The notes under the pieces: generated by a model | What the model saw: only the letters and a program-made list of their open reading frames with translations | Told to the model about the DNA's origin: nothing | The model's database searches: none | Program-made: the position numbers and the translations under genes | Part shown: positions 1 through 64,000 of the stretch, piece after piece | How the letters are laid out: every line of letters begins with the position of its first letter | How positions within the stretch are numbered: position 1 is the first letter of the stretch | From: Euryarchaeota archaeon SM23-78 | GTDB taxonomy: Archaea; Nanobdellota; Nanobdellia; Woesearchaeales; SM23-78 | Length of the DNA: 64,000 nucleotides | Reading direction: 5' to 3' | NCBI GenBank assembly: GCA_001595785.1 | Contig: LSSJ01000023.1 | Coordinates: forward strand, 4,870 to 68,869

Positions 1-2328
1 ATAGTCTTCTTGTGCAATAACAATATCTCCAAGCTCAAACCCATCACTAGGCTTATTGGCTGCTTTACCAGGAGACTCGTAATCAATGAATTTCTTAACA
101 TAATAATAAGGAAAAGTTGCTATTTTTTGTGGTAAAACATGTTTTTTGTCCTCTTCGAATTTTATCTCGTAATGAATTGCATCGTCTGATGTAGTTGGTG
201 CAAGAACCTTGCTTACTTTGCCTTTTCTAAAATTATATTTAACATCTCTAGGCTCTAGAGAGGATATAATTACAGGGTCTCCAACTTTGAATACCTCATC
301 AAGAGAAGATTCAGCTTGTTGAGCACTTGCCTGAGACTGCTCTTTGCCTGTTTCAGGTTTTTGTTGTATCTCTGGTTTTTTCATATACTTTTTTTGAGGT
401 TGTTTTTCAGCAGGCTTTGTAACTGGTTTCTTCATTGGCTTGGTTTCTGATTCTTTTAGCAGTTCTTCTAGTTCTTGTTCTTCTTTTTCAGTATGAGCAC
501 TGATTACCTTGTTTACATAACTCATAAGGGCTTTCTCTCTTGTTTTAGGATTAATAAAGCCCTTCATGAATTCAAGAGTTGATTGATCATACTCACCAAC
601 ATAGATTTTGCTCTTAATAAAGAGTTTATCTCCATCATAGATGACTGTGCCACCTGTTCCTATTAGTTTATCATTGGCTCCAAGCTGACCAGCAGATATG
701 ATTGCTTGCTCCAAGGTAAAATCCTTATTTTTAAGTAGTTGATTCAGAACTTTTCCACTCCATGACCTATAATTGGAATGTACTTGGTAATCATCTGCAT
801 ATTCCACTATCTCATCTGCAAAGTCTATGACTAAAGGGTTTATTCCGTTCAGAATAGATATGTATTTTAGGAGGGTTTGGTTCTGTTCATGTGCAGCTCC
901 TGCTATTATAAAGTCAGTCATAAACCTAATGGCTTTCTCATCATTGGTTTTCTTTAGGTCCTTGTAGATGTTGTTTGTTATTCTATTTGAAATAAGTTTT
1001 TTTAGTTTAGGCAAGGTTGCATACTCATCAGGCACTAACTGGCCTGCTTCTTTAATAGCCTTTTCAAGCCCGCTTTCTTTTGTGAATATATTGCATAGTA
1101 CTTTGTCTAGGAATCCAGCAAACTTATTGCTGGTGTATTCATAATCATTAAGGTACTCTATTGCTTTTCTAGTAAAGACATGGGTAATTTTCTTTAGGCT
1201 GGGCTTTTTTCCTTTTGTCTTCTCTTCCTCTGCTTCTGTACCAACAGCTGTACTGTAGTGTACTCTTCTACCATGCCCAATAGTAGTTGGGGTTGTATAC
1301 ACAGGGTGTCCAACTGGTGTGCCATAAGTATAATCATACCCATAGTCATATCCATACTGCCAGTTCTGTTTTCTTCCACCCCTAAATGTTCTTTGCAGCC
1401 AGTTAGGGAAATCAATCTTGGCTTTAATCTCTTTTCTTAGTTCTTCTTCTGTGAATGTAATATCATCTGGTACTTCTATAACCTTTACTGGCACTTTACT
1501 CTTGTACTGCTTTTTCTTGCCAGAAATAACATCTTCTTCTAGTACTGCTATTTCTCCGTAAGGTTCACTAGCATTATTATTAACCACAATACTGTAGCAG
1601 TAGCCTATCATCTTGGTCTCTTTGACTTCAAACTTTGAGAGCCCTATCAAGTCATTAAGTAAGGCTAGAGCTAGCTTTTTTGGGTCTTTGCCATCTGGTT
1701 TTATACCATATTTTTTAAGTAGACTAATGGCTGCTTCATTATCTTGTAACAAGTATTCGATTACTGCGTCTTCCTGGTCTTTTCCATTAATAACTATTTT
1801 ATCTTCCAATATTTTCTTTTCAGCTGTGCTCTCAATCAGATTCAGGGCCTTCTTGGTGGGCTTCTCAGTGTTAAGTGAGACAGAGTTAAGCACAGTATAG
1901 ATGTTATTATCATCTGTACCTGAGTGAAAGGTGCCAAAATCAGCATGATTATGAATCCATCCTAGTATCTGATAATTCTTTTGTTTATTCTTATTTATCT
2001 GTTCAACCTCTCTGGTTGCTAGTGCAACCTTGGCTCCTTCTACTTTTACAAAGGCAGATGAGACATCCTGGTCCTTGGCTAGGATTAGGTCTCTTACAAT
2101 GTTCTGCTCATCATCCTTTTTTCCAGCTATAAAGCCATACCACTCATAGGCCTGTCTTCCTATTTCCTTTACTAAAGGGCCATAGGCCTGTGCTTTTTCA
2201 AGGGCTTTGGTAGTTATGGGTATCTCTACTGGAATGATTATGCTTTCTTCTTGGTTTTTGGCTTGAGATGTTTGTAACAGTTCTTCTAGTTCACCTTCCT
2301 CTTCTTGCACTGGCTGGTTTTTTGCCAT
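1..2328 (-). CDS. JAMM/MPN+ metalloprotease-domain protein with a long C-terminal extension (3' partial, runs off window; absent from supplied ORF track)
   Basis: My translation of the minus strand from the ATG at 2328-2326 stays open to nt 1 (about 776 codons). It has the upstream Glu motif AYEWYGFIAG and an exact H-x-H-x7-S-x2-D motif, GWIHNHADFGTFHSGTDD (about nt 1903-1950, in frame with the ATG). The start overlaps the upstream stop as TAATG. Confidence 0.8.
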   Translation of the reverse strand, partial: MAKNQPVQEEEGELEELLQTSQAKNQEESIIIPVEIPITTKALEKAQAYGPLVKEIGRQAYEWYGFIAGKKDDEQNIVRDLILAKDQDVSSAFVKVEGAKVALATREVEQINKNKQKNYQILGWIHNHADFGTFHSGTDDNNIYTVLNSVSLNTEKPTKKALNLIESTAEKKILEDKIVINGKDQEDAVIEYLLQDNEAAISLLKKYGIKPDGKDPKKLALALLNDLIGLSKFEVKETKMIGYCYSIVVNNNASEPYGEIAVLEEDVISGKKKQYKSKVPVKVIEVPDDITFTEEELRKEIKAKIDFPNWLQRTFRGGRKQNWQYGYDYGYDYTYGTPVGHPVYTTPTTIGHGRRVHYSTAVGTEAEEEKTKGKKPSLKKITHVFTRKAIEYLNDYEYTSNKFAGFLDKVLCNIFTKESGLEKAIKEAGQLVPDEYATLPKLKKLISNRITNNIYKDLKKTNDEKAIRFMTDFIIAGAAHEQNQTLLKYISILNGINPLVIDFADEIVEYADDYQVHSNYRSWSGKVLNQLLKNKDFTLEQAIISAGQLGANDKLIGTGGTVIYDGDKLFIKSKIYVGEYDQSTLEFMKGFINPKTREKALMSYVNKVISAHTEKEEQELEELLKESETKPMKKPVTKPAEKQPQKKYMKKPEIQQKPETGKEQSQASAQQAESSLDEVFKVGDPVIISSLEPRDVKYNFRKGKVSKVLAPTTSDDAIHYEIKFEEDKKHVLPQKIATFPYYYVKKFIDYESPGKAANKPSDGFELGDIVIAQEDY

Positions 2329-3743
2329 TAAAACACCTCCTTAAGCTTCTTCAAAAGATTTTCTTTATGAACATTAGTGATGGGTAATTTTTTTCTCTTG
2401 ATTTGTTCCTTGCTTATTTTTCTGTTGCTAAAATTACCTGCTCTATGATAAGGACCGCAGGATTGTGTATAACCACTTAAAAGTACGTTTCTTGCATCAG
2501 ATAGCAGAGTAGCTACTTTGCTGGCATCATCAAGTCTACCAAGCTTAGACCTACTATATGTTCCCATACAAATGGTTTGCCAAGGATCATAGTAACTTAG
2601 GAATGGGTGAGAATAAGTTTCAATTACACGTGGATCTCCTACTTCAAACCTATCTTTATCCCTATTATAATACACCCTAACAGCAACCCTGCACTTACCA
2701 AAGCGATAATATCTATCTTCAGAAGGGTTTTTTACATCTTTTAGTACATGCTCTGGAACATGCGCATACACATAGTAATCAGACCCGTGTTTCTTAAAGC
2801 CAACATTACCTGCATCATATTCGGTTTTTTCAAAGAACTTTTCTAAGGCTTTGTTCTGCTCTTTTAGCTCCCTGATTTGGTTTATCTGTTCTTCAAACTC
2901 ATCAACTGCTTGCACATTGAACTGAGCTTCTAACTTATTCTGATAAGCATACTCAACCTCATCCACAGTGGTGTGTTGAATTAGTGAGTAGTTCTGTTTT
3001 CCTATGTTTATACATATTCCTTGCTCTCCTTTAAAAGGAGACAGTCTGTAAACAAGGCCTTTAAAAACCAGTACATCATTGTTACCCAGGATATTTGTAA
3101 GCTCTGTATCAGGGCTTTGCTTTTTTCTTTTAGCTACAGGTTTTTGCTCTAGGATGCCTGTCTGCTTATAGTAGTTGGTTAATAATGAGTCTAACTCTAA
3201 ATCCTCTTCTGGAGTTAGCTCTGGCTCTTGTGCTTCTGGGGGCCTGAGTTCTTGTAGGAGTTCTTGTTTTATCTGAGAAACATCAACTTTTAGCTCATCT
3301 CTGTCAACAGCATCCATCACCAGCTTGTCTATGCTTTTTTTCTGTTTATCTTCTTCTATAGTTTCTCCTTTAAGAAGAGCATCAACTCCATCTCTGTCTT
3401 CCATGAATAAAGGGAATACCTCATAGAGGATAAAGCGCAGAACCTTGTTCTCATCAACATATTTTTGCATCTCTCTATTACTTTTCATCTCTTGTTTTAG
3501 TCTCTCTTCTATAAAGGACTTTTTATAGTGAAAGATTTCTTCACTGTTTAGGCCTAGGTAAAACTTTTCTAGCTCATCCAAAGTGGTGCTTGGATATAAT
3601 CCTAGTTCTAGTTTTCCTGCTCTTACAAAGCCGTCCCTACTTTTTCCCTCTGCTATTTGATAAACTTGGTTCTGGAAAATAACAAAAGGGGGTTTTTCTG
3701 CTAGCTTTGCAAAAAAGGTTTTAGGTATCATTATAATCCTCAC
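2328..3743 (-). CDS. Hypothetical 471-aa protein with an internal duplication and a C-terminal Cys-containing module (possible E2/UBC-like, unproven)
   Basis: Track ORF with a GTG start overlapping the upstream stop (GTGA). Two repeats: FVIFQNQVYQIAEGK..TLDELEKFY and VLVFKGLVYRLSPFKG..TVDEVEYAY. C-terminal SHPFLSYYDPWQTICMG (His379, Cys392 at nt 2568-2570) is followed by a helix, ASKVATLLSDARNVLL. Confidence 0.6.
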   Translation of the reverse strand: MRIIMIPKTFFAKLAEKPPFVIFQNQVYQIAEGKSRDGFVRAGKLELGLYPSTTLDELEKFYLGLNSEEIFHYKKSFIEERLKQEMKSNREMQKYVDENKVLRFILYEVFPLFMEDRDGVDALLKGETIEEDKQKKSIDKLVMDAVDRDELKVDVSQIKQELLQELRPPEAQEPELTPEEDLELDSLLTNYYKQTGILEQKPVAKRKKQSPDTELTNILGNNDVLVFKGLVYRLSPFKGEQGICINIGKQNYSLIQHTTVDEVEYAYQNKLEAQFNVQAVDEFEEQINQIRELKEQNKALEKFFEKTEYDAGNVGFKKHGSDYYVYAHVPEHVLKDVKNPSEDRYYRFGKCRVAVRVYYNRDKDRFEVGDPRVIETYSHPFLSYYDPWQTICMGTYSRSKLGRLDDASKVATLLSDARNVLLSGYTQSCGPYHRAGNFSNRKISKEQIKRKKLPITNVHKENLLKKLKEVF

Positions 3744-4144
3744 ATATAAAGTTTTAATCCGCCTTCTTGGTCTTGAGCTACAATTATTTCAGCTTCTTTG
3801 TAATTTAGTCCAGATTGGGACTTCTTGGCCACAAGGTAGTCTGCTAATTTTTGTGAGCCTTTTGCTGGTTCATCATTCACTGTAACTCCATATGCTTCTC
3901 TCATCTCTACCTTGATTCTGTCTGCTATTCTTGCGTTTTTTCTAGTTAGCTCTGGCTCATTTACTGCATACTTGATTACTTGATCTATAGTTGCATCTGA
4001 CAGTTCATCCGGTAGAATTAGCTTCACTGATTTTTCACTTGAACTCCCTGGCTTTATCTTAATTACTCTTGGCAACTCTGCTTGTACTTTCTCGTCAAGA
4101 CTGATTGCTTTGTTTGCCTCTTCTTTTGGTTTTGTTTTTTCCAT
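3740..4144 (-). CDS. Small 134-aa protein with a Gly-Gly five residues from the C-terminus (candidate ubiquitin-like pro-protein)
   Basis: Track ORF. The C-terminus reads KLADYLVAKKSQSGLNYKEAEIIVAQDQEGG-LKLYM, with GG codons at 3758-3763. It is translationally coupled to the next gene. Confidence 0.55.
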   Translation of the reverse strand: MEKTKPKEEANKAISLDEKVQAELPRVIKIKPGSSSEKSVKLILPDELSDATIDQVIKYAVNEPELTRKNARIADRIKVEMREAYGVTVNDEPAKGSQKLADYLVAKKSQSGLNYKEAEIIVAQDQEGGLKLYM

Positions 4145-4156
4145 CTTCTTACCTCC

Positions 4157-4693
4157 TTATCTTTTTATATAATTTTTTCCAAATTTTTTGTAACGCAGCT
4201 TGGCTGCAAATACTTCTTCCACAAGGGGAAAGGTCTTTCTTAGGATTTTGTAGGCTTTTTCCCATGCTTCTGGCTCTGCTTTTCCAGAAACTCCTATCTC
4301 TATCTTCTGGCTCTGGTCACCTAAGGGATAGCAAAGAATCCCTGGTTGGGCATGGTCTCCATGCCCTATGGTCCCTCCTGTGAATATGCAGTATGGAATA
4401 ATGTATTTCCCTGCTTGTTTTCCTAGTTTAAAGCCCAGTTTTTCAGGTTTTGCTCCTTCTTTCTCTGGTATGTTTAGATCTATGATTGCAAGCGCATATA
4501 CCTTTTCTTCAAGCTTGGTTTGGGCTTCTTGATAGGTTTGGGCAAAGTCAACATTTATGTTATTTATTTTATCAAAGAAAAGTTTTGCACCTACTCTGTT
4601 CATTAAATCGTCTTCAACTATTAGGAGTTCTAATGGTGTCTTGGTGTTCAATTTGTGCCTCCTCTTTGTTTTATTTGTATTTTCCCCCTTCAT
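4157..4693 (-). CDS. CheY-like receiver (REC) domain protein, stand-alone
   Basis: LELLIVEDD, AIIDLNIP (putative phospho-Asp) and CIFTGG motifs. I prefer the ATG at 4693 (MKGENTNK) over the track start at 4735, because an A/T-rich TATA-like box at 4713-4728 lies about 27 nt upstream. Confidence 0.6.
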   Translation of the reverse strand: MKGENTNKTKRRHKLNTKTPLELLIVEDDLMNRVGAKLFFDKINNINVDFAQTYQEAQTKLEEKVYALAIIDLNIPEKEGAKPEKLGFKLGKQAGKYIIPYCIFTGGTIGHGDHAQPGILCYPLGDQSQKIEIGVSGKAEPEAWEKAYKILRKTFPLVEEVFAAKLRYKKFGKNYIKR

Positions 4694-4845
4694 AATGGTA
4701 AAGTGGAAAGGGAAAAATATATATTTTACGTACATACAAGCATTATAACACGTTTTATATATACTTCGTCTCTACTTAGTGAGTTCAAGTTCATCCCCCA
4801 TTACTCTTGTTACATAATCAGTCAAAAGCTACATTATTTATACTA

Positions 4846-4869
4846 TTGTTGTAGAAAAATCTACAACAA
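4846..4869. repeat. Perfect 10-bp inverted repeat with a 4-nt loop (TTGTTGTAGA aaaa TCTACAACAA)
   Basis: Read directly. Arms are 4846-4855 and 4860-4869. It lies between the Zn-ribbon gene and the REC operon. Confidence 0.9.
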
Positions 4870-5085
4870 ATTTAATTAAGGTTTTTGAGTCAAGTTCGAG
4901 CTTCCCTTCTTTCTGAAGTTCTTTCTTACTCATCTTATCTCAACCTTTCAATTTTTCATCTCACACAGTATCTTTTGTCAAATTCTTGAGCTTTTATTCT
5001 GCCTGGATAGACAAATCCGTCAGGACCAATAGTATAAACCACTGATCTAGCTTCCTGCCTAACAGGGAAAAGTTTTTTCTGCTGC

Positions 5086-5238
5086 TCATTTTTTCTTTGG
5101 CATCCATCCATTTTTTTCCACCTCTATTTTTGTCGTGCTTATTTTTCCAGGGTAGTCAAATCTTCTTTTGCATCTTGGGCAGGACTTTGGTTGTTCTACT
5201 TTGGGTGTCCATTCATAATCGCATTTTTCGCATATCAT
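5086..5238 (-). CDS. Small zinc-ribbon protein (50 aa, below the ORF-track cutoff)
   Basis: My translation is MICEKCDYEWTPKVEQPKSCPRCKRRFDYPGKISTTKIEVEKNGWMPKKK. It has paired CxxC motifs, and a GAGGT sequence lies about 8 nt upstream of the ATG. Confidence 0.5.
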   Translation of the reverse strand: MICEKCDYEWTPKVEQPKSCPRCKRRFDYPGKISTTKIEVEKNGWMPKKK

Positions 5239-5385
5239 TTTTGAACCTCTGAGCTTGTAACTACTAAATAATGGTTATAATAATAGTAATAGAACCCATT
5301 TCGGATTAATATTTTTCTGATATTATTAATATCAATAATATTAAAATAGAAAGTTTTAAATATAAATAAGGCTTGATATCTGGGT

Positions 5386-6309
5386 ATGAAGCGTAAAGTG
5401 ATAAAACAAGGCGGGGGCGGCTTCACAGTCTACCTGCCAAAGAAATGGGCTGATAAAAAAGGCTTAAAGCCAGGAGACCAAATAGATATCAAGGAAACAG
5501 GCACAGCCCTAACCCTAGACACAGAAGTAAAAGAAAGAAAACAAACAAGCATAGAAATAACAGAAGAAAACAGAGCAGACATAAAGAATATTCTCACCCA
5601 CCTTTATAGAAGAGGCTTTGATATAATAATCATAACCAACACAGATAAAGAACTTCAAGATGAGATAAAAGCAATCACAAATAATATATTATTAGGCTTT
5701 GAGATTACTGAAAAACAAGAAAAAAGCTGTAAAATAGAGAATATCTCAGAGCCAACAGAAGAAAAATATGATGTGCTTCTAAGGAGAGTGTTCTTAATAA
5801 TAAAAGAAACTCAAAGGATAGTAAATAATGACTTCGAGAACAACAAGTTCAGGAGCATGAAAGAAATACAAGAGTTCAGAGACCAGCAAGATAGATACAT
5901 CTTGTTCTGCAGGAGAATACTCACCAAAGAAAGGTTTGAAATAGAAAACCCATCTCTTGAATGGGAGCTCCTCACCTTTTTAATGCACATAGAGCATGCA
6001 TATTACTACCTGTATCAATATGCCTCAAAAAACCAGTTAAAAAAGAACAAAAACATACTCGAGCTATTAGAGCACCTGGAAGAATACTTTCAGCTCTACT
6101 ACAATGCTTACTATAAGAAAGATATCAGATCCATCCACAAAATAAACCAGCTAAGAAACAAATATCAATTTGGCAAATGCTACCAATACCTAGAACAATC
6201 AAAATCAAATGACACAATAGCCTTATCATATATAAGAGAACTATTCAGACTTATACAGATAGGAACCAGTCCTATTTTGAGTGAGTATCTTGAGAAGATT
6301 CTTGACTAG
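5386..6309 (+). CDS. AbrB/SpoVT-domain plus PhoU-like domain regulator (archaeal phosphate-uptake-regulator type)
   Basis: The N-terminus VIKQGGGGFTVYLPKKWADKKGLKPGDQIDI is a typical AbrB looped-hinge motif, followed by a helical PhoU-like remainder. A TATA-like TTTAAATATAAATA lies upstream. Confidence 0.6.
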   Translation: MKRKVIKQGGGGFTVYLPKKWADKKGLKPGDQIDIKETGTALTLDTEVKERKQTSIEITEENRADIKNILTHLYRRGFDIIIITNTDKELQDEIKAITNNILLGFEITEKQEKSCKIENISEPTEEKYDVLLRRVFLIIKETQRIVNNDFENNKFRSMKEIQEFRDQQDRYILFCRRILTKERFEIENPSLEWELLTFLMHIEHAYYYLYQYASKNQLKKNKNILELLEHLEEYFQLYYNAYYKKDIRSIHKINQLRNKYQFGKCYQYLEQSKSNDTIALSYIRELFRLIQIGTSPILSEYLEKILD

Positions 6310-8179
6310 CAGAATAATTATGTCTGTTGCCATTTACAACTATTCTTTTTGAAATCTCTGGATGATTATAGAGATTATACATAAGCCTTTTTAAGAATAT
6401 TCTTCTTTCCTCAGGAATAATGTGTTTTCCATCCCTGTCCTTTGCATCAACATAATCAGAGAATTTATTACTATTAGCTGCTCTTATAGCAGCGTCCTTC
6501 ATTGGATCTCCAAGATAAGTATGCACAATTGCATCTTCAAAATCAATAAGACCCTTAGACTCATCAATCTGACTTAAATCAATTGCACATGCAAGCAGGT
6601 CTTCTATTTTATCATCTGCATAAATCACACCAGAGGTTGCATTAGAAGGATGAAGATTAGCATATTTTATTATGTAATCAATGGGTTCTGCAGGCGTGCC
6701 TGTTTCATTAGCTGTTTTTATCCATTCTGTAACTATTTTATAAACAAGATTCTCTTTTTTACTTTTTACTACTCTAAAATTATGCCCTTCTTCAAGGTAC
6801 TTATAATTATGTGTTTTTTTACCAAATACTACTAATTCATTAATATTATAAGGCTTGTCAACTTCAAGAAGAACCTCGCTCTTCTCAACAGGCCTTACCT
6901 GGATCCTAGATATAATATCTGTCTTACTTGTATAATCTGGTTTAGGAGATATATAGGCAAGCCAGGCAAATGCACCAATAGCACAGGCTATACCAATCCC
7001 TGTTGGTACACCAACAAATATCTTCTTTTTTATATTTGATTTAAGCTGGTCAATAGCTCTCCTCTCAACCATTCTCTCATTATAAGCCTTTACTGCTTTT
7101 TCAAATTTTTTCTTGAGGTCTTTCCCATCAAAAGAATGCGCATTTTCACCTAAACCAGATGCATCAGCAGCATTATCAGTCTCGCAAAAGCAGTCTCTTA
7201 TAATCTCTGCAAATTCAAAAGGAATCTCATATTCACGAGCAAGTTTTTCATCTATAGTTCTTCTAATGTTGCCAAAATGCTTTAGAGTAGCATTAGAATA
7301 TTCACTTTTACTATAAAATTCCTTCATGTAGTCTTTAAGCTTTTCAAACCCTCCTTTTCCCATAGTCTTATCAATCTCATCCTGAAGAGGATACTTACCA
7401 GTAAACATCTTATAGAGTAGACAACCAAAAGAGAATACATCTGCTGATTTCTCAGGGTGTTCTCCTTCTAAGAACAATCTTGGAGAACGGGTGTACAAGA
7501 AGCCCATGTTATCCCTGGGAGCCACACCAATAGCAATTGATGCATACGTAGAAGTGCCCATATCACTGATAAGTACTTTACCTCTTTTATCAACTGCTAG
7601 GTTGTCAGGTTTTAAATCACAATGAGCCTTTGCATATATCTCATGAATCTCTGCAATACCATTAACAATGTGCTCTGAATAATCAATTACTTCATCAATA
7701 GCCAGACCAGATTTTAGAATAGTTGCTTTTCTGTCACCTACAAAGACATGTCTTGTATTCTTTGATTCTTGAGCAGCATCAAGTATTTCTGATAAAAAGG
7801 TATCATATTTAGGCATCACAATAAAGGGCTTTCCTTCTTCATCAAGCTCAAACCTTCTAGGAACAATATTGGCGCATGCAGTTAGTTTCCCCCCTTCTTT
7901 TCTCATAGCCTCAAACTCATTCAGCTGTCTGTAAAGCATCTGTTTTTCAGCAGTAAGACCCGGAGCCATGACTTTGATAGCCACATCCTCTTTCATAACA
8001 GTGTCCCAGTAATGAGCAACCTTTCCCCAGCATCCTCTTCCTAAGAAGCCTTTTAAAGTATATCTCTCAGATTTGATTAAGTGTTCAAGACCAGAGGATT
8101 CTGTATTTTCAAGTATTTCTTCTACTTCTTCTGATCCCCACTCTTCATTCTCTATTCTTATTTCTGTTTTTTCTTCCAA
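6272..8179 (-). CDS. Ser/Thr protein kinase, N-terminal kinase domain, one TM segment, C-terminal domain
   Basis: GRGCWGKV glycine loop, AIKV, HCDLKPDNLAV catalytic loop, SDMGTS. A TM segment (VGVPTGIGIACAIGAFAWLAYI) follows. Confidence 0.8.
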   Translation of the reverse strand: MEEKTEIRIENEEWGSEEVEEILENTESSGLEHLIKSERYTLKGFLGRGCWGKVAHYWDTVMKEDVAIKVMAPGLTAEKQMLYRQLNEFEAMRKEGGKLTACANIVPRRFELDEEGKPFIVMPKYDTFLSEILDAAQESKNTRHVFVGDRKATILKSGLAIDEVIDYSEHIVNGIAEIHEIYAKAHCDLKPDNLAVDKRGKVLISDMGTSTYASIAIGVAPRDNMGFLYTRSPRLFLEGEHPEKSADVFSFGCLLYKMFTGKYPLQDEIDKTMGKGGFEKLKDYMKEFYSKSEYSNATLKHFGNIRRTIDEKLAREYEIPFEFAEIIRDCFCETDNAADASGLGENAHSFDGKDLKKKFEKAVKAYNERMVERRAIDQLKSNIKKKIFVGVPTGIGIACAIGAFAWLAYISPKPDYTSKTDIISRIQVRPVEKSEVLLEVDKPYNINELVVFGKKTHNYKYLEEGHNFRVVKSKKENLVYKIVTEWIKTANETGTPAEPIDYIIKYANLHPSNATSGVIYADDKIEDLLACAIDLSQIDESKGLIDFEDAIVHTYLGDPMKDAAIRAANSNKFSDYVDAKDRDGKHIIPEERRIFLKRLMYNLYNHPEISKRIVVNGNRHNYSASQESSQDTHSK

Positions 8180-9723
8180 TTTCCTCCTCCATAACCAGGA
8201 AAGGGTGGTATTTTATTCAAGTCTGGTCCAATTATAGGAAAAGGCGGTCCTGGATGTGCTGCATTATACTTTTCTTTTGCTTTTTCCCATTTAAGATTTA
8301 CATTTGATTCATGATCAATTAGATGATGATGTCCAGGAGCATAATTTTTTAAGTGTTCAAAGGCCATAAATAAATCACGATTATTTCTAGCTAAGTATGT
8401 TGAAAATGAATTCTCATCAATCTTATCTCCTAGCTCTTGAATCAGTGCATAGGTAGTCTCTGGGTCTAGGTAAGCTACAAAAGCAATCTTTTTTACATAT
8501 TTCTCAGGAACCTTTGTGTCTTGCTTAATCTTTTCAACCCAGTATTTAAGCTCCCATTTACCTTCACTTTCAAAACTACCTTCCCAAGTAACTTTATCCT
8601 CAAAAAGCCTGATAACTCTTGCTTTTCTTTCATAAGAAGCTACTCTTTCCTTCTGATCTTCTGCTCTGATTAGTTCCTGGTTTAGTTTAAGAGTCTCATT
8701 GTGTCTAGCTATAAAACCAACAAGCATGGCCAGTGCACTTGCTCCTACTAAAGTCCAGACAGAATATCTTATAGCTCTTTGTTTTGGTCTTGATTTTTCA
8801 TATTTACGAATTGCTTTATTTAATAGATGAGAAAGCTCATGTGCATCTTTTATTCTATAATCAGGATAGTCAAGGCATTTCTTTAGGAGTTTTTTGAATG
8901 CCTTTGGAATCTTTTTTGAGTGGTCTACTTTCTCTATAATTCTCGGAGTCCATCCAAGGGCTTTATGTATCATAATTTCATCAACATAGTGATTTGGATT
9001 CTTTTCTAGTTCTTTTTCAAACACATACTCTCCTGTGAACATTCTATAGAGCAATGAGCCAAAAGACCATATATCTGATTGTTTGGTTGGTCTGCTTCCT
9101 TTTAAAAAGCATTCAGGAGCTCTTGTAAGCACAAAGCCTAAATTGTCTCTAGGAGATGTTGATTGCCCATAAGATGCAAAGGTTGAGGTTCCAAGGTCGT
9201 TTAATAAAGCAATGCCATGCTCATCCAGTGCAACATTATCTGCTTTTATATCTCCATGCACTCTTCTCAGCTTTGTGTGCATCTCAAGAACACCATTTGC
9301 AATATCACATGCATAAGAGATTATTTTATCAATACTAAGCCCTTGTTTTAGATGATTTCTTTGTGAATTATCTTGAAGTATATCAGAGAGAAATTGTTCA
9401 TACTTGGGCATCACAATAAAGGGCTTTCCTTGTTCATCAAATTCTAGTCTTCTTGGGACAATATTTGAACATGCTTTTAACTCTGCTTCTTCTTTTACCA
9501 TTGCTTTAAATGTGTCTAGATTCCTATACATTGCCTGTTGTAAGGCCAGCTCATTAGGTGAAAATACCTTTATTGCTACTTTCTTATTGAGTTTAACATC
9601 ATCTGCATCATAAACAGTTCCCCAGCAGCCTTCACCTAATACCTTGGCAAGAACATATCTTTCATGTTTAATAATGGCTGTCTCAAGGTTCTGCTTTGGT
9701 TGCGGGTTTATTATTTCTCTCAT
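8158..9723 (-). CDS. Ser/Thr protein kinase (paralogue of 6272-8179), one TM segment
   Basis: GEGCWGTV, AIKV, HGDIKADNVAL, NDLGTS. The kinase core is collinear with the downstream paralogue, and a TM segment (VWTLVGASALAMLVGFI) follows. Confidence 0.8.
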   Translation of the reverse strand: MREIINPQPKQNLETAIIKHERYVLAKVLGEGCWGTVYDADDVKLNKKVAIKVFSPNELALQQAMYRNLDTFKAMVKEEAELKACSNIVPRRLEFDEQGKPFIVMPKYEQFLSDILQDNSQRNHLKQGLSIDKIISYACDIANGVLEMHTKLRRVHGDIKADNVALDEHGIALLNDLGTSTFASYGQSTSPRDNLGFVLTRAPECFLKGSRPTKQSDIWSFGSLLYRMFTGEYVFEKELEKNPNHYVDEIMIHKALGWTPRIIEKVDHSKKIPKAFKKLLKKCLDYPDYRIKDAHELSHLLNKAIRKYEKSRPKQRAIRYSVWTLVGASALAMLVGFIARHNETLKLNQELIRAEDQKERVASYERKARVIRLFEDKVTWEGSFESEGKWELKYWVEKIKQDTKVPEKYVKKIAFVAYLDPETTYALIQELGDKIDENSFSTYLARNNRDLFMAFEHLKNYAPGHHHLIDHESNVNLKWEKAKEKYNAAHPGPPFPIIGPDLNKIPPFPGYGGGNWKKKQK

Positions 9724-9860
9724 CTTTCCACCCCTATTAGGACCTTGTTCATAGAATACTCAAAGGCATGTGATTTATTCCTGAATCTGCCTTGTCTAAT
9801 ACTTTCCATTACCTTTAGAACAGTCTCCTCATCAACAGATATGCTTAGTTTTATTTTCAA
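9720..9860 (-). CDS. Ribbon-helix-helix (CopG-like) small protein, 46 aa, TTG start (below the ORF-track cutoff)
   Basis: My translation is (L/M)KIKLSISVDEETVLKVMESIRQGRFRNKSHAFEYSMNKVLIGVER. Its stop overlaps the kinase ATG (ATGA), and GGTGG lies 5 nt upstream of the TTG. Confidence 0.45.
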   Translation of the reverse strand: MKIKLSISVDEETVLKVMESIRQGRFRNKSHAFEYSMNKVLIGVER

Positions 9861-9983
9861 GTATAACCACCGTCCAGCTTGTTGTAAGTAGTATGTTATA
9901 CTACTCCTTTATAAAGCTTTCGTTTTTTAACCACTATTTAGTAGTTACATAGTAATAATAATAGATTAAATTAGAAGCATAAC

Positions 9984-9993
9984 TTTATAAAAA
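9984..9993 (+). promoter_or_regulatory. TATA box (TTTATAAAAA) about 25 nt upstream of the ABCE1 ATG
   Basis: The same (A)nTTTATA(A/T)A element recurs 24-32 nt upstream of many starts in this window. Confidence 0.5.
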
Positions 9994-10013
9994 TCCAAAC
10001 AGAACCAAACACT

Positions 10014-11759
10014 ATGACCAGAATATGCATAGTAAAGAAAGAAAAATGCAATCCAAAGGGCTGCGGAGACTACCTTTGCATTAGAGTGTGCCCTGTTAAT
10101 AGAAAAGGGGATGAGTGCATAATCAAGACAGATGATGGTAAAATAGGCATTAATGAGGAGCTATGCATTGGCTGCCCGATTTGTACCAAAAAATGCCCAT
10201 TTGAAGCCTTAGACATTGTTAATCTGCCAGAAGAGCTTAAAAAAGAGCCTGTGCATAGGTATGATGAGAATGCCTTTGCACTTTATAATCTTCCAATCCC
10301 AATAAATAATAAGGTTGTTGGAATCATTGGAAAGAACGGCATAGGAAAAACTACTGCCTTAAAGATTCTTGCAGGAATAGAAAAACCAAACCTAGGTAAG
10401 CCTGGCAAACCAGCGAGTTATGACAAGTTAATTGATTATTTTAAAGGTAGTGAAGCCCAAGGCTTTTTTGAAAAAGTAAAAAAAGGCAAGGTAAAGCTTA
10501 GTTACAAGCCCCAGCAGGTTGATTTAATTCCAAAGCAATATAAGGGCAAAGTAAGGGGCTTGCTACAAAAGGTTGATGAGAAAAAAGAACTTGATAAAAT
10601 TGCTAAGGTTCTTGAGCTTACTGAAGTATTAGATCATGATATAAACAAGATTAGCGGAGGAGAGCTGCAAAGAGTTGCAATAGCAGCTTGTGTGCTGAAA
10701 AAAGCAGACGTCTATTTCTTTGATGAGCCAAGCAGTTATCTGGATGTTAAGCAAAGACTAAAGATTAGTGGGTTTATAAGAAGCCTTGTGAATAAAAACA
10801 CAGGAGTAATGGTTGTAGAGCACGACTTAATCATTCTTGATTACATGGCAGATTTAATCCATTTAATTTATGGTAAGCCAGGCGCTTATGGAGTTGTTAG
10901 CCAACCCAAATCAGCAAAAGCAGGCATTAATGTTTATTTATCAGGTTATTTAAAAGAAGAGAATGTTCGTTTCAGAGAACAAACAATTAAGTTTGAAGCA
11001 AGACCGCCAGTTGATATAAAGAAAATGAATCTATTAACAGAATGGGAGAGCTTTAAGCACAAGCTAGGAAGCTTTGAACTAAAAGCAGATAAAGGAGAAG
11101 TCTATAAGCATGATATGGTCGGAATTCTTGGAGAGAACGGCATAGGAAAAACAACTTTTGTAAGAATACTAGCAGGAGATATAAAAGGACATGAATTAAA
11201 AGGACTAAAGATGAGTTATAAACCACAGTACCTTGAACAGAATGATGAGCTTGTGATGAACTTTTTGCAAGAAGCAATACAAAAGCATGAAACTCAGATT
11301 ATTAGGCCGCTTGAACTAAAACCATTGTTCATGAGAAAACTGAATGAGCTTAGTGGGGGAGAACTGCAAAGAGTGTGGATAGCCAAGTGTCTTAGTGCAA
11401 ACTCTGACCTAATCCTAATGGACGAGCCATCAGCTTACCTGGATGTAGAGCAAAGATTAAAGCTGGGAAAGATTATAAGAGATATGTTGAAGATAACAGG
11501 CAGAAGTGCATTAATCGTAGATCATGACTTGCTCTTTATAGATACAATTAGCGACAGGCTGACTGTTTTTGAAGGAAAACCAGCAGTACAAGGAAAAGTA
11601 ACAGGGCCTTTCCCAATGGAGCAAGGCATGAATAATTTCTTGAAGAATATTGAGTTAACCTTCAGAAGAGATGAAGAGAGTAAAAGGCCAAGGATAAACA
11701 AGCCTGGCAGTCAAAAAGATGAGGAGCAGAAAAAGAGTGGGAAGCTTTATTATACATAA
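10014..11759 (+). CDS. abce1: ABCE1 / RNase L inhibitor (ribosome-recycling ABC ATPase)
   Basis: An N-terminal 2x[4Fe-4S] Cys cluster (CNPKGCGDYLCIRVCP, CIGCPICTKKCP) is followed by two ABC cassettes (GKNGIGKTT, GENGIGKTT; two LSGGELQRV signatures). Confidence 0.95.
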   Translation: MTRICIVKKEKCNPKGCGDYLCIRVCPVNRKGDECIIKTDDGKIGINEELCIGCPICTKKCPFEALDIVNLPEELKKEPVHRYDENAFALYNLPIPINNKVVGIIGKNGIGKTTALKILAGIEKPNLGKPGKPASYDKLIDYFKGSEAQGFFEKVKKGKVKLSYKPQQVDLIPKQYKGKVRGLLQKVDEKKELDKIAKVLELTEVLDHDINKISGGELQRVAIAACVLKKADVYFFDEPSSYLDVKQRLKISGFIRSLVNKNTGVMVVEHDLIILDYMADLIHLIYGKPGAYGVVSQPKSAKAGINVYLSGYLKEENVRFREQTIKFEARPPVDIKKMNLLTEWESFKHKLGSFELKADKGEVYKHDMVGILGENGIGKTTFVRILAGDIKGHELKGLKMSYKPQYLEQNDELVMNFLQEAIQKHETQIIRPLELKPLFMRKLNELSGGELQRVWIAKCLSANSDLILMDEPSAYLDVEQRLKLGKIIRDMLKITGRSALIVDHDLLFIDTISDRLTVFEGKPAVQGKVTGPFPMEQGMNNFLKNIELTFRRDEESKRPRINKPGSQKDEEQKKSGKLYYT

Positions 11760-11761
11760 AA

Positions 11762-12427
11762 ATGAAAGAACAAAACATCCTTGTAATTCTATCGTGCATT
11801 CTTATAGTCTTCATCCTATTCTCAGCCAGCTTCTTCCTAGTATTAATTGACAGAAGCTTTTATGATAAGAGTTTTAAGAAGTACGGTGTGTATGATGAAA
11901 TAGGGGCGTTGGGTGTTAGGAACACAGTTGACTATTTAATTAATTACTTAACTAGTGGAAATACTGAAATTAATGAAATTGAAGAATTAAGCATATTCAC
12001 ACCAGATGAACAGCTTCATCTTCAAGATGTAAGAAACATTATTATTTGGATAAAAGCCCTTAGTATTGGTGCTGCTGTCTTATTATTTGCTTTTATCATG
12101 CGCTTAAGCGTTCTAAAAGACTATAAGCTTAATATAAAAAGAATGCTTATATATGGAGGTATATCAACCCTTACAGTTCTTATCATCATTTTCTTACTTA
12201 GCCTTAACTTCTCTCCCTTCTTCATGGTATTTCATAAAATCTTTTTTCCACAAGGAAATTATATATTTCCAGCGCATTACCTGTTAATAAAACTCTTTCC
12301 GCAAGAACTCTTCAAGGATTTTGCAAGAAAAATGTTTTTTCACACCCTTCTTATGAGCTTAATCTTACTCTTCATAGGCTTAGGCTCTTCCTCTGCTCTG
12401 GCCATCCGCAACTCCAGACGCAATTAG
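11762..12427 (+). CDS. Integral membrane protein (possibly TIGR01906/DUF1461-like)
   Basis: An N-terminal TM segment, a loop with EQLHLQDVRNII, then 3-4 TM segments. The family call rests on motif memory only. Confidence 0.45.
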   Translation: MKEQNILVILSCILIVFILFSASFFLVLIDRSFYDKSFKKYGVYDEIGALGVRNTVDYLINYLTSGNTEINEIEELSIFTPDEQLHLQDVRNIIIWIKALSIGAAVLLFAFIMRLSVLKDYKLNIKRMLIYGGISTLTVLIIIFLLSLNFSPFFMVFHKIFFPQGNYIFPAHYLLIKLFPQELFKDFARKMFFHTLLMSLILLFIGLGSSSALAIRNSRRN

Positions 12428-12946
12428 ATGAGCAACACGGATAGCTTCAGGCACCTTAGACCTTGGACAAGTGATATTCAACAATTTTATAGTATCCTTC
12501 CTGCTAATACCAACATTCTGCACATAGATATCATTAATCTTAACAGGCTTAGGCATGTTCTTTATTATTTCAATCTTTTTTTTCATACCCAGCTTTTCAA
12601 GAGCAGCAAATAACTTCTTATAATCAGGATACTCACGTATAATCACAACCACAGGAATCTTGGTCTCTTTATATATAACAGCAGGATTAATAACATTAAA
12701 ACCAGCAACAGCAATGCCATCAAGAAAAATAGCTTGTATCTGAGGTCTGAACTTGCAATCCTTAATCATATCAATAATCTTCACAGTAGCATCATCCCCA
12801 TCCTTTTCAACATAGCAGGAAAGAAGGCCATCCATAAAGTTGCCACCCCTATAGACAGTGCCTACAACTAATACATATTTTTGCAAAGGGTCAAACTTAT
12901 CAAAAGGAGCATCATCAATCCCAATAACACGGAGTTCTTTTTTCAT
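12380..12946 (-). CDS. DUF99/UPF0215 family protein (endonuclease dU-like)
   Basis: RVIGIDDAPF..VVGTVYRGGNFMDG..DGDDAT pattern typical of archaeal UPF0215. Confidence 0.6.
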   Translation of the reverse strand: MKKELRVIGIDDAPFDKFDPLQKYVLVVGTVYRGGNFMDGLLSCYVEKDGDDATVKIIDMIKDCKFRPQIQAIFLDGIAVAGFNVINPAVIYKETKIPVVVIIREYPDYKKLFAALEKLGMKKKIEIIKNMPKPVKINDIYVQNVGISRKDTIKLLNITCPRSKVPEAIRVAHLIASGVADGQSRGRA

Positions 12947-13719
12947 CTCAACCTCCTAGCAAATGTCAAAAAACCTGTATGCGCATGGTCCTTGGTCTTT
13001 GGCCTTGCTCTCTTCTTGTCAACAGCCCATTCTCTCTCAATAACCTCAATAGTTTTTTCTAACAAAAATCTTCCTGGCAAAGCCTCAACAAATTTTTGCA
13101 CTTGATTAATATTAGGAAGATATATAACTAAGAAACCTCCTATCTTCAACACTTTAATAGCTGTCTTTAATGCATTCCAAGGCTCAGGTACGTCAAGCAC
13201 AAACACATCAATGTTCTTCTCACCTATTGCTTTGTCATCATATATATCTCCTTTCTTAACAACCACATTTCCCAAACCAAGAGCCTCAACATTCTCCTTA
13301 GTAACCTCAAGGCTCTTATCATCATTATCACAAGTTACTACTTTCTTCGCAAGCATCCCTAGAAAGCATGCTAGTGCTCCTGAACCAGCGCCAGCATCCA
13401 ACACATTCGAATCCTTGGTTATTCCTGTGTTGCTGATAATGGCTCCTATGTCTTTTAGAGTAATGATTTGAGCCATTCTCTTGATTCTCTTGTAATGATC
13501 AAGAAAAACAGGGTCAAGAATAATGAATTCATGGTCTCCTACAGAGACACTAGAGCCAGCTTTCTGTAACAAGTGCTTTTTACTAATAACTCCGTGCTTT
13601 GTATGATAATCACTGCCAGTATCAACAAAGTGCTTTTCAAAGCCAGAAAGAGTAACTTCTCTATCTAAATCCTCAACAAAGGCTTTCTTCTCCTTCTTGA
13701 TTAATACTTTTTTGGTCAT
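12943..13719 (-). CDS. trmI: tRNA (adenine-N1)-methyltransferase TrmI/Gcd14 family
   Basis: SAM motif VLDAGAGSGALACFL with a Gcd14-like N-terminal domain. It lies next to a tRNA gene. Confidence 0.75.
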   Translation of the reverse strand: MTKKVLIKKEKKAFVEDLDREVTLSGFEKHFVDTGSDYHTKHGVISKKHLLQKAGSSVSVGDHEFIILDPVFLDHYKRIKRMAQIITLKDIGAIISNTGITKDSNVLDAGAGSGALACFLGMLAKKVVTCDNDDKSLEVTKENVEALGLGNVVVKKGDIYDDKAIGEKNIDVFVLDVPEPWNALKTAIKVLKIGGFLVIYLPNINQVQKFVEALPGRFLLEKTIEVIEREWAVDKKRARPKTKDHAHTGFLTFARRLR

Positions 13720-13732
13720 TTTGAGAATTGTA

Positions 13733-13844
13733 AGCGCTCGCTGGGATTTGCACCCAGGATCACAGGGGACAACTTTTCATTGGTAAAACCTTATCTTACC
13801 AGTAAATTTGCAGCCTGTTGCCTTAGCTACTTGGCCACGAGCGC
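13733..13844 (-). tRNA. tRNA-Cys(GCA) with one canonical 40-nt intron (37/38)
   Basis: Hand fold: acceptor GCGCTCG/CGAGCGC, anticodon stem ACAGG/CCTGT, loop CTGCAA[intron]C, T stem CTGGG/CCCAG. The T-loop is the atypical TGCAAAT. A TATA-like GCTTTATTAAG lies about 28 nt upstream. Confidence 0.85.
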
Positions 13845-13880
13845 GTTACGTCTAAAGAAGAAGATTATGCTTAATAAAGC

Positions 13881-14282
13881 TTACGATAAAAATTCAGAAA
13901 CAGGTGTAATTTTTGTTTTATGATATCTTTTTAGCTTTAGCAGGTGTTCATCTCCTGAAATAATATAGTTCGCATTTGAAAGCTTTGCTGTTTCTAAAAT
14001 AATATTATCATCTAGATCTTCCTGTATTAGGTTAATTGTGCCTTTGGTTTCAATTATTTCAGAAATTTCAGTTAATATAGTTAAAAAGCTTGTTTTTTGC
14101 TTTTCAGAGAATTTGAATTTAGGATAATCCATCACTCTTAACAATTCTTTGATTTGTGCTTTAGAAATCACAAGGCGGTATTTTCCTGATAGAATTTCAT
14201 CAAACAGGATTCTTGGTTTTCCTTGCCATCCTAGAGCTGATATTAATATATTTGTGTCTAGCACTACTTTTTTCTTGCCCAT
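13881..14282 (-). CDS. PIN-domain toxin (VapC-like)
   Basis: VVLDTNILISAL, acidic residues, IISGDEHLL; 133 aa. It overlaps the upstream antitoxin gene. Confidence 0.75.
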   Translation of the reverse strand: MGKKKVVLDTNILISALGWQGKPRILFDEILSGKYRLVISKAQIKELLRVMDYPKFKFSEKQKTSFLTILTEISEIIETKGTINLIQEDLDDNIILETAKLSNANYIISGDEHLLKLKRYHKTKITPVSEFLS

Positions 14283-14524
14283 TTAACTGCCTCATTGACA
14301 TTTTCTGGGCGAATTTTTTGTTTTTTAAACTGGCTGTTTATTTCTTTTGCCAGCTTTTCAAACTCTGCTTTGGCATCAGGCAAGTTTATTCTTTTGAATA
14401 AAACTCCTTCATTTACTGCAAAAGGTATGAATCTGTCTCCTGTTTTGAAATCCTCGTTTTCTCTTATGTTTTGAGGCACTACCAGTTGTCCTTTTGAGCT
14501 CATTTTCACAATTTCAGTCGCCAT
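14264..14524 (-). CDS. AbrB/SpoVT-type antitoxin (VapB-like)
   Basis: MSSKGQLVVPQNIRENEDFKTGDRF looped-hinge motif. I prefer the ATG at 14524 over the track's TTG at 14542. Confidence 0.7.
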   Translation of the reverse strand: MATEIVKMSSKGQLVVPQNIRENEDFKTGDRFIPFAVNEGVLFKRINLPDAKAEFEKLAKEINSQFKKQKIRPENVNEAVKWARKK

Positions 14525-14792
14525 TTTCACAAACCAGTTCAACTATTTAATTGTTAAACTGTTCAACTATATAAATTTTTCGTTCGCCCAGAAAATAAAA
14601 AAAGAAAATCATTAATAAGCCTCACGTCAACATGTCCAGTGGAGAGTGAAAATATCACGGAAAAAAATCTTTCAGGTTTATTGCTGGAAAAGGCAAGAAA
14701 AAGAAATAATATTACAGACTACAAGCAGGTAAATGATTCCTTATATATATTAAAACTTGCAAAGCACATATCAATGCTTATAAGGTGAGGCA

Positions 14793-15497
14793 ATGAGCGT
14801 AGTAAACAAGGTAAAAAAAGACCTCCAATCCCTTGCAAACCCTAAGCAAGCAAAGCTATTGCAGGGATTCTTTAAAACAGGCCCTGGACAGTACGGCGAA
14901 GAAGATATATTCCTTGGCATCAAGGTTCCTGTCCAGAGAAGTGTTGCTAAGAAACACAAGGATTTAAGTTTAAAAGATATTCAAGAGTTACTTAACAGCA
15001 AGATTCATGAGCATAGATTAGTAGCATTATTCATTCTTATGGATAAATACAAAAAATCAGATAATAAAGGTAAAAAGCAAATCTTTGACACGTATCTTAA
15101 GAACACCAAGAACATTAACAACTGGGACTTGATTGACTTATCGGCTCCTAACATTGTTGGTAATTACCTGCTCGATAAGAAAAGGGAAATATTATACAAA
15201 TTGGCGCATTCAAAGAGTTTGTGGGAGAAAAGAATATCTATTTTAGCAACCTTTGAATTTATAGCTAATAAAGAAACCAAGGATACACTAGCAATAGCAG
15301 AAATATTACTGCACGACAAGCATGATTTAATCCACAAAGCAGTTGGGTGGATGCTTAGAGAGTTGGGCAAAAGAGTGAGCCAAACAGAAGAAGAAAAGTT
15401 CCTAAAAAAATATTATAAAGTAATGCCAAGGACAATGCTAAGATATGCTATAGAAAGATTTAGTGATGAAAAAAAGAAATTCTATATGAAGAAATGA
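14793..15497 (+). CDS. DNA alkylation repair protein (AlkD-like HEAT-repeat family)
   Basis: LQSLANPKQAKLLQGFFKTGPGQYGEEDIFLGIKVP, INNWDLID and WEKRISI are typical of the DNA_alkylation family. Confidence 0.7.
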   Translation: MSVVNKVKKDLQSLANPKQAKLLQGFFKTGPGQYGEEDIFLGIKVPVQRSVAKKHKDLSLKDIQELLNSKIHEHRLVALFILMDKYKKSDNKGKKQIFDTYLKNTKNINNWDLIDLSAPNIVGNYLLDKKREILYKLAHSKSLWEKRISILATFEFIANKETKDTLAIAEILLHDKHDLIHKAVGWMLRELGKRVSQTEEEKFLKKYYKVMPRTMLRYAIERFSDEKKKFYMKK

Positions 15498-15506
15498 TAT
15501 TTAAAA

Positions 15507-16046
15507 TTAACATACAAGTTCATCTAAACTGGTGGATTTTTCTTGCTTTTGTTCTTTAGTTTTTTCTGTGTGATTATTTATGCATAGAATTCCGTTTTCA
15601 TAATTCTTTTTATGCCTGTAAAAAGAACTAAATATGCCTGGAAGTGTATAAGCAATTGGTGCAGAGAGATAACTAGGAACCAAATTTGTTGCTAAAAGAC
15701 CGTAATGAAGAGAAAATTTTGCTATTCCTCCAAAGATACTGGCTTTGCTGCCAACTTTGGCTAGTTTAAGAGAATGTTTTCTGGTATCTAAGCCTTTTGG
15801 GTCTTCCTCTCTCTTATGTACAAATGTATAAGCGATAATATAAGCAGTTAAACCAGCAGCGCATTGAGTTATGTAAGTCAGCACAGAGTTAATTTCCTTA
15901 GGAATACCCAATTCAGATAACACAAGGTTGGATGCGGTTGCTGTGACTAAAGAGGTCAAACTGCTAGCTGTTTCACCAGCTAAGTAATCTTTATTCTCTT
16001 TTACAAACACCCCTTTTATTATATTTCTAGCCTTTTTTATTACCAT
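15507..16046 (-). CDS. Membrane protein, paralogue of 16131-16613
   Basis: Shared C-terminal block SYLSAPIAYTLPGIFSSFYRHKKNYENGI, matching PYYLAPLIGYSIPGLAGSIYRHIKNYNQGI in the neighbour. Confidence 0.6.
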   Translation of the reverse strand: MVIKKARNIIKGVFVKENKDYLAGETASSLTSLVTATASNLVLSELGIPKEINSVLTYITQCAAGLTAYIIAYTFVHKREEDPKGLDTRKHSLKLAKVGSKASIFGGIAKFSLHYGLLATNLVPSYLSAPIAYTLPGIFSSFYRHKKNYENGILCINNHTEKTKEQKQEKSTSLDELVC

Positions 16047-16130
16047 TTAGTAGTAGTTAAATGTGTTTGTATTTATAAGTGTTTCGGAATAAAAACAAAA
16101 TAAGTCAAAATTCAAGCAACAACCCTGTCC

Positions 16131-16613
16131 TTACAACTTCTTTGCTTTCTTTGAAAAAGAGAAAATCCCCTGATTATAATTCTTGATATGCCTATAGATT
16201 GAACCTGCAAGACCAGGAATGCTGTAACCAATCAAAGGAGCCAAGTAATAAGGTAGCATACTTGTTTTTAAAAGAAAATAATGAGCAAGCACCTGCACCA
16301 CCCCCGTTATTATAGAGCCATACACATTTGATTTGATCAACCCCTTAAAATATCTCTTAGGATAAGGGCCTTTATGTTTTAAATTATAAGCCCATCTATG
16401 AGTTAAAATATTACCAATCCAAAAAGCAACAGTCATAGCCACAAATGTGCCAAGAACATTAAGCTCAAAACCAAAACCAATGTTCTTTAAAAAAATTGTT
16501 GCTGCTATTGCAGCAGAATAACCAAGAAGAGCACCACCGAATTCTGCTATATAATAATTAAGATTATCTTTAGAAAATACAACCTGACTAAAACGAAGCT
16601 TAGTTTCACTCAT
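16131..16613 (-). CDS. Membrane protein, paralogue of 15507-16046
   Basis: Start reassigned to the ATG at 16613 (MSETKLRF). The 47 upstream codons of the track ORF translate the tRNA-Arg gene. Confidence 0.6.
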   Translation of the reverse strand: MSETKLRFSQVVFSKDNLNYYIAEFGGALLGYSAAIAATIFLKNIGFGFELNVLGTFVAMTVAFWIGNILTHRWAYNLKHKGPYPKRYFKGLIKSNVYGSIITGVVQVLAHYFLLKTSMLPYYLAPLIGYSIPGLAGSIYRHIKNYNQGIFSFSKKAKKL

Positions 16614-16618
16614 AAGAA

Positions 16619-16852
16619 TGGACCAGGAGGGACATTCAGAAAAACAGCGTTCTCCAGCAACAAGTTGCTGTCCCAGCAAACTTTGCTTGTTTCTGGGCGA
16701 TCCGCGCTGCTCCTCGTTCGAACCCTCGATCCCCAGCTTAGAAGGCTTGCACAATGCTTACACGTAAAGTAAGAGTTTTGGTGCCTTTTCCAGCTTTGCT
16801 GGAAGCTCAAAAGCTCCCTGCTTTTGTTGTATCCAGACTAGGCTACTGGTCC
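16619..16852 (-). tRNA. tRNA-Arg(UCU) interrupted by three introns (D-loop 43 nt, anticodon stem 32 nt, T-loop 84 nt)
   Basis: Hand fold gives exons 16852-16830, 16786-16780, 16747-16717 and 16632-16619. The 75-nt mature form is GGACCAG TA GCCT AGTCTGGATA AGGC A CCAGC CTTCTAA GCTGG GGATC GAGGG TTCGAAT CCCTC CTGGTCC A. All stems are Watson-Crick. Confidence 0.8.
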
Positions 16853-16877
16853 AATAGAAAATATTGATGCAAGTTTG

Positions 16878-16886
16878 TTTATAAAA
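16878..16886 (-). promoter_or_regulatory. TATA box (TTTTATAAA on the minus strand) about 26 nt upstream of the tRNA-Arg 5' end
   Basis: Read directly. The spacing matches that seen at the other tRNA genes. Confidence 0.5.
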
Positions 16887-16894
16887 CTTTTTGC

Positions 16895-18331
16895 TCAAAG
16901 CCTCAACTTATTAGCAAATATCACAAGTAAGAAGTATACAGGGGATGCTAGTACTAGCAAGACCAAGGCTAAGATTTTGAACAGGTTTATAAGGCCATAG
17001 GCCTGGGCAAACCAGGAGCCAACAGGAATTAAGACTACAAAAGGACCAATAACTGCTATGCTTAGAGCTGCGAAGTATAGTTTTCTCTGTTGTTCTGAGA
17101 GTAGTTTCCTAACAAGCAAGCCTTGACCCATGCCTAGAATAGCTGCTCCTAGCACAGAGAGAGCGTTTGCTACAGTTATGCTTATAAAGTGAGGGTTATA
17201 AGCAGCTACTATCGGCATCATAGCGAGCAGCAAGGTTCCAAATACAAGGGTTGGGGCTAATCCTACTTTCTTATTAAGAGATTTTGAGAATGCTGGTCCT
17301 AGAAAGGAGATTATGATAGCAATGGAAAAGATTAGTGCTATGTTCATAAATCCTCCTAAAGCTATTAGTCTAAACTTGTTATATATAAATATTCCATAAT
17401 AAGAATTACCCAGGATTTGCACCAGTCCTGTTATTGAACTAGCAAATAATAAGGTTACCAGATACTTATTCTTAAGAAATCTCTTGGTTTGCTCTCTAAT
17501 CTTGTAATGATAATTGCTTATAAAGCCTTTTATCTTAGTAACCTCAATTTTTTTCTCTTTTACATAGTGCAACACATAGCCTGAGAGAATAAAGGCTATT
17601 GCTGTTATCTCAAAAGCTAACAGATAACCATAGACTGGTATGCTTCTTCCAAGCAAAGAGACCTTGACAGCGTTTATCATAGGGAACTTGTCAAACAAAT
17701 AGCCAGCAACTAGAAGAGATGCTCCTGTTATTAAAACTCCGTAGTGCGATATTCTAAGCAGAAACCTGCTCATCTTTTCCTTTTTTAAAGTTCTCTCCAC
17801 AAGCTGGTTATATAAATCACCATACGTTACCACGCCCACACTACCAACAAGGAGTGCAACTGAGAACAAGGGCAGTGATAACTGAGGTAATGAATTTCTA
17901 ATAGCAATAGCAAAGGCTATGAACAAGAAACTAATACCAAACAGAATGCCTGCTTTGCTCATGAACCTCTTGCTTATCTCTCTTGCCCTAGAGTATTCCT
18001 GTAAAAAAGATGATATGACTAAGGAGAGTATGGTTTTTAAGCCATTAATAATTCCTATTAAAAAGAAGCCGGCTCCTGTGAGGTAGAACAAGATATTGAT
18101 GAACTGAACACTTGCAAAACCATAACCCACACGGTCAAGAATCTCTTTAATGGTAAAGAGCCTGATATTCTTTTTCTCATACTGGCTTCTCTCCGTACCT
18201 TTAAACCTTTGAATAGCATCCATAACCTCCTCTTCTAAAAAGCCTCTGCTCACCAAGTCACTCCTAACATCATCAATGGTTCTCTTCTCTTCAAAAGCCT
18301 GTCTAACCTTCTCTAAGAGTTCTTTACTCAT
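16895..18331 (-). CDS. Polytopic membrane protein, MFS-transporter-like, with an N-terminal soluble helical domain
   Basis: About 12 hydrophobic segments follow a 70-aa polar N-terminus. No diagnostic motif was verified. Confidence 0.45.
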   Translation of the reverse strand: MSKELLEKVRQAFEEKRTIDDVRSDLVSRGFLEEEVMDAIQRFKGTERSQYEKKNIRLFTIKEILDRVGYGFASVQFINILFYLTGAGFFLIGIINGLKTILSLVISSFLQEYSRAREISKRFMSKAGILFGISFLFIAFAIAIRNSLPQLSLPLFSVALLVGSVGVVTYGDLYNQLVERTLKKEKMSRFLLRISHYGVLITGASLLVAGYLFDKFPMINAVKVSLLGRSIPVYGYLLAFEITAIAFILSGYVLHYVKEKKIEVTKIKGFISNYHYKIREQTKRFLKNKYLVTLLFASSITGLVQILGNSYYGIFIYNKFRLIALGGFMNIALIFSIAIIISFLGPAFSKSLNKKVGLAPTLVFGTLLLAMMPIVAAYNPHFISITVANALSVLGAAILGMGQGLLVRKLLSEQQRKLYFAALSIAVIGPFVVLIPVGSWFAQAYGLINLFKILALVLLVLASPVYFLLVIFANKLRL

Positions 18332-18432
18332 AACAAAAACTCTTGATACAGAGGTTTATAAATTTATTGGCTATTGATAAAAAAGATAAAAATCAAAAAC
18401 TATTTATATCCCCAAACAGTATTTTCTATTTA

Positions 18433-19698
18433 ATGAGCAAAATAACCTTTGCTTTTAAAAGGCTCACAAAAAAGAGGGTTGGCAGGCTTGATAAGAAGTG
18501 GGATTTTGATGCACAGAGTGCCATAAGTAGTGCTCCTCTTGTAGCAGATATTGATGGAGATAATAAGAAAGAAATAATCTTTGGCACCAAGAAAGGTAGG
18601 TTGTATGTGCTTGACATGTCTGCTGGTATAAAATGGTTCTATGACTCTGTAGAGAAGGTTGATGAGGTAGAACTCATGTTTCTTGATGTTGAGAATGTTG
18701 GTAGTATAGAAGCACCTCCTAATGTAGGTGATATCAATGGTGATGGCAAGCATGAAGTGGTTTTTGGAACAGAATTAGGCATGGTCTATGTGCTTGATGA
18801 CAAGGGCAAACTAGTATGGAAGTACAAGGCAGGAGGACCTATCAGAGGCCAAATCTTATTGTATGACTTATACGGGGATGATGATGTCAAAGTTATCTTT
18901 GGATGTGGAGATAAAAAGCTTTATGTGCTTAACAGCAAGGGTAAATTAGTATGGAAGTTTGATGCTGGCAGCCCTGTTCAGAGCACTCCTGGTATTCTGC
19001 ATAAAGATGAGCCTAAAATTATCTTTGGTGCTGATAATGGCAGTATTTTCTGTATTAACAAAAAAGGAGATACTGTGTGGAAGTATAAAACCAAGGATAA
19101 AGTGTTTGCACAGCCAAGTGTTGGAAAACTCTTTAATGATGACCGTTTATTCGTGGTTATTGGGAGCAGTGATCACTACTTATATGTGCTTGATGACGCG
19201 GGTGAGTTACTTTGGAATTACAAGACTCAGGGTGCTATTCTTGCAAAGGCTTGCCTGGCTGACCTTAATAATGATAAAAAGCTGGAGATTGTTTTTGGGA
19301 GTTGTGATAATAATGTTTATGCCCTCACCCCTTACGGTGACAAGCTCTGGAGTTATGAGACCGATTTCTGGGTTGCTAGTGAGCCAATAGTAGAGGATAT
19401 TGATGGTGATGGGAAAAAAGAGGTTGTTATTGGCAGCTATGACCATAATGTTTATGTGCTTGACTCAGAGGGTAGCTATGTACTTGATTATGTGCCCGGT
19501 CTTAGCGGCGTTATGCACCAGGCAGGACACTATACTGATATAATTACCCAGGAGCCTGGAAAGGTGGCTGGTAAAAAGATATGGCAGTTCAGAACTGACG
19601 GAGTGATTGTGGGTTGCGCCTATATACCTGATGACAAGAGTATTGTGGTAAGCACCAAGCCCGGCAAGGTGGATGATGTTGTGCATAGGAAAGAGTAA
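18433..19698 (+). CDS. Beta-propeller repeat protein (PQQ-like/FG-GAP-like repeats)
   Basis: Repeated units of the form ..DIDGDGKKEVVFG...G.VYVLD..GK.VWKY. The ATG at 18433 is preferred over the TTG at 18343. Confidence 0.65.
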   Translation: MSKITFAFKRLTKKRVGRLDKKWDFDAQSAISSAPLVADIDGDNKKEIIFGTKKGRLYVLDMSAGIKWFYDSVEKVDEVELMFLDVENVGSIEAPPNVGDINGDGKHEVVFGTELGMVYVLDDKGKLVWKYKAGGPIRGQILLYDLYGDDDVKVIFGCGDKKLYVLNSKGKLVWKFDAGSPVQSTPGILHKDEPKIIFGADNGSIFCINKKGDTVWKYKTKDKVFAQPSVGKLFNDDRLFVVIGSSDHYLYVLDDAGELLWNYKTQGAILAKACLADLNNDKKLEIVFGSCDNNVYALTPYGDKLWSYETDFWVASEPIVEDIDGDGKKEVVIGSYDHNVYVLDSEGSYVLDYVPGLSGVMHQAGHYTDIITQEPGKVAGKKIWQFRTDGVIVGCAYIPDDKSIVVSTKPGKVDDVVHRKE

Positions 19699-19788
19699 CT
19701 GTTTTTAAGAGGAAAATTTAAAAAAACAAAAGATTTATAATACTAAAGGAACAAACATTATTAAGAAAAAAGAGGTGTACTGGTTAAA

Positions 19789-20601
19789 GTGATAAACATA
19801 GATTCTGGAAATAAGGAGCTAAAGAGGATACCTCTATATATACAGGGCTTAGACGAGAATATTCAGGGTGGTGTGCCTGAAGGCCATATCACTCTTATTA
19901 GTGGAAGCGCAGGAACCATGAAGTCTTCTCTAGCCTTTAATGTACTCTACCACGAGGCTTTAAAAGGCAAGATTTGTGTTTATTGTTCTCTTGAACAATC
20001 CTATAAATCCCTTATCAAGCAAATGATTAATATGAACTTTGATATGACTAAGGCAAGCCTGGTTATTATTAATGACTTGGCAGAGCTCAGAACAGTTATT
20101 AGTAAGCTAAAGAGTAAAGGAGGCGGTGGTTTAGTAATGGTCGATATGGGATGTATTAGAAAGGAGATAAAGGATGTCAAGACAGCTGATAATAAGAGCT
20201 GGCTTAATGTTATTAAGAATGTGATTAAGAGGATAAAAGAAGAGGCTAACTGTAACTTATTTTGCCTTGACTCTCTAAGTGCTCTTTACGTTCTTTCAAG
20301 GTTTGAGAATCCTAGGATTGAACTGTTCTACTTGTTCGAGTTCTTAAGGGACCTGGATGTTACTTCTTTTCTAATATCTGAATCTCAGCCTCAGAGTAGC
20401 AGGTATAGTGAGTTTGAGATAGAAGAATTCTTGTGCGATGCAATTATTCACTTAAGGCTCACTCCTTTTAGAAGGAATGTTGTAAGAGAGATTAGTGTTG
20501 TAAAGATGAGGTCAACCGCTTGTAATAATGATATTTTCTCATTAGAATTCAAGCATAGTAGATTCCAAGCCATGTATGGAGGGCAGAATCCATTGCTATA
20601 A
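19789..20601 (+). CDS. KaiC/RecA-superfamily ATPase-like protein with a degenerate Walker A
   Basis: GGVPEGHITLISGSAGTMKSSLA (Met where the P-loop Gly is expected) and a Walker B-like LFCLDSLS. GTG start. Confidence 0.6.
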   Translation: MINIDSGNKELKRIPLYIQGLDENIQGGVPEGHITLISGSAGTMKSSLAFNVLYHEALKGKICVYCSLEQSYKSLIKQMINMNFDMTKASLVIINDLAELRTVISKLKSKGGGGLVMVDMGCIRKEIKDVKTADNKSWLNVIKNVIKRIKEEANCNLFCLDSLSALYVLSRFENPRIELFYLFEFLRDLDVTSFLISESQPQSSRYSEFEIEEFLCDAIIHLRLTPFRRNVVREISVVKMRSTACNNDIFSLEFKHSRFQAMYGGQNPLL

Positions 20602-21045
20602 ACTTAATCTATTATTTTGTTTGCTCTTATTCTTATAATCCTGAAATTCCTTGTAGACTCTTCTATAAACAGGATTAAACCAGTGCATGAATCTCATATA
20701 ACGGGTAAGTTCAAAGTCAAAGAGATATTTTTTTGCTTCCTCTGAACCAGAAGGGATTATCAAAGCTTCATTTTCATCAGAGCCACTATTTTGAGGGGCT
20801 AATTCAATAATGTTTCTATTGTTATCAACATTCCAATAACGGATTGCATCCAGAAATTTATCTCTATCCCTAGGCATCTCTTCAAGCCCATTAGACAGAT
20901 AGTATCCTCCTCGAACAGGATAGTTTAATTCTTTTTTTACAATAAAAGAGGTTATTTCAGAATAACCGTTTATATAACCTTCATACCTATGGTCTAAAAA
21001 GCTTTTTATTTCAAGTAAGTCTGATAGCTCCTTTGTTCTGTTCAT
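20596..21045 (-). CDS. Hypothetical protein (149 aa)
   Basis: Track ORF fills the gap with typical coding composition. No motif recognised. Confidence 0.45.
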   Translation of the reverse strand: MNRTKELSDLLEIKSFLDHRYEGYINGYSEITSFIVKKELNYPVRGGYYLSNGLEEMPRDRDKFLDAIRYWNVDNNRNIIELAPQNSGSDENEALIIPSGSEEAKKYLFDFELTRYMRFMHWFNPVYRRVYKEFQDYKNKSKQNNRLSL

Positions 21046-21141
21046 AGCTTAAAGAGATGTATCTCTTTATTTAAAAAATTATTGGATAGAACCAAAAATC
21101 ACAACTTATTTATAAGCATCTTCTCCTCTTTCTAGACTATT

Positions 21142-23061
21142 ATGTGCGGGATTGTTGGTTTTAACTGGGAGGATAAGAGCCTTGCTCGTAGGATGAGCGA
21201 TGCCATTACTCATAGAGGCCCTGATGACAGTGCTTTTTTCAGTGACAAAAGCCTAACCCTTGGTATGAGGAGGCTGAGCATCATTGACCTTACCAAAGGC
21301 ATTTATCCCTTGACAAACGAGGACGAGGATATCTTCTTAATCTTTAATGGTGAGATATACAATTTTCAAAAATTAAGAGCCCTGCTGGAAAGTAAAGGGC
21401 ATGAGTTCAAGACTAACTGTGACGGAGAAGTAATGGTTCATGCTTATGAAGAGTATGGAGAAAATTTTCTTAAGTTTATGAACGGCATGTTTGCTGTTTG
21501 TATATATGATGCAAATAACAAAGAACTGATTCTTGCAAGGGACAGGGTTGGTATCAAGCCTTTGTACTATTATTTTGAAAACGGAAACCTGGTTTTTGCC
21601 AGTGAGATTAAGAGCATATTAAAGCTGAGCACTATAAAAAGAGAAATCAACGTAAAGGCTCTTAATGCTTACTTTGCTCTTCGCTATAATCCCCTTTATG
21701 AGAGCTTGTTCAAAGGTATAAAAAAGCTTAGACCTGGTCATTTCATAAGGTTTAATCTAAAAGAGAAGAGCCTAATTGTTAGCAAGTACTGGAATGTTAA
21801 TCTCGAGAAGCAAAGTAATAAGAGTCTTGGATTTTATGAAAAAAAGCTTTTTGAATTATTAAAGGACTCTGTTAAGAAAAGGCTTATCAGTGATGTTCCT
21901 CTTGGTGCTTATCTAAGCGGAGGTCTTGACAGCAGTGCTATTGTGCTTATGATGAATCTTATAAGAGAAGAGGAAAAAAGCAATGCTCCTATCAGGACTT
22001 ACAGCGTGGGTTTTCTTCATGGAGAAAAGGTTAATGAGACTGTGTATGCAAAGCAGATAAGCGAGCTTTTTGGAACAAAGCACCAGGAATTCCTAATAGA
22101 GCCTGATGTTGTCAAACTCTTACCCCAAATCGTGTGGCACACTGATGAGCCAATGGCAGACCCTGCACTTATCCCTGTTCTTCTCTTATCAGAGGCTGCT
22201 AAGAAGACCTCTACTGTTATACTAACAGGTGATGGTGGGGATGAAATCTTTGCTGGCTATGACCAATACAGAATATTAAAAGCAACTAATGCTACTAGCA
22301 AGATTCCTTTGTTTAATGTTTTTGGTCCTATTATTAACAGAAGTATTCCTCTTAAAATATGGGATAAATTCTATAAATACTCCTCTGATCTTGGCAAGGC
22401 TGCTTATAAAAGAGGTAACATGGTAATTAAGGATATGAAAAAGAACAAAGCCAAGGCTTACTATGATCTTGTGGGTATGTTTGATGATGATGAGAGAAGA
22501 AACTTACTTAGGAGAGGGTGTTATCAAAAAATTAACTATAATAACATAAATAAAGAGTTTTTTAACAAGAAAAGAGATTATATGAAGCAATTACAATTCT
22601 TTGATTTTAAAAAACTGCTTGGCGAGAGTTTTCTTATGAAAACTGACCGTATGACCATGGCTAAGAGCATAGAAGCAAGAGTGCCTTTACTTGACCACAG
22701 AATTGTTGAGCTTGCTTTTAGAATGCCAAGCAAATACAAACTTAAAGGATTCTTTACCACCAAGTATATTTTTAAAAGAGCACTACGAAAACATCTGCCT
22801 AAGAACATTGTTGAGAGAAAGAAGCAGACCTTTCATGTGCCTATTGAGAACTGGCTGAACAAGGAGTTAAAAAGCATAGTAAGCGACCTGTTAAGCCCAA
22901 CTAAACTCTACAAGGAAGGCATTCTTGACCCACATTATGTTAAGAAGATTATTGAAAACTATAACAAGGGAAAACTGTTTTATGCAAGGCAGCTCTGGAC
23001 ATTGCTCAACTTTGAATTGTGGCATAGGAAGTTTATAAAGAGGGAAGAGGTTAAGTTGTAA
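21142..23061 (+). CDS. asnB: Asparagine synthase (glutamine-hydrolysing)
   Basis: MCGIVGF Ntn nucleophile, GLDSS PP-loop (SGGLDSSAI); 639 aa. Confidence 0.9.
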   Translation: MCGIVGFNWEDKSLARRMSDAITHRGPDDSAFFSDKSLTLGMRRLSIIDLTKGIYPLTNEDEDIFLIFNGEIYNFQKLRALLESKGHEFKTNCDGEVMVHAYEEYGENFLKFMNGMFAVCIYDANNKELILARDRVGIKPLYYYFENGNLVFASEIKSILKLSTIKREINVKALNAYFALRYNPLYESLFKGIKKLRPGHFIRFNLKEKSLIVSKYWNVNLEKQSNKSLGFYEKKLFELLKDSVKKRLISDVPLGAYLSGGLDSSAIVLMMNLIREEEKSNAPIRTYSVGFLHGEKVNETVYAKQISELFGTKHQEFLIEPDVVKLLPQIVWHTDEPMADPALIPVLLLSEAAKKTSTVILTGDGGDEIFAGYDQYRILKATNATSKIPLFNVFGPIINRSIPLKIWDKFYKYSSDLGKAAYKRGNMVIKDMKKNKAKAYYDLVGMFDDDERRNLLRRGCYQKINYNNINKEFFNKKRDYMKQLQFFDFKKLLGESFLMKTDRMTMAKSIEARVPLLDHRIVELAFRMPSKYKLKGFFTTKYIFKRALRKHLPKNIVERKKQTFHVPIENWLNKELKSIVSDLLSPTKLYKEGILDPHYVKKIIENYNKGKLFYARQLWTLLNFELWHRKFIKREEVKL

Positions 23062-23137
23062 AACTAGGTAAGCCAATCCGGCGTTTGAGGACCTATGAAA
23101 GTTTAAGTTTAAATTAAGAATATAAAAAATAATAACT

Positions 23138-23791
23138 GTGCTCGCGAGAAGGAAAATGAAATCTGAGAAAGAAGTCTTTGAAAAAATTTATGAAGAGCCA
23201 GGAGCTGTTTGGACTAGAGAAGTGCCACAGCAGGGCTTGGTTGAGTTAGTTGAGAAAAAAATAATCAAGCCTTGTAAGGCCATTGATATTGGGTGTGGTG
23301 AAGGAACTGACAGTATATGCTTAGCCAGTAAAGGCTTTGATGTGACTGGTATTGATTTCTCAGAAAAAGCAATAGGGTATGCAAAAGAAAATGCAGCTAA
23401 AAAAGGTGTTAACATCAACTTCATTGTATTGGACATTGATAAATTGTCACAAATAAAAGAAAAATTTGACTTTGTTTTAGAATTTGGGTTCCTCCACCAT
23501 GTGGCTTTTGAGAAGAGGAAGAAATATGTTCAGGATGTTGCAAATCTGCTAAAACCAGGAGGAAAATACCTATCTGCTTGTTTTAATGAGCAAAGCCCTG
23601 ATTTTGATGAAAAAGGAAAAAAGATAAGAAAAAGTCCTGTGGGAACAACAATTTATTATTCATCAATAGATGAATTAAAACAACTCTTTGAACCATATTT
23701 TAATATAATTGAAGCTAAAATAATTGAGATGAAAGGGGGAGGCAAAGGAGGCTTCCCTCATATTGGTAATTATTTTTTCATGGAAAAATGA
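23138..23791 (+). CDS. Class I SAM-dependent methyltransferase
   Basis: AIDIGCGEGTDS motif I and LKPGGKYL. The start is either GTG 23138 or ATG 23153. Confidence 0.7.
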   Translation: MLARRKMKSEKEVFEKIYEEPGAVWTREVPQQGLVELVEKKIIKPCKAIDIGCGEGTDSICLASKGFDVTGIDFSEKAIGYAKENAAKKGVNINFIVLDIDKLSQIKEKFDFVLEFGFLHHVAFEKRKKYVQDVANLLKPGGKYLSACFNEQSPDFDEKGKKIRKSPVGTTIYYSSIDELKQLFEPYFNIIEAKIIEMKGGGKGGFPHIGNYFFMEK

Positions 23792-24486
23792 AAAAGAACC
23801 CTTACAGAAACAAGAAAATCTTCTTTGTAATCCCTGCTTATAATGAGGAGAAGAGTATTGGCAGGGTTATTAAGGAACTAAAAAGAGCTGGTTATAAGTT
23901 CATTGTTGTAATTGATGATGGTAGTAAGGATAATACTTATAAGGAGGCTAATAAGAAAAAGGTCTTTGTGCTTAGGCACATTATTAATCGTGGCCAAGGG
24001 GCCGCTCTTAGAACAGGCATTGAGTTTGCCCTTAAAAAAGGGGCTGAGTATATTGTGACTTTTGATAGTGATGGCCAGCACAGAGTAGAGGACTTGCCCT
24101 CAATGCTAAAGCCTGTTGTCAGTGGAAAGGTTGATGTTACTCTTGGCTCAAGATTCTTGAGAAAAACCAAAATGCCTTTTGGCAGGCGTTTCTTATTAAA
24201 AGGGTCTGTGCTTGTACAATGGTTTTTTTATGGTGTGAAACTGAGTGATGCTCATAATGGTTTTAGAGTGATGAATAGAGGGGCTGCTAAGAAGATAAGG
24301 ATTGAGTCTGACAGGATGGAGCATGCCTCTGAGATAGTAGAAGAGATAGCAAAAAAGAAGATAAAGTATAAAGAGGTGCCTGTGACTATTAGGTACACTG
24401 GTTATTCTATGAGAAAAGGAGAGGGCTCGTTCTTTGGGGCGTTAAAGATATTGTTTAAGATGGTGATGAGAAGACTCATCCACTAG
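23788..24486 (+). CDS. Family 2 glycosyltransferase (dolichyl-phosphate sugar transferase-like)
   Basis: VIPAYNEE, VVIDDGSKDNT, FDSDGQH. ATGA overlap with the upstream gene. Confidence 0.8.
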   Translation: MKKNPYRNKKIFFVIPAYNEEKSIGRVIKELKRAGYKFIVVIDDGSKDNTYKEANKKKVFVLRHIINRGQGAALRTGIEFALKKGAEYIVTFDSDGQHRVEDLPSMLKPVVSGKVDVTLGSRFLRKTKMPFGRRFLLKGSVLVQWFFYGVKLSDAHNGFRVMNRGAAKKIRIESDRMEHASEIVEEIAKKKIKYKEVPVTIRYTGYSMRKGEGSFFGALKILFKMVMRRLIH

Positions 24487-24523
24487 AAAATTTTATATAC
24501 CACGCCTTATTCCTCACTACTCA

Positions 24524-25246
24524 ATGAAGAATCCTTTAACATTAGAAGAAAGAAACACTGTGCCTAGGTTAATAGGTCATGACCTTGCAAAACAGGTTTA
24601 TACATTAAGTCAAATTACAGACAAAGAAGTGAAAAAAAATCCAGATATAAAAAACCATATAACTGAGCATATAATGTCTTTTTTCTCTTCTATTACAATC
24701 CTAACACAATATGATGAAAGATGTTCCCTTTTTAAAAGAAACAAAAACGATATAAAATCTAAATTAAGAATAATAAGCGCTGTATCTGATAAAAACAAAA
24801 CCAAAATCTCCTATGCCGTCCAACTTGATGATAAGTTATGGTTCAATACTCGTATAGGTTTAGTTTATAGCGTGCTCTATAACCTAACAAAAAACAGCAT
24901 TAGCCATGGCTTAGATTGGGGAGAAAAGAAAAATGGAAGGGTTCACCTAAGCGCGTCTGAATTCAAGTTTTCAAAAGATATTTCTAATCTTGTGTTTATC
25001 TCTGATGAAAAAGGTTTAGATGGGCATTTTATCAGGTTTAATGTTAATGACAATGGCGTCGGTTTTCCCAAAGATAAACCTCTCTCAGATTACTTAAAAC
25101 TAGGGATGACTGGCAGTAAATCAGGCATTGGTTTTGGATTGTATTATGTGACTTTAGTATGCAAGTTTCTTAGAAGTCATATGAGTATCGATTCAAAAAA
25201 AGGAGATACTAATGTTTCTATTTATCATCCTTTAAATTTAAAATAA
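24524..25246 (+). CDS. Minimal cytoplasmic histidine-kinase-like protein (H-box plus HATPase_c)
   Basis: LIGHDLAKQV H-box, N-box NLTKNSISHG, G1 DNGVGFP, G2 GIGFGLY. No TM or sensor domain. Confidence 0.65.
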   Translation: MKNPLTLEERNTVPRLIGHDLAKQVYTLSQITDKEVKKNPDIKNHITEHIMSFFSSITILTQYDERCSLFKRNKNDIKSKLRIISAVSDKNKTKISYAVQLDDKLWFNTRIGLVYSVLYNLTKNSISHGLDWGEKKNGRVHLSASEFKFSKDISNLVFISDEKGLDGHFIRFNVNDNGVGFPKDKPLSDYLKLGMTGSKSGIGFGLYYVTLVCKFLRSHMSIDSKKGDTNVSIYHPLNLK

Positions 25247-26332
25247 TGCACCAAAATGCTTTATTCCATACTTCATTATTTTTGGTTTTTTCAGTGCAAC
25301 ACTTAGTAATAATTGAAATAATTTATCTCTACTCACTTTTTGCAACATTTTTTTTGCTTCCTTAGTTTTCAAATCCTTTACTAGTTGGTTCCATTCTGTT
25401 TTTGTAAATGAATCCATTAGCTTCCTCATCTCAAGGTGCAACCATAAACTTGGGTATAAGTGCAGATATATTCCTGCTTCGTAGCTCAGATTATTATTTA
25501 TGCTATGCGCCAGTATCTCTGCTGATTTAAGTCCAGGAACAAGTCCTCCCCCTGTTGTTGCTTTTACAAAGCCAGCAGCATCTCCTGCTAAGAAGATGTT
25601 TTCTTTGCTAATACTGGACCAAGGATCAAAGAGAGGTACTAGTCCTCCTTGCTTTGCAAGTATCTTTCCTTTATATTTTTTTAATAATTTTTTTAACTTT
25701 TCATTGCAACCCTTTGGGTTGGTTCTGGATGCAACCCCTATCCTTAAAGTATTTCTATCCTCTGGAACTACCCATGCAAAGCCTTGTTTTAAAGGATAGA
25801 AATCTATAATGTTGTTGTTCTTCTTTTTTATAATCGCTTGTAATCCTATAAAGTAATTTCTCTTTTTGATTATCCTTGTGTTCTTAGCAACTGCACTTAG
25901 AGGGCCATCTGCTCCTATGAGATAATCATATTTAACCCTTTTGATTTCCTTTGTTTTTAAGTCCATGACTGATAAACTGTTCTTATTCAGCGAGATAAAC
26001 CTGTGGTTAAAAACAAACTTTACTCCTTTCTTTTTTGCTTGTTTGTAAAAGTAAGTGTCAAACTTCTGTCTGTCTATGATTAAGTCTGGTTTTTCTAATT
26101 TTAGTTTAATATGCTTGTTGTTAGGCGCATATATTCTTACATCACCCACTTGGTTAATGACAAAGTTATTCTTTTTAGGAACAAACTTATATATTTCCTG
26201 GGTTACTATGCCTGTGCACTGGATTGGAAGCCCTACACTTCTGTGCTCTTCAAACACTGTTACTTCAAACTCTTCAGCCAAAAGGCTAGCAAGATAGCAT
26301 CCTACAGGTCCTGCTCCGATTATAACTATCAT
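25238..26332 (-). CDS. Geranylgeranyl reductase family flavoprotein
   Basis: MIVIIGAGPVGCYLA dinucleotide fold, GADG, LAGDAAGFVKATTGGG. Confidence 0.8.
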   Translation of the reverse strand: MIVIIGAGPVGCYLASLLAEEFEVTVFEEHRSVGLPIQCTGIVTQEIYKFVPKKNNFVINQVGDVRIYAPNNKHIKLKLEKPDLIIDRQKFDTYFYKQAKKKGVKFVFNHRFISLNKNSLSVMDLKTKEIKRVKYDYLIGADGPLSAVAKNTRIIKKRNYFIGLQAIIKKKNNNIIDFYPLKQGFAWVVPEDRNTLRIGVASRTNPKGCNEKLKKLLKKYKGKILAKQGGLVPLFDPWSSISKENIFLAGDAAGFVKATTGGGLVPGLKSAEILAHSINNNLSYEAGIYLHLYPSLWLHLEMRKLMDSFTKTEWNQLVKDLKTKEAKKMLQKVSRDKLFQLLLSVALKKPKIMKYGIKHFGALF

Positions 26333-26434
26333 TGTAAGAAAAGAAAATAAGAATAGTTTAAATATTTTATTATCACTTCACAGTGGTTAATAAACGAAAG
26401 ATTTATAAATGTTTGTATCTTCCACGACAAAGAA

Positions 26435-28093
26435 ATGAAAATAATCGATTATTTCAATCAATCTCCTGATGAACTAAGTCTTGAAAAAAGAATAAAAAAA
26501 GCTGGTTCTCTAATCCTGATGGGTTCTATGCTAATACCGGTAGGCTTAGGGGTTTTAAGCCAAGAAGTAAATGCAATGCCATACGTTCAGAAAAAACAAG
26601 AGCAAAAAATAAAAAAAGAAGACCAGAAGAAAAAGAAAAAAGATAACTGGTTCCAAAGAAGAATAAAGGCTTGGGCAGATATATTAGGAATAGAAACAGA
26701 GTACCCAAATCCAGAAACCTATATGACCAAAGAAAAGTACGAAGAGATGCAAAAACAAAAAGAACAAAGAAGAGCTGAAAGAGCAAAAAAATTAGTAATA
26801 GCAGACAAACACACTCTTAATCCTCCTGACTTTGATGTTCTTAATAGGAGAGGAAAGGTTCACCAAGAATATAGGCATGTTACTTTTGATCAATCCAAAG
26901 GAAAGAAGAACGAAATTGTTGTTGAGATTCCAGAAGGAGGAAAGATAAGACTTGTTGAGCCTCAGAAAACCCTTGATGGGTATGTGGCTGATATAATAGT
27001 ATACAAAAATGGTTTAAAACTCGGTGGAAAAGCCTTTTATGATAAATTTGACTTTGAAAGGTTTAAAGTAAAACCAGGCACCCAAGGGGATTTCAGTATT
27101 CAGCTTGAAAAAGGAGAACATGTGCCTAAAAAAGCTGGTATGAGGCTAAGATACAGGATTGTTAGAGCAGAGCCTATGCCAGAGCTTCCAGGACCAATAG
27201 ATTTAGGACCTGCAATTGATTGGCCAGAACCAGTATTTCCTGAAGAAGAGCCAAAACCCGTTTTTGCCGAGGAGAAAGAAGAGAAGAAAAAAAGTAATTC
27301 TAGGATTTATCTTGGCGTAGGTATAGAGGATATTAATGATGTGGACACTCCTACTGACCCTCAGTTCAGATTCTGGTCAGGAGAAATAGATGTTCATATG
27401 AGTCTTGATGAAAAAGCACTTGTGCACTTTAATACAATTTATAATAATCATAGTAACATATTTAATAATCTATGGAAAGAAAATATTGACATTATTAACT
27501 TAAGAGCAGGTGGAATCTATAGTGTTGCGCCCTTAGCACTTGGTGCAGAGGTTAGTTACTCCAATGTTAGTCAAAGCAACACTGATATATGGAGTGCTTT
27601 ATCACATCCTTTAATTAAATATAATAATAATGATTTGTTATTTCTGGGAAAAGCAGGTTTTGCTAGTAAGTTTGGAAAGGATGCTTTTGCTCTTCTGGCT
27701 TTGGGCGGTGCTCATAATCAGTCTCAGACCTTGGAGGATAATGTTACCTGGGCTGATTTCAAGATTCTTACTCAGAGTGACTGGAACTATGTTTATGGTG
27801 GAGAAGCCTTTATTGATCTTGGCAGGGACAGCGACAGTAGGTTTGCTTTATTCATTGGAGGTAAGCTTCTTTTCTTCCGTCCTATTGACAAGATTGCTGA
27901 GTGTAGTATTAAGCCTGAGTTAATCGATGGCACATCTTACAACTTAAAGGTGATTGGTGCTGTTAAGCTTTTTAAGAATTTTAAGCTGGGTGTTGGCGGA
28001 GTTTTTGGTAAGGATGTTTTTAATTATGTTGGTGATTATAGGGAAGAGCAAAAGCGTTCTGGTATTAAAGTGTTTGGTTTGTATAATTTTTAG
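26435..28093 (+). CDS. Signal-anchored protein with a Lys/Glu-rich linker and a C-terminal beta-barrel-like region ending in Phe
   Basis: One N-terminal TM segment. The C-terminal 260 aa or so show alternating hydrophobic beta-strand patterns (RIYLGVGIE, FRFWSGEIDVHMSL, RFALFIGGKLLFF, FKLGVGGVFG, GIKVFGLYNF-stop). Confidence 0.55.
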   Translation: MKIIDYFNQSPDELSLEKRIKKAGSLILMGSMLIPVGLGVLSQEVNAMPYVQKKQEQKIKKEDQKKKKKDNWFQRRIKAWADILGIETEYPNPETYMTKEKYEEMQKQKEQRRAERAKKLVIADKHTLNPPDFDVLNRRGKVHQEYRHVTFDQSKGKKNEIVVEIPEGGKIRLVEPQKTLDGYVADIIVYKNGLKLGGKAFYDKFDFERFKVKPGTQGDFSIQLEKGEHVPKKAGMRLRYRIVRAEPMPELPGPIDLGPAIDWPEPVFPEEEPKPVFAEEKEEKKKSNSRIYLGVGIEDINDVDTPTDPQFRFWSGEIDVHMSLDEKALVHFNTIYNNHSNIFNNLWKENIDIINLRAGGIYSVAPLALGAEVSYSNVSQSNTDIWSALSHPLIKYNNNDLLFLGKAGFASKFGKDAFALLALGGAHNQSQTLEDNVTWADFKILTQSDWNYVYGGEAFIDLGRDSDSRFALFIGGKLLFFRPIDKIAECSIKPELIDGTSYNLKVIGAVKLFKNFKLGVGGVFGKDVFNYVGDYREEQKRSGIKVFGLYNF

Positions 28094-28141
28094 TGTAAAA
28101 CAAAAAACTTTTAAATACATAACTATTTCCCAGTGGTAAAA

Positions 28142-29203
28142 ATGAAAAAGTCAATTGTTATTATTTTCATAACCTTCATAGCAGCACTTCTCAGTGTAAA
28201 CCTTATTTCAGCACAAACATGCGCTATTAGCCTAGGAGTAGGACGCCCATTACTACCAGACACTGATTGTGACGGAGTGGTAGACATAGAGGATAATTGT
28301 CCTTATATCCCTAATCCAATGCAAAGAGATGCAGAGAGAAATGGTTTGGGAGATGCTTGTGATTTATACATTGAAAGTATAAATACAAATCCTGCTGACT
28401 TTGTTTTTAATGGACGAGCCTTTAACACCATAATTACTTTGTATAACTACAGAGAGCACAACATAAGAAACCTGAAGATAAGGGTTATTATTCCAGAGCT
28501 AGGCATAGAATCAGTTAGATATGTTGATAATCTTGAGGTGTGCACAGCACAAACAGTTGAGTTCTTTTTAAGAGCACCTGTGTGTGTTCCAATGCATGAT
28601 TATAATATATTTGTTGAAGCCAGCTTTATGAACTTATTTGGCGAATTTGAGGTTATTCCGGGTGTTACAAGCATCAGAGTAGTGCCTGACCCTTACTGTC
28701 AAATGATTATTGACAACAATGAAACCATTGGCAACACCTTTATTGATGTAATGGAAATCCAGGATGTTTATAAAGGACAAGAGGCAGTTTTTCCAATAAA
28801 AATTTCTAATAGAGAATTCAATGACAAGGAATACATTTTTTCTGTCACAGGCATTGATAAGAGCTGGGGTTATGCAAGGTTTGAACCTGGCAGCTTAATC
28901 ATTGTTCCAAGTGAGAGCGAGAGAATAATGGATTTATACGTCGGTGCTTATAATGATATGGATGTTATTCCTGGGGAAAGGGTTTTTGTTGTGAGTATCC
29001 AAAGCGGAGAAGAAATTCAAAGAATTTTACTCATATCCAATGTTAAGGAGCCTGAAGTTATGGATAAGAGTTTCTTATGGTTTTTTAGTCTTAGAGTTCT
29101 CCTAATAGCTGGCTTAATAGTTTTAATATTAGTAGGTCTTATCATCGGTATAAAAAAATATGTTGATAGTGTGAAGAGCAGTGAGCCTGCTCAGTACTAC
29201 TAA
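28142..29203 (+). CDS. Secreted surface protein with a thrombospondin-type-3-like Ca-binding repeat, an Ig-like/CARDB-like body and a C-terminal TM anchor
   Basis: Signal peptide, DTDCDGVVDIEDNCPYIPNPMQRDAERNGLGDACD, C-terminal LLIAGLIVLILVGLIIGI. Confidence 0.6.
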   Translation: MKKSIVIIFITFIAALLSVNLISAQTCAISLGVGRPLLPDTDCDGVVDIEDNCPYIPNPMQRDAERNGLGDACDLYIESINTNPADFVFNGRAFNTIITLYNYREHNIRNLKIRVIIPELGIESVRYVDNLEVCTAQTVEFFLRAPVCVPMHDYNIFVEASFMNLFGEFEVIPGVTSIRVVPDPYCQMIIDNNETIGNTFIDVMEIQDVYKGQEAVFPIKISNREFNDKEYIFSVTGIDKSWGYARFEPGSLIIVPSESERIMDLYVGAYNDMDVIPGERVFVVSIQSGEEIQRILLISNVKEPEVMDKSFLWFFSLRVLLIAGLIVLILVGLIIGIKKYVDSVKSSEPAQYY

Positions 29204-29279
29204 GTTCTCTTTAACCACTCTGGAATGGTTAATAATCGAAAGCTTTATAAATTATTTGCTATTCTCTGAAGAGAATAAA

Positions 29280-29879
29280 ATGGATAAACACATAACAATA
29301 GGAATATTCATGGTGGGAATGCTGCTCTTATTAACAACTGCAGTAACCGCAGAAGTGGATACTGAAATTCTGAACACCAGCATTGATTATACTCCTTACA
29401 GAGAGATAGTTGTTGATGAGCCAGGCGTTATCTACCAGATAAGAATTGCGAATACAGGAACAAGGGAAAAGACCTATGATATTGTTCCTGATTCTGAGAT
29501 TATAAAAAACATAGGGACTTACCGAATAGATCCTTCTGATAAAATAACCCTAAAGCCTGGTGAGCAACAAACCGTTTACTTCTACCTTGCTGTTGAAAAA
29601 AAGGTTACAGGAAGAGTTGTAATTCCTGTTGATGTAAGAACAGGTTTTTCAGAAACAAGCTTTGAACTTGTAGCTAGACCAATAGGTCCGTTTCAAGAAC
29701 CAGAACAGGAAAGCACTTCCTTGCTAATAAAAGCCTTCAAGATTGTACTTATAATAATCCTAGTAATAATCATTCTGATTGCAATAATCTTTGGTTTTAG
29801 AAAAATAAGAAGAAAAGGAGAAGAGTTTGAGGAAGAACTCAAACCTGATTTTGAAGAAGATATAGAAACTTATTATTAA
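29280..29879 (+). CDS. Secreted surface protein with a C-terminal TM anchor (CARDB/S-layer-domain-like)
   Basis: Start moved to the ATG at 29280 (MDKHITIGIFMVGMLLLL), with TTTATAAAT about 35 nt upstream. C-terminal TM segment IVLIIILVIIILIAIIFGF. Confidence 0.55.
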   Translation: MDKHITIGIFMVGMLLLLTTAVTAEVDTEILNTSIDYTPYREIVVDEPGVIYQIRIANTGTREKTYDIVPDSEIIKNIGTYRIDPSDKITLKPGEQQTVYFYLAVEKKVTGRVVIPVDVRTGFSETSFELVARPIGPFQEPEQESTSLLIKAFKIVLIIILVIIILIAIIFGFRKIRRKGEEFEEELKPDFEEDIETYY

Positions 29880-29900
29880 AATATATGGGGGGAGTTTAAC

Positions 29901-32330
29901 ATGAAAAAAATCCTGGAAACAAAAACTTGCCTGATGTTACTTGTAATGCTTGTACTTCTGCTAAACCCTGTACAGGCAGCACTTATTGTTAACAAAGTAA
30001 CTGATGAGTTCTCATTAGAAAGCCCTTACCCACAAGTAAATGTAAAGGCTTGTCAGTGCAGCACAAGAACAGATATATTAGAAGTAAAGAACATAGGTGA
30101 TTTTGAAGCCCTGTTCAAAGTAGAAGTGTACTCTCCCATAAGAGACCTAATCACTCTAAGCGATGACACCTTTGAGCTTGTTCCAGGAGAAGACAACAAG
30201 GTGTATGTATATATTAATATTCCTTGTGATAAACCCTTAAACACCTATTATGTTGTAAAGGTAAGAACCAATTATGGAAGAAGCAAAGAAATTTTTAAAG
30301 AGATTGTTTCAGGCAAGTGTCAGAATATTAAGTTCACTAGCAAAGTGGTTAATGATGTAATCCTTCCAGGAAACATCGTAGTAATACAAGTGGACTTGCA
30401 GAATGTTGGTGACTTCACAGATACCTTCAGGATAACACCAGAAGCTCATCTGGAATACACTGCTCTAAGTGAAGAAGAAGTAAGCCTTGCGCCTGACCAG
30501 CAAGCAACCATCTATATCTATGTAAAGTTTCCATTATCACGTTATGGTAAGATAGACTACCCATTCATGGTTAGTTCTGAAAAAGGCAATAATCATGAGC
30601 GAGGTTTTGAGAGTTTTATTATTGAGAGAGACTATGACTTTGCAATCACAACAGAAGAGTTTAAGATTAATGCATGTGAAGAAGTAACCAAAAAAGCAGT
30701 ACTTACCTTTACCAATCTTGCACAAACCCCTAATAAATATTATCTGCGCTTAACAGCTCCTGAATTTGTGCAGCTAAGCCAAGACCAACTTGACTTAGAA
30801 GGCGGAGAAGAAGATTCAGTGGTTCTTCTTATTTCACCAACTCAAGAACAGATTGGTGAGTATGATATCTCATTAAGTGTAAGCACAGAGTACGGAGACA
30901 TGTACAAGGAAAAGAATTTCAAACTAAGAGTTAATGATTGCTTTGATTCAAAAGTCACACTTGAAGGATGGGAAGGCCAGATTACTGACAAGGACTGCTG
31001 TGGAGAAAAATACTATACCTTAAACATCAGGAATGATGGTTTATACGAAGAAGCCTATGAGATAATCACTGACAGTCCTGGCTGGATTAGAGTAATGGAA
31101 GAGAACCGCTTTGTAAGACTAAGGCCAAGCCAGAATGTTAATATTCCTGTAATAGCCAACTTCCCATGTGTTGATGCACAACAAACTTCCTATATAATTG
31201 TAAAGCAGCAAAGACCTCCTTACCAAACTCATGAGATAAGAGTAGATCTGGAGAGTCTGAGCCAGAGGAGTTGCTATAATGTTGACCTCTTACATGACAA
31301 GTACAGGATTAACTATGATACTGCAAGCATACCAATGCTCTTGCAAAATACAGGTCTAAGAGGAGGTACTTATAAATTAGAACTAGGAGAACTAGAATCA
31401 AGGTTTGTCTACTTAGATGAGGAAACCATGGAGTTTGAACCAGGAGAAACCAAAGTCGTCCATGTGTACCCAATGGATTATGCTGATTACAAGCAAGGAA
31501 CCTATCTTAACAGGTTAAGCTTAACCATAAGCCTTGTACAAGAAGAAGAAGAGCTTGACATTAATTACCACAGACAGTTCTGGATTGTGTTAAAAGACAA
31601 GAACTTCATTGTGAAAGCCATTGATTACATAAGCAACTTTAATTACTCAAGGATTGGTTTGTGCGGACTTGTTACATTAATCATAGCAGGACTTGCATGC
31701 ATAATGCTAATAATTGTGCTTGTGCTAAGATTCAAGCCAAACTTAAAGATTAGGAGGATAAAAGCAAGCAAGATAAGAGTGATAAAGATTGTTAACATAA
31801 TCTTAATCTTCCTCTTAATAATAAGCATACTAGCAATAATCCTTATAGGCAACCCTGATACCACCAGATTTTATGAGGAGCCTGCCCCTCTTGAGAATAA
31901 AACTGCTCTACTGCATGAGTGGAGGATGAACACACCTTATCAGATCAACCTAGACCAGTACTTCACAGACCCTGACCTGGATGTGCTTAGCTATACAGCA
32001 AGCCAGCCTTATCACATACACGTAAGCATAGAAGGAAACATGGCAACCCTTAGACCAGAGCATAACTGGGCAGGAACAGAAAGAATAGTGTTCACAGCCA
32101 ATGATAATAAAGGAGGAGTAACAGACAGTCCAATAATGACTTTAAGAGTGCTTAACAAAAGACCGGTTGGAATCCTAGGCTACTGGAACGCTTACTGCAC
32201 ACACATAAACATTGTGCTATTAATAGTGTTAATCTTACTTGTATTGCTCTTCTTTGATATTATCGAGGAGAAAGGCTATCATTATTATAGACCTAAGACC
32301 AGGCCTAGAAGAAGGAAAAAGAAAAGGTAA
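29901..32330 (+). CDS. Large multi-domain surface protein (repeated Ig-like/CARDB-like modules, three TM segments, cadherin-like module)
   Basis: Signal peptide, repeated motifs of the form ...NTG....Y.L, TM segments near residues 585-610, 625-650 and 775-795, and FTANDNKGGVTDSPI. Confidence 0.6.
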   Translation: MKKILETKTCLMLLVMLVLLLNPVQAALIVNKVTDEFSLESPYPQVNVKACQCSTRTDILEVKNIGDFEALFKVEVYSPIRDLITLSDDTFELVPGEDNKVYVYINIPCDKPLNTYYVVKVRTNYGRSKEIFKEIVSGKCQNIKFTSKVVNDVILPGNIVVIQVDLQNVGDFTDTFRITPEAHLEYTALSEEEVSLAPDQQATIYIYVKFPLSRYGKIDYPFMVSSEKGNNHERGFESFIIERDYDFAITTEEFKINACEEVTKKAVLTFTNLAQTPNKYYLRLTAPEFVQLSQDQLDLEGGEEDSVVLLISPTQEQIGEYDISLSVSTEYGDMYKEKNFKLRVNDCFDSKVTLEGWEGQITDKDCCGEKYYTLNIRNDGLYEEAYEIITDSPGWIRVMEENRFVRLRPSQNVNIPVIANFPCVDAQQTSYIIVKQQRPPYQTHEIRVDLESLSQRSCYNVDLLHDKYRINYDTASIPMLLQNTGLRGGTYKLELGELESRFVYLDEETMEFEPGETKVVHVYPMDYADYKQGTYLNRLSLTISLVQEEEELDINYHRQFWIVLKDKNFIVKAIDYISNFNYSRIGLCGLVTLIIAGLACIMLIIVLVLRFKPNLKIRRIKASKIRVIKIVNIILIFLLIISILAIILIGNPDTTRFYEEPAPLENKTALLHEWRMNTPYQINLDQYFTDPDLDVLSYTASQPYHIHVSIEGNMATLRPEHNWAGTERIVFTANDNKGGVTDSPIMTLRVLNKRPVGILGYWNAYCTHINIVLLIVLILLVLLFFDIIEEKGYHYYRPKTRPRRRKKKR

Positions 32331-32365
32331 AATATTTATTTCTTATTTTATTACCACTTCAGCAT

Positions 32366-32959
32366 ATGAGGAAAACAACAATGGAAAAAGAATACTTTAA
32401 AAAATTGGTTCAGAAGAGTAAAAGAAATGCAAGGAATAAATTAATAATTAATGCTAACTCAGAATCTGAAGATAAAAAAACTTTGGAACAAGCAGTAGAT
32501 TTATTTTTTAAGAGATATGACTTAATAGAAATCCCTGACAAACCCATAATTAATTATGTGGTGAGTAAGAAAGAGCTAAAAAAAGAAGAAGTAGACAGAT
32601 ATAGGAAAAGGCACACAAAACTTTTTTTCATAACACCAGACTTCCTTGAAATGATAGAGAGGGAAGGAATAATAGATGTAGTACAAATACAACCCGGGAG
32701 TGGTTTTCAACTCCGTTTAGGAAGAAAAAAATACAATTTATTAGATTTCTCCTTAAAGATAAAAGGATTTAAACCCACAGATACTAGCAAAGCAATAATA
32801 AGATGGTCTCCTTATGAAAATAAAAAAACTGAAAAAATGATTTCATGGCATCCTGAGGATATGATTATGTGTAAAGACGGGAGTTCGGTTTATCTAGGAT
32901 TACACCAGCATGATTTAACAGAAAAAATTCTGAATACATATGAAATTGTTCTTGGTTAA
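32366..32959 (+). CDS. Hypothetical protein (197 aa)
   Basis: Track ORF; no motif recognised. Confidence 0.45.
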   Translation: MRKTTMEKEYFKKLVQKSKRNARNKLIINANSESEDKKTLEQAVDLFFKRYDLIEIPDKPIINYVVSKKELKKEEVDRYRKRHTKLFFITPDFLEMIEREGIIDVVQIQPGSGFQLRLGRKKYNLLDFSLKIKGFKPTDTSKAIIRWSPYENKKTEKMISWHPEDMIMCKDGSSVYLGLHQHDLTEKILNTYEIVLG

Positions 32960-33213
32960 GAAAAAATCTCAATAAAAACATGCTTGGCCATGTCTTCTTT
33001 TCTCTTAATATTCCTTATTTTTCTTGCAAGAGTGGAGAGTTCAAAAACATCTTTAATCCAATCATGAAAATCATTCTTATATTCATCCACATGATGAGCA
33101 AAAGTCTCAGGACTCATATTTCTTAAAGCCTCAGGTAATTCCCCTAAGTGCTTGATAACAGTACCGTCTTTAGTATAGAAGTACTTCTCCACAGGAATAT
33201 TAACTATTTGCAT
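32956..33213 (-). CDS. Hypothetical small protein (85 aa)
   Basis: Track ORF with a 4-nt convergent overlap; no motif assigned. Confidence 0.4.
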   Translation of the reverse strand: MQIVNIPVEKYFYTKDGTVIKHLGELPEALRNMSPETFAHHVDEYKNDFHDWIKDVFELSTLARKIRNIKRKEDMAKHVFIEIFS

Positions 33214-33261
33214 GCAACAATTCTCTGGAAAGGAGGTTTATATAGTTTTCTGTTTGGAGAA

Positions 33262-33600
33262 TTAGTCATCATCATATAACCACTTATTGATTAAGTAAGT
33301 TGGAACTCTTTCTGAGGCATAAATATTTAATTTTGATAATGCAGCTTCATCAATGGACTCATCCCCTTTAGGTATTTTGAAAGTTGCTTCATGGGAACAA
33401 AAGGGATCTTTGGTCATCTTGGCTATAGCCTCTGCTCGATTCTCACCTGGCATTAAAAAGACAGGATAGTAATCATCATCACTTGGAGGAACACGGGCAG
33501 GAGTAAGATAGTAAACATCCAGTCCAATTAGGAGTTCAACAGCTCCTTTTTCACAGCCTTGTTTGATCCATTCCACCATAACCTTACTTGATAATGTCAT
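33262..33600 (-). CDS. Hypothetical protein (112 aa)
   Basis: Track ORF; no motif recognised. Confidence 0.4.
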   Translation of the reverse strand: MTLSSKVMVEWIKQGCEKGAVELLIGLDVYYLTPARVPPSDDDYYPVFLMPGENRAEAIAKMTKDPFCSHEATFKIPKGDESIDEAALSKLNIYASERVPTYLINKWLYDDD

Positions 33601-33732
33601 GAAAAAACTGTAAACATGTTCTAATTATTAATATTATGAACTCAAAATATAGAAATGAAATAAGGATTTTAGCAGGCTTAAACCTTTTTAATAGCAACCT
33701 TTAAAAACACTCTTTCTCCCCTATTAGAGTGC

Positions 33733-33924
33733 GGGGACGTAGTATAACCTGGCTAGAAGGCTTTAGGCTATTAAGCCTGGTCATAATGGATGGCTCCAGT
33801 TTTGGAGCGATGAGACGAAAGTCAATGATTAAACCATTGGTGCGTCGTTCTGAGGAAGGCACCATCAGATCTGGGCAGGTGTGCAAGAGCAGACACCTCA
33901 GGATTTCGAATCCCAGCGTCCCCA
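33733..33924 (+). tRNA. tRNA-Trp(CCA) with a 61-nt canonical intron plus probable D-loop (about 28 nt) and T-arm (29 nt) introns
   Basis: Acceptor GGGGACG/CGTCCCC. Anticodon stem GATGG (33789-93)/CCATC (33862-66), loop CTCCAG[intron 33800-33860]A. T stem CTGGG (33871-75)/CCCAG (33912-16), with TTCGAAT only after removing 33876-33904. The D-arm boundary is uncertain. Confidence 0.75.
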
Positions 33925-33933
33925 TAACTGCTC

Positions 33934-34575
33934 TTATTTTTTCATCTTTAGATATCTTTTAACATGCTTTAGGTTCTTAGGAGAAAACAGTTGAAAAAAC
34001 CTGCGAATTTCAGATTGACGACAGAGATAAAATTTCCAAGAAAAATTATTCTTGTTACTTTCTCTTTGAATTCTTGAAGGATGAAAACCCAATTGAACTA
34101 ACAATTTATAAACTGAAGAAAGCGTTTCTTCACAAGCTAATTTAAATTGAACTTGAAGAAAATTATCATATTTACGATAAACACAGCCGTCTGTATCAAA
34201 AAATCCTCTTAAAAATCGAATAATGCTTATGTTTTCTTGATAAATCCAAAAAGGAAGGGTTATTTTATTCTTTATTTTATTTCCTACACAAATACCAACA
34301 GCTTCTAATTGTTTTCCCACAAAAACAGAGGTGTTTCTAAGCAATAATTCATCTTTAGTTTCAGTAATACAGAACTTATATCCATCAAAGTAATTCTCAA
34401 AAAGGTTTTTTACATAAACTAAATAATCCTTCTCATCTTTATTAAATGAAATAACAGTTTGGTATTTGTTTAATCTGTCAAGATATAAACATCCATCCCC
34501 CATCATAATGCCGACTATTTCTGCGAGTTCTGGAGTTAATTTTGGTTTCATCTCACCTTTAGTTGATGGAAGCAT
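33934..34575 (-). CDS. Free-standing double-motif LAGLIDADG homing-endonuclease-like protein
   Basis: The two motifs are IVGIMMGDGCLYL and FLRGFFDTDGCVY. TTATAAAT lies about 30 nt upstream of the ATG. Confidence 0.75.
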   Translation of the reverse strand: MLPSTKGEMKPKLTPELAEIVGIMMGDGCLYLDRLNKYQTVISFNKDEKDYLVYVKNLFENYFDGYKFCITETKDELLLRNTSVFVGKQLEAVGICVGNKIKNKITLPFWIYQENISIIRFLRGFFDTDGCVYRKYDNFLQVQFKLACEETLSSVYKLLVQLGFHPSRIQRESNKNNFSWKFYLCRQSEIRRFFQLFSPKNLKHVKRYLKMKK

Positions 34576-34690
34576 AAATTAACGAGAGAACGAGCATTTA
34601 TAAGGCTCACGGAGAAATGTCCAGTGAGAAATAAAGTAATTTAGCAACAGTTTTATATAGTTAATATCTTAAAATAAATTATGTACCAAA

Positions 34691-35221
34691 ATGAAGAAAA
34701 AAATATCTACTTTATCAATAGTGAGTCTTATCATTATTCTTTTAGTTATATGTAGTGTTGGCATTCTCTCTGTTCACTATAGTAATCCTATAAATATAGG
34801 TTATCACATACCCTCAAGATGTAACGTAGCTCCCCCAAAACTTCTTTGTGAGTCCTTTTATGTTTTAGATAATGGTATAGTTCAAGCAATTTTGAAAAAT
34901 AGATTGAACCAAACAATTGAATCTTTAACTGTGATAGGTTATACAACTTCTGAAGGTCATATCAAAGGAAACTGTACAATTTCTAACAGTAATATACCTC
35001 CAAAATTTACAACAAAGCTTTTATGTAAGTTTGATCCTGATGAAATAGTAGAAGTTGGATATGCCATAAGATTTGATATAAATTTAACATATGCAATAGA
35101 AAAGAATGTATCTAAATCTCTTTTAAAATTGGATATTTTCACACGAGTACAAAAAAGGCCAAAAAATATATTTAGTAAGTTAATACTCTTTTTATTGAAT
35201 ATTCTTCAGAAAAGTATATAA
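34691..35221 (+). CDS. Secreted or membrane-anchored hypothetical protein (176 aa)
   Basis: N-terminal hydrophobic segment LSIVSLIIILLVICSVGIL. Confidence 0.45.
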   Translation: MKKKISTLSIVSLIIILLVICSVGILSVHYSNPINIGYHIPSRCNVAPPKLLCESFYVLDNGIVQAILKNRLNQTIESLTVIGYTTSEGHIKGNCTISNSNIPPKFTTKLLCKFDPDEIVEVGYAIRFDINLTYAIEKNVSKSLLKLDIFTRVQKRPKNIFSKLILFLLNILQKSI

Positions 35222-35258
35222 ATAACTCCTATCTATTGCTTAAATATAACACTCAAGG

Positions 35259-35888
35259 GTGGTTAAGATAGCAAAAAAGGATTTTCATAAGGATTTAGGG
35301 AGTTATATTGAGAAAAGAAGGTCAAGAGAGCGCGAAGCTGGAAAAGGTATACGAGTCAGGATACCTCTTAGAAAAAGAAGGTATGATGAGGAAATCCCTG
35401 ATATAAGCCCCACAGAGGTTCATGTTGAGTACAAAAAGCCAGGATTCCTAAAAAGACTTTTCACTTTTAGAAAAGGATTAATAGATGAAGCTGAAAGAAC
35501 AGAAGACTTAACTCCTGAGGAAATGGCTAAATTAAAATCAATGGAGGATGATATAGAGGAGACTGAAAAAGAGATTATTGAGGCAGAGGAAGAGATTGGG
35601 GAGTTAAAAGATGAGGAAGCAGAGCTTATAGAAAGAAGAGAAGGCTTGTTAACCAAGTTCTTTGGCAAACTAAATGTTTTTAAGAGAAAACCTATGGATA
35701 CTGTTATGATAAATGCAGAGAACTATGAGGAGCCTGCGCTTGACGAAGATGTTGTGGAAGTATTAAAAATAACTCATAAATGGATAGAGCAGTTAACACC
35801 CGCAAAGAAGCGAAGCTTTAAAGCCAGTAAGGACTTTCAGAAGTACAAAGACATCCTGGATAAGTATGGATTGATTAAGAAGAAGTAA
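35259..35888 (+). CDS. Acidic coiled-coil hypothetical protein
   Basis: Track ORF (GTG start) with Glu-rich heptad-like stretches. Confidence 0.45.
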   Translation: MVKIAKKDFHKDLGSYIEKRRSREREAGKGIRVRIPLRKRRYDEEIPDISPTEVHVEYKKPGFLKRLFTFRKGLIDEAERTEDLTPEEMAKLKSMEDDIEETEKEIIEAEEEIGELKDEEAELIERREGLLTKFFGKLNVFKRKPMDTVMINAENYEEPALDEDVVEVLKITHKWIEQLTPAKKRSFKASKDFQKYKDILDKYGLIKKK

Positions 35889-35939
35889 GCCTCGCCGGCG
35901 AATAAGGCGCTTGTAATTTCTGTTTTTATTTCAAAGAAG

Positions 35940-36350
35940 TTAAGCTACACTATGAACAATTTCATCAATTCTTTCGAATTTGTTTTGTTTATCTCTTTTA
36001 TAGATATATGTAGCAAGAACACCTGATAAGTCCATGAAATTGTCAAAGGTAACATAAATTTTGTTCTTGGGTACTTCCAAGGATATTTTAGAACTATAAG
36101 GAGAATCAGTGACAATATGTTTGCCAGGGCCTTCTGTTATTTGATATATTCTTAAGCCGTATCCACCTACTGGAGAGTTAGGCACAGATAAAATTTCTTC
36201 TAAGGGGATGGTTTGAGCATCAAAATTATTTTCATACCATTTACCATGACCGCTGCCTTGCAATGCTTCAATAAAATCTCTTACTAATTTCTCTGAAAAA
36301 GGCAAATTATGGATATATTCTTTTAATTTTTCAAGTTCTTGTTTATTCAT
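35940..36350 (-). CDS. Hypothetical protein (136 aa)
   Basis: Track ORF; no motif recognised. Confidence 0.45.
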   Translation of the reverse strand: MNKQELEKLKEYIHNLPFSEKLVRDFIEALQGSGHGKWYENNFDAQTIPLEEILSVPNSPVGGYGLRIYQITEGPGKHIVTDSPYSSKISLEVPKNKIYVTFDNFMDLSGVLATYIYKRDKQNKFERIDEIVHSVA

Positions 36351-36463
36351 AAATAAGTGGATTGAAAAAAGGTATTTAAATGTTTCGTTTTTATAACTAC
36401 TAAAAAGTAATAAATTTGTTATTTAAACATTTATTCGCTCGCTCACTTTGTTCGCGAGAAGAA

Positions 36464-37663
36464 TCACTTACTCGTCATTATCTCTATCACATCATTATTA
36501 TTTAATGGTGCATCCTTGGCTACTGGCTGTTTTGTTTTCAAGTTGATTGCTTTCACAAAGTTGTCTCCTATGTCTGTGTGCACTTTATAAGCAAATTCCA
36601 ATGCATTGGTTCCTTTGGGCACTAAGAAGCAGTCTGGCAGCACATTGCCGTCTTTATCTGTTAATTTACTGTTAGCTACAGGATAAACAGCTATATGATT
36701 TAATAAGTCAAACACTGCTTTGTTAAGTACTCCCTGCACTCCTGTTCCTCCAAACTTGGCTAAAACATTTGTTTTTAAGAAGTCCAAGCCTTTTTTCTGC
36801 TTTTCATTCAGCTTGCTCTCATCAATCACCTCAAAGCTTTTTTCCCCAGGAACATATTTTATCATTCCATGCTTATGAGCTTCTTTTAAAGCTAATTCTG
36901 ATTCTGAGCTGCAAGCAACAATTATCTCTTTAGAGAACTCTTTCTTTAGTCTCTCATAGTTTTCTTTTGCTCCTGGCACATCTATCTTGTTAGCAGCTAT
37001 TATCATTGGCTTGGTCTTTTTTCTTAAGAAACCTGCTAGTTTGAACAAGTCCTCATCCTTCCATTGAATCACTGCTTTATCCTTTAACTCTGTTGCTTTT
37101 AAGGCTTGTTCCATTAAGTCCTCATCAACTCCCATACCAGACAGTTGTTTTGCAAGCACTTTTTGTACTTGGGAGTGCTCTTGCTGTATCTGTCTTGCAA
37201 GTCTATCCCAGCCTTTCTTAAGAATGTCATGATACCAATGGTTTAGCTCTACTTCTAAGAATTTAATGTCTTCAGCAGGGTCATAGCTGCCCTTAGCAAC
37301 AGGCTCTCCTTTTTCATTAGTACCACCACTAACATCAATAACATGGATTAAAGCATCTGCCTGGTTCAAGTCATTCAAGAACTGATTGCCCATTCCCTTG
37401 CCTTCATGAGCTCCTGGTACAAGACCAGCAACATCTATTAGTTTGACAGGAATAAAACGATTATTATCCATACAAAAACCAAACTTTGGTTGGCATTTAA
37501 CATTAAAATCTTTGTCAACACAAGGAATTTTTACAAAGCCTACGCCTTCATTCTTAGCAATTGTTGTAAAAGGATAATTAGCTATCTCAACCTCTGCTAG
37601 AGTTGTTGCTTTGAAAAAGGTTGACTTGCCTGTGTTGGCCTTGCCAGTTATTCCAATAATCAT
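36464..37663 (-). CDS. ychF: Obg-family P-loop NTPase, YchF/OLA1-like with a C-terminal TGS-like domain
   Basis: GITGKANTGKSTFF (G1), YPFTT (G2), DVAGLV (G3), NKID (G4). Confidence 0.8.
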   Translation of the reverse strand: MIIGITGKANTGKSTFFKATTLAEVEIANYPFTTIAKNEGVGFVKIPCVDKDFNVKCQPKFGFCMDNNRFIPVKLIDVAGLVPGAHEGKGMGNQFLNDLNQADALIHVIDVSGGTNEKGEPVAKGSYDPAEDIKFLEVELNHWYHDILKKGWDRLARQIQQEHSQVQKVLAKQLSGMGVDEDLMEQALKATELKDKAVIQWKDEDLFKLAGFLRKKTKPMIIAANKIDVPGAKENYERLKKEFSKEIIVACSSESELALKEAHKHGMIKYVPGEKSFEVIDESKLNEKQKKGLDFLKTNVLAKFGGTGVQGVLNKAVFDLLNHIAVYPVANSKLTDKDGNVLPDCFLVPKGTNALEFAYKVHTDIGDNFVKAINLKTKQPVAKDAPLNNNDVIEIMTSK

Positions 37664-37740
37664 GCAGAGAGGGAATTAAGGAGTATTCTTAAAGTTTATC
37701 ACTATCTTTAAAATAAGGTGCTACTTACCCATCTAATTAC

Positions 37741-37906
37741 ACGGCTGTGGTCTAGTGGTTACAACAAAAGAGAAAAAACTCTTTTGAGCTTGCGGCAGAG
37801 CCGCAAATGACGCGACCCTCCCAAGGTCGTTGCCCGGGTTCGAGAACAAAAACGAAGTTTTTGACTTTCGCAAAGCTTCGCTTTGACGAAACTCCCGGCA
37901 GCCGTA
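37741..37906 (+). tRNA. tRNA-Gly(CCC) with two introns (D-loop 46 nt, T-loop 48 nt)
   Basis: Exons 37741-37761, 37808-37844 and 37893-37906. Acceptor ACGGCTG/CAGCCGT, anticodon arm CGACC CTCCCAA GGTCG, T arm CCGGG TTCGAG[intron]T CCCGG. CTTTAAAATAA lies about 27 nt upstream. Confidence 0.8.
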
Positions 37907-37954
37907 TAAAAATTTATAAAGAATTTCTAATTTCTACTCTCAAGAGGTATCAAT

Positions 37955-38302
37955 ATGAGTCATGATTTTATTGAAATGGTGTGTGAAGGGTATGGAGCAA
38001 AAGGCATGAGCCCTCCTATAATAAAAGTTATTCCGTATGGTGACATGGAAAAAGTTCTAAAAGAAGCTGAGAATATACTGAAAGAATTTGAAGTTAAAGA
38101 TGAGCAAAGAGTGAAAGACAATATTGCTGAACTAGCTTTAACACCTGAAGAACGCGAAAATCCTGAATTCCTTTTCTTTCATCCAGTATGGTATTACTAT
38201 AGACCTCGTGTTAAAAAAATGAGAGAGGCTTTTGAAAAAAGGGACCATTATGCGTTCTTAGAAGCAACTCAGGATTTTGTTGATTCGATATATCTCAAAT
38301 GA
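37955..38302 (+). CDS. Hypothetical protein (115 aa)
   Basis: Track ORF with TTTATAAAG about 40 nt upstream. Confidence 0.45.
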   Translation: MSHDFIEMVCEGYGAKGMSPPIIKVIPYGDMEKVLKEAENILKEFEVKDEQRVKDNIAELALTPEERENPEFLFFHPVWYYYRPRVKKMREAFEKRDHYAFLEATQDFVDSIYLK

Positions 38303-38348
38303 TTTATTTCAACAACCTTAATAAACCAATACTATTTTCTTATTTAGC

Positions 38349-39554
38349 ATGGAATCAACCTCTTGGACTAGAAAATACTTGCCTAAGAAGCTCTCTGATA
38401 TTGAGGGTCATGTTGCTGTATTGGATGAGTTAAAAAAGTTTGTTACTCATTTTAAAAAGGGCAAGGCTCTTCTTCTTTATGGAGGCAGTGGTGGTGGTAA
38501 GACTTCTAGTGTTTATGCATTAGCCCATGACTTAGACTATGAACTAGTTGAGATTAATGCTAGTGATAAAAGGAATGCTGACCAAATCAATTCGTTAGTA
38601 GGTAGTGCTTCTAAGCAGGCCAGCTTGTTTTTTAAGAGTAAAATCATTCTTGTTGATGAGCTTGATGGTATTACTGGCAGAGAGGATAGGGGAGGGGTTC
38701 AGGCTATTCTTAAGCTGGTTGATAGCAGTGTTTTCCCTATCATTCTGGTTGCTAATGACCCTTATGATAGGAAGTTCTCTGGTCTTAGAAGAAAGTCTGT
38801 TTTATTAGAGTACAGGACACGACCATATACATCGGTTCTCAAATTTTTGAAAAAAATTTGCAAAGAAGAAAAAATAAAGTATGATGAGGAGGCTCTTACC
38901 ATTATTGCTAGAAGAACGGGGGGAGATTTAAGAGCTGCCATTAATGACTTGCAAAGCCTTGCTTGTGATAAGAGGCTTACTAAAAAAGAGGTTGAAGAGT
39001 ATGGTGACAGGGATAAGACTGATAGCATAATCCAAGCCTTGGTAAAGGTTTTTAAGACCACTGATGTTGATGTTGCTCTTAGCAGTTTTGACAATGTTGA
39101 CGAGGATTTGGATAAGATATTCTTATGGATGGATGAGAACCTGCCTAAAGAATACACTAAACCTGCTGATTTAGCTCGTGGCTTTGATGAGCTGAGCAGG
39201 GCAGATGTTTTTAAAGGCAGAATTATGAGGTGGCAGTATTATCGTTTTTATGTTTATTGTTATAACCTCTTAAGCGTAGGCATTGCTCTTTCAAAGGATG
39301 AAAAATACAGGACTTTTACTAGTTATAAACCTACTTCTAGGATTCTTAAGATGTGGTTTGCAAAGCAGAGGAATGCTAAGAAAAAGGCTATTGCTGAGAA
39401 AATAGGTAATAAGACGCACACAAGCACTAAAAGAGCGTTACAAGATGCCTTACCTTATCTAAGACCTGTTTTTAAGAAGAACAAGCAAGAAGCAGAGAAG
39501 ATAACTAGATATCTTGATTTGGATAAGGAGCAGGTTGAGTGGTTGAGAAAATAG
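38349..39554 (+). CDS. rfcL: Replication factor C large subunit
   Basis: WTRKYLPKKLSDIEGH (RFC box II), GGSGGGKTS Walker A, ILVDELD Walker B, basic C-terminal tail. Confidence 0.8.
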   Translation: MESTSWTRKYLPKKLSDIEGHVAVLDELKKFVTHFKKGKALLLYGGSGGGKTSSVYALAHDLDYELVEINASDKRNADQINSLVGSASKQASLFFKSKIILVDELDGITGREDRGGVQAILKLVDSSVFPIILVANDPYDRKFSGLRRKSVLLEYRTRPYTSVLKFLKKICKEEKIKYDEEALTIIARRTGGDLRAAINDLQSLACDKRLTKKEVEEYGDRDKTDSIIQALVKVFKTTDVDVALSSFDNVDEDLDKIFLWMDENLPKEYTKPADLARGFDELSRADVFKGRIMRWQYYRFYVYCYNLLSVGIALSKDEKYRTFTSYKPTSRILKMWFAKQRNAKKKAIAEKIGNKTHTSTKRALQDALPYLRPVFKKNKQEAEKITRYLDLDKEQVEWLRK

Positions 39555-39556
39555 TT

Positions 39557-39943
39557 TTATGTTCTAGCTTTTATTCTTGCTTTATTAGTCATTGCTTGTT
39601 TCTTTATCTTTACTTTACTCTTTGCTATCTCTTCATCCACAAAATCCTTCAGCACCAAGTCATGCAACTCTGCTAATTGTTTCACTAAAGCATTCTCTCT
39701 ATTTAACTCATACATCTGTGCTCTTCCTATTCTCCTTGTCTTTTTTACTATTCCTTGTTTAACCCATTTCTTCCAGAATAAGTGTATGCTTGTGTACCCA
39801 ATGTTTGAGTTCCTGGCTATCTCTGTTAATGAATAATCATAGTTTTTATGTATTAATAAGAAGTCTAAGGCTTTTATTTCTGGGCTTGTGCCTAGGAGTT
39901 CTGTGAATAAGGTTTTGTCCTGGGCTTTGTTTTTCCTTTTCAT
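39557..39943 (-). CDS. Winged-helix transcriptional regulator
   Basis: YSLTEIARNSNIGYTSIHLFWKKWVKQGIV HTH. The ATG at 39943 is preferred over the track start at 40015. Confidence 0.55.
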   Translation of the reverse strand: MKRKNKAQDKTLFTELLGTSPEIKALDFLLIHKNYDYSLTEIARNSNIGYTSIHLFWKKWVKQGIVKKTRRIGRAQMYELNRENALVKQLAELHDLVLKDFVDEEIAKSKVKIKKQAMTNKARIKART

Positions 39944-40093
39944 ATTATTCAATAATATTAACTTATTTATATATTTTTTGTTATTTAAACATTCACAAAA
40001 AATAATTAATTGCAAATTTTCCGAGGATCATAAAGATTTGAGAAAAATTTGAGAACAGAAAAATAACAAACTTTTTAACTCACGACATTTATC

Positions 40094-40744
40094 GTGTTCT
40101 ATATGTGGGTTGCAAAGATAAAGTTTAGTGGAGAAGGCACGCTTATTGGTAGCAAGACTCCTAAGTACAAAGTGAATCTATTTGGTTTTGCTCTTTCCTA
40201 TTTTCATGAAAAAGACTGGATTATAGTGCATATAACAGGTACGATTCTTGGTAAAGAAGAGAATAAGAAAAGATTTGTAAAAGAATTAAAAAAAGAAGAT
40301 AGAGTAATTGACTTAGAATTAAATGGTGATTATTTTATTGGAACTATTAAGGAGCCAATGTATGCAAAGGATGTTTATAATAAAGAGATAATTCATCTTG
40401 CTCCTGCTCTAATATCAGAACATGGTTATGAACTTATTACAATCGGTTGTTTTAGAAGAGAGCCTTTGAATAAGATTATTAAAATATTACAAAAAGAACG
40501 CAAAGGAAAATTAATCTCAATCCAGCAAAAAAGGATTAAATCAATTTCTATTATGAAACTTCATCCTGACTTAACAGAGAAGCAAAAACAAGCCATGGAG
40601 TTAGCTATAAAACATGGTTATTATCATTCTCCTAGGAGAACTGATTTGCCAAGCCTTGCAAAGCTGGCTGGTATTAGCTATTCTACTTTTCAGGTCCACT
40701 TAAGAAAGGCAGAGCAGAAACTCATTCCCTATTTCTTTGAATAA
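40094..40744 (+). CDS. HTH_10 (Bat-type) DNA-binding protein
   Basis: C-terminal LTEKQKQAMELAIKHGYYHSPRRTDLPSLAKLAGISYSTFQVHLRKAEQKL. Confidence 0.7.
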   Translation: MFYMWVAKIKFSGEGTLIGSKTPKYKVNLFGFALSYFHEKDWIIVHITGTILGKEENKKRFVKELKKEDRVIDLELNGDYFIGTIKEPMYAKDVYNKEIIHLAPALISEHGYELITIGCFRREPLNKIIKILQKERKGKLISIQQKRIKSISIMKLHPDLTEKQKQAMELAIKHGYYHSPRRTDLPSLAKLAGISYSTFQVHLRKAEQKLIPYFFE

Positions 40745-40798
40745 AACACGATATATGTCGCTATAAAATTATTATTCTCAGATGGTTACCCCTTGTCA

Positions 40799-41128
40799 AT
40801 GAAAATAGTGGATATAATTAAAAAAACAAATAATCTAGAAAAAATAATATTTACTATCAGTACAATAACATTTTTAGGGTTAGGATTTCTGCCTATAAGC
40901 CTAAAAGTTAAAAACCAAGAACCGGTTATGAAAATGCTTCTAGGCAATGGATATCTCTATGCATGTTATGATTTTCAAAAAGATGGCTATCTTGATAGAA
41001 TAGACGCTCACTTTAAAATAGCAGATCAGACAATTTGGTACCATGTATTCGAAATTAAGAAGGAAACAAAGACATTTGAATATATGCAAAAAGAATATGA
41101 TAATAAAATGCAGATTAGAAAAAAATGA
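40799..41128 (+). CDS. Small membrane-associated hypothetical protein
   Basis: Track ORF (ATG at 40799 preferred) with one hydrophobic segment. ATGA-coupled to the next ORF. Confidence 0.4.
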   Translation: MKIVDIIKKTNNLEKIIFTISTITFLGLGFLPISLKVKNQEPVMKMLLGNGYLYACYDFQKDGYLDRIDAHFKIADQTIWYHVFEIKKETKTFEYMQKEYDNKMQIRKK

Positions 41129-41406
41129 AATATGAAAAAAAGAAAAAAAATCTAAAATCAATAATTGTAAACACTTTATTTACATTTGCAGCAGGAGCTT
41201 ATATAGGAGTAGGAGCTCTAATAGCATATCACCCAAAAATCCAAGAATTCACAGAAAACTGCGCTGAATTAGTTGAAAAAGCTTATCAAAAAGCATATCC
41301 AACTCTAAAAGAAATTAATTCTGCTATTGAACTAACTTCCATGTGTTATTTTGGAGTTTGGGATCCTGAATGGAAAGCTTATAAAAAAGAAAAAGAGTCA
41401 AAATGA
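41125..41406 (+). CDS. Small membrane hypothetical protein (93 aa)
   Basis: Track ORF, translationally coupled on both sides. Confidence 0.4.
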   Translation: MKYEKKKKNLKSIIVNTLFTFAAGAYIGVGALIAYHPKIQEFTENCAELVEKAYQKAYPTLKEINSAIELTSMCYFGVWDPEWKAYKKEKESK

Positions 41407-42011
41407 TAATAAATGAAATGGGATCGGCACTGACAAATGAAGCATTTTTTCATGAATTTATAACTCAGCCTCTTGTCAAAAAAATAAGAGCAGAATTTGA
41501 TAAAAAACCAAAAAAAGAACTTAAAAAAATAATTGAAGAGTATGAAGCTATTTCGAGGTATAAAAAATTTATGAGGCTCATACGATTTTACCACTATAAA
41601 TATTATGAAACAAACCTAAGATATCATATTGCAAAAGCCTACTTAGATGGAACAATTGAAAAAGTAAAAGAACAGGAAAGAAAAAAGAAACAAGAAAAAG
41701 AAAAAAGAAGATTGGAAGAAAGAATCAGAAATGAAATGATTGAAAAAGGGAAAAAAGTAGAATTTTTTCCAAGTAATCTTGAAGAATACGAAAGATTCAA
41801 AGTGCAAAAGTATGATTTTATTGACACTGGAAAACAAGATAAAGAAATGACTTATTTTAAGCATGATAAAATTCTTTTTCAATTCGGAAAATTAGGTGTT
41901 GAAGCATTAATAAGATGTAGCAAACCATCTTTTGAAGCAGGATATTACAAAAGGAGGGGTCTTCCTGTAAAAAGAGCAAAACAAGAATCCGAAAAACAAC
42001 AATCTTTATAA
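41403..42011 (+). CDS. Hypothetical Lys/Glu-rich protein (202 aa)
   Basis: Track ORF, coupled to the upstream ORF. Confidence 0.4.
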   Translation: MIINEMGSALTNEAFFHEFITQPLVKKIRAEFDKKPKKELKKIIEEYEAISRYKKFMRLIRFYHYKYYETNLRYHIAKAYLDGTIEKVKEQERKKKQEKEKRRLEERIRNEMIEKGKKVEFFPSNLEEYERFKVQKYDFIDTGKQDKEMTYFKHDKILFQFGKLGVEALIRCSKPSFEAGYYKRRGLPVKRAKQESEKQQSL

Positions 42012-42056
42012 ATAAAACCAGCTTTCTATACTACTATTAAGTGAATACTTAAGGGG

Positions 42057-42575
42057 GTGTTCGTGTTTAAAAAAATATTACCCATAATTCTTGCAATGAT
42101 TCTATTAGTTTCAATAGCAGCAGCCTTCAAGTACTCACCTAATGTAAAGCCACACACCAGATACAATCCTCTGTTAGAAGGATGCTATTATTATTATGGC
42201 TTTGGAAGCTGTTTATTAGAAGACAAGGAATGCGAAGGAGTACCTATTGGCAGGAACAAATGGGTTGACCTGGGAGATGCTTGTAACAGGAATGAGCCAC
42301 CAAAACTAACAGGCTTAAAAGATATTACAGTAACAGAGACCGAAACAGCAAAGATAACAGCAGAATGCAAAGACGAGGATCCTGTTAATATGAGCTATTC
42401 TGGCTGGACAGATAAGGCAGAAACCCTAACCACATATGAAGATGCAGGAGAATACCAAGTAACCATAACCTGCACTGATTCATTCGGAGAAACAGACACA
42501 GGAACCATAAACATAATAATCAAGGATAAGAACAGAGCACCTTTGTTCAGGGCAATAGGGTATGAGATTGAATAA
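42057..42575 (+). CDS. Secreted protein with an Ig-like (PKD/cadherin-like) module
   Basis: Signal peptide; ...YQVTITCTDSFGETDTGTINIIIKDKNRAP. Confidence 0.5.
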   Translation: MFVFKKILPIILAMILLVSIAAAFKYSPNVKPHTRYNPLLEGCYYYYGFGSCLLEDKECEGVPIGRNKWVDLGDACNRNEPPKLTGLKDITVTETETAKITAECKDEDPVNMSYSGWTDKAETLTTYEDAGEYQVTITCTDSFGETDTGTINIIIKDKNRAPLFRAIGYEIE

Positions 42576-42688
42576 GGATTTCTTTATCTACTTAGATTTT
42601 TATATGTTCTCTTAAGAAAGATTTTTAAACTTCAAAATAAAAGATTTTAATAAAAAATTTTAATAAAAGTTTTACCAGGTGATAAAAA

Positions 42689-43291
42689 ATGACAAAAATA
42701 GATGAACTTATTTCGTTAGTAGGCAAACACCTTGAGAAGTTGGATAGGTTGAATCACCACCAAATAGCCCAACTGATTATGGAACTTGAAAATGATCCTC
42801 CTGTATGGAAGAAAATACCTAGTGGAAACAGGAATTACTTAGAAAGGGCACTTCAATACTATAGAAAAGACCCTAACTCTAAAGCAGCAATAAACTTTAT
42901 GACTGGTGCAAAACCTCATTTAAGAATGGCCTGGCCACACAGAGCAGGATTTATTGCTTCAAAAGAGCTAGGACTAAGGATCGGGGATCCAATATTTGAT
43001 TCTGTGATGAGCGGAGAAAAAGACCTTGAAGGCTTAAGTGGAGAGCAATTAATGGACTTTGCAAAACGCATTGAGAATCATAGGGTATTATCAAGTCTAA
43101 GAGCTTATAAAGGGTCAAGAAGAGCTGTAAAACTAATATTACAAAAATATGATCGGCTTTTTTCAGAGCAAGGCAGAAGAGCTGCTGCTGCTTATGCTCA
43201 GGAAAAGAGGCAAAGCTTGCTAAATATTTTCAAGAAAACATACCTTCCCAACCTAGCAGGAGCGATTGCCAGAGGAGAAATCAGACTTTAA
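42689..43291 (+). CDS. Hypothetical protein (200 aa)
   Basis: Track ORF; no motif recognised. Confidence 0.45.
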   Translation: MTKIDELISLVGKHLEKLDRLNHHQIAQLIMELENDPPVWKKIPSGNRNYLERALQYYRKDPNSKAAINFMTGAKPHLRMAWPHRAGFIASKELGLRIGDPIFDSVMSGEKDLEGLSGEQLMDFAKRIENHRVLSSLRAYKGSRRAVKLILQKYDRLFSEQGRRAAAAYAQEKRQSLLNIFKKTYLPNLAGAIARGEIRL

Positions 43292-43298
43292 TCCAAAA

Positions 43299-43691
43299 TT
43301 ACATTCTTTTCTTCTTTTGAATCAAAAATTCATAACAAGCACCAAGATAATAATCTAAAGCTTGATACAAGCTTTCTAATCTAGAAAAATAAGCCCAAGC
43401 AACACATTTCTGTTCAAAGGTAATTTCATTGTCAGAGAGCACAAGGATTTTTTCTAAACCCTCAAATGTTGGGATTACTTCATCGTCAATAATCTTATCA
43501 TAAAAAACTTTAAGCTCTTTATCACCCACATAAGATGCTTCTTCATGAGTATCCTTGAATATAAGTTTATAATTCTCATAAAGACCTCTTATACCAATAG
43601 CTCTTATTCTCTTAAGAACCTTTTCAGACACAGTACTCAAGTATATTAATTTAATACTTGAAAAATTACCTTTTATAGCTTCAAAATCCAT
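43299..43691 (-). CDS. Hypothetical protein (130 aa)
   Basis: Track ORF; no motif recognised. Confidence 0.4.
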   Translation of the reverse strand: MDFEAIKGNFSSIKLIYLSTVSEKVLKRIRAIGIRGLYENYKLIFKDTHEEASYVGDKELKVFYDKIIDDEVIPTFEGLEKILVLSDNEITFEQKCVAWAYFSRLESLYQALDYYLGACYEFLIQKKKRM

Positions 43692-43769
43692 ACAAAACCC
43701 CTTTTTACTAAAAGTGGAAAGTAGAACTAATTTTTAGTATTTCCTATTTTTAAGCTAAATTCAGTTAAC

Positions 43770-43778
43770 TTTATATAA
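43770..43778 (+). promoter_or_regulatory. TATA box (TTTATATAA) about 25 nt upstream of the GlyRS ATG
   Basis: Read directly. Confidence 0.5.
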
Positions 43779-43800
43779 TCCAATTGGTTAATTCTCGACT

Positions 43801-45342
43801 ATGAGTGATAAGAAGAAAGCCAAGAATAATAAAAAGGAATTCCTGCAAGAACTAATCAGTTTTATGCAGTCTAAGGGCTTTGTGTGGGGCCCTGAGCCAG
43901 AGATATATGGAGGAACAGCTGGTTTTTACACCTTTGCTCCTCTAGGTAAGTTGTTAAAGAACAGAGTAGAAGAAGTTATAAGAAAGACCTTGCAAGCAGA
44001 GGAGTTCTTTGAAGTAGAATGCCCGATTATATTAGAGAAAAAGGTGTGGGAGGCTTCTGGTCATCTAAAAGGCTTCACAGATGTAATGGTAATCTGCTCA
44101 AAATGCAAGTCAAACTTTAGATTAGACCAATTACTTGATGATTATCCTGAGACTAAACATTTCAAAAAGCCAGACCAGTTTCTAAAGTTTATAAAAAAGA
44201 AAAATATTAAGTGCCCTTCTTGCGGAGGAGACTTCAAGCCAGAGATAAAAAAGCATGACTTAATGATGAAAACCATTGTTGGAGTGAACCAAGAGGCTTA
44301 TAATCGTCCAGAAACAGCCACAGCAACTTATTTACCATTCCTAAGATTTGTGGACTTTTTTAGAAGAAAGCCAGTGTTTGGGGTGTTCCAGATAGGAAAA
44401 GCCTTTAGGAACGAGATAAGCCCAAGGCAGCACATCATAAGGATGAGGGAGTTCACACAAGCAGAAGCTCAGTTATTCATAAAAAAAGAATTAAAAAATG
44501 ATTATGAAAAATACCAAGAAGTAGAAGACGAGCTTTTGCCGTTATGGAGTTATAAAACCCAGGAAAAAAACAAAAAAGTAGACGATATAAGAATAAAGAA
44601 TGCCTTGAAAAAAGGCTTGTTCAAAAGCCAGGCATATGCTTGGACCATAGCAGTGGCTTATAAGTTATTCACAAACATGGGCATACCACCAGATAGGATA
44701 AGGATGAGGCAGCACTTTCCAGATGAAAAGGCCTTTTATGCAGATGATGCTTGGGATGTAGAGATAAAAACTAAGAGCTTTGGCTGGATAGAGGTGTGTG
44801 GAGTGCATGACAGAACAGACTATGACTTAAAACAACATGCCAAATACAGTAAGACAGCATTAGAAGCCTTTGATGAGGAAACAGGAAAGAAATATGTTCC
44901 ACACGTCCTAGAGATAGCCTTTGGAACAGACAGACCAGTATATGCACTCCTAGACTTTTTCTATGAGAAAAAAGAAAAAGAGCAGGGAAAAACCATGTTC
45001 AAGGTTCCTTACTATCTTGCACCCATACAAATAAGTGTTTTTCCATTAATGAGAAAACCAGAGTTAGTAACAAAAGCACGAGAAATCTATGATAATCTAA
45101 GCAAAGAGTTTGTATGTACCTATGATGAGACAGGGCAAATAGGCAGAAGATACTTAAGAGCAGCAGAGAGTGGAACAGCTTTCTGCATCACAATAGACTT
45201 TGAAACCCTGGAAAAGAAGCCTGAAACAGTAACTATCCGGGATAGAGATACAGAGAAACAAGTAAGAGTAAAGATAGAAGAGCTAAGAGAGACATTAAGA
45301 ACATTATTAAACCAAGAAAAGAAATTTGAGGAATTGAAATAA
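43801..45342 (+). CDS. glyS: Glycine--tRNA ligase (archaeal/eukaryotic alpha2 type)
   Basis: PEIYGGTAGFYTFAPLG, motif 2 FRNEISPRQHIIRMREFTQAE, motif 3 GTDR, anticodon-binding C-terminus. Confidence 0.9.
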   Translation: MSDKKKAKNNKKEFLQELISFMQSKGFVWGPEPEIYGGTAGFYTFAPLGKLLKNRVEEVIRKTLQAEEFFEVECPIILEKKVWEASGHLKGFTDVMVICSKCKSNFRLDQLLDDYPETKHFKKPDQFLKFIKKKNIKCPSCGGDFKPEIKKHDLMMKTIVGVNQEAYNRPETATATYLPFLRFVDFFRRKPVFGVFQIGKAFRNEISPRQHIIRMREFTQAEAQLFIKKELKNDYEKYQEVEDELLPLWSYKTQEKNKKVDDIRIKNALKKGLFKSQAYAWTIAVAYKLFTNMGIPPDRIRMRQHFPDEKAFYADDAWDVEIKTKSFGWIEVCGVHDRTDYDLKQHAKYSKTALEAFDEETGKKYVPHVLEIAFGTDRPVYALLDFFYEKKEKEQGKTMFKVPYYLAPIQISVFPLMRKPELVTKAREIYDNLSKEFVCTYDETGQIGRRYLRAAESGTAFCITIDFETLEKKPETVTIRDRDTEKQVRVKIEELRETLRTLLNQEKKFEELK

Positions 45343-45408
45343 TTCTAACGCAAAACATTCAACAAAAATGAAAAACCATTTTTGAGAATTTTTTGTTAAC
45401 ACAAAAAA

Positions 45409-45417
45409 TTTATAAAT
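45409..45417 (+). promoter_or_regulatory. TATA box (TTTATAAAT) 25 nt upstream of the tRNA-Phe 5' end
   Basis: Read directly. Confidence 0.5.
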
Positions 45418-45441
45418 CCTTACTTAATCTTATCGTCTAGT

Positions 45442-45609
45442 GGGTCGGTAGCTCAGACTGGGAGAGCACACAGTCACAAGAAAACGTGTGACCGGTTCTA
45501 TACGCTGAAGACGTAGGTGAGCTGCGTGACAGAGATGTGCGTGGCCCTGAATCCTGGGTTCAAAAAAGGTTGTGCCCAAGCACGTCTTTAGGAAATCCCA
45601 GCCGACCCA
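45442..45609 (+). tRNA. tRNA-Phe(GAA) with three introns (one model: 27/28, 43/44 and T-loop 59/60)
   Basis: Acceptor GGGTCGG/CCGACCC, D arm GCTC AGACTGGGA GAGC, and TACG CTGAAGA CGTA with GAA at 45507-09. T arm CTGGG TTCAAA[31 nt]T CCCAG. Model exons are 45442-69, 45501-16, 45549-64 and 45596-609. The boundaries around the anticodon stem are uncertain. Confidence 0.7.
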
Positions 45610-45619
45610 TTTTCTAAAA

Positions 45620-45961
45620 ATGATAGTAAAAAAAGCGTCTAGAAAAGAAAAAGTAATTGCAAACAACTGCGTTGTTTGGGAGCATGATTTAAATAACAAG
45701 AATTTGGGGTTTGCTTTAGCTAAGATTAATGGAAGATTCCCCAACTCTGAAAGAGTTGCAAATAAAATATGTCAAGAAGTTTATTATGTGATTAGTGGAA
45801 AAGGTAGTGTGTTCTTAGAAGGAAAAGAAATAAAGTTAGAGCAAGGAGATGTTTTTCTTATTAAAGCTGGTAAGAAGTATTATGTTACTGGAAAAGACTT
45901 GGTTCTAGCAGTGTCATCCTCACCTGCTTGGTATGCTGAGCAGCAAGAGTTTTGTGACTAA
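45620..45961 (+). CDS. Cupin-domain protein
   Basis: EVYYVISGKGSVFLEGKEIKLEQGDVFLIKAGKKYYV cupin barrel. Start moved to ATG 45620 because the track start lies inside tRNA-Phe. Confidence 0.6.
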   Translation: MIVKKASRKEKVIANNCVVWEHDLNNKNLGFALAKINGRFPNSERVANKICQEVYYVISGKGSVFLEGKEIKLEQGDVFLIKAGKKYYVTGKDLVLAVSSSPAWYAEQQEFCD

Positions 45962-45967
45962 TTCTCC

Positions 45968-46166
45968 TGTGCTTCGCAAGGTTGGCGCCAGGCTCGCATG
46001 ATCGATTATTTAGCAGAGTAGCGACATCCCCGGATGGGGCACGTCCCCCTGTCGCTGGTTGATTACTTTTTTTGAGTATGCTCGCAAATTGGCGCTGCTC
46101 AAAAATCGTAGATTTTTGGCAGCCCAAAAGCTTTGCTTTTGATGCAACCCACCCTTGCTACGCAGA
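45968..46166 (+). ncRNA. Unassigned GC-rich structured RNA candidate
   Basis: Convergent intergenic region much more GC-rich than its flanks. Closing helix CTGTG/CGCAG (45968-72 with 46162-66) and GCAAGG/CCTTGC (45977-82 with 46154-59). The T-G wobble in that helix is tolerated only on the plus strand. Other helices: GCGCCA/TGGCGC (45986-91 with 46091-96), AGCGACA/TGTCGCT (46021-27 with 46051-57), CAAAAATC/GATTTTTG (46101-08 with 46112-19), CAAAAGC/GCTTTTG (46126-32 with 46136-42). Confidence 0.4.
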
Positions 46167-46179
46167 ATTAAGATTAAGC

Positions 46180-48450
46180 CTAACTCGTAGAAATAACCGA
46201 TGTTAATATTGAACCTGCTATTAAGGTGAAGAGGATGGTTACGCAAAGAGCCACTATCACATAGGTGACTGTGGTTTTTAAGAGGTTATTGCCAATTATA
46301 TATCTCTCACTGAGTTTGTCACTGCCATTCTCTATACCATTTATAAGGACTGATAGAATAAAGGTTATTTGTACCACATATAGTCCTACTATTATCTGGA
46401 AATAATAAGTTGGGATTCCTGTTCCAAACATGCCAAGCACCCCACCCATTCCTCCTATATCACCTCCTGCTCCTCCTGCTTCTGAACCCAAAGCAGAGAG
46501 CATTAAGGACAGGTTGCCTAGTATCTGGGTTATCATGCTTGTAATACCAACAACTATGCCTGCTATGGCTGGTGTTAGGAAACTTATCTGGCTCTTCATG
46601 CTACTCACAATATCAGCCATTAAGTCATTTAACCTCTCATCAACCCTGTGCATCTGCTTAATGTACTCTGATATGTTGATTACTGCTTGGCTTGCAATCA
46701 GAGGCCCTTTCTTGCTGCTCTCCACTAATACTTTCATGCTACTCTCAATAAGATTAGAAGGATAATAAACAAGGGCTCCTCTTTTTCTATCAAAGATTGC
46801 TTGCTCAACATTCATACCTAGCTTTGAGATATTTATGCTCACCAATTCAAAGAACCTGCCACTTAGAGTGCCTTCCATTACCTGAGCTACTTTTCCAAAA
46901 GCTATTTCTGCTGGTAAGCCATCTCCAAGTCTGTTACCAAGCTGGAACAAGGCTGAAGCAAACTCTTTTTCCAAGGCCTTGGCTTGCTCTCTTATTTTTA
47001 TCACATTCTTGCTTCTGAAATGATAGTAAATGCCAATTCCTATACCAAAGGCAAGCACCATGAACAAACTTAGAATGGTTGCTCCTAGGCCAAAAGGCCC
47101 TACTAGTTTGCCTGTTGGTCCTCCAGAAACAACCTCTTCTCTATAGCCTAGGAAATAAAAGGTTGCGTCTAGGTGAGTAGGCTCATTAATGACTTGTAAA
47201 CCCCCTTCTTTTAGTACTGCTAAGTCCTGGTCAGGATTGACTGCATGCATTATCAGAGGCAAGCTACCAATTATGAATAGTATGATAAAGATTATTATAG
47301 CAACCACCGAAGGGCTTATTCTAAGCTCCTCTTTACCAATAGGAATAAGGATGTTCCTGTACTTCCTCAGGGCTTTATTAGTCTCAGAGATATCGCTCTC
47401 CCCATACCCTGTTGGTCTTGTTGAGAGGATGTTTCTTGCAAGATAAAAAACTACTACTGGCAGTACAACATTGTATAGCATAAATAAATGATACCATTTC
47501 ACTTCTGGCATAAAACTAACAAGCAAGGGTAAAATAACCAGGCCAAGAATTGGAAGGATTATTCCAAGCATGTGCAGAGCTGTAAGCGGTCCTTTAAGGT
47601 TATGTGCATAGTGCAGCATCTTCTCATAAGTCTCTTCAAGAATAACACTCAAGGACTTGTCAAGAGCATCCAGTCTTCTGCCCTCTGTGCTCTCATAAAG
47701 CGAGGACTCGATTAGGTGTATGCTCTCAATGAACTCCATGTTATATTTACGCCAAGTCCTTAGGTAATCATCAAGACTCTCCTTTAATGTGTCAAACGTC
47801 TCTGACTCAACATCCCATAACACTTTTTTTAAATCAAAAGCAAGAGGGGGCGCAAGGTGTTCTGCTGCAAAGCTAAGAGCCCTCTCAAGATTACTGGTAT
47901 GCCTCATGTAAGTAACAATATAAAAAATGCATAAGACCATTTGGTTGCTGGCCTTCATTCTCCAGTTATTAGCAAGAAAAAAAGGAAGCTTCTGTATGGG
48001 TATAACTATTCCTAGACCAGCCAGGATTGCGAAGAGTACAAAGAACATGTTTCCGCTTCCAGGCATGATTAGTGAAGGAATGATAAAAGCAATAAAGATT
48101 ATTGAGAGGGCAAATAGAAAGGGTGCAAGCAGAGAAGCACTCATAACTCCTGTTGGGGTAACCTCTAAATGGCATATTCTTATTGCTTCTTTAAGTTCAG
48201 GTATCTTCTTTTTTTCAGGTTCTGCTCTTAAGATTTTTTCAGACCAGTTGCAGAACTTCTCATAAAAACTAAGATGATGAGGCATCCTTTCCTTCTTAAA
48301 TGCCTTGTACTCTCTTGAGGTAAGAGGTTGTGCCTCTGGAGAATAAGGAGCAGTGGCTTGTGGTTTTCCTGGCTCTTTCTCTTTAAAACTCTTTCTTATT
48401 CTTCTCTCATATTTTGCTTTAATCTCCTCTAAAGTCTCTTCTTCTGCCAT
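46180..48450 (-). CDS. FlaJ/TadC/PilC-family polytopic membrane platform protein (unusually long, 756 aa)
   Basis: At least 9 hydrophobic segments in two blocks separated by cytoplasmic helical domains. It lies immediately downstream of the secretion ATPase. Confidence 0.6.
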   Translation of the reverse strand: MAEEETLEEIKAKYERRIRKSFKEKEPGKPQATAPYSPEAQPLTSREYKAFKKERMPHHLSFYEKFCNWSEKILRAEPEKKKIPELKEAIRICHLEVTPTGVMSASLLAPFLFALSIIFIAFIIPSLIMPGSGNMFFVLFAILAGLGIVIPIQKLPFFLANNWRMKASNQMVLCIFYIVTYMRHTSNLERALSFAAEHLAPPLAFDLKKVLWDVESETFDTLKESLDDYLRTWRKYNMEFIESIHLIESSLYESTEGRRLDALDKSLSVILEETYEKMLHYAHNLKGPLTALHMLGIILPILGLVILPLLVSFMPEVKWYHLFMLYNVVLPVVVFYLARNILSTRPTGYGESDISETNKALRKYRNILIPIGKEELRISPSVVAIIIFIILFIIGSLPLIMHAVNPDQDLAVLKEGGLQVINEPTHLDATFYFLGYREEVVSGGPTGKLVGPFGLGATILSLFMVLAFGIGIGIYYHFRSKNVIKIREQAKALEKEFASALFQLGNRLGDGLPAEIAFGKVAQVMEGTLSGRFFELVSINISKLGMNVEQAIFDRKRGALVYYPSNLIESSMKVLVESSKKGPLIASQAVINISEYIKQMHRVDERLNDLMADIVSSMKSQISFLTPAIAGIVVGITSMITQILGNLSLMLSALGSEAGGAGGDIGGMGGVLGMFGTGIPTYYFQIIVGLYVVQITFILSVLINGIENGSDKLSERYIIGNNLLKTTVTYVIVALCVTILFTLIAGSILTSVISTS

Positions 48451-48465
48451 TTAATCCAGCCATAT

Positions 48466-50775
48466 CTATCCTTGTTTTTCTAAGCTTGGCTCCTTGGTCT
48501 TCTCTTTCTTAACCTCTTTTTTTAGCCACTCACTCCATTCAAAGAGGATTCTGTCAGAATCAAGTCTTCCTGTCTTGTCCTTTACCTTGTCACAAATCTT
48601 ATGGAACTGGTCATTACACTTAATAACAAATCTTGCTTCTAGTAAGTCAAGATTTTTCTCTGCTTCAGCAGTCTTAACCAGCTCTTCCTTGGTCTTAGTT
48701 CTAAGCATCACATTATCCCACACAGCATCCCAATTACCAGCCCACTCCTTTACATTACCAGCTATTGCTTTGAGCACATCACTGTCACCATTAATAAGTT
48801 CGTCAGTAGGCTCAAGCTCATCAGTCTTAGAATTGTACTTCATAAGGTCAACAAAACCATGTTCTCTAAGAGGGTCATCCTCCCATTCCTTTCTAACCTC
48901 TGTTATCTGAGTAACTCTTCTCCACCTATGCAACCCATCTGGGCTTCTAATAGGATTTGCAACAATAATAATATCTGTAGCCTTAAAACTGGTTCTAGGC
49001 ACTCCCAAATCATTAACAACCCTGTCAAAAACACCATAAGGGCTGTCTCCATGAATGGTTCCTGCAACCACATTGGCAAGGGCTCCTACACGCATAGCTT
49101 CATAAAGAGCAGCTGCTTCTGTGCTCCTCACCTCTCCCACTATAAGAGCAGAGTCTCCTAATCTTAGGGTTGTTCTAATACCTTCGTCAGCAGGCACCTC
49201 TGCTGTTCCTTTGGTAAGAGCAGAAGCTACTTTCATGGGTTGGATGTTATAGCCAAGACTTCTGAGACTCTCTGTTGGTAACTCCAAAGTATCCTCTATA
49301 GTGATAATCCTGTATCTCCTCATAATATCTACCATTATACTGCCTAACAAACTAGTCTTACCAGCACTCCTAGTACCAGCCACAAGGAAGGTGTGGTTAC
49401 CATCAATAATAAAACTTATCAAGCCTGCTGCTAATGGATTAATCATTTTATTATGAATAAACAAAGGCAAAGTCCAAGGCTTGTCACGGTGACGCCTGAA
49501 TGCATACGCAATACCAAATGGATTAAGAGGAGGAGCAATCACTCCTACTCTTGCCCTTGCAATGCCAGGAATAATTATCTCTGTGTCAAGCACAGGATTA
49601 GCTTCATCTAAAGGTCTCCCACTAATCATTCTAAGCTTTGAAGCCCAGCTCTCAGCATCACTCACACTAGGAATAATATTTGTCCTGCAATCACCATAGT
49701 CCTGGTGAACAATAAACACAGGAGCTTGTCCAGGGGGGCTGTTAAAAGTCACGTCCTGTATCTTGGGATCTTCTAATAAGATTTCTATCAAGCCAAAACC
49801 AACAGTGTATCTTATAAGTATCATGGTTAGTTCATGAAGTTGTTTCTCACTGAGCTTGACTCGTCTATAATTAGCCAGTTCTTCTAATAAGTCATGACCA
49901 ATATTATAGAACACTTCTCGCATGCGCTCAGGATCAACAAACTCTTGTTTGGTAGGCTTGTGCTCAGCAATAATATTCCTTGCTAAGTCTAATAATTCAT
50001 AGTAGTCCTCGCTCAGCTTGAACTCAGGAGGAGTAAGATGATATAAATATTGGACATCATCATCAAGCTCAAAAATAACCACCTCTGTGTTACCCACATT
50101 ATAGTTTTCAAGCTCACTCCCACCCTTAGGATAAGTAGCCATGAGCTTGGTGAACATAAAATCAGGCTTAATAGTAGGAGAAAATATTTTTGTGTAAATG
50201 CTTCTATCATAAGGCTTGTGGCCTGCTAGGAAAGGCTTGGCAACAGTTATGAGCCTGGACTTGTCAAGCTCATCAATAAGATAAGATAAGAGTTTGACAT
50301 ATAACTTATGAGCAGGAATAGATTCTAATGAGTCAGTCTCAAGCAATATTTTCTCGTGCCTAAGAATCCTTTTAAGCTCAGTATAACAAGTAAGAGGGTC
50401 TTTTTTTAAGGTGTCAAAGATGAGCCTATGAATCTGGTTATAGATAGAGCCAACATACATAGGAGGAATCTTGGCATGAATAGCTTCATAGCTGAACAAA
50501 TCCTTTTGCTTGATTAACCTGTTATAGAGAAGTGCCACTTCTATTAAGATCCTGGTCTGAGCATAATCATACTCATAATCCCTTTTCTGCAAAAAAACAA
50601 TCTTAGTAGTGGCTTTGTTCTCAATAAGCCTGTCCATGGTAAAAGCCATAAGACCCGAGTTATCCTCAATAGAAGGAACAGTAGTTAAGTCTTCACAATT
50701 AATCTTCAGAATAGTATCCTCTCCCTCTCTTATAATTTCATGAGGAAGACTTCCAGCAGTTTTTTCAGCAGGCAT
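48466..50775 (-). CDS. Type II/IV secretion-family ATPase (FlaI/PilB/VirB11-like) with a long N-terminal extension (769 aa)
   Basis: Walker A AGTRSAGKTSLLGS, Walker B/Asp box ALIVGEVRSTEA, His box AGTIHGDSP. Confidence 0.8.
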   Translation of the reverse strand: MPAEKTAGSLPHEIIREGEDTILKINCEDLTTVPSIEDNSGLMAFTMDRLIENKATTKIVFLQKRDYEYDYAQTRILIEVALLYNRLIKQKDLFSYEAIHAKIPPMYVGSIYNQIHRLIFDTLKKDPLTCYTELKRILRHEKILLETDSLESIPAHKLYVKLLSYLIDELDKSRLITVAKPFLAGHKPYDRSIYTKIFSPTIKPDFMFTKLMATYPKGGSELENYNVGNTEVVIFELDDDVQYLYHLTPPEFKLSEDYYELLDLARNIIAEHKPTKQEFVDPERMREVFYNIGHDLLEELANYRRVKLSEKQLHELTMILIRYTVGFGLIEILLEDPKIQDVTFNSPPGQAPVFIVHQDYGDCRTNIIPSVSDAESWASKLRMISGRPLDEANPVLDTEIIIPGIARARVGVIAPPLNPFGIAYAFRRHRDKPWTLPLFIHNKMINPLAAGLISFIIDGNHTFLVAGTRSAGKTSLLGSIMVDIMRRYRIITIEDTLELPTESLRSLGYNIQPMKVASALTKGTAEVPADEGIRTTLRLGDSALIVGEVRSTEAAALYEAMRVGALANVVAGTIHGDSPYGVFDRVVNDLGVPRTSFKATDIIIVANPIRSPDGLHRWRRVTQITEVRKEWEDDPLREHGFVDLMKYNSKTDELEPTDELINGDSDVLKAIAGNVKEWAGNWDAVWDNVMLRTKTKEELVKTAEAEKNLDLLEARFVIKCNDQFHKICDKVKDKTGRLDSDRILFEWSEWLKKEVKKEKTKEPSLEKQG

Positions 50776-50930
50776 TAAACACCCTCTTTTTTATAGCTAA
50801 ACCTAGCTAAAATAAAATATGCAAATAAGTGTATATAAATGTTTTGCTAGTTAAAAATATTATTATCATCCGTCGACTAATCCAAAATCCAAAAACATTA
50901 AATACTATAAGAGCAAAACAAATAAACATC

Positions 50931-51362
50931 ATGGCTGAGCCGAGTTTATATCCAACCCAGACCCCTCCTCCTACTGGCCCTGTTAGAAAGCAGTCTCCTG
51001 ATTCAGCCTTGTTCATAAGGATTTCAAAGAATGTTAATAACATAGCTGCTAGTCTTAGAATTCTTGAGGAGCGCTACTCTACTCTGAGGAACAGAGGCCA
51101 GGTGGCAGATCAGCACATTATTGAATTAGACAAGGATGTTAGGAATGATATTAAGCTCTTATCAGAGGGCTTGGTTGAGCTTAAGAGGGAGATAGAGGAT
51201 ATTAAGGACAAGCTCAGGCTTATAAGCGGGGAGATGAGGAATCTGGTGAAGAAGGACGAATTCAGGGTTATGGAACGATACGTTGATATGTGGCAACCCA
51301 TGAATTTTATTACTAGGAATGAACTTAACAAGTTATTAGAAGAGAAGAGTCAAGAGAAATAA
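50931..51362 (+). CDS. Coiled-coil protein divergent from the pilus ATPase gene
   Basis: Start moved to the ATG at 50931 (MAEPSLYPTQ). Heptad-rich LRILEERYSTLRN...ELKREIEDIKDKL. Confidence 0.5.
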   Translation: MAEPSLYPTQTPPPTGPVRKQSPDSALFIRISKNVNNIAASLRILEERYSTLRNRGQVADQHIIELDKDVRNDIKLLSEGLVELKREIEDIKDKLRLISGEMRNLVKKDEFRVMERYVDMWQPMNFITRNELNKLLEEKSQEK

Positions 51363-51521
51363 TTAGTATAAAGACCTATAATAATCTAAATCAATTAATT
51401 TAACACAACAATTATTCAATAAAAATAAACTTTTTGAGCATAAATCTATTAACAAAAGATTTATATATCTGGTTTTATAAGAACAGTTTAAAGGAGAAGT
51501 AAAAGAGGTGTTTTTTTGGCT

Positions 51522-52115
51522 ATGTTCAATAAATCAGCAGATCTGCCTGTTGACCAAGTAAAAGCTCTGAGAGCTAGGGGCTTTGATAATAATCAGATAG
51601 TCCAGGCTCTGCAGAGGAATGGATATTCCTCAACCCAGATATTTGATGCTTTAAACCAAGCAGATCTTGAGAGCGGTGCGCCTATGCAGGATTCTTCTAT
51701 GGGAATGCCTCCTCCTCCATCAGGAGGTGAAACAGCTCAGGAATATGCCCAGGATTATGCTGCTACAGGAGGAGGTGCAGGTGTTTCTAATGAGGAAATA
51801 GAGGAGTTGGTCGAGAGTGTTATTGATGAGAAATGGGAGGATCTTACCAAGGATATTAATAAGATTGTTGAGTGGAAGAATGATGTTGAGGTAAAACTCA
51901 CTAAGTTAGAGGAACGCTTTGAAGGTTTGAGAAGGGAGTTTGACAAGCTTCACCAAGCCATTATTGGTAAGATAGGAGAGTATGATAAGAACATCCTGGC
52001 AGTCGGCGCTGAGATTAAAGCCATGGAAAAGGTTTTCTCAAAGGTGCTTCCTGTGTTCACAGAAAATGTTAATGAGCTGGATAGGATCACTAAGAGCTTG
52101 AAGGGTAATCCATAG
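51522..52115 (+). CDS. Protein with a UBA-like N-terminal helix bundle and a coiled coil
   Basis: VDQVKALRARGFDNNQIVQALQRNGYSSTQIFDAL, then an acidic linker and a coiled coil. Confidence 0.5.
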   Translation: MFNKSADLPVDQVKALRARGFDNNQIVQALQRNGYSSTQIFDALNQADLESGAPMQDSSMGMPPPPSGGETAQEYAQDYAATGGGAGVSNEEIEELVESVIDEKWEDLTKDINKIVEWKNDVEVKLTKLEERFEGLRREFDKLHQAIIGKIGEYDKNILAVGAEIKAMEKVFSKVLPVFTENVNELDRITKSLKGNP

Positions 52116-52159
52116 GAGTAAGAAGATTTCTTTTGTAATTTTAAACATATTCTAGAACA

Positions 52160-52756
52160 CTACTTGGCCGGCTTAGTCAGAAATATCATGGCAAACATTC
52201 CTATTAGGAAGATAAATAATAAGCCAAGCACCTTAGGATGTCTGAGAGTGTTAATAACATTTGTTGCAAAGCTAGGAGTGGCTGTACTCGTGGTACCAGG
52301 ACTTGGACCTGGTAATATTGGCCCTTCTATTGAAGTATTGGTGGGCTGAGTTCCTTCACCGCTTTCAAGTAGTTTCTGACCAAAAGCAGTGCCAACAGAT
52401 AAGGCAAGTATTAGTCCTACAAGGGCTATTAGCCAGGGATAAACATTTGGGTCTGCTATCAGTTGTCGCATATCTGCTTCTGTGCGTCCAAACATTCTTA
52501 CCATGAACAAGGTGAAGAAGATGAAGATGGCTAGCACTATGAACCAGGGTACCATCATCTCTACCATGCTAGAAGCAGTTCTGGATATTAAGAAGAGGAG
52601 AGCAATCACAAAGGCTGTTATGCCATGTAATCCTCTCTTGCCTTCACCAAACACTTTCAGATATTCTAATAATCCGTACACTATTAAGAAGACCAGTAGT
52701 ACTACAAAAATTACTCCAAAACTCTCTACTAAACCTATGTCAAGGAAGGTCGCCAT
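52160..52756 (-). CDS. Polytopic membrane protein, paralogue family member 1 of 3
   Basis: Shared N-terminal block: hydrophobic helix, then L(E/Q)(K/Y)(T/L)K(I/V)(L/F)GEGK(R/K). Confidence 0.55.
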   Translation of the reverse strand: MATFLDIGLVESFGVIFVVLLVFLIVYGLLEYLKVFGEGKRGLHGITAFVIALLFLISRTASSMVEMMVPWFIVLAIFIFFTLFMVRMFGRTEADMRQLIADPNVYPWLIALVGLILALSVGTAFGQKLLESGEGTQPTNTSIEGPILPGPSPGTTSTATPSFATNVINTLRHPKVLGLLFIFLIGMFAMIFLTKPAK

Positions 52757-52795
52757 TTTAAAAAAATGTAATTAAAAAAATATTTATTTAACTAT

Positions 52796-53383
52796 TTATT
52801 TTTCACTCTTCTTCTTTATAACCTTACCCCAATCCTCTACTAACCTACCAAGGCCTCTTACTTCTTCTCCTTTCTTCTCTTCTTTGGTTATAAACCATAT
52901 TATTATTCCAAAGACTAGAATCATCACTATTAAGGCTTGGAGTTCAGGATTAGATAAGAAGCCTAGCCACCAAGGCAGCATAAACCATCCAATTGCACTG
53001 CCAAAGATAAGCACCACTGATACTATGGCTAGTATTATCACCCAGAATGATAATGAGGTCCCTGCAATATCTATCTCATTACCAAACACTCCTATTATTA
53101 AGAGTACCATGATTATGGCTACTACTATTACTGATACCTGAGGTAAAGCATCAAGAAGTACCACTACTGGGTCCCAGGTATGATACCATCCTGTAAAATG
53201 GGGTAGAACAAATGCTAAGCCCATCAGAAGAGCTAAAACAACATTAAACTGTTTTTTACCTTCCCCAAGTATCTTGGTCTTTTGCAGAACTGCGTAGACT
53301 ATTACAAATACAAACAAAAAGGGGAGTAGAAACTCTACCACAGCCGGTCGTATAAGGATACTCAACATGTTTTCAAATGCCAT
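52796..53383 (-). CDS. Polytopic membrane protein, paralogue family member 2 of 3
   Basis: LLPFLFVFVIVYAVLQKTKILGEGKKQFN block and the same TM layout. Confidence 0.55.
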   Translation of the reverse strand: MAFENMLSILIRPAVVEFLLPFLFVFVIVYAVLQKTKILGEGKKQFNVVLALLMGLAFVLPHFTGWYHTWDPVVVLLDALPQVSVIVVAIIMVLLIIGVFGNEIDIAGTSLSFWVIILAIVSVVLIFGSAIGWFMLPWWLGFLSNPELQALIVMILVFGIIIWFITKEEKKGEEVRGLGRLVEDWGKVIKKKSEK

Positions 53384-53449
53384 TTTTCATCAAACCTCCT
53401 TTTATTAATCAAACAATAGTATAAATCCTTTTTATAACTTTTTATATAT

Positions 53450-54025
53450 TTAACTCTCTGTTTCTTCTTCACTCTTCTTCTTTTTGTCAAATCCTCCTGT
53501 AACATAAGCAATAGCCACTATGATGATTACTACAAATATAATAGAGGAAACAACAACTGTGCTAAAACCAAACACCACATAGTTATAGATAACTTGTAGC
53601 CAGCCAAGGGCGTTTAAGAACACCATCACTATGCCTATGAACATAATCCACATGAAAGCAGTTCTCCAACCTTTCTTAAGAGCAAATTCTTCTTTGCCTG
53701 TATGAAAACTACCCACAAGCATTAAGAAGCATATGGATAGTAATAAGAGCAGTACTGTATGAGCTAAAACTTCATTAATAATAGCAACTAGCTGGGTTGA
53801 GGCAACCACAAAAAAAGCAATTACAAATGCAGTCATGGCATTAAGATTCTTCCTGGTTAACTCTTTTCCCTCAATTTTCTCTGTGCCATAAATCTTGGTT
53901 TTCTCTAGAATAGCAAATATTAGGGTAAAGATAAGTAAGAATGGGAGCACAACATCATATACTCCTATCTGTCCAAAGAATTCAAGGGTTCCTCTAAAAA
54001 CCGATGGTTCTGGTGGCGGCACCAT
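53450..54025 (-). CDS. Polytopic membrane protein, paralogue family member 3 of 3
   Basis: VLPFLLIFTLIFAILEKTKIYGTEK block. The ATG at 54025 is preferred over the TTG at 54070. Confidence 0.55.
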   Translation of the reverse strand: MVPPPEPSVFRGTLEFFGQIGVYDVVLPFLLIFTLIFAILEKTKIYGTEKIEGKELTRKNLNAMTAFVIAFFVVASTQLVAIINEVLAHTVLLLLLSICFLMLVGSFHTGKEEFALKKGWRTAFMWIMFIGIVMVFLNALGWLQVIYNYVVFGFSTVVVSSIIFVVIIIVAIAYVTGGFDKKKKSEEETES

Positions 54026-54066
54026 GCTACTAACTCTGTAAGAGTACCTATTTAAAGGTTTCGTTC

Positions 54067-55215
54067 TCAAACAGATTTTCTCTTCTTAATAATAAATAAC
54101 ACAATAACAAGTATGATTATGACTGCTGCAATAGCCAAGATTATTATTAAAGGCAGAACCCTCTCTGGCCTTTCAATTATCTCTGGTTTTTCAGTGATAG
54201 TAATTAGGAAAGGATAAGTCCTTATTTGATTAGCATATATCAAAGTAATACTCATATTATATTCGCCTAGCTCAAGTCCTGTTGTATCAAAGAAGCCTGT
54301 GATTTGTCTTTCCTCATCTTTCGCAAGCACAAAAAGAGGCATCTCACTTTGCTCATCACCTATACTTATAAACCCTGCAACTGAGAGCTCTTTGTTCCAC
54401 TCATTATAAGCCTTAAAAACCACTTTGTTAATCTCATCTTTTACAAGCTTTCTGGTTATTAACTCCTTTATTCTTATAAGAGGAGTTCCAAGGCTGAACA
54501 TGGTTTCAAATGATTTATCAATCTCATCATAATAAGCATTCACAACAACCCTATACTCGCCTCTTCTAAGAATAGGGCTAGGCTCTGCCCTTGTTTTTCC
54601 CAGAGCATCCTGGTTAACCCTAATATCAGGCACACTCAGCTTTGAAATAAGAATATTACCAGGCTCATAGAGCTCTAGCTCTGCACCTGCCTTTAGAATA
54701 TCCTCTGAACCCATATTGTCAAACTCAACATAGATAGGTACAGGAGTGCCTTCATCAACCTGTTGCACAACCAGAGACACATCAGCATACTTAGAAGGAT
54801 AAGGAACTCTAATACTAATCGGTATTCTTGGAGAAACAAAAGCAGCAAACATCCTATCACTAGGACCAACTATTAGCGGAGTGATTTTTATAAAGCCTTT
54901 ATGAATGCCAGGCTCCATCTCAGCAGGAAAATTAAAAATAACCTTGAATGGAACCTGATATTTATCAGTCTCTAGCTGTACTTGCTTTTTCTCAAAAAAG
55001 ATTATATCTGAGAAATTATCAGAAACACTTAGGTCTACTTTTAAAGAGTTTTGTTCAGAATTAATAATATTAAACTCTAACTCAAGAGTTGTGTTAGGCT
55101 CAAAACTAACTGTTTTTCTAGCAGGACTAACACCCAAAGCACTAGTTAAAAAAAGGTTATATAATAAGATTAAAACAAGTACAAAAACAAGCCCTGAATA
55201 TTTTATAATTCTCAT
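54067..55215 (-). CDS. Secreted Ig-like/S-layer-domain-like protein with a C-terminal TM anchor
   Basis: Signal peptide, beta-rich body, C-terminal LPLIIILAIAAVIIILVIVLFII. Confidence 0.55.
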   Translation of the reverse strand: MRIIKYSGLVFVLVLILLYNLFLTSALGVSPARKTVSFEPNTTLELEFNIINSEQNSLKVDLSVSDNFSDIIFFEKKQVQLETDKYQVPFKVIFNFPAEMEPGIHKGFIKITPLIVGPSDRMFAAFVSPRIPISIRVPYPSKYADVSLVVQQVDEGTPVPIYVEFDNMGSEDILKAGAELELYEPGNILISKLSVPDIRVNQDALGKTRAEPSPILRRGEYRVVVNAYYDEIDKSFETMFSLGTPLIRIKELITRKLVKDEINKVVFKAYNEWNKELSVAGFISIGDEQSEMPLFVLAKDEERQITGFFDTTGLELGEYNMSITLIYANQIRTYPFLITITEKPEIIERPERVLPLIIILAIAAVIIILVIVLFIIKKRKSV

Positions 55216-55245
55216 TTTTATCAGAGTTTATTCTTATTGCATGCT

Positions 55246-57417
55246 TTATTCTACTGAGGCATGGCTTACCTCCATAACACTGCTTTTAGCTCCAGCACCC
55301 TCAGTGACAGGAACAGTAATATTCAATTCTATCTCTCCTTCATCATTAGCATCTACATAAGACATGTTACAAAACAAGTTCTTAGGAGAGGTGCTCATAT
55401 TAGCAAAGGTAAGATTCTGAGAGCAACTACCTATATAACTACCACTCTCATTCTCATCAGCCTTGAACTGGTAATAGAAAGTATTCATACTAATACTGGT
55501 GAAGAGAGCAGTGCCATTAATAGTTACATTAAGCAACACATTGCCAGTGTTTCTAGCAACCAGGGGAGTAGGGCTATCATCAGTAGTATCATTATTCTCA
55601 TTATTAGTCATAGTTCCAAAATTAGTTGCATTAATGATTAATTCAAGATTAGCAACACTGGTGATGTTGAAATCAAAGATAAGAGAGGTGTTACAAGCAT
55701 TAAACACATCACAAGCAGTAACAGTCCAGTTATAAACAGTATCAACACACAGAGCAGTGCTAATTGTATAGTTAGAAGTTGTTATGCCTCCGATATTAGG
55801 TTCTGCACAAGTAGCAGAGCAACTACCACAAGTAAGGTTCAAGGTGTAAGTAATAGAATGGCTTTCTGGGTCTGTGCTATTAGTCCAGTTAAAGTTAGGA
55901 GTCCTCTCAAACACAGAGTAGTTGCCATCAGCAGGGTAAATCAGGGTTGGCTTAGTAGGAGCCTTGTTAGCAACCAAACTAAGAGAAGAGTTCAAAGCAG
56001 TGCCATCATCAATACCATCAGTAGGAGTAATCTCGCAGGTCCAGATTTCGCCAGTTTCTGTTTCTTGGCTTACCATTGTACGATAATTTGTATGGCTTGA
56101 GTTCTCCTCAACATACATCTTCCAGACTTGGGATCCTGTCAGCGCAAAGTTATAAATCTTAGGGTTATCAATGGTGCCATTGAATATTCTGTAATTATCA
56201 ACCCAGCCTCCTATTGTAACTACAGAACTTGTTGTTGTAATATTTTGATTAGTACTCGTGTTATCCCTTTGTATTCCATCAACATAAATGATTGCTTGAC
56301 TTCCATTGTAAGTCCCTACCAAGTGATGCCAGTTTCCATCATCAATTCCTCCACCCCAATTGACCCCTATACCATCGGTGCCATTGCTGAAGGTGAAATA
56401 AACAACTCCATCTTCATGAGCAGATAAAGTATAAGGACCGCTAGCACCAAATTTCCCTTTCTTAATCACATAACCCTCTGTGTCACCTCCAGCATCAGTA
56501 TACTTAACCCAGGCACTCAGGGTTATCCTGTTAGTAGTTATGTTCACGCTAGGAGAATCAGGAATCTCAATATAATCATCAACTCCATCAAATACATAAG
56601 CCCCTCCTATTTTTCCTGATGAATTCCAAATCGGAACTTTACTTAGATTTCCACCTCCCAGAGTTCCATTATTATTATAACTAGAATAATCCTTTACAGC
56701 TCCTGTGTCATTAGTAGAAACATTTGTATCAAAAGGCATATTCAGCACTGTTATTGATGTGCCATTCCTGTACCAGTTATATATATTTGTTACTCCGTCG
56801 CCATCAGGGTCGCTGGTTGATTGATTGTAACAAGTAAGATTATCAGTTGTTAAGTTGTTTCCTGAGCTACTATTAATACGAGGATATGTATGGGTTGGTG
56901 GGCTGTTCTCTAATTTGCAACAAACCTTTTGAGAGTAATGAGAACAATTACCTACATGAGCATTAGTGGTGTTAGCTCCTTCACTACTAGCCATGCTAAG
57001 CACGCAGGCATAGCCTGCAGCACAGCTACCAGTAGGGTAAGTACAAGAAACAAATTTCCAGTCACTACCAAGGCAAATACCAATGCCATAATTATTACTA
57101 GAAGGAATCTCAATATGAGCATTAGTGCCATTAGATATATTGATAACAGTCACATTACCAGGGCAGCCAGCAGATATATTAGCACTTGTACTATTGCAGC
57201 ATATAGAATAATTATAAGTGTTAAAACTATTGTTCTGAGCATGAGCATTATTATATCCTTCTGTATCATTCTCAAGGCCTATGAGTCTTGCACTTCCTGT
57301 GGGACAGGAAGTGTTTTGAAGAAAAGTGCAGGTAAACCCACTAGCAGTATTTACTAAGAAAAATATGCTTACTGCTAGAAAACAGGATAGTAATAATACT
57401 CTTAAAAACTGGTTCAT
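55246..57417 (-). CDS. Large secreted Cys-rich protein with a LamG/ConA-like lectin domain and many N-x-S/T sequons
   Basis: Signal peptide. GGAYVFDGVDDYIEIPDS...LSAWVK is typical of the LamG_3 type. The rest is Asn/Thr/Ser-rich. Confidence 0.65.
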   Translation of the reverse strand: MNQFLRVLLLSCFLAVSIFFLVNTASGFTCTFLQNTSCPTGSARLIGLENDTEGYNNAHAQNNSFNTYNYSICCNSTSANISAGCPGNVTVINISNGTNAHIEIPSSNNYGIGICLGSDWKFVSCTYPTGSCAAGYACVLSMASSEGANTTNAHVGNCSHYSQKVCCKLENSPPTHTYPRINSSSGNNLTTDNLTCYNQSTSDPDGDGVTNIYNWYRNGTSITVLNMPFDTNVSTNDTGAVKDYSSYNNNGTLGGGNLSKVPIWNSSGKIGGAYVFDGVDDYIEIPDSPSVNITTNRITLSAWVKYTDAGGDTEGYVIKKGKFGASGPYTLSAHEDGVVYFTFSNGTDGIGVNWGGGIDDGNWHHLVGTYNGSQAIIYVDGIQRDNTSTNQNITTTSSVVTIGGWVDNYRIFNGTIDNPKIYNFALTGSQVWKMYVEENSSHTNYRTMVSQETETGEIWTCEITPTDGIDDGTALNSSLSLVANKAPTKPTLIYPADGNYSVFERTPNFNWTNSTDPESHSITYTLNLTCGSCSATCAEPNIGGITTSNYTISTALCVDTVYNWTVTACDVFNACNTSLIFDFNITSVANLELIINATNFGTMTNNENNDTTDDSPTPLVARNTGNVLLNVTINGTALFTSISMNTFYYQFKADENESGSYIGSCSQNLTFANMSTSPKNLFCNMSYVDANDEGEIELNITVPVTEGAGAKSSVMEVSHASVE

Positions 57418-57508
57418 CTAAAAAACCACCCTAAATGGAACTATACTAAAGTGGTTATTAAACAAGAGGATATATAAAGGTTTTTATTAAAGCATAGAAT
57501 CAAACTTA

Positions 57509-59848
57509 TTATGTGAACCTGCTGGCAACAAAGACAATGTCAAAGATGTCAATAATATTATTATTGTCTGTATCAGCTCTTGCATCATAACCACTCTTAA
57601 GGCCAAAGTTGGTTGCAACAATTATAAGGTCAACTATGTCAACAACACCATCTTCATTAAGATCTGCTTCACTATATGCTTGTGTCCCATTGTATAGGTT
57701 TAGTATTTCTTGTTGGGTTAAAGGACTATTGTATAAATAGATTTCATCAATAGAGCCGTTGTAAAACCCACCTACAGGGTTACCTTCATCATCTACTTGT
57801 GCCCCTATTGCTAAATGATAGTCTGTACCAGTAATTGCCCCATTTGAGTTATCAATAACATTTTGTTCTAGACTCCCATCCACATATCTTAGCAATCTCC
57901 TATCTAACGGGTCTGTGGCGTCTCTAACACACATATAAAAATGCCAAGTACCATCATCACCAGTATTATCATTTTGATTAGTTACTACTTCTGTATTCGA
58001 GTCCTCACCTTCAATTAAACACTGAATATCACTAAAGCCATTGTAATAAATCATAAATCCACTACCCCATGTCTTCTTACTAATTATATATCTTGAACCA
58101 GTGCCGTACATATCATTTCCTTTAGCCCAGGCACCCCAGCTAAAGCTATCATTTTCTCCAAACTCAAATATTGTTTTATCACCTAAATCAATGTAATCAT
58201 CTACTCCGTCAAACTCCAGAGCATTTCCAGAAACACCATCACTTGTCCATGTTGCCCCATAAATAGTTCCATCGTTCCTGTTCACTGAACTGTCAAAAGC
58301 GATTGTCCCAGAACCTTCGTTAAAATGATATAGCGCTATCATTTCACTACTAAAGTTACTGCTTAGCTGGCATGAGCCATTTGCCTGGCAATCGTGACCA
58401 TAAGGGCAACCGCATGTATTGCAATCATCAACAAGATTCCCATTATCACAATACTTTGGTTTAGTAAATGAGCATTGACCATAAATGGTCCAATCAGAAC
58501 ACCTATCAGGAGATGCTTGCTCTACTTGTGCTGAGAAAGTATGAATCCATTCCTCAAGATTGGTGTAACCATCACCGTCATCGTCTCCGTTCGGATTACT
58601 TGGCAGGGTTAAGGAACGGTAGTTCTCTTCATAATCAGGCCAGCCACCACCATTCTTGCTGCAACGCTCACTACCACCATCCTCAACACAATTTATTATC
58701 TGGCCTGTTAAATCTACCACTTCCTGAGTGACTCTTGTATCCACAGAATCCCTAATAGCTGGCCAAGCCCCAGCATTATCCAAAACCCAATCTCTTGCTT
58801 GGTTGTTAGCTGTTGGAATCACTGTAACTGTATCAGACCAAACCTCAGGACTTGACAACCAGGTTATCCCAGAGCCTTTATCATCTCGAATACAGGTATC
58901 TGGATAATTATTGCACATATTATCGCTTACATAGATTCTTGTTCCATCAGCCGTGGTACTTTTCACAGTCACCGTATAATCCGTTCCCCATAAAGAGTCA
59001 TTCCCAATAATAGCGACATTTCCTACAATAGATAAGTTATGTGGTCCTGTTTTACTAGCATCATTTACATTAATATAGTAACTCACGCAATTATACATAA
59101 CATTGTTAACAAGCTCAACATGCGTGTTCCCTCCAATGCTAGGGTTTCTGCCTCCGCCATGAGCTATCAAATTTTTAATAATGGATACACTTCGATGACC
59201 TCCTTCATCATGAGCTACATTCAAAGACATCGAATGCGGACCCTCTGAATGAAGAGAATCACTCAGACATTCAGAAATAATATTATTGCTGTATGTTATA
59301 TCATGAGGGTTTTGTGCCCATATGTTTGCATTAGCATCTATTCCCCACTGCAAACTGCAATGGTCAATAACAATGTTGTAAGGTATGTTGTTACCGTTGA
59401 CAGATATACTCATTGCCCTCCTTACATCTGGGTCAGGACCAACAGGATCATCGCCTGGGCGAATACGAAGATGCTGAATAAGAACATCGTGTGCACCATG
59501 AATACGAAAGCCAGCCCCCTTAATCTGTATACCAGGAGGAGGAGCTGTTTGCCCTGCTATTGTTATGTAGGGATTCAGGATATTTAAATCGCCAGTAAGC
59601 TCGATAGTTCCAGAAACTTCAAATACACAAATCCTTGGACCAGTTGCATCTACACATTCTCTTAATGAGCCAGAGCCACTATTAGCAAGAGTTGTAACCT
59701 TGTAAATAGTTGTTTGTGGTGTGCTTAGATGACGGCCACTACCAGCAACAGTATCTGTTCCAAAGCCTTCTGCTCCTGGAAAGACTGGCAGAGCAGATGC
59801 ATATGCTAAAACAAGTAAAAAGACCAACCCAATCAAAATCTTCTTCAT
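57509..59848 (-). CDS. Secreted pectate-lyase-like beta-helix plus LamG domain plus C-terminal dockerin
   Basis: Start moved to the ATG at 59848 (MKKILIGLVFLLVLAYASA). FPGAEGFGTDTVAGSGR..VTTLANSGSGSLRECV, FDGVDDYIDLGD. Dockerin: DLNEDGVVDIVDLIIVATNFG..DTDNNNIIDIFDIVFVASRFT. Confidence 0.7.
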   Translation of the reverse strand: MKKILIGLVFLLVLAYASALPVFPGAEGFGTDTVAGSGRHLSTPQTTIYKVTTLANSGSGSLRECVDATGPRICVFEVSGTIELTGDLNILNPYITIAGQTAPPPGIQIKGAGFRIHGAHDVLIQHLRIRPGDDPVGPDPDVRRAMSISVNGNNIPYNIVIDHCSLQWGIDANANIWAQNPHDITYSNNIISECLSDSLHSEGPHSMSLNVAHDEGGHRSVSIIKNLIAHGGGRNPSIGGNTHVELVNNVMYNCVSYYINVNDASKTGPHNLSIVGNVAIIGNDSLWGTDYTVTVKSTTADGTRIYVSDNMCNNYPDTCIRDDKGSGITWLSSPEVWSDTVTVIPTANNQARDWVLDNAGAWPAIRDSVDTRVTQEVVDLTGQIINCVEDGGSERCSKNGGGWPDYEENYRSLTLPSNPNGDDDGDGYTNLEEWIHTFSAQVEQASPDRCSDWTIYGQCSFTKPKYCDNGNLVDDCNTCGCPYGHDCQANGSCQLSSNFSSEMIALYHFNEGSGTIAFDSSVNRNDGTIYGATWTSDGVSGNALEFDGVDDYIDLGDKTIFEFGENDSFSWGAWAKGNDMYGTGSRYIISKKTWGSGFMIYYNGFSDIQCLIEGEDSNTEVVTNQNDNTGDDGTWHFYMCVRDATDPLDRRLLRYVDGSLEQNVIDNSNGAITGTDYHLAIGAQVDDEGNPVGGFYNGSIDEIYLYNSPLTQQEILNLYNGTQAYSEADLNEDGVVDIVDLIIVATNFGLKSGYDARADTDNNNIIDIFDIVFVASRFT

Positions 59849-59897
59849 AACCTTAATTCTAGAATTATTATATAAATATTTTCTCATTAAATCACCT

Positions 59898-61934
59898 TTA
59901 ACTGAACCTACTAGCCACAAAAACCATATCAAATATATCAACTTCATCATCGCTATCTGTGTCTGCTCTTGGGTCAAAACTACTCGTAAGGCCAAAGCTA
60001 GTTGCTACAATGATTAAGTCTTGGATATCAATTACTCCATCATTGTTAAGGTCGCCTGGTAGAGCCATGCCTCCTGTTGTAAATTCCCAGACATTAGTGG
60101 TTGCTGTCTGTCCATTACTATCAACTACACTTGCGTACCAGTAGTATTTAGTATTATTATTCAAATTAGGCCATATTACAGCAGTAGAAGAACCATTTCC
60201 GACTTCAACATTTGCTCCTATTTCAGTATAAGTAGTCATAGAATAATCTATAGTAAAATTACTGTTTGAATCAGGTGTTAAATAAGTGTCTAAGTATGGA
60301 GAATATGTTTTAACATATATCTTATTATTCTTTGGAGAGAAAGTCATTATTCTAAGATAACCACCATCCATTCGAGGCCATCTTTGATAATCTGCTAGAA
60401 GGGTATATATAATGTTGCCATTAACAACATCTGCTCTTCTTCCTTCATGATGTCTGTGTCCACAAAGCATTAAGAACAGGTTAGGATTATCTTTTAAAGC
60501 ATTAAATATGTTATCTCCTACAGTTTGTCTGCTTCCATCAGTATTTATAATGAAATGACTACTAATTATAGCTCTTCTATTAGAATGATTGGCTAAAACT
60601 TGATTAGCCCAGGCAAAAACTCCGCTAGAAGGATCTGGATCAAACTCTAAATGAATGATTATAAAATCCATGCCTCCTGCACTGAATAACTGGTAGTTAT
60701 TGTTATTGTTATCACCATAATGACCCCCATACCAAGCATACTTTTCAAATCTTTGATAATTAAAATACTGGTTGTAATAGTAGGCATTGTGCGGGTATAC
60801 ATAATACCAGAATTCCTCATCATGGTTTCCAGGCAGCACTCCATAAGGAACAACTCTGTCTAATATACTCATGCTTTGATTTGCTCTATCCCATTCTAAG
60901 GTAACATTCCAGTTTTCAACAATATCTCCTAAATGAGTTACAAAAGCAATGTTTAATGCATCTTTATTAGCCACTATCCACTTAGTTTGATTAGTAAAGA
61001 TATGTGCATAATTATAATCATATCTTACTAAATTCTGGGTATCTGGTAAAGCGATTATTGTAAAATCCTCTTGAGGGGGGGTTGTGGCTCTGTAAAAGGT
61101 GACATTCATACTGTCCCCATCAAGGTCTGTTACACTCACATCAAGCACAGGTGAGGTTGAGACGCCTGTTGCATTATATGCAGGTGAATTTGGAATTACA
61201 AGCGGGGGGTTTCTATGATTAGCTAAACTATTTTGATAGAGTTGGCTTATTTCTGCATCTGTTAAAGCCTTATCATATATTGCTATTTCATCTATCTTTC
61301 CAAAAAAAGAGAATATCATATAAGTCCCACCTATGTTATTTCCATAACCACCTTTACCTATTACAAAATTTTCATTGTTATCCACACTCCCAACAGTATC
61401 TGCTGCCTGGTCTGCAAGCCCACCATCTATATATAATTTGATTTGGCCTCCTCCTCTCACACCAACCACATGATGCCAGTCAGTATCAAGATTTCTGAGA
61501 TTTTCTGGTGCTCTTGCTTGAATAGTTGTTACACCATCACTAATTGAGAATTTCAAATGACCGCTTGATTCTCTTATTAAGAAACCATAGCCAGGCGCAC
61601 TTTTTTGATATGTGCTCTTATAAAGGATAGACTCAAACATGTCCTGGGCTGCTCCTTTTTTATACCAGAAAGATATGCTGAAGTCTTTTGTGCCCATATT
61701 CAAACTGCTATCATTCCCACAATCAAGGTAATCACCGCCATTAAAAATTATTGCGCCATTATTAAATCCATTAGGTGTCCAGGTTGGGTTGCTCATTAAA
61801 GTTCCATCATTACCTCCACTATTATCTTTTCCAGGATTTGAAGCATCATCAAAAGACCAGTAACTAAGCTGCGCATTTACAGAGAAAACTAGTAAAACAA
61901 AAAATAATCCAAAGCAAATCAAAACTTTTTTCAT
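59898..61934 (-). CDS. Secreted LamG domain plus calcineurin-like metallophosphoesterase plus FN3-like module plus C-terminal dockerin
   Basis: Signal peptide. MPE motifs FVTHLGDIVE, GNHDEE, CGHRHHEG. Dockerin: DLNNDGVIDIQDLIIVATSFG..DTDSDDEVDIFDMVFVASRFS. Confidence 0.7.
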   Translation of the reverse strand: MKKVLICFGLFFVLLVFSVNAQLSYWSFDDASNPGKDNSGGNDGTLMSNPTWTPNGFNNGAIIFNGGDYLDCGNDSSLNMGTKDFSISFWYKKGAAQDMFESILYKSTYQKSAPGYGFLIRESSGHLKFSISDGVTTIQARAPENLRNLDTDWHHVVGVRGGGQIKLYIDGGLADQAADTVGSVDNNENFVIGKGGYGNNIGGTYMIFSFFGKIDEIAIYDKALTDAEISQLYQNSLANHRNPPLVIPNSPAYNATGVSTSPVLDVSVTDLDGDSMNVTFYRATTPPQEDFTIIALPDTQNLVRYDYNYAHIFTNQTKWIVANKDALNIAFVTHLGDIVENWNVTLEWDRANQSMSILDRVVPYGVLPGNHDEEFWYYVYPHNAYYYNQYFNYQRFEKYAWYGGHYGDNNNNNYQLFSAGGMDFIIIHLEFDPDPSSGVFAWANQVLANHSNRRAIISSHFIINTDGSRQTVGDNIFNALKDNPNLFLMLCGHRHHEGRRADVVNGNIIYTLLADYQRWPRMDGGYLRIMTFSPKNNKIYVKTYSPYLDTYLTPDSNSNFTIDYSMTTYTEIGANVEVGNGSSTAVIWPNLNNNTKYYWYASVVDSNGQTATTNVWEFTTGGMALPGDLNNDGVIDIQDLIIVATSFGLTSSFDPRADTDSDDEVDIFDMVFVASRFS

Positions 61935-61983
61935 AATCCTAATCTTAGAACCTTTATTATAAATATTTTATCATTAAATAGAT

Positions 61984-64000
61984 TTAAGTAAACCTGCTTG
62001 CTATAAAAACAATATCCAATATATCAACTTCTCCATTATTATCAGCATCAGCTCTAAGGTCAAAACCAGAGGTTCTGCCAAAATTAGAAGCAACAATGAT
62101 TAAATCAAAAATATCAACCTCTCCATCCAAAGTAAGATCAGGGTCTCGAGAACTTTTATCAATTGTAAAGTCATCTATCAATACAGGGTTTTCTCCTCCA
62201 GCAGTATCGGTTTCCCATGTTTTTAGTCTTAACTTGCTTCTATTAATCTCAACTTCTACAAAATGATGTAGCTTTGCTTTTGCCTCAACCCAGGAACAGT
62301 TACCTACATCATGAAGAGGAGCACCTCCCCCTCCTGTAATAATATGAATAACACCTCTAGAATTACTTATATTATTTCCTCTATTATTATCATCACATTG
62401 TTTTGTGCTTGCAGATAAGAAAGGACATGTTCTTTCATAGTAGTGTGCATGTCCTAAAAAAACTATATCTACACCATAAGGCACAAAATAATTATCATGC
62501 CAGGTTTTTCCTGGATTCCAATCAGACTTTGCTCCGCAAGGAATGGGTGGATAATGAAAAAACACAAACTTCCACTCTACATCAGGATCTTGTGTAGCTC
62601 TTAGTAGTGTAGCATTAAGAAAATTTTCTTTTCCTTCTAAGGGTGTACAACTGTCTATCCACACCCAGATTGTGTTATTATATTTTACAGAACCATAAAG
62701 CCCTTGTGCATGGGCTGTTATACCAGGGTATGCTGATAGCCCTACCTGTGAAGGAAGATAATTTGCCCATCTACTCTCCCAGCCTACCTGATTTACATCA
62801 TGGTTACCTATTGCTCCGATGTACTCAGGAGGGGCTGTATTACTCCAGTCTATGCTTAAGGGAGCTATTATTCCTTGCCAGGTTTGCCATTGGCTATCAA
62901 TACCATCCTGAGTGATGTCTCCTGAGTTAAAAATAGTAATTCGTTCATGATTAGGCACCTTGTTAACTATGCCCTCTACTACTTCTGCATGAGCAGCATG
63001 ATCTGTTCTTGTATCTCCAAGTACAACAAACCTCCAAGCACCTTCTAGGTCAACAGGAGGCTGACCACTTGTTATAAAACTCCATACCTTACTAGTGGCT
63101 GTCATAGAGTTAGCATCAACAACATCAACATACCAGTAATGGCTTGAACCTGGTATCAAGCCATACCAGGTCTGAGTAGCAAAAGAACCACTTGATAATC
63201 TTGTTTGTGTTCCTAGATGATTATAAGAGACCATGGGATAATCTAATTCAAAATGACTACTTGCACTAATCATATATCTATTTAGAACAGGTGAGTAAGT
63301 TCTTACATATATCTTGTTTTCTTTAGGCACAAAAGTCATTATTCTCAAATAACCTTCTCCATTACGGGGGCTTCCCATCATCTGATAATCTGCCAACAAA
63401 CTATGAATTGTATTACCACTAACCACGTCTGTTCTTCTTCCTTCACCAGGTACATGGCCCCCTAGTATTAAGAATAAGTTAGGGTTGTCTTTGAGAGCAT
63501 TAAAAATACTGGCTCCTGGGCTAGTCCAACTGCCGTCCCTGTTCACAACACTATGACTAGTAACAATTGCTCTTCTATTAGAATGATTTGTTAAGACTTG
63601 ATTAGCCCAGGCCAGAGCAGGAGGTCCGGGAGTGTATTCTAAGTGAACAATAATAAAGTCCATTCCTGCCGCTGAGAACAACTGATAATTATTATCATTA
63701 TCAGTACCATAGTGCCCTCCATACCAGGAATATTTCTCATATCTGGTATAAGGGAAATAAATATTATAATTAGTAGTATCCCAGCCAACAAAATCATGGT
63801 TTCCAGGCAGCACTCCATAAGGAATAACACCATCCAGTAAACTCATGCTTTGATTGGCACGGTCCCATTCAGTAAGGTTGTCTCCATGCTCAACAATATC
63901 TCCTTCATGAGTCACAAATACTGTGTTTAAATTATTTATATTATCAACTATCCACTGGGTCTGAGCAGTAAACCTGTCAGGCATGTACTGGGCATAGTAC
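61984..64000 (-). CDS. Secreted protein with two metallophosphoesterase domains plus a C-terminal dockerin (5' partial; frame stays open to the window end)
   Basis: THEGDIVE, GNHDF, GGHVPGEG; a second set GDITQDG, GNHDV, GHAHYYE. Dockerin: DLTLDGEVDIFDLIIVASNFG..DADNNGEVDILDIVFIASRFT. Codons upstream of the track ATG (..YYAQY) align with the paralogue. Confidence 0.7.
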   Translation of the reverse strand, partial: YYAQYMPDRFTAQTQWIVDNINNLNTVFVTHEGDIVEHGDNLTEWDRANQSMSLLDGVIPYGVLPGNHDFVGWDTTNYNIYFPYTRYEKYSWYGGHYGTDNDNNYQLFSAAGMDFIIVHLEYTPGPPALAWANQVLTNHSNRRAIVTSHSVVNRDGSWTSPGASIFNALKDNPNLFLILGGHVPGEGRRTDVVSGNTIHSLLADYQMMGSPRNGEGYLRIMTFVPKENKIYVRTYSPVLNRYMISASSHFELDYPMVSYNHLGTQTRLSSGSFATQTWYGLIPGSSHYWYVDVVDANSMTATSKVWSFITSGQPPVDLEGAWRFVVLGDTRTDHAAHAEVVEGIVNKVPNHERITIFNSGDITQDGIDSQWQTWQGIIAPLSIDWSNTAPPEYIGAIGNHDVNQVGWESRWANYLPSQVGLSAYPGITAHAQGLYGSVKYNNTIWVWIDSCTPLEGKENFLNATLLRATQDPDVEWKFVFFHYPPIPCGAKSDWNPGKTWHDNYFVPYGVDIVFLGHAHYYERTCPFLSASTKQCDDNNRGNNISNSRGVIHIITGGGGAPLHDVGNCSWVEAKAKLHHFVEVEINRSKLRLKTWETDTAGGENPVLIDDFTIDKSSRDPDLTLDGEVDIFDLIIVASNFGRTSGFDLRADADNNGEVDILDIVFIASRFT

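Follow-up and report, generated by a model that had tools for sequence, protein, structure and literature searches.

The window, i.e. the whole stretch of 64,000 nucleotides from Euryarchaeota archaeon SM23-78 analysed here, opens with four minus-strand genes that an earlier note, made from the sequence alone, took for a ubiquitin-like modification cassette with no visible E1. The question raised by this locus is whether these genes belong to a ubiquitin-like conjugation pathway and, if so, which protein takes the place of the E2. The cassette itself is borne out by the fold of the ubiquitin-like protein (Ubl), the JAMM motif, an adjoining E1 gene and the co-occurrence of these genes across loci. 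The region is probably the 5' part of a DPANN archaeal operon for ubiquitin-like protein conjugation.

The four open reading frames lie where the earlier note had placed them (Table 1) and are tightly coupled, as it had claimed. Direct reading recovers both the 12-nt gap at 4145-4156 (ggaggtaagaag, with GGAGG within) and, at 2326-2330, the TAATG in which stop and start overlap. The GTGA overlap proposed at 3740-3743 does not hold. In the homologues, as in the NCBI gene call, the third protein, X, begins with MIPKTFF (ATG 3731), so an 8-nt spacer after the TGA is likelier. The layout could be extended with L002, a metagenome contig of 13 kb that derives from the same genome and overlaps window positions 1-7783 with one mismatch. 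On it, the gene for the receiver-like protein is followed by those for pro-Ubl, X, JAB and E1, and then by genes for a 259-aa protein, a ClpX-like ATPase and another protein of 319 aa. The window start cuts the JAB gene, short of the E1, which is why no E1 had been seen: a search past the window start finds a tandem ThiF E1 (466 aa) as the next gene on L002, beginning 522 nt beyond position 1. Here the cluster is flanked by ABCE1, a tRNA methyltransferase and endonuclease dU, while enolase, thymidylate synthase, NAD salvage genes and eIF5A are found beside other loci.

Table 1. Positions of the cassette genes and their parts in the window
Feature	Position	Strand	Remarks
Receiver-like protein, 192 aa	4157..4735	-	ATG 4735; alternative starts 4693, 4651; heads the local operon
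Pro-form Ubl, 134 aa	3740..4144	-	Beta-grasp by AlphaFold2 and Foldseek; Gly-Gly and tail
Ubl disordered N-terminus			Residues ~1-21
Ubl beta-grasp core			Residues 26-124
Ubl Gly128-Gly129	3758-3763		Codons
Ubl tail LKLYM	3743-3757
Protein X, 467 or 471 aa	2328..3731	-	ATG 3731 (467 aa) or GTG 3743 (471 aa); unnamed family, HPF...Cys
X N-terminal part			Two repeated strand-plus-helix modules
X C-terminal part			Alpha/beta domain
X His379-Pro-Phe	2601-2609		His379 codon 2607-2609 (471-aa numbering)
X Cys392	2568-2570		Codon (471-aa numbering)
JAMM/JAB metallopeptidase	1..2328	-	First 776 of 950 aa; gene continues past window start

In line with the earlier reading, the AlphaFold2 model of the 134-aa protein (pLDDT 77.8 overall, 80-92 in the core blocks) is that of a beta-grasp Ubl; its Gly-Gly is conserved and its tail is predicted to be removable. 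All of the top 50 Foldseek matches in the PDB are ubiquitin-like beta-grasp proteins (probability 0.85-1.0). They include Atg8/LC3, FAT10, NEDD8, SUMO and Caldiarchaeum ubiquitin, the last being among the best structural matches (6fno_D, 6fj7 and 6fnn_C). Gly-Gly followed by LKLYM, as first noticed, has its counterpart in nine of the ten Ubl homologues examined, where the Gly-Gly precedes a tail of 1-9 residues, and this arrangement persists at identities as low as 20-27%. The exception is the Ubl of locus L016, which has YG instead of GG.

The JAMM motif of the peptidase is complete (E62...H126-N-H-x7-S-x2-D139, window 1912-1953 for the latter part), as had been reported, and is kept in six homologues. 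The Pfam Prok-JAB match stays under the gathering score (E 1.2e-3), and the JAB match is also weak. The full length of the protein was read from L002. The peptidase is 35% identical over 621 aa to a Woesearchaeota homologue and carries a long C-terminal extension of repeated beta-rich modules, from about window position 294 downwards.

The E1 matches Pfam ThiF in two stretches (6.8e-63). Its N-terminal half resembles the inactive domain of human UBA1 (residues 9-163 versus 54-208, E 5e-11 to 6e-11) and has a degenerate Gly loop in the alignment. The C-terminal half resembles the active domains of MoeB, Uba2 and UBA1 and shows GAGALG...TNLNRQ. Cys pairs occupy the ThiF/MoeB zinc-site positions, and the Cys of the crossover loop is invariant. 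Inactive and active domains thus share one chain, as in the pseudo-dimeric E1s of eukaryotes and of Bil systems. However, the crossover loop is short, with about 20 residues between the CxxC pair and the invariant Cys, and no inserted catalytic-Cys domain was found in the E1 alignment. A C-terminal ubiquitin-fold domain was not found either, the last Pfam-matched residue being 434 of 466.

Among PDB entries, the active E1 half is closest to MoeB (6.6e-21), and known sulfur-carrier systems also combine a short-tailed Gly-Gly Ubl with a JAMM protein and a ThiF protein. Both points would suit a sulfur carrier like QbsE/QbsD/QbsC or CysO/Mec. In that case, the JAMM-trimmed, ThiF-adenylated Ubl would become a thiocarboxylate for biosynthetic sulfur insertion, and the part of X would be that of a cysteine persulfide relay. 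This is very unlikely, since neither a rhodanese domain nor a cysteine desulfurase nor any biosynthetic enzyme accompanies the cassette, and a ClpX-type unfoldase is linked to it in six locus groups. Moreover, the fold matches of the Ubl are conjugated modifiers, with no MoaD or ThiS among the top 50 PDB Foldseek matches, and the fused inactive/active pair of the E1 is known from conjugation E1s (PMC10557695).

Protein X has no sequence match in Pfam, NCBIfam, PADLOC or the PDB, and the profile of its family finds no PDB sequence either. With at least 350 cluster representatives and no Pfam model, the family is previously undescribed. The internal duplication noticed before was recovered by BLASTP (residues 17-58 versus 224-266, E 2e-4), and the AlphaFold2 model (pLDDT 90.9) contains the two repeated modules. 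An alignment of orthologues, which the earlier note had called for, shows that Cys392 is kept in 72 of 73 members, Pro380 in 69, Phe381 in 67 and His379 in 62. The spacing from HPF to Cys is 13 in the X of the window and differs between members. One subgroup has GPFY in place of HPF; therefore, the His is not essential.

A UBC/E2 assignment of X is tentative. The motif layout agrees with it, except that Phe takes the place of the Asn of HPN, and so does the order of elements in the model (helix, beta sheet, HPF, Cys, helices). On the other hand, the Pfam models UQ_con and Prok-E2 match none of the 73 family members at E≤1. Foldseek of the model against the PDB gives a best E of 0.27 with no E2 among the 50 matches listed, and residues ~284-471 gave no structural match to solved E2 structures. 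In hhalign, X and six canonical E2 sequences align collinearly, so that HPF falls on HPN and the two Cys coincide. This alignment is marginal (P 0.04-0.1), and its score was equalled by 6 of 150 column shuffles. The nearly invariant Cys392, the HPF upstream of it and the location of the gene between Ubl and JAB/E1 together form a catalytic-residue pattern. This pattern suggests that X is a candidate thioester-forming Ubl-conjugating enzyme, E2-like but very divergent.

In Haloferax, UbaA/SAMP conjugation is independent of an E2 and the E1 carries its Cys in a short crossover loop. The present cassette shares with SAMP/UbaA/HvJAMM1 a Gly-Gly beta-grasp modifier, a MoeB-like E1 with a short-loop Cys and a JAMM isopeptidase. 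Accordingly, the E1 alone might activate the Ubl and give it to targets, as in SAMP or Urm1 systems. X would then be a substrate, a scaffold or an adaptor, e.g., for the unfoldase, with its Cys otherwise used. The absence of an inserted Cys domain in the E1 agrees with this, as does the fact that neither structure nor profile places X in the UBC superfamily. It is nevertheless an unlikely explanation, although the least so of the alternatives weighed here. Cys392 and HPF are too well conserved, and almost all loci encode X between Ubl and JAB/E1. Some genomes (loci L022, L023 and L025) have two to three X paralogues beside one Ubl and one E1, which fits specificity factors and hence an enzyme better than a single substrate. 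The Haloferax system also differs in its single-ThiF E1, its dispersed genes and the additional role of SAMPs in sulfur transfer, whereas a dedicated Cys protein and a tandem E1 are encoded in the operon here.

The neighbourhoods across DPANN genomes, a comparison the earlier note had proposed, agree with a conserved module. Wherever an independent locus has sufficient flanking sequence, Ubl, X, JAB and E1 occur together, with the identity of X dropping to 23%. The order Ubl-X-JAB-E1, or a close variant, is found in L002, L010, L014, L016, L017, L018, L023 and L024, and X-E1 or JAB-E1-X in L020, L021 and L025. All named hosts are DPANN archaea (Woesearchaeota, Pacearchaeota and Nanoarchaeia).

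The receiver does not share this co-occurrence. The hallmarks first noticed in it are present (LLIVEDD, AIIDLNIP and IFTGG, in which DD, the Asp of IIDLN and the Thr of IFTGG can be seen), the conserved Lys was not recognised, and its NCBIfam matches are receiver domains of hybrid kinases. The Pfam Response_reg match (E 2.5e-6) covers the N-terminal half alone (profile 2-58 of 111) and, at 28.1 bits, falls under the gathering score of 30.2. The closest relative (L001, 56% identical) has a homologous C-terminus encoded upstream of its cassette. The gene is absent from the other loci, and elsewhere a ClpX-like ATPase takes this position. The receiver that was first noticed at the head of the operon is thus no defining trait, and the gene is a lineage-specific addition outside the conserved module.

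The ATPase itself matches ClpX structures at 1e-64, with the GYVG pore loop aligned. Two other features of ClpX are missing: the IGF region aligns to REKKPAESPLTEEELRS and is not conserved, leaving no ClpP-docking loop, and the N-terminus of 66 residues has no Cys and forms no zinc-binding domain. The gene lies within or beside the cassette in L002, L014, L016, L017, L018 and L024. It was not found in L010 or L023 despite their ample flanks; therefore, coupling to the unfoldase is not obligatory. No protease gene linked to the cassette was found.

One close counterpart is the Type II BilABCD system (Ubl BilA, E2 BilB, JAB BilC and E1 BilD), which likewise combines four parts, a Ubl, a Cys enzyme, a JAMM peptidase and an E1. 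In both, a JAMM peptidase would pre-process a Ubl with extra residues past its C-terminal Gly. Of the features of Iyer-Burroughs-Aravind and Bil operons, the Gly-Gly beta-grasp Ubl, the ThiF/E1 in the same operon and the complete JAMM motif are present, and the conserved-Cys protein X fills the E2 position. The differences are that the crossover loop of BilD holds a helical Cys domain of ~80 aa, whereas the loop here has ~20 aa with the Cys inside, and that in BilB the UBC fold of an E2 can be recognised. X has three times the size, shows no detectable similarity to E2s and carries duplicated N-terminal modules. The DPANN hosts, the frequently linked ClpX-like ATPase and the housekeeping context also set the present loci apart.

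The bacterial Ubl-E1-E2-JAB operons characterised to date serve in phage defence (PMC10557695, PMC11601596), and the fused inactive/active E1 has among prokaryotes otherwise been described for BilD (PMC10557695). The same chemistry could accordingly be directed at virus proteins, making the cassette an accessory immune module of the Bil, CBASS-Cap2 or Bub type, and the varying number of X paralogues between genomes would fit. Such a role is quite improbable, as the flanks are of a housekeeping kind and not defence islands, Ubl, X and JAB match none of the defence models of PADLOC, and phage records and IMG/VR contigs yielded no relatives.

Among archaea, the operon of Caldiarchaeum subterraneum and the Asgard type (Ub, E1, E2, RING E3 and Rpn11) is likewise organised around a Ubl precursor, which is trimmed by an Rpn11/JAMM peptidase (PMC6043591, PMC5654768). 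In contrast, the present operon has neither a RING E3 nor a canonical E2, its linked ATPase is of the ClpX type and not proteasomal, its E1 is a fused pseudo-dimer, and its Ubl, at 134 aa, has an extra helix and a disordered N-terminus.

Taken as a conjugation system, the cluster most likely encodes a ubiquitin-like cascade in which a novel protein stands in for the E2 and which possibly feeds an unfoldase. We infer the following steps. The JAMM peptidase would trim the short tail after the Gly-Gly, baring the C-terminus of the Ubl. The E1, presumably with a degenerate, inactive N-terminal adenylation domain and an active C-terminal one, would adenylate the Ubl and then hold it as a thioester on the invariant crossover-loop Cys (SC..AP.PS). 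From there the Ubl would move to Cys392 of X, the N-terminal repeats of which may choose targets or bind the E1. X would pass the Ubl to target lysines, a step that the JAMM peptidase could reverse. Finally, the ClpX homologue probably unfolds or extracts the tagged proteins, perhaps starting from the disordered N-terminus of the Ubl.

The gene neighbourhood points to such a coupling between tag and unfoldase, for which Pup-Mpa-proteasome and ubiquitin-Rpn11-Rpt offer functional analogies only. In these, too, the genes for a small tag, disordered at one end, and for an AAA+ unfoldase go together, and the JAMM peptidase could strip the tag where the unfoldase acts, in the manner of Rpn11. The tagging enzymes are not homologous to the Pup ligase, however, the unfoldase is a ClpX relative without the IGF loop, and no protease gene is linked. 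Tentatively, X may found an unrecognised class of Ubl-conjugating enzymes, either a UBC derivative that has diverged beyond the reach of current fold searches or an independent invention, with Ubl, X, JAB, E1 and the ClpX-like ATPase of DPANN archaea forming a self-contained tag-and-unfold pathway in which Ubl-marked proteins go to the ClpX-type unfoldase and the JAMM peptidase recycles the tag. If true, archaea would have, in this module, an analogue of ubiquitin-Rpn11-Rpt and Pup-Mpa assembled from other components.

Both the ORF listing and direct reading bore out four adjoining minus-strand genes: a receiver-like gene, the small ubiquitin-like gene (Ubl), the gene of the candidate E2-equivalent X and a JAB/JAMM peptidase gene (see table). 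The first two are separated by the 12-nt spacer ggaggtaagaag, and direct reading confirms a TAATG stop/start overlap at 2326-2330, preceded by GGAGG. At the Ubl/X junction, a GTGA overlap had been proposed. A TGA stop followed by an 8-nt spacer and an ATG at 3731 is likelier, because the X homologues and the NCBI gene model start with MIPKTFF. The fourth protein contains the JAMM motif (E62 and H126-N-H-x7-S-x2-D139), with weak matches to Pfam Prok-JAB (E 1.2e-3) and JAB (E 1e-2). Neither Ubl (134 aa) nor X (471 aa) has any match in Pfam, NCBIfam, PADLOC or PHROGs, or among PDB sequences.

Genes of the cassette and gene orders at homologous loci (L numbers)
Feature or locus	Position	Strand	Details
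Receiver-like protein	4157-4735	-	192 aa; ORF listing and direct reading
Ubl	3740-4144	-	134 aa; ORF listing and direct reading
X	2328-3743	-	471 aa counted from GTG start; ORF listing and direct reading
JAMM/JAB protein	1-2328	-	ATG at 2328; runs off window start; 776 codons visible
ThiF protein (E1)	L002, first after JAMM gene, same direction		466 aa
p259	L002, second after JAMM gene, same direction		259 aa
AAA+ ATPase (ClpX-like)	L002, third after JAMM gene, same direction		534 aa
319-aa protein	L002, fourth after JAMM gene, same direction
L010			X 23% identical; Ubl-X-JAB-E1
L014/L015, L017, L018/L019			Metagenome contigs; ClpX-like-Ubl-X-JAB-E1
L024			Pacearchaeota; ClpX-like-Ubl-X-JAB-E1
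L002, L016			SM23-78 genome; Woesearchaeota; Ubl-X-long JAB-E1-p259-ClpX-like
L023			Woesearchaeota; Ubl-X-X-JAB-E1-X
L025			Woesearchaeota; X-JAB-E1-X
L020, L021			Nanoarchaeia; Woesearchaeota; JAB-p259-...-X-E1; X-E1
L022			Woesearchaeota; two neighbouring X genes

The earlier note saw no E1, which proved to be an artefact of the window edge. At 100% identity, X matches hypothetical protein AYK26_01415 from 'Euryarchaeota archaeon SM23-78'. The 13,138-nt JGI contig L002 of this genome, which encodes X, differs at one position from window 1-7783 where the two overlap, and reaches 5,355 nt past window position 1. On this contig, the full-length JAMM protein counts 950 aa and is followed by four genes whose ends overlap or abut, the ThiF gene (E1) starting 522 nt past the window edge. 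The E1 matches Pfam ThiF (6.8e-63) in two stretches. Among PDB sequences, its C-terminal half (about 230-432) matches MoeB (6.6e-21) as well as Uba4, the SUMO E1 Uba2, the NEDD8 E1 and the active domain of UBA1, and its N-terminal half (9-163) aligns with the inactive adenylation domain of human UBA1 (residues 54-208). In an alignment of six cassette E1s, the first half begins with a conserved RYxRQ..I.GWxQ and its glycine loop is degenerate, and the second half carries GAGALG, D.D.VE.TNLNRQ and DxVDN. CxxC and CxC pairs are found at the ThiF/MoeB zinc-site positions, and an invariant Cys (SC..AP.PS) lies inside a short crossover loop of ~20 aa. The cassette E1 is thus a single-chain pseudo-dimer of fused inactive and active halves. 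Such E1s have been described in eukaryotes and in bacterial BilD (PMC10557695); the cassette E1 is likewise fused, but lacks an inserted Cys domain and a ubiquitin-fold domain.

Direct homologues of Ubl are few, and each X homologue is preceded by a small ORF of the Ubl family. As quoted in the earlier note, Gly128-Gly129 is followed by LKLYM. The C-termini found are QEGG-LKLYM, QEGG-LRKVYV, QEGG-LKYSL, DQDGG-LEYKIR, QEGG-Y, QEGG-LVRLIR, QEGG-LISLV, ARGG-I, QEGG-FSSQFTVWGL and QEGG-LASLLQ. The one exception, EEQYG-LCY (L016 7593-7967, Woesearchaeota MFH1637991.1), has Tyr-Gly in place of Gly-Gly, and the E1, JAB and X of this locus nonetheless look intact. An AlphaFold2 model of Ubl based on nine sequences (pLDDT 77.8; 80-92 in the core blocks) is disordered at residues 1-21 and 131-134 and runs strand, strand, helix, helix, strand(s), short helix, strand, strand. 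Foldseek against PDB returned 869 matches at E<=10, of which the best 50 are all ubiquitin-like beta-grasp proteins (Atg8/LC3/GABARAP, Caldiarchaeum ubiquitin, FAT10, NEDD8, SUMO and ubiquitin; probabilities 0.85-1.0). Together, the C-termini, mostly GG plus a tail, the model and these matches support both the beta-grasp call and the reading of the 134-aa protein as a pro-form with a short tail after GG.

For X, 1.84 billion cluster representatives were searched exhaustively with HMMER, giving 350 relatives at E<=1e-3, of which 189 reached <=1e-10 and 40 reached <=1e-30. The family thus counts at least 350 sequence clusters, is unannotated and has no Pfam model. A word-indexed homology search with the single sequence and a 73-sequence profile gave at least two to three matches. 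The quoted His379 and Cys392 are both present and are conserved in 62/73 and 72/73 aligned sequences, alongside Pro380 (69/73) and Phe381 (67/73); Asn457, Gly315 and Phe348 are nearly invariant too. Gly replaces His379 in nine of the 73, the GPFY subgroup (positions 379-382 of the query in A2, the X-family alignment; e.g., P0044, P0060, P0065, P0075, P0081, P0097 and L024), in which the loop before the invariant Cys is shorter. Since this subgroup keeps the Cys without the His, His379 is predicted to be dispensable in part of the family.

The AlphaFold2 model of X from this 73-sequence alignment (pLDDT 90.9, pTM 0.78) contains a four-strand unit with long helices twice (about 20-114 and 224-305), and the internal duplication noticed earlier is also recovered by BLASTP of half against half (E 2e-4). 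In the C-terminal domain, seven strands (308-373) lead to the HPF stretch and a short strand that stops at Cys392, after which come helices at 398-403, 406-423, 445-451 and 459-470. In BFVD, Foldseek retrieved the sole significant structural neighbour, viral protein A0A1B0WLX5 (420 aa, E 1.7e-4, 168 aligned columns, 13% identity).

The suggestion that X is E2-like holds for motif layout and element order. A UBC fold is built as helix, sheet, HPx, Cys, helices; the elements of X follow this order, and its local sequence P-R-V-I-E-T-Y-S-H-P-F...I-C-M-G resembles the E2 signature. The database searches, however, do not retrieve an E2: Foldseek of the model against PDB gave a best E of 0.27 with E2s absent among the matches listed, the Pfam models UQ_con and Prok-E2 matched no X-family member at E<=1, and the family profile matched no PDB sequence. 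In hhalign, X was collinear with six canonical E2s, HPF falling on HPN and Cys on Cys (P 0.04-0.1), a score equalled by 6/150 column shuffles. Because these tests fail to confirm UBC membership, X is taken to be a probable E2-equivalent that forms thioesters, without being assigned to the UBC superfamily. Plasmid ThiF matches were considered as a source of bacterial E2s and rejected, the two regions inspected being ThiF-MFS transporter pairs, not E2 systems.

HMMs of the cassette proteins were run over all ORFs of 25 homologous loci. One cassette order recurs, bearing out the co-occurrence of its genes in related loci; L001, the closest relative, and L011-L013 are short contigs with partial orders, as expected. 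All named hosts are DPANN archaea. Locus searches with alignment A8 gave six genome loci and three metagenome loci and none in IMG/VR; those with A4 gave none on genome contigs. At L008/L009, the exception, Ubl (GG + LKYSL) is followed by a 212-aa N-terminal repeat of X (L008 10001-11050, L009 3938-4987), and no E1 or JAB was found within 10 kb. This orphan pair may be what is left of a decayed cassette, or may depend on enzymes encoded elsewhere. Some Woesearchaeota cassettes hold two to three X paralogues (L022 2780-6325; L023 3004-6383 and 8858-10525; L025 2-334 and 2819-4441), and in L023, where the flanks are visible, they accompany a single Ubl, JAB and E1. HPF...Cys is present in all copies checked by motif scan except L023 4683-6383; the first L025 copy, a 110-aa fragment at the contig end, lay outside the scan. 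At the distant locus L010, the cassette sits in a stretch (2578-19759) of NAD-salvage/synthesis genes (NAPRTase, two isochorismatase/nicotinamidase-like, NAD synthase, NMNAT-Nudix).

The receiver motifs LLIVEDD, AIIDLNIP and IFTGG are all found in the first protein, and a receiver profile matches its N-terminal half alone, under the Pfam threshold. A receiver as operon leader is not general. As the gene is retained only in the closest relative among the loci compared, it is a putative local regulatory addition. Upstream of the cassette, on the same strand, two tandem Ser/Thr kinase genes overlap slightly (6272-8179 and 8158-9723, minus strand; Pfam Pkinase 7e-20 and 5e-27) and have long C-terminal extensions; in the unrelated locus L017 a Pkinase gene (8712-9527) directly follows E1. 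The kinases and the receiver-like gene may point to phospho-regulation. Between kinases and cassette are a 50-aa zinc-ribbon-like ORF with two CxxC pairs (5086-5238, minus strand) and a 307-aa protein (5386-6309, plus strand) with an AbrB/MazE-type N-terminal domain (Pfam 1.3e-4).

The AAA+ ATPase is a ClpX homologue (1e-64 to ClpX structures; about 1e-38 to HslU) with intact GYVG pore loop, Walker A and Walker B. ClpX is not expected in archaea. The IGF loop, which docks ClpX on ClpP, is unconserved, the N-terminus lacks zinc-binding cysteines, and no protease gene occurs among the flanking genes examined. Linkage of the ATPase gene to the cassette, seen in six of roughly ten informative locus groups, is the only basis for proposing that the Ubl cassette may be coupled to this unfoldase. 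A beta-rich module about 60-90 aa long (F[KE]xGDxV ... GVEF ... G..P..Y) is present in about three copies in the long JAB C-terminus (window ~1-294, minus strand; L002 7436-8305). The 319-aa protein encoded after the ClpX-like gene has two copies (L002 12091-13050; BLASTP 5e-11), and an X paralogue apparently carries one at its N-terminus (L022 2780-~3100). The module matches no Pfam family and may be a binding module specific to the cassette system.

The window is archaeal chromosome and carries genes for ABCE1, endonuclease dU, PIN and a tRNA methyltransferase of the GCD14 type, besides a tRNA. The tRNA (112 nt, 13733-13844, minus strand; Rfam 48.5 bits) presumably has an intron and fits an archaeal genome; ARAGORN found no tRNA in the whole window. 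Housekeeping genes flank cassettes in other loci too, PADLOC models did not match Ubl, X or JAB, and neither phage records (tblastn of X) nor IMG/VR yielded a relative. On these grounds, a cellular protein-modification pathway is favoured, not strongly, over an immune module. A mobile-element or defence-island context was rejected from the PADLOC scan and the flanking genes, and a PRTRC system for lack of any NCBIfam PRTRC model match.

Applying established knowledge of JAMM, E1 and E2 enzymes to the cassette, JAMM would remove the tail from pro-Ubl, E1 would adenylate Ubl and bind it as a thioester on its loop Cys, Ubl would pass to Cys392 of X and on to lysines, and JAMM would reverse the attachment. 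The nearest described systems, Type II BilABCD, the Caldiarchaeum ubiquitin operon and Haloferax SAMP, share this logic. The cassette differs in the E2-position protein, the ClpX-like partner, the host range and an E1 that is fused yet has no Cys domain. A full-text literature search found no earlier description; its coverage is incomplete and a prior description possible, so novelty is not proven.

Few lineages outside eukaryotes are known to have complete Ubl cascades: among archaea, Caldiarchaeum and the Asgard group, and in bacteria the Bil, CBASS and Bub systems. To these the cassette adds a cascade that is widespread among DPANN archaea, a group with barely explored cell biology. Its unusual traits are the fused E1, an E2-position protein from a large Cys-enzyme family that lacks annotation, and frequent ClpX linkage. 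If X is not UBC-fold, or the unfoldase link is real, the cassette would depart further from known systems than a variant does. If proteins are indeed tagged and unfolded in this way, the cassette would offer a tractable minimal model for coupling protein tagging to AAA+ unfoldases and would bear on the origin of eukaryotic E1 architecture.

Follow-up and report, generated by a model that had tools for sequence, protein, structure and literature searches.

The window analysed in this study is a stretch of 64,000 nucleotides from Euryarchaeota archaeon SM23-78. At 16619-16852, on the minus strand, it holds a segment that reads as a tRNA when three pieces are taken out, and the question is whether this is a working tRNA gene and how a tRNA could be produced from it. 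A preliminary description had proposed a tRNA-Arg(UCU) gene with introns in the D loop, the anticodon stem, and the T loop, and this reading is borne out by the cloverleaf of the joined exons, by ARAGORN, and by a set of orthologs. Judging from the sequence, we consider with high confidence that it is a real tRNA-Arg(UCU) gene of Woesearchaeales (DPANN), very probably functional, which would be driven by a TATA box and spliced by EndA and RtcB to 75 nt. The parts of the gene are listed below, with the predicted bulge-helix-bulge (BHB) motif of each intron.

16619..16852, minus strand: tRNA-Arg(UCU) gene, four exons and three introns, CCA not encoded
16831..16852, minus strand: exon 1, 22 nt; acceptor 5′ strand, U8 A9, D-stem 5′ strand, D loop to U20a
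16830..16788, minus strand: intron 1, 43 nt; D loop, 20a/21; relaxed BHB
16779..16787, minus strand: exon 2, 9 nt; A21, D-stem 3′ strand, A26, C27-A29
16778..16747, minus strand: intron 2, 32 nt; anticodon stem, 29/30; good BHB
16717..16746, minus strand: exon 3, 30 nt; G30-C31, CUUCUAA loop, anticodon-stem 3′ strand, variable loop, T-stem 5′ strand, to A59
16716..16633, minus strand: intron 3, 84 nt; T loop, 59/60; strict hBHBh′
16619..16632, minus strand: exon 4, 14 nt; U60, T-stem 3′ strand, acceptor 3′ strand, A73

The gene is 234 nt long, and removing 43 + 32 + 84 nt leaves the mature 75 nt. Read on the minus strand from 16852 to 16619, its layout is GGACCAGTAGCCTAGTCTGGAT-(43 nt)-AAGGCACCA-(32 nt)-GCCTTCTAAGCTGGGGATCGAGGGTTCGAA-(84 nt)-TCCCTCCTGGTCCA, and the joined exons are GGACCAGTAGCCTAGTCTGGATAAGGCACCAGCCTTCTAAGCTGGGGATCGAGGGTTCGAATCCCTCCTGGTCCA. 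Introns account for 159/234 nt, which agrees with the share of 68 percent given earlier. In the spliced form, the acceptor stem has 7 bp (GGACCAG/CTGGTCC) and is followed by U8 and A9. The D stem has 4 bp (GCCU/AGGC) with a 10-nt D loop, AGUCUGGAUA, and is followed by A26, and the anticodon stem has 5 bp (CCAGC/GCUGG) with the loop CU-UCU-AA. In addition, the variable loop is GGAUC, the T stem has 5 bp (GAGGG/CCCUC) with the T loop UUCGAAU, and the discriminator base is A73. Thus, the spliced form shows the 7/4/5/5-bp stems, U8, G18-G19, U33, a T loop of the UUCRANU type, and the discriminator base by which we recognised a cloverleaf, and all 21 stem pairs are intact.

ARAGORN called the joined form tRNA-Arg(tct) of 75 nt. 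The genomic form was missed by ARAGORN, without or with intron search (-i0,300), and by the Rfam model RF00005, in the window as well as in the whole genome. An ARAGORN search with introns had been suggested as a check, and its outcome is divided: the spliced form is accepted, but the gene as it stands in the genome is not detected. Two other kinds of disrupted gene were ruled out. The four exons are colinear within 234 nt, so this is not a split or permuted tRNA gene. Self-splicing group I or II introns do not fit inserts of 32-84 nt, and the sole Rfam match in the window is one tRNA.

Three free deletions leave many degrees of freedom, and the cloverleaf might therefore be a chance construct. 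We searched 60 related genomes with the gene by BLAST and then applied a custom spliced alignment. Finally, 18 tRNA-Arg(UCU) orthologs were obtained, which carry 0-3 introns each and all have an exon length of 75 nt; where a base-by-base comparison was made, 66-67 of the 75 positions agree with the spliced form of the window gene. Seven of the orthologs, from other families of the order, are intronless, and one of these scores 68.3 bits with RF00005. Within the genus, G002 and G004 have a single intron of 15-16 nt at the same D-loop site, with the 3′ ends GCUAGAA and GCCAGAA (GCUGGAA in the window). Meanwhile, the sole intron of G010 is 33 nt long and lies at 29/30, and G003 and G006 have introns at 28/29 and 59/60. 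Among the UCU orthologs seen in the genus, only the window gene has three introns, and its combination of sites was seen nowhere else; the ortholog of G059, from another family, has three introns in the D loop, at about 37/38, and at 59/60.

Across the 18 spliced orthologs, the cloverleaf is 98.4% paired, 9 of the 21 pairs changed on both sides, and covariation occurs in all four stems. None of 500 shuffles matched the percentage paired, the number of pairs changed on both sides, or the covariation score, and slid controls were 29-53% paired. The identity of the orthologs together with this covariation makes both a chance origin and a pseudogene very unlikely.

The junctions were examined by scanning all position pairs of the gene for BHB motifs. 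A motif was defined by two 3-nt bulges with a 4-bp helix between them, a cut after the second bulge base, and flanking helices; the scan looked for a central helix of 4 bp that stops 2 nt short of each cut and is flanked by an outer and an inner helix. It returned 587 candidate pairs, and many 4-bp BHB-like helices thus arise by chance, which is a point in favour of a chance construct. However, intron 3 gives the best BHB in the gene, far above all the chance candidates (outer 5 + central 4 + inner 11 bp). This result, the intronless orthologs of the same sequence, and the covariation in four stems refute the chance reading, whose probability we take to be negligible.

The intron sites are 20a/21 (43 nt), 29/30 (32 nt), and 59/60 (84 nt). 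The junctions of introns 1 and 2 are ambiguous by 1 nt in the sequence; the BHB geometry picks the register, and the mature product is unchanged. A BHB check of each junction had been proposed, and BHB-like structures can be drawn at all three. From the modelled motifs, we rated the junction at 59/60 as strict, the one at 29/30 as good, and the one at 20a/21 as relaxed.

Intron 3 stays exactly where it had been placed, at 16716-16633 in the T loop, with 84 nt at 59/60. The T stem serves as its outer helix, UUCG/UGAA forms the central helix, and the bulges read AA-C and UG-U, the hyphen marking the cut. The inner helix of 11 bp, GAGGAGCAGCG/CGCUGUUUUUC, is followed by two hairpins. Enforcing the central helix costs +0.4 kcal/mol relative to the minimum-energy fold of -87.0. 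We also considered a C/D-box sRNA in this intron and rejected it by eye; CUGA is present at the 3′ end, and the C box is absent.

Intron 2 had been put at 16779-16748, between positions 28 and 29. The anticodon stem is confirmed as its location, but the boundaries become 16778..16747, at 29/30. Only in this register does the central helix GCAC/GUGC form, with 4 Watson-Crick pairs and the bulges CA-A and AA-G; at 28/29 it would be GGCA/UGUG, which is unpaired. On the inner side, 2 bp (AA/UU) are followed by a 5-bp hairpin, CUUAC-UUUACGU-GUAAG. The outer helix is weak and consists of G23-C31 only (1 bp), or of 3 bp with C32 bulged. Enforcing the central helix costs +1.4 kcal/mol. In addition, the orthologs of G010 and G016 have the same central helix at 29/30, and in those of G003, G006, and G044, a different intron lies 1 nt upstream of this site, with the helix GGCG/CGCC or CGCU.

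Intron 1 had been placed at 16829-16787. The D loop and the length of 43 nt stand, but the central helix of those boundaries would be UGGA/UGGA, unpaired, and the intron is best placed 1 nt upstream, at 16830..16788, between 20a and 21. The central helix is then CUGG/CUGG, with the pairs C-G, U-G, G-U, and G-C (two of them G-U), and the bulges are AU-A and AA-A. The outer helix is the D stem, offset by three unpaired bases. The intron holds two hairpins, CAAAAG-loop-CUUUUG and CCAGC-AAA-GCUGG. Because the latter competes with the central helix, enforcing this helix costs +8.5 kcal/mol relative to the minimum-energy fold. Furthermore, the helix of intron 2 uses G24-C25, which is needed in the D stem for the BHB of intron 1, and the two motifs are therefore mutually exclusive. 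On these modelled structures, introns 1 and 2 are probably removed one after the other.

The cost of the canonical register raises the possibility that the gene is real and the D-loop insert is removed in some other way than as a single classical BHB intron. Its removal would then depend on alternative pairings or a cofactor, or the insert would be a composite. For example, the exon CUGG could pair with the intron CCAG, followed by an internal hairpin, or an older short intron could have received a hairpin module later. Such a reading is in line with the same-genus orthologs, whose inserts at this site are only 15-16 nt long and have similar 3′ ends, and with the hairpin CAACAAAAG...CUUUUGAG, which is a dispersed module that also occurs in the 37/38 introns of Arg tRNAs of relatives. 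However, the pairing at 20a/21 is kept in five introns of differing sequence (CUGG/CUGG, UUGG/CCAA, GUGG/CCGC, CUGG/CUAG, and CUGG/CCAG). UUGG/CCAA belongs to the homologous 43-nt intron of the G014 tRNA-Arg(CCU), where the canonical BHB is the minimum-energy fold. GUGG/CCGC belongs to the homologous intron of a tRNA-Gly(CCC) at 37741-37906 of the window, where the canonical BHB costs only +3.6 kcal/mol. CUGG/CUAG and CUGG/CCAG are found at the same D-loop site in G002 and G004, respectively. The first position of the central helix stays paired across copies (C-G, U-A, G-C), and the end product is identical either way. Thus, we regard a non-classical D-loop insert as rather unlikely and keep the reading of a single relaxed BHB intron.

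The hairpin concerned (CAACAAAAR-loop-YTTTTGAG, 16806-16829 of the window, minus strand) is one copy of a dispersed non-coding module. There were 46 matches in the genome, none in a reversed control, and 0-2 in Markov simulations. Although long open frames occupy 89% of the genome, 33 of the 46 copies lie outside them (e.g., C23:50229-50255, C7:1118-1144, C8:9519-9545, and C26:48046-48072). A second hairpin and a TTTATAAA box come after several of the copies, and the D-loop introns of at least four tRNAs contain others. In G009 and G013, canonical 37/38 introns of Arg tRNAs also contain the first hairpin of the D-loop intron. In addition, two near-identical copies, C12:70-95 and C44:22060-22085, stand in a GC-rich structured context, …CCGGGGGACGCC.CATCCGGGG-module-…GGCAGCACCUUAAGUAAGGGGUUCCGGUCC. 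These two copies may be an intron in another stable RNA gene.

The surroundings of the gene include a promoter upstream and a protein-coding gene downstream.

16885..16878, minus strand: TATA box TTTATAAA, start at -33 relative to the 5′ end of the mature tRNA
16131..16613, minus strand: small membrane protein gene, ATG at 16613-16611, 5 nt past the tRNA

The TATA box is preceded by a purine-rich stretch and sits just past the stop codon of the upstream gene. A TATA-like match is present at 22 of the screened tRNA genes of the genome, and in 10 of these it starts at -33 to -30. A precursor of about 234 nt would be transcribed from this promoter. EndA would then excise the three protein-spliced introns at 20a/21, 29/30, and 59/60, RtcB would join the four exons into the 75-nt tRNA, and CCA would be added. 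We infer from the sequence both that this splicing happens and its order.

Two open reading frames overlap the gene. One of them, 16610-16810 (minus strand, 66 codons), lies within the tRNA gene, of which it is only a translation, and gave no match in Pfam. The other, 16131-16754 (minus strand, 207 aa), is a translation of the tRNA gene in codons 1-47. The alignment of the 207-aa protein with its tandem paralog begins only at about residue 47-59 (residue 59 against residue 13 of the paralog), which indicates that the true start is Met48. Hence, the alignment to the paralog and the Pfam search confirm the earlier view that the shorter frame and the first 47 codons of the longer one are artefacts. 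It should be noted that 15507-16613 of the window encodes two tandem paralogous small membrane proteins, with the paralog at 15507-16046. They are 30% identical, share the C-terminal block PG..S.YRH.KNY..GI, and have no confident family match. The first of these genes may be co-transcribed with the tRNA.

To see the gene in its genomic setting, one has to consider that the genome comprises 1.48 Mb with 37% GC and is 90% complete. AGA makes up 57% of the arginine codons in long ORFs (22.9 per thousand codons). No second UCU anticodon arm was found by BLAST of the genome or among the screened tRNA candidates. The window gene would thus be the only UCU decoder found, serving the main arginine codon AGA. 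As the genome is 90% complete, a second tRNA-Arg(UCU) could lie in the missing part, and the same holds for an EndA beta subunit.

In the whole genome, ARAGORN reported 5 intronless tRNAs, and Rfam gave 14 over threshold. We therefore screened for tRNA genes by a GC-rich 7-bp acceptor and a T arm, with an insert in the T loop allowed. The strict subset contained 39 candidates, 2 of which were judged false, leaving 37 credible genes; looser acceptor/T-arm screens (407 and 280 candidates) were too permissive and were left out. With gene length as the proxy for introns per gene, about 35 of the 37 credible genes exceed the length of a mature tRNA. The 39 candidates have a median length of 154 nt, and only two of them are no longer than 78 nt. 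About 20 of the screened genes have an insert at 59/60 of the T loop, 14 of them with a fully paired UUCR/YGAA central helix, and the 3′ ends of these introns in the genome are mostly YGAA-NN before U60. Among the ordinary-length tRNAs of the screened set, the 234-nt Arg(UCU) gene shares the highest intron load. Since about 35 of 37 genes are overlong, its interrupted architecture is the local rule and not an oddity.

The paralog tRNA-Arg(CCU) (G000:C2:7239-7463; L030, minus strand) is one such case and has introns of 25 nt at 19/20, 78 nt at 37/38, and 47 nt at 59/60. Its 78-nt intron contains GUUGAUGACG and other elements resembling C/D boxes, and a similar intron is present in G004 (L032). 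The tRNA-Trp introns of other archaea hold box C/D guide RNAs. By analogy, the 37/38 intron of tRNA-Arg(CCU) may also hold one.

The same data bear on a second alternative, in which the locus is a dead tRNA gene with three repeat-like insertions and AGA is read by another tRNA encoded in the unassembled 10%. Three points speak for it: the gene is missed by the standard finders, the genome is 90% complete, and intron 1 begins its series of hairpins with one that belongs to a dispersed non-coding repeat (46 copies, with 0-2 expected). However, the 21 stem pairs are intact, and the exons are identical at 66-67 of 75 positions to orthologs that look functional. Every insert is in BHB register, which is unexpected for random insertions. 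Furthermore, the promoter is intact, and no second UCU gene was found in the searches above. Finally, nearly all tRNA genes of the genome are built likewise, and they cannot all be dead. We consider a dead gene very improbable, and a functional, interrupted tRNA-Arg(UCU) gene remains the best explanation.

The introns have relatives in other tRNA genes. The intron 3 core has no second copy in its own genome, and none was found in viral contigs. A relative with 77 of 84 identical columns lies at 59/60 of the initiator tRNA-Met of G002, and another one, of 82 nt, lies at 59/60 of a type II leucine-like tRNA of the same genome. A third relative (76 of 84 columns, also at 59/60) is present on the metagenome contig Ga0114922_10007043 (L046 3160-3365), in a multi-intron tRNA with the acceptor GCCACGG; the G000 counterpart of that tRNA (C13:3121-3282) has a different T-loop intron of 30 nt. 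In all, the T-loop intron of 81-84 nt was found in four different tRNA species. At one position of its inner helix, three copies have C-G, A-U, and G-C, a case of direct covariation. In addition, shorter relatives of the T-loop intron, 47 nt long and with the same ends (CGAGRARC...UUUUCUGAAUG), occur in tRNA-Arg(CCU) and tRNA-Leu(GAG) of the own genome. From these sequence relationships, and from the same-genus orthologs with only one or two of the introns, we infer that the introns of tRNA-Arg(UCU) are recent and mobile. Intron families common to different tRNAs match the intron transposition described for Thermoproteales.

The preliminary description had held that such introns require a splicing endonuclease of broad specificity and had suggested typing the EndA of the genome. 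A single alpha-type gene was found (G000:C43:75115-75765; L036 1474-2127, minus strand), head-to-head with a gene for an RNase Z-like metallo-beta-lactamase. It encodes 217 aa, matches PF01974 with 101 bits and PF02778 with 59 bits, and has a Lys/Glu-rich N-terminal tail of 45 aa. The best relatives of solved structure are the catalytic alpha subunit of N. equitans (E 7e-40) and the alpha4 enzyme of M. jannaschii (E 1e-33). A beta subunit or second unit was not found in the genome with the Pfam models PF01974 and PF02778 or with the alpha protein as query (E up to 10); the same query is able to pick up the beta subunit of N. equitans at 4e-17. Of 41 related genomes, 39 have an EndA match. A second match appears in only 4 and never comes near the family cut-off (E 0.03-0.4), and a closed genome of one contig has a single match. 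The weakness of these second matches and the closed genome argue against a beta subunit in the missing part of the genome.

Three loops are relevant to the specificity of EndA, as defined in PMC3488258: the crenarchaeal loop (CSL) of A. pernix, the ASL of ARMAN-2, and the Lys-rich loop of N. equitans (residues 90-98 of NEQ205). In HMMER alignments, the EndA studied here has gaps at all three positions. Its spacing from Tyr to His equals that of M. jannaschii, and it therefore has no N. equitans-type insert, CSL, or ASL. The enzymes of eight named relatives have the same spacing, share FRVYDRG[IV][KR]PG[ED]DHA, and carry a variable Lys-rich N-terminal tail. Thus, neither a beta subunit or three-unit fusion nor a Lys-bearing insert near the active site, the marks of broad-specificity EndA, was found in the genome, and the broad-specificity endonuclease that had been called for is not evident. 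A gene for the ligase RtcB is present (C18:25794-27095, 579 bits).

This enzyme differs from those of other archaea with many tRNA introns. According to PMC5829648, non-canonical introns are cut well only by loop-bearing enzymes, and plain alpha-type EndA needs strict BHB motifs. The same paper describes DPANN alpha4-type EndA with an 'L3' loop in Woesearchaeota, Pacearchaeota, and others; the lineage studied here appears by alignment to be without this loop. We tentatively propose that a plain alpha-type EndA handles a tRNA set of which about 90% is interrupted, either by a fourth, undescribed specificity route or with introns that are just within the reach of a strict enzyme, and that the introns were seeded by, or exchange with, a mobile intergenic element. 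If this is true, relaxed BHBs such as that of the D-loop intron would be cut by an EndA that has a Lys-rich tail and is without a beta subunit or the three known loops.

The primary reports on multi-intron tRNA genes of Thermoproteales are reportedly those of Sugahara et al. and Fujishima et al. As in this order, a gene here may contain up to three protein-spliced introns, non-canonical sites such as the D loop, the anticodon stem, and 59/60 are used, and the motifs are BHB or relaxed BHB. However, the present genome belongs to a mesophile-like, AT-rich DPANN archaeon (37% GC) in which nearly every tRNA gene is interrupted. In addition, the EndA of Thermoproteales is (alpha-beta)2 with the crenarchaeal loop, whereas a single alpha unit was found here. 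PMC4090602 and PMC4033280 review the thermoproteal genes (Pyrobaculum, Thermofilum, and Caldivirga). The genome shares its many non-canonical and multiple tRNA introns with other DPANN (ARMAN-2, Woesearchaeota, and Pacearchaeota). ARMAN-2 has disrupted tRNA genes together with an epsilon2 EndA (PMC3239211, PMC3488258), and 56% of its tRNA genes are interrupted (PMC3488258), compared with about 90% here. The structure of the gene is thus not new, being known in Thermoproteales, ARMAN, and DPANN (PMC4090602, PMC3239211, PMC5829648).

As regards annotation, ARAGORN and Rfam both overlook the only decoder found for the most-used arginine codon, and two false ORFs stand in its place. Most tRNA genes of the lineage are missed likewise, and the published tRNA counts for such genomes are therefore gross underestimates. 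This is consistent with PMC5829648, which notes that the tRNA sets of such DPANN genomes are not fully predictable and calls for manual curation. The finding also sharpens the question of how an EndA without known specificity loops copes with such substrates. Furthermore, it is a well-documented additional case in which DPANN tRNA introns have been gained, lost, and moved quickly, with 0-3 introns in one and the same tRNA gene within one order.

Follow-up and report, generated by a model that had tools for sequence, protein, structure and literature searches.

The window, i.e. the whole 64-kb stretch of DNA analyzed here, harbors two tRNA genes of different specificity, tRNA-Gly(CCC) and tRNA-Arg(UCU), with similar inserts in their D-loops. 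This raises the question of what these inserts are and how they came to resemble each other. The most probable answer, to which we assign a probability of roughly 0.85, is that both are protein-spliced introns with bulge-helix-bulge motifs, which belong to one DPANN family and have been copied between tRNA genes.

The tRNA genes of the window had to be located by scanning for acceptor stems of 7 bp with a T-arm, because ARAGORN called none of them on the raw sequence and Rfam recognised a single one, the gene at 13733-13844 with one canonical intron. Five genes were detected by the scan:

13844-13733, minus strand: tRNA gene, the one Rfam match
16619..16852, minus strand: tRNA-Arg(UCU) with three introns (D-loop, 29/30 and 59/60); spliced product 75 nt, called Arg(tct) by ARAGORN
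33733-33923, plus strand: tRNA gene with several introns
37741..37906, plus strand: tRNA-Gly(CCC) with two introns (D-loop and T-loop); spliced product 72 nt, called Gly(ccc) by ARAGORN
45442-45609, plus strand: tRNA-Phe(GAA) with a T-loop intron, assigned to Phe by its anticodon loop CTGAAGA

As the earlier note on this DNA had stated, three of the five genes (Gly, Arg and Phe) possess an intron at T-loop position 59/60. The best named relatives of the YchF-type GTPase, the MFS-like protein and the glycyl-tRNA synthetase (GlyRS) encoded in the window belong to Candidatus Woesearchaeota or Nanoarchaeota and, judged from its sequence, the host is a DPANN archaeon of this affiliation, outside the Thermoproteales. 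DNA of the window is present in marine sediment and seawater metagenomes; a search of RNA sequencing runs yielded no match. About 8 kb of additional contig sequence beyond the window contain large surface-protein genes only and are free of tRNA genes.

The introns of the two genes are given below. Scores refer to R1, a covariance model built from 15 members of the intron family (named CAAC after its first bases).

37761..37806, plus strand: D-loop intron of tRNA-Gly, 46 nt, CAAC family, delimited by the bulge-helix-bulge register; R1 53.6 bits, E 5e-10
37765..37786, plus strand: hairpin 1 of the Gly D-loop intron (CAAAAGAG / CUCUUUUG)
37792..37804, plus strand: hairpin 2 of the Gly D-loop intron (GCGGC-AGA-GCCGC)
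37845..37892, plus strand: T-loop (59/60) intron of tRNA-Gly, 48 nt; splice helix UUCG/CGAA, 4/4 pairs
16788..16830, minus strand: D-loop intron of tRNA-Arg, 43 nt, CAAC family, delimited by the bulge-helix-bulge register; R1 55.4 bits, E 1.9e-10
16747..16778, minus strand: anticodon-stem (29/30) intron of tRNA-Arg; splice helix GCAC/GUGC, 4/4 pairs
16633..16716, minus strand: T-loop (59/60) intron of tRNA-Arg, 84 nt; UUCG/UGAA and a long inner helix, a textbook bulge-helix-bulge motif

The earlier note had quoted the Gly insert as 37762-37807, reading CAACAAAAG-AGAAAAAACT-CTTTTGAGCTT-GCGGCAGAGCCGC-AAA, and the Arg insert as 16829-16787 on the minus strand, reading CAACAAAAG-CAGGGAG-CTTTTGAGCTT-CCAGCAAAGCTGG-AAA, and both strings were found at these positions. 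The common insertion point that it had proposed was confirmed as well, since both inserts lie 3' of the D-loop sequence ...GG(T/A)TA. The bulge-helix-bulge register shifts the cuts one base to the left, to 37760|37761 and 37806|37807 in the Gly gene and to 16831|16830 and 16788|16787 in the Arg gene, which leaves the mature tRNAs unchanged because of a repeated A. Each intron contains exact copies of the 5' block CAACAAAAG and the central block CTTTTGAGCTT, as claimed before, and each block occurs at only these two sites in the 64-kb window. In the Gly intron, the central block directly follows hairpin 1 and ends at 37791. The compensatory changes suggested for the GC hairpin are real: hairpin 2 reads GCGGC/GCCGC in Gly and CCAGC/GCUGG in Arg, which amounts to two double changes (G-C to C-G and G-C to A-U). 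A global alignment of the two D-loop introns gave 34 matches at 46 positions (74% identity) and a score of 51, a value that was reached by none of 5000 shuffled introns (19.2 +/- 3.9). By contrast, only 45 of 75 positions of the mature tRNA bodies are identical. Thus, the unique exact blocks, the shuffle test, the lower similarity of the tRNA bodies and the paired double changes demonstrate that the likeness is an effect neither of chance nor of low complexity. It extends beyond A/T runs and comprises an exact core of 20 bases together with a co-varying hairpin.

The remaining introns of the two genes are less closely connected with this pair. The Arg 29/30 intron shows 42-48% identity to the D-loop introns and is unrelated to the CAAC family in sequence. 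The Gly T-loop intron displays the two-hairpin layout of the family, but its end-to-end R1 match (37844-37891) is weak (17.3 bits, E 0.088); it is possibly a distant member. The 3' end of the Arg T-loop intron, AACGCTGTTTTTCTGAATG, reappears as AACGCAGTTTTTCTGAATG in the T-loop intron of a tRNA-Gly(CCC) gene in the related assembly L159, and on the basis of this sequence the Arg T-loop intron is assigned to a second intron family.

To be removed by the cell, the inserts should form a splice motif with their exons. The rule that was applied comprises four exon bases, two bulge bases and the cut, mirrored at the 3' end. With this rule, both D-loop introns of the window revealed four of four central-helix pairs, and they did so at register 0 only. 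In the Gly gene, exon GUGG (37755-37758) pairs with intron CCGC (37801-37804), flanked by the bulges UU|A and AA|A. In the Arg gene, exon CUGG (16836-16833) faces intron CUGG (16793-16790), with the pairs C-G, U.G, G.U and G-C and the bulges AU|A and AA|A, so that this helix depends on two G.U pairs. Among 17 introns of the CAAC family, the central helix was fully paired in 15, and the count was highest at slide 0; all four other introns that were tested for the motif likewise had four pairs. The two exceptions are copies at position 37/38 of tRNA-Arg in the assemblies L162 and L163, which possess three of four pairs and a 4-bp inner helix instead. Altogether, seven exon/intron combinations pair, and they change with the host gene: GUGG/CCGC (window Gly), CUGG/CUGG (window Arg), GCGG/CCGU and GUGG/CUGC (Val), CUGG/CCAG (a short Arg intron of L162), UUCG/CGAA (Ala) and UUGC/GCAA (Gly(GCC)). 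This covariation between exon and intron is the strongest sign at the sequence level that the inserts are substrates of a splicing endonuclease.

According to the mechanism that we propose, the four bases immediately preceding the 3' bulge, which form the 3' strand of hairpin 2, would base-pair with the exon tetranucleotide that precedes the 5' bulge. The resulting 4-bp central helix would be the structure measured by the archaeal splicing endonuclease (EndA), which would cut the precursor before a ligase joins the exons. As the bases that pair with the exon are supplied by hairpin 2 through its 3' strand, also in the Gly intron, the splice helix and hairpin 2 are mutually exclusive. For the Val introns described below, folding prediction gives the splice-competent structure as the one of minimum energy, with a 7-bp inner helix formed with the UUUUG loop of hairpin 2. 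For the introns of the window, the two-hairpin fold is predicted to be favored, hairpin 2 being more stable than the 4-bp exon-intron helix. A good inner helix is missing from both, and pairing is poor in the helix beside the D-stem. Because of these weak outer and inner helices, the motif may be regarded as a relaxed form of bulge-helix-bulge.

Other structures were considered for the same sequences. A helix proposed by RNAalifold between exon GGYU and a conserved AGCU was rejected as the splice helix, as the resulting cuts yield no tRNA and the exon sequence GGYU is absent from the members at 37/38. Reading the conserved core as a K-turn or a C/D box failed because the required GA/AG and box motifs are missing. 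In euryarchaeal tRNA-Trp, the intron carries a C/D box guide RNA with the boxes C (RUGAUGA) and D (CUGA); neither box was found in the two D-loop introns. Rfam showed no match at either of them, even at E values up to 10.

It could be argued that a repeat has merely broken the two genes and that functional copies exist elsewhere in the genome. The failure of the standard finders to detect either gene would agree with such pseudogenes. However, the exons are intact, and removal of the D-loop insert and the other introns gives perfect cloverleaves which ARAGORN calls Gly(ccc) and Arg(tct), while the unspliced genes are not called. Moreover, every insert has its 4-bp exon-intron helix in the right register, and TATA-like boxes are present upstream of the genes. 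Each locus is also in synteny with the one tRNA-Gly(CCC) or tRNA-Arg(UCU) gene that relatives possess. We therefore consider inactivation of the genes very improbable.

To determine the distribution of the intron, the pattern CAACAAAAG-N(3-16 or 3-11)-CTTTTGAGCTT was searched in one genome per prokaryotic species and in JGI metagenomes. Most of the exact-core matches are coding or chance occurrences (R1 22-35 bits). A distinct subset is located within tRNA genes of DPANN assemblies:

tRNA-Val(CAC/UAC/GAC), same D-loop site as in the window: L002 (a Woesearchaeota MAG), L100, L126, L139, L140 and L142
tRNA-Ala(CGC), canonical position 37/38: L035, L111, L116 and L146
tRNA-Gly(GCC), position 37/38: L063 (a Nanoarchaeota MAG, identical to L110), L131 and L136

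True members scored 42-65 bits with R1, compared to the 22-35 bits of chance pattern matches. They share a layout composed of CAAC, hairpin 1 (CAAAAG...CUUUUG), AGCUU, a hairpin 2 that is specific for the host gene, and an A-rich tail. Because the members were gathered by an exact-core pattern, part of the invariance of the core, and of hairpin 1 within this first set, is built in. R1 added members that had not been selected by the pattern, namely introns at 37/38 of tRNA-Arg(UCU) in L162 (34.5 bits) and L163 (21.3 bits), in whose hairpin 1 an A-U pair has been replaced by G-C in a compensatory manner or G.U pairs have arisen. In hairpin 2, five pairs are altered on both sides across the family; 94% of the cells pair, compared to 81% in shuffles, and none of 500 shuffles reached the observed score. 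All of the collected intron-bearing Val, Ala and Gly genes were missed by ARAGORN. A scan of viral contigs for the family yielded a single chance match in a giant-virus bin.

Taken by their sequences, both D-loop introns of the window fall into a single intron family, which is conserved among DPANN archaea of the Woesearchaeota type and occupies different tRNA positions (20a/21 in the D-loop and 37/38) in different assemblies. These data also bear on the idea that splicing made the introns alike independently, i.e. that endonuclease and folding constraints at the D-loop site led to convergence. It is true that the splice motif sets the 3' tails (AA|A, AAAG|A, CGAAAG|U), which reappear in unrelated T-loop introns. 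The exact core of 20 bases, though, is not part of the sequence on which the motif imposes constraints, and it is also found at 37/38 and in intergenic DNA, where a D-loop context is missing. In addition, the D-loop introns of the orthologous tRNA-Arg genes in L163 and L164 differ from the one in the window. Convergence is thus the least likely of the explanations, and its probability is close to negligible. The suggestion of the earlier note that introns have spread between non-isoacceptor tRNAs is supported by the finding that relatives carry the family in further tRNAs and at further positions, and by orthologous Gly loci free of this intron.

These loci were compared to estimate the age of the introns. 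For tRNA-Gly(CCC), the gene order RFC - tRNA-Gly(CCC) - YchF is kept in relatives:

L160 (YchF 83% identical to the window): intron-free tRNA
L159 (YchF 84% identical): T-loop intron only
L161 (YchF 80% identical): 37/38 intron only
L158 (YchF 87% identical): tRNA absent from the spacer

As the D-loop intron is missing in L159, L160 and L161, it is probably a recent gain in the lineage of the window, which is a more parsimonious reading than repeated losses in three relatives. The Gly intron is 79-83% identical to the tRNA-Val D-loop introns of other assemblies and 74% identical to the Arg intron; being nearer to the Val introns, it is unlikely to have been copied directly from Arg. The D-loops of Val and Gly(CCC) tRNAs (AGYGGYUA) offer the identical pairing partner and, together with the higher identity, this makes a tRNA-Val-type D-loop intron the likely source and our best guess for the donor. 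The copying itself may have proceeded at the DNA level, by conversion or insertion, or by reverse splicing. At positions 25, 26, 30 and 32, the Gly tRNA of the window has four derived bases that are identical to those of the Val tRNA in L126. Co-conversion of the exon flank from a Val donor was not adopted as an explanation, as the four bases match only one of six Val sequences; it may serve as a lead.

Downstream of the MFS gene, tRNA-Arg(UCU) contains between zero and three introns among five relatives, in four of which the D-loop site is filled:

L165: no introns; D-loop site empty
L162: D-loop intron of 16 nt (ACAATAAAAGCCAGAA) at the site of the window and with matching ends; family copy at 37/38
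L163: unrelated D-loop intron, family copy at 37/38 and T-loop intron
L164: D-loop intron and 29/30 intron

Because the 16-nt intron of L162 has the same ends and the same site, the Arg D-loop intron is probably older than that of Gly. The comparison suggests that it predates the split of the window and L162 and that an internal deletion or expansion followed. The lineage of the window would have kept its Arg copy for longer than the recently gained Gly(CCC) copy, and the family would have been copied between non-isoacceptor tRNA genes as well as between tRNA positions, namely the D-loop, 37/38 and perhaps 59/60.

An intron inherited from a common ancestor of both tRNA genes, or from many ancestral D-loops, and lost elsewhere would have left a different picture. 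It is true that tRNA-Val carriers exist in several assemblies, so that within Val the intron may have been inherited vertically, and the filled Arg sites would fit this view. Yet the tRNA bodies are only 60% identical, compared to 74% for the introns, the Gly(CCC) D-loop intron is lacking in three close relatives (YchF 80-84%), one of them wholly intron-free, and the intron sets at the Gly and Arg loci differ between every pair of relatives. Common ancestry followed by losses is therefore quite improbable, and copying between genes remains the preferred reading.

The family is not restricted to tRNA genes. Three intergenic copies were identified, all of which follow a stop codon and lie directly before a TATA-like box:

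45360..45405 of the window, plus strand: CAAC, hairpin 1, GAG and hairpin 2, in the spacer that extends from the GlyRS stop codon to the tRNA-Phe TATA box
L124, 955-995: R1 53.3 bits, flanked by a PemK-like toxin gene on one side and an ArsR-like gene on the other
L163, 4023-4057: R1 28.6 bits

The copy in the window reads CAACAAAAATG-AAAAAC-CATTTTTGAG followed by the second hairpin. Around the L124 copy, neither tRNA features nor a splice helix were found. A relaxed pattern, CAACAAAAN{4,16}TTTTGAG, has three matches in the window, namely both introns and the intergenic copy, where 0.03 would be expected. A 54-nt stretch that includes the intergenic copy is missing from the orthologous GlyRS/tRNA-Phe spacer of L169 (GlyRS 83% identical). 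This block starts with CAAC, like the introns, and is flanked by an imperfect, A-rich direct repeat of 8 bp (AAAACATT / AAAAAATT).

Elsewhere in the window, a further pair of hairpins was observed:

46095..46146, minus strand: two tandem hairpins resembling hairpin 1, just 3' of the stop codon of a 756-aa gene; R1 21 bits, E 0.013

Its membership in the family is uncertain.

Such copies outside tRNA genes may be hairpins of a terminator-like kind, they may be remnants, or a mobile module may have inserted there. The last option leads to a more specific reading, in which the CAAC element would be a tiny, gene-less mobile DNA repeat that inserts into intergenic DNA and tRNA genes. Copies in tRNA genes would survive only where they can be excised as bulge-helix-bulge introns: the variable hairpin 2 would supply, or quickly evolve, the four bases that pair with the exon, building a site at which the cell's own endonuclease could remove the insert. 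Intron spread would then be a by-product. This mechanism would operate inside the explanation preferred here and is compatible with it. It draws on the dispersed copies themselves, on the excess of matches to the relaxed pattern and on the 54-nt block, which may represent either an insertion in the window or a deletion in L169. On the other hand, there are only three intergenic copies, two of them divergent. The direct repeat is imperfect and A-rich, hence possibly due to chance, and a target repeat is absent at the Gly D-loop site. The element has no terminal inverted repeats, since its hairpins are internal, and no linked transposase or integrase. Finally, the position of the copies between stop codons and TATA boxes could reflect terminator-like hairpins under selection. 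A mobile repeat is thus conceivable but on balance unlikely, though far less so than the other rival explanations.

Most of what has been described on the spread of tRNA introns concerns another archaeal group, the Thermoproteales. According to the account given in PMC4090602, Fujishima et al. 2010 found closely similar introns in unrelated tRNAs and at several positions, which were read as the result of transposition and of gain after speciation; the splice motif was thought to restrict their targets. The family described here resembles those clusters in that similar bulge-helix-bulge introns reside in tRNAs for different amino acids, at positions both canonical and non-canonical, while the tRNA bodies show no special kinship. 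As in the transposed clusters, introns alike were found in Gly(CCC) and Arg(UCU) of the window and, elsewhere, in Val, Ala(CGC), Gly(GCC) and Arg(UCU). What separates it from them is the host, a member of DPANN (Woesearchaeota) and not a crenarchaeon, and the occurrence of one family with an exact 20-base core across many assemblies. Furthermore, its members follow a defined two-hairpin layout with competition between hairpin 2 and the exon-intron helix, and copies are also found in intergenic DNA. To our knowledge, intergenic intron copies have not been reported for Thermoproteales.

In DPANN archaea, tRNA genes with non-canonical introns and endonucleases of broad specificity are known, e.g. 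the epsilon2 EndA of ARMAN-2 (PMC3239211), and an alpha4 EndA with an L3 loop is associated with many disrupted tRNA genes (PMC5829648). The genes of the window agree with these descriptions in possessing several introns per gene, D- and T-loop positions and relaxed bulge-helix-bulge motifs. Both studies deal with enzymes and counts of disrupted genes and not with intron sequence families or their spread. Asgard tRNA genes have experienced many independent intron gains, mostly on terminal branches, and their D-arm introns with bulge-helix-bulge sites are overlooked by standard annotators (bioRxiv 10.64898/2026.10.13.758758). Unlike in Asgard archaea, copying between tRNA genes is directly visible here as a common intron sequence. 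In the literature, no paper on an intron sequence family in Woesearchaeota was found. The spread of protein-spliced tRNA introns is a known phenomenon, and the comparison of sequences supports its occurrence in a lineage new for it, where filled and empty sites can be told apart with unusual clarity.

For work on intron gain, the CAAC family may be a tractable case. Transposition in Thermoproteales has been inferred from sequence similarity alone, and the Asgard study found no arrival route. The CAAC intron is short and sharply defined, filled and empty orthologous sites exist in close relatives, copies occur at several tRNA positions and outside tRNA genes, and a clear rule defines the host site, which must offer four exon bases with which the intron can pair through its 3' end. 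A practical consequence is that standard tRNA finders overlook intron-bearing genes, as they did in the window. According to a 2026 preprint that covers 208 complete Nanobdellota genomes, tRNAscan-SE fails to find tRNA-Trp in many Woesearchaeales and tRNA-Val in 15 of 54 Pacearchaeales, for which the preprint names no cause. Hidden D-loop introns of the CAAC family in tRNA-Val are a candidate explanation for this "missing" tRNA-Val of Nanobdellota. If the family should turn out to be a mobile module, a concrete source of new archaeal tRNA introns would be named, and the "missing" Val, Trp and other tRNAs in many genomes of Woese- and Pacearchaeales would be accounted for.

A second shared intron family is present in T-loops. 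It consists of the T-loop introns of the tRNA-Arg of the window and of the tRNA-Gly(CCC) of L159, a relative with an orthologous tRNA-Gly(CCC) locus. Sequence comparison revealed that CCCAGAAA is common to both introns and that their 3′ ends (AACGCWGTTTTTCTGAATG) are 18/19 identical. With a length of 46 nt, the L159 intron resembles the longer intron of tRNA-Arg after loss of an internal segment.

16633-16716, minus strand: T-loop intron of tRNA-Arg, 84 nt
16131-16754, minus strand: 207-aa ORF running into tRNA-Arg

The 207-aa ORF overlaps tRNA-Arg and is an artefact of ORF listing. The true VTT/DedA-like gene most likely starts at an ATG at about 16610, directly after tRNA-Arg.

Another tRNA gene of the window has multiple introns, one of which contains C/D-box-like motifs (ATGAGA ... 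CTGA). A LAGLIDADG gene is located at a distance of 10 nt, and the syntenic place in the relative L161 also harbors a LAGLIDADG_3 gene.

33733-33923, plus strand: multi-intron tRNA gene
33934-34575, minus strand: free-standing, double-motif LAGLIDADG gene

The intron set of tRNA-Phe, the fifth tRNA of the window, differs from that of its orthologue in L169, whose introns lie in the D-loop (where the window gene has none), at 37/38 and in the T-arm. Downstream (45610-46180), about 520 bp separate tRNA-Phe from the 3′ end of a 756-aa gene, while the gap in L169 is only about 52 bp.

45442-45609, plus strand: tRNA-Phe(GAA), several introns
4101-4262 in L169: tRNA-Phe orthologue
about 45620-45961: small ORF in the extra DNA of the window
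about 45975-46065: GC-rich, hairpin-rich stretch in the extra DNA
46095-46146: two tandem hairpins in the extra DNA, resembling hairpin 1 of the CAAC D-loop intron family

Elsewhere, in L063 (about 1330-1470), approximately 20 bases at the 3′ end of tRNA-Gly(GCC), together with their T-rich tail (ccggtcgccgcatatttttt), are present twice, about 80 nt apart. This repeat looks like a partial duplication of the tRNA 3′ end, of the type left by integrating elements.

The T-loop intron of the window tRNA-Gly has the layout of the D-loop family, in the order AACAAAAAC-GAA-GTTTTTG-AC-TT, a hairpin and CGAAAC. R1, the covariance model of that family, matched it end-to-end but weakly (17.3 bits, E 0.088), and the intron may be a distant, third-position member.

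37845-37892, plus strand: T-loop intron of tRNA-Gly
about 5935-5975 in L116, minus strand: D-loop intron of tRNA-Pro(CGG), 40 nt

The D-loop of tRNA-Pro(CGG), a gene adjoining tRNA-Ala(CGC) in the comparison of L116 with L111 and L146, is a further filled/empty site. The L116 intron (CAGCAAAAA..TTTTTG..) is inserted at the same GGTT|A site, whereas this site is empty in L146; L111 seems to possess a T-loop intron instead. With an R1 score of 14.4 bits, the L116 intron is possibly a distant member of the D-loop family.
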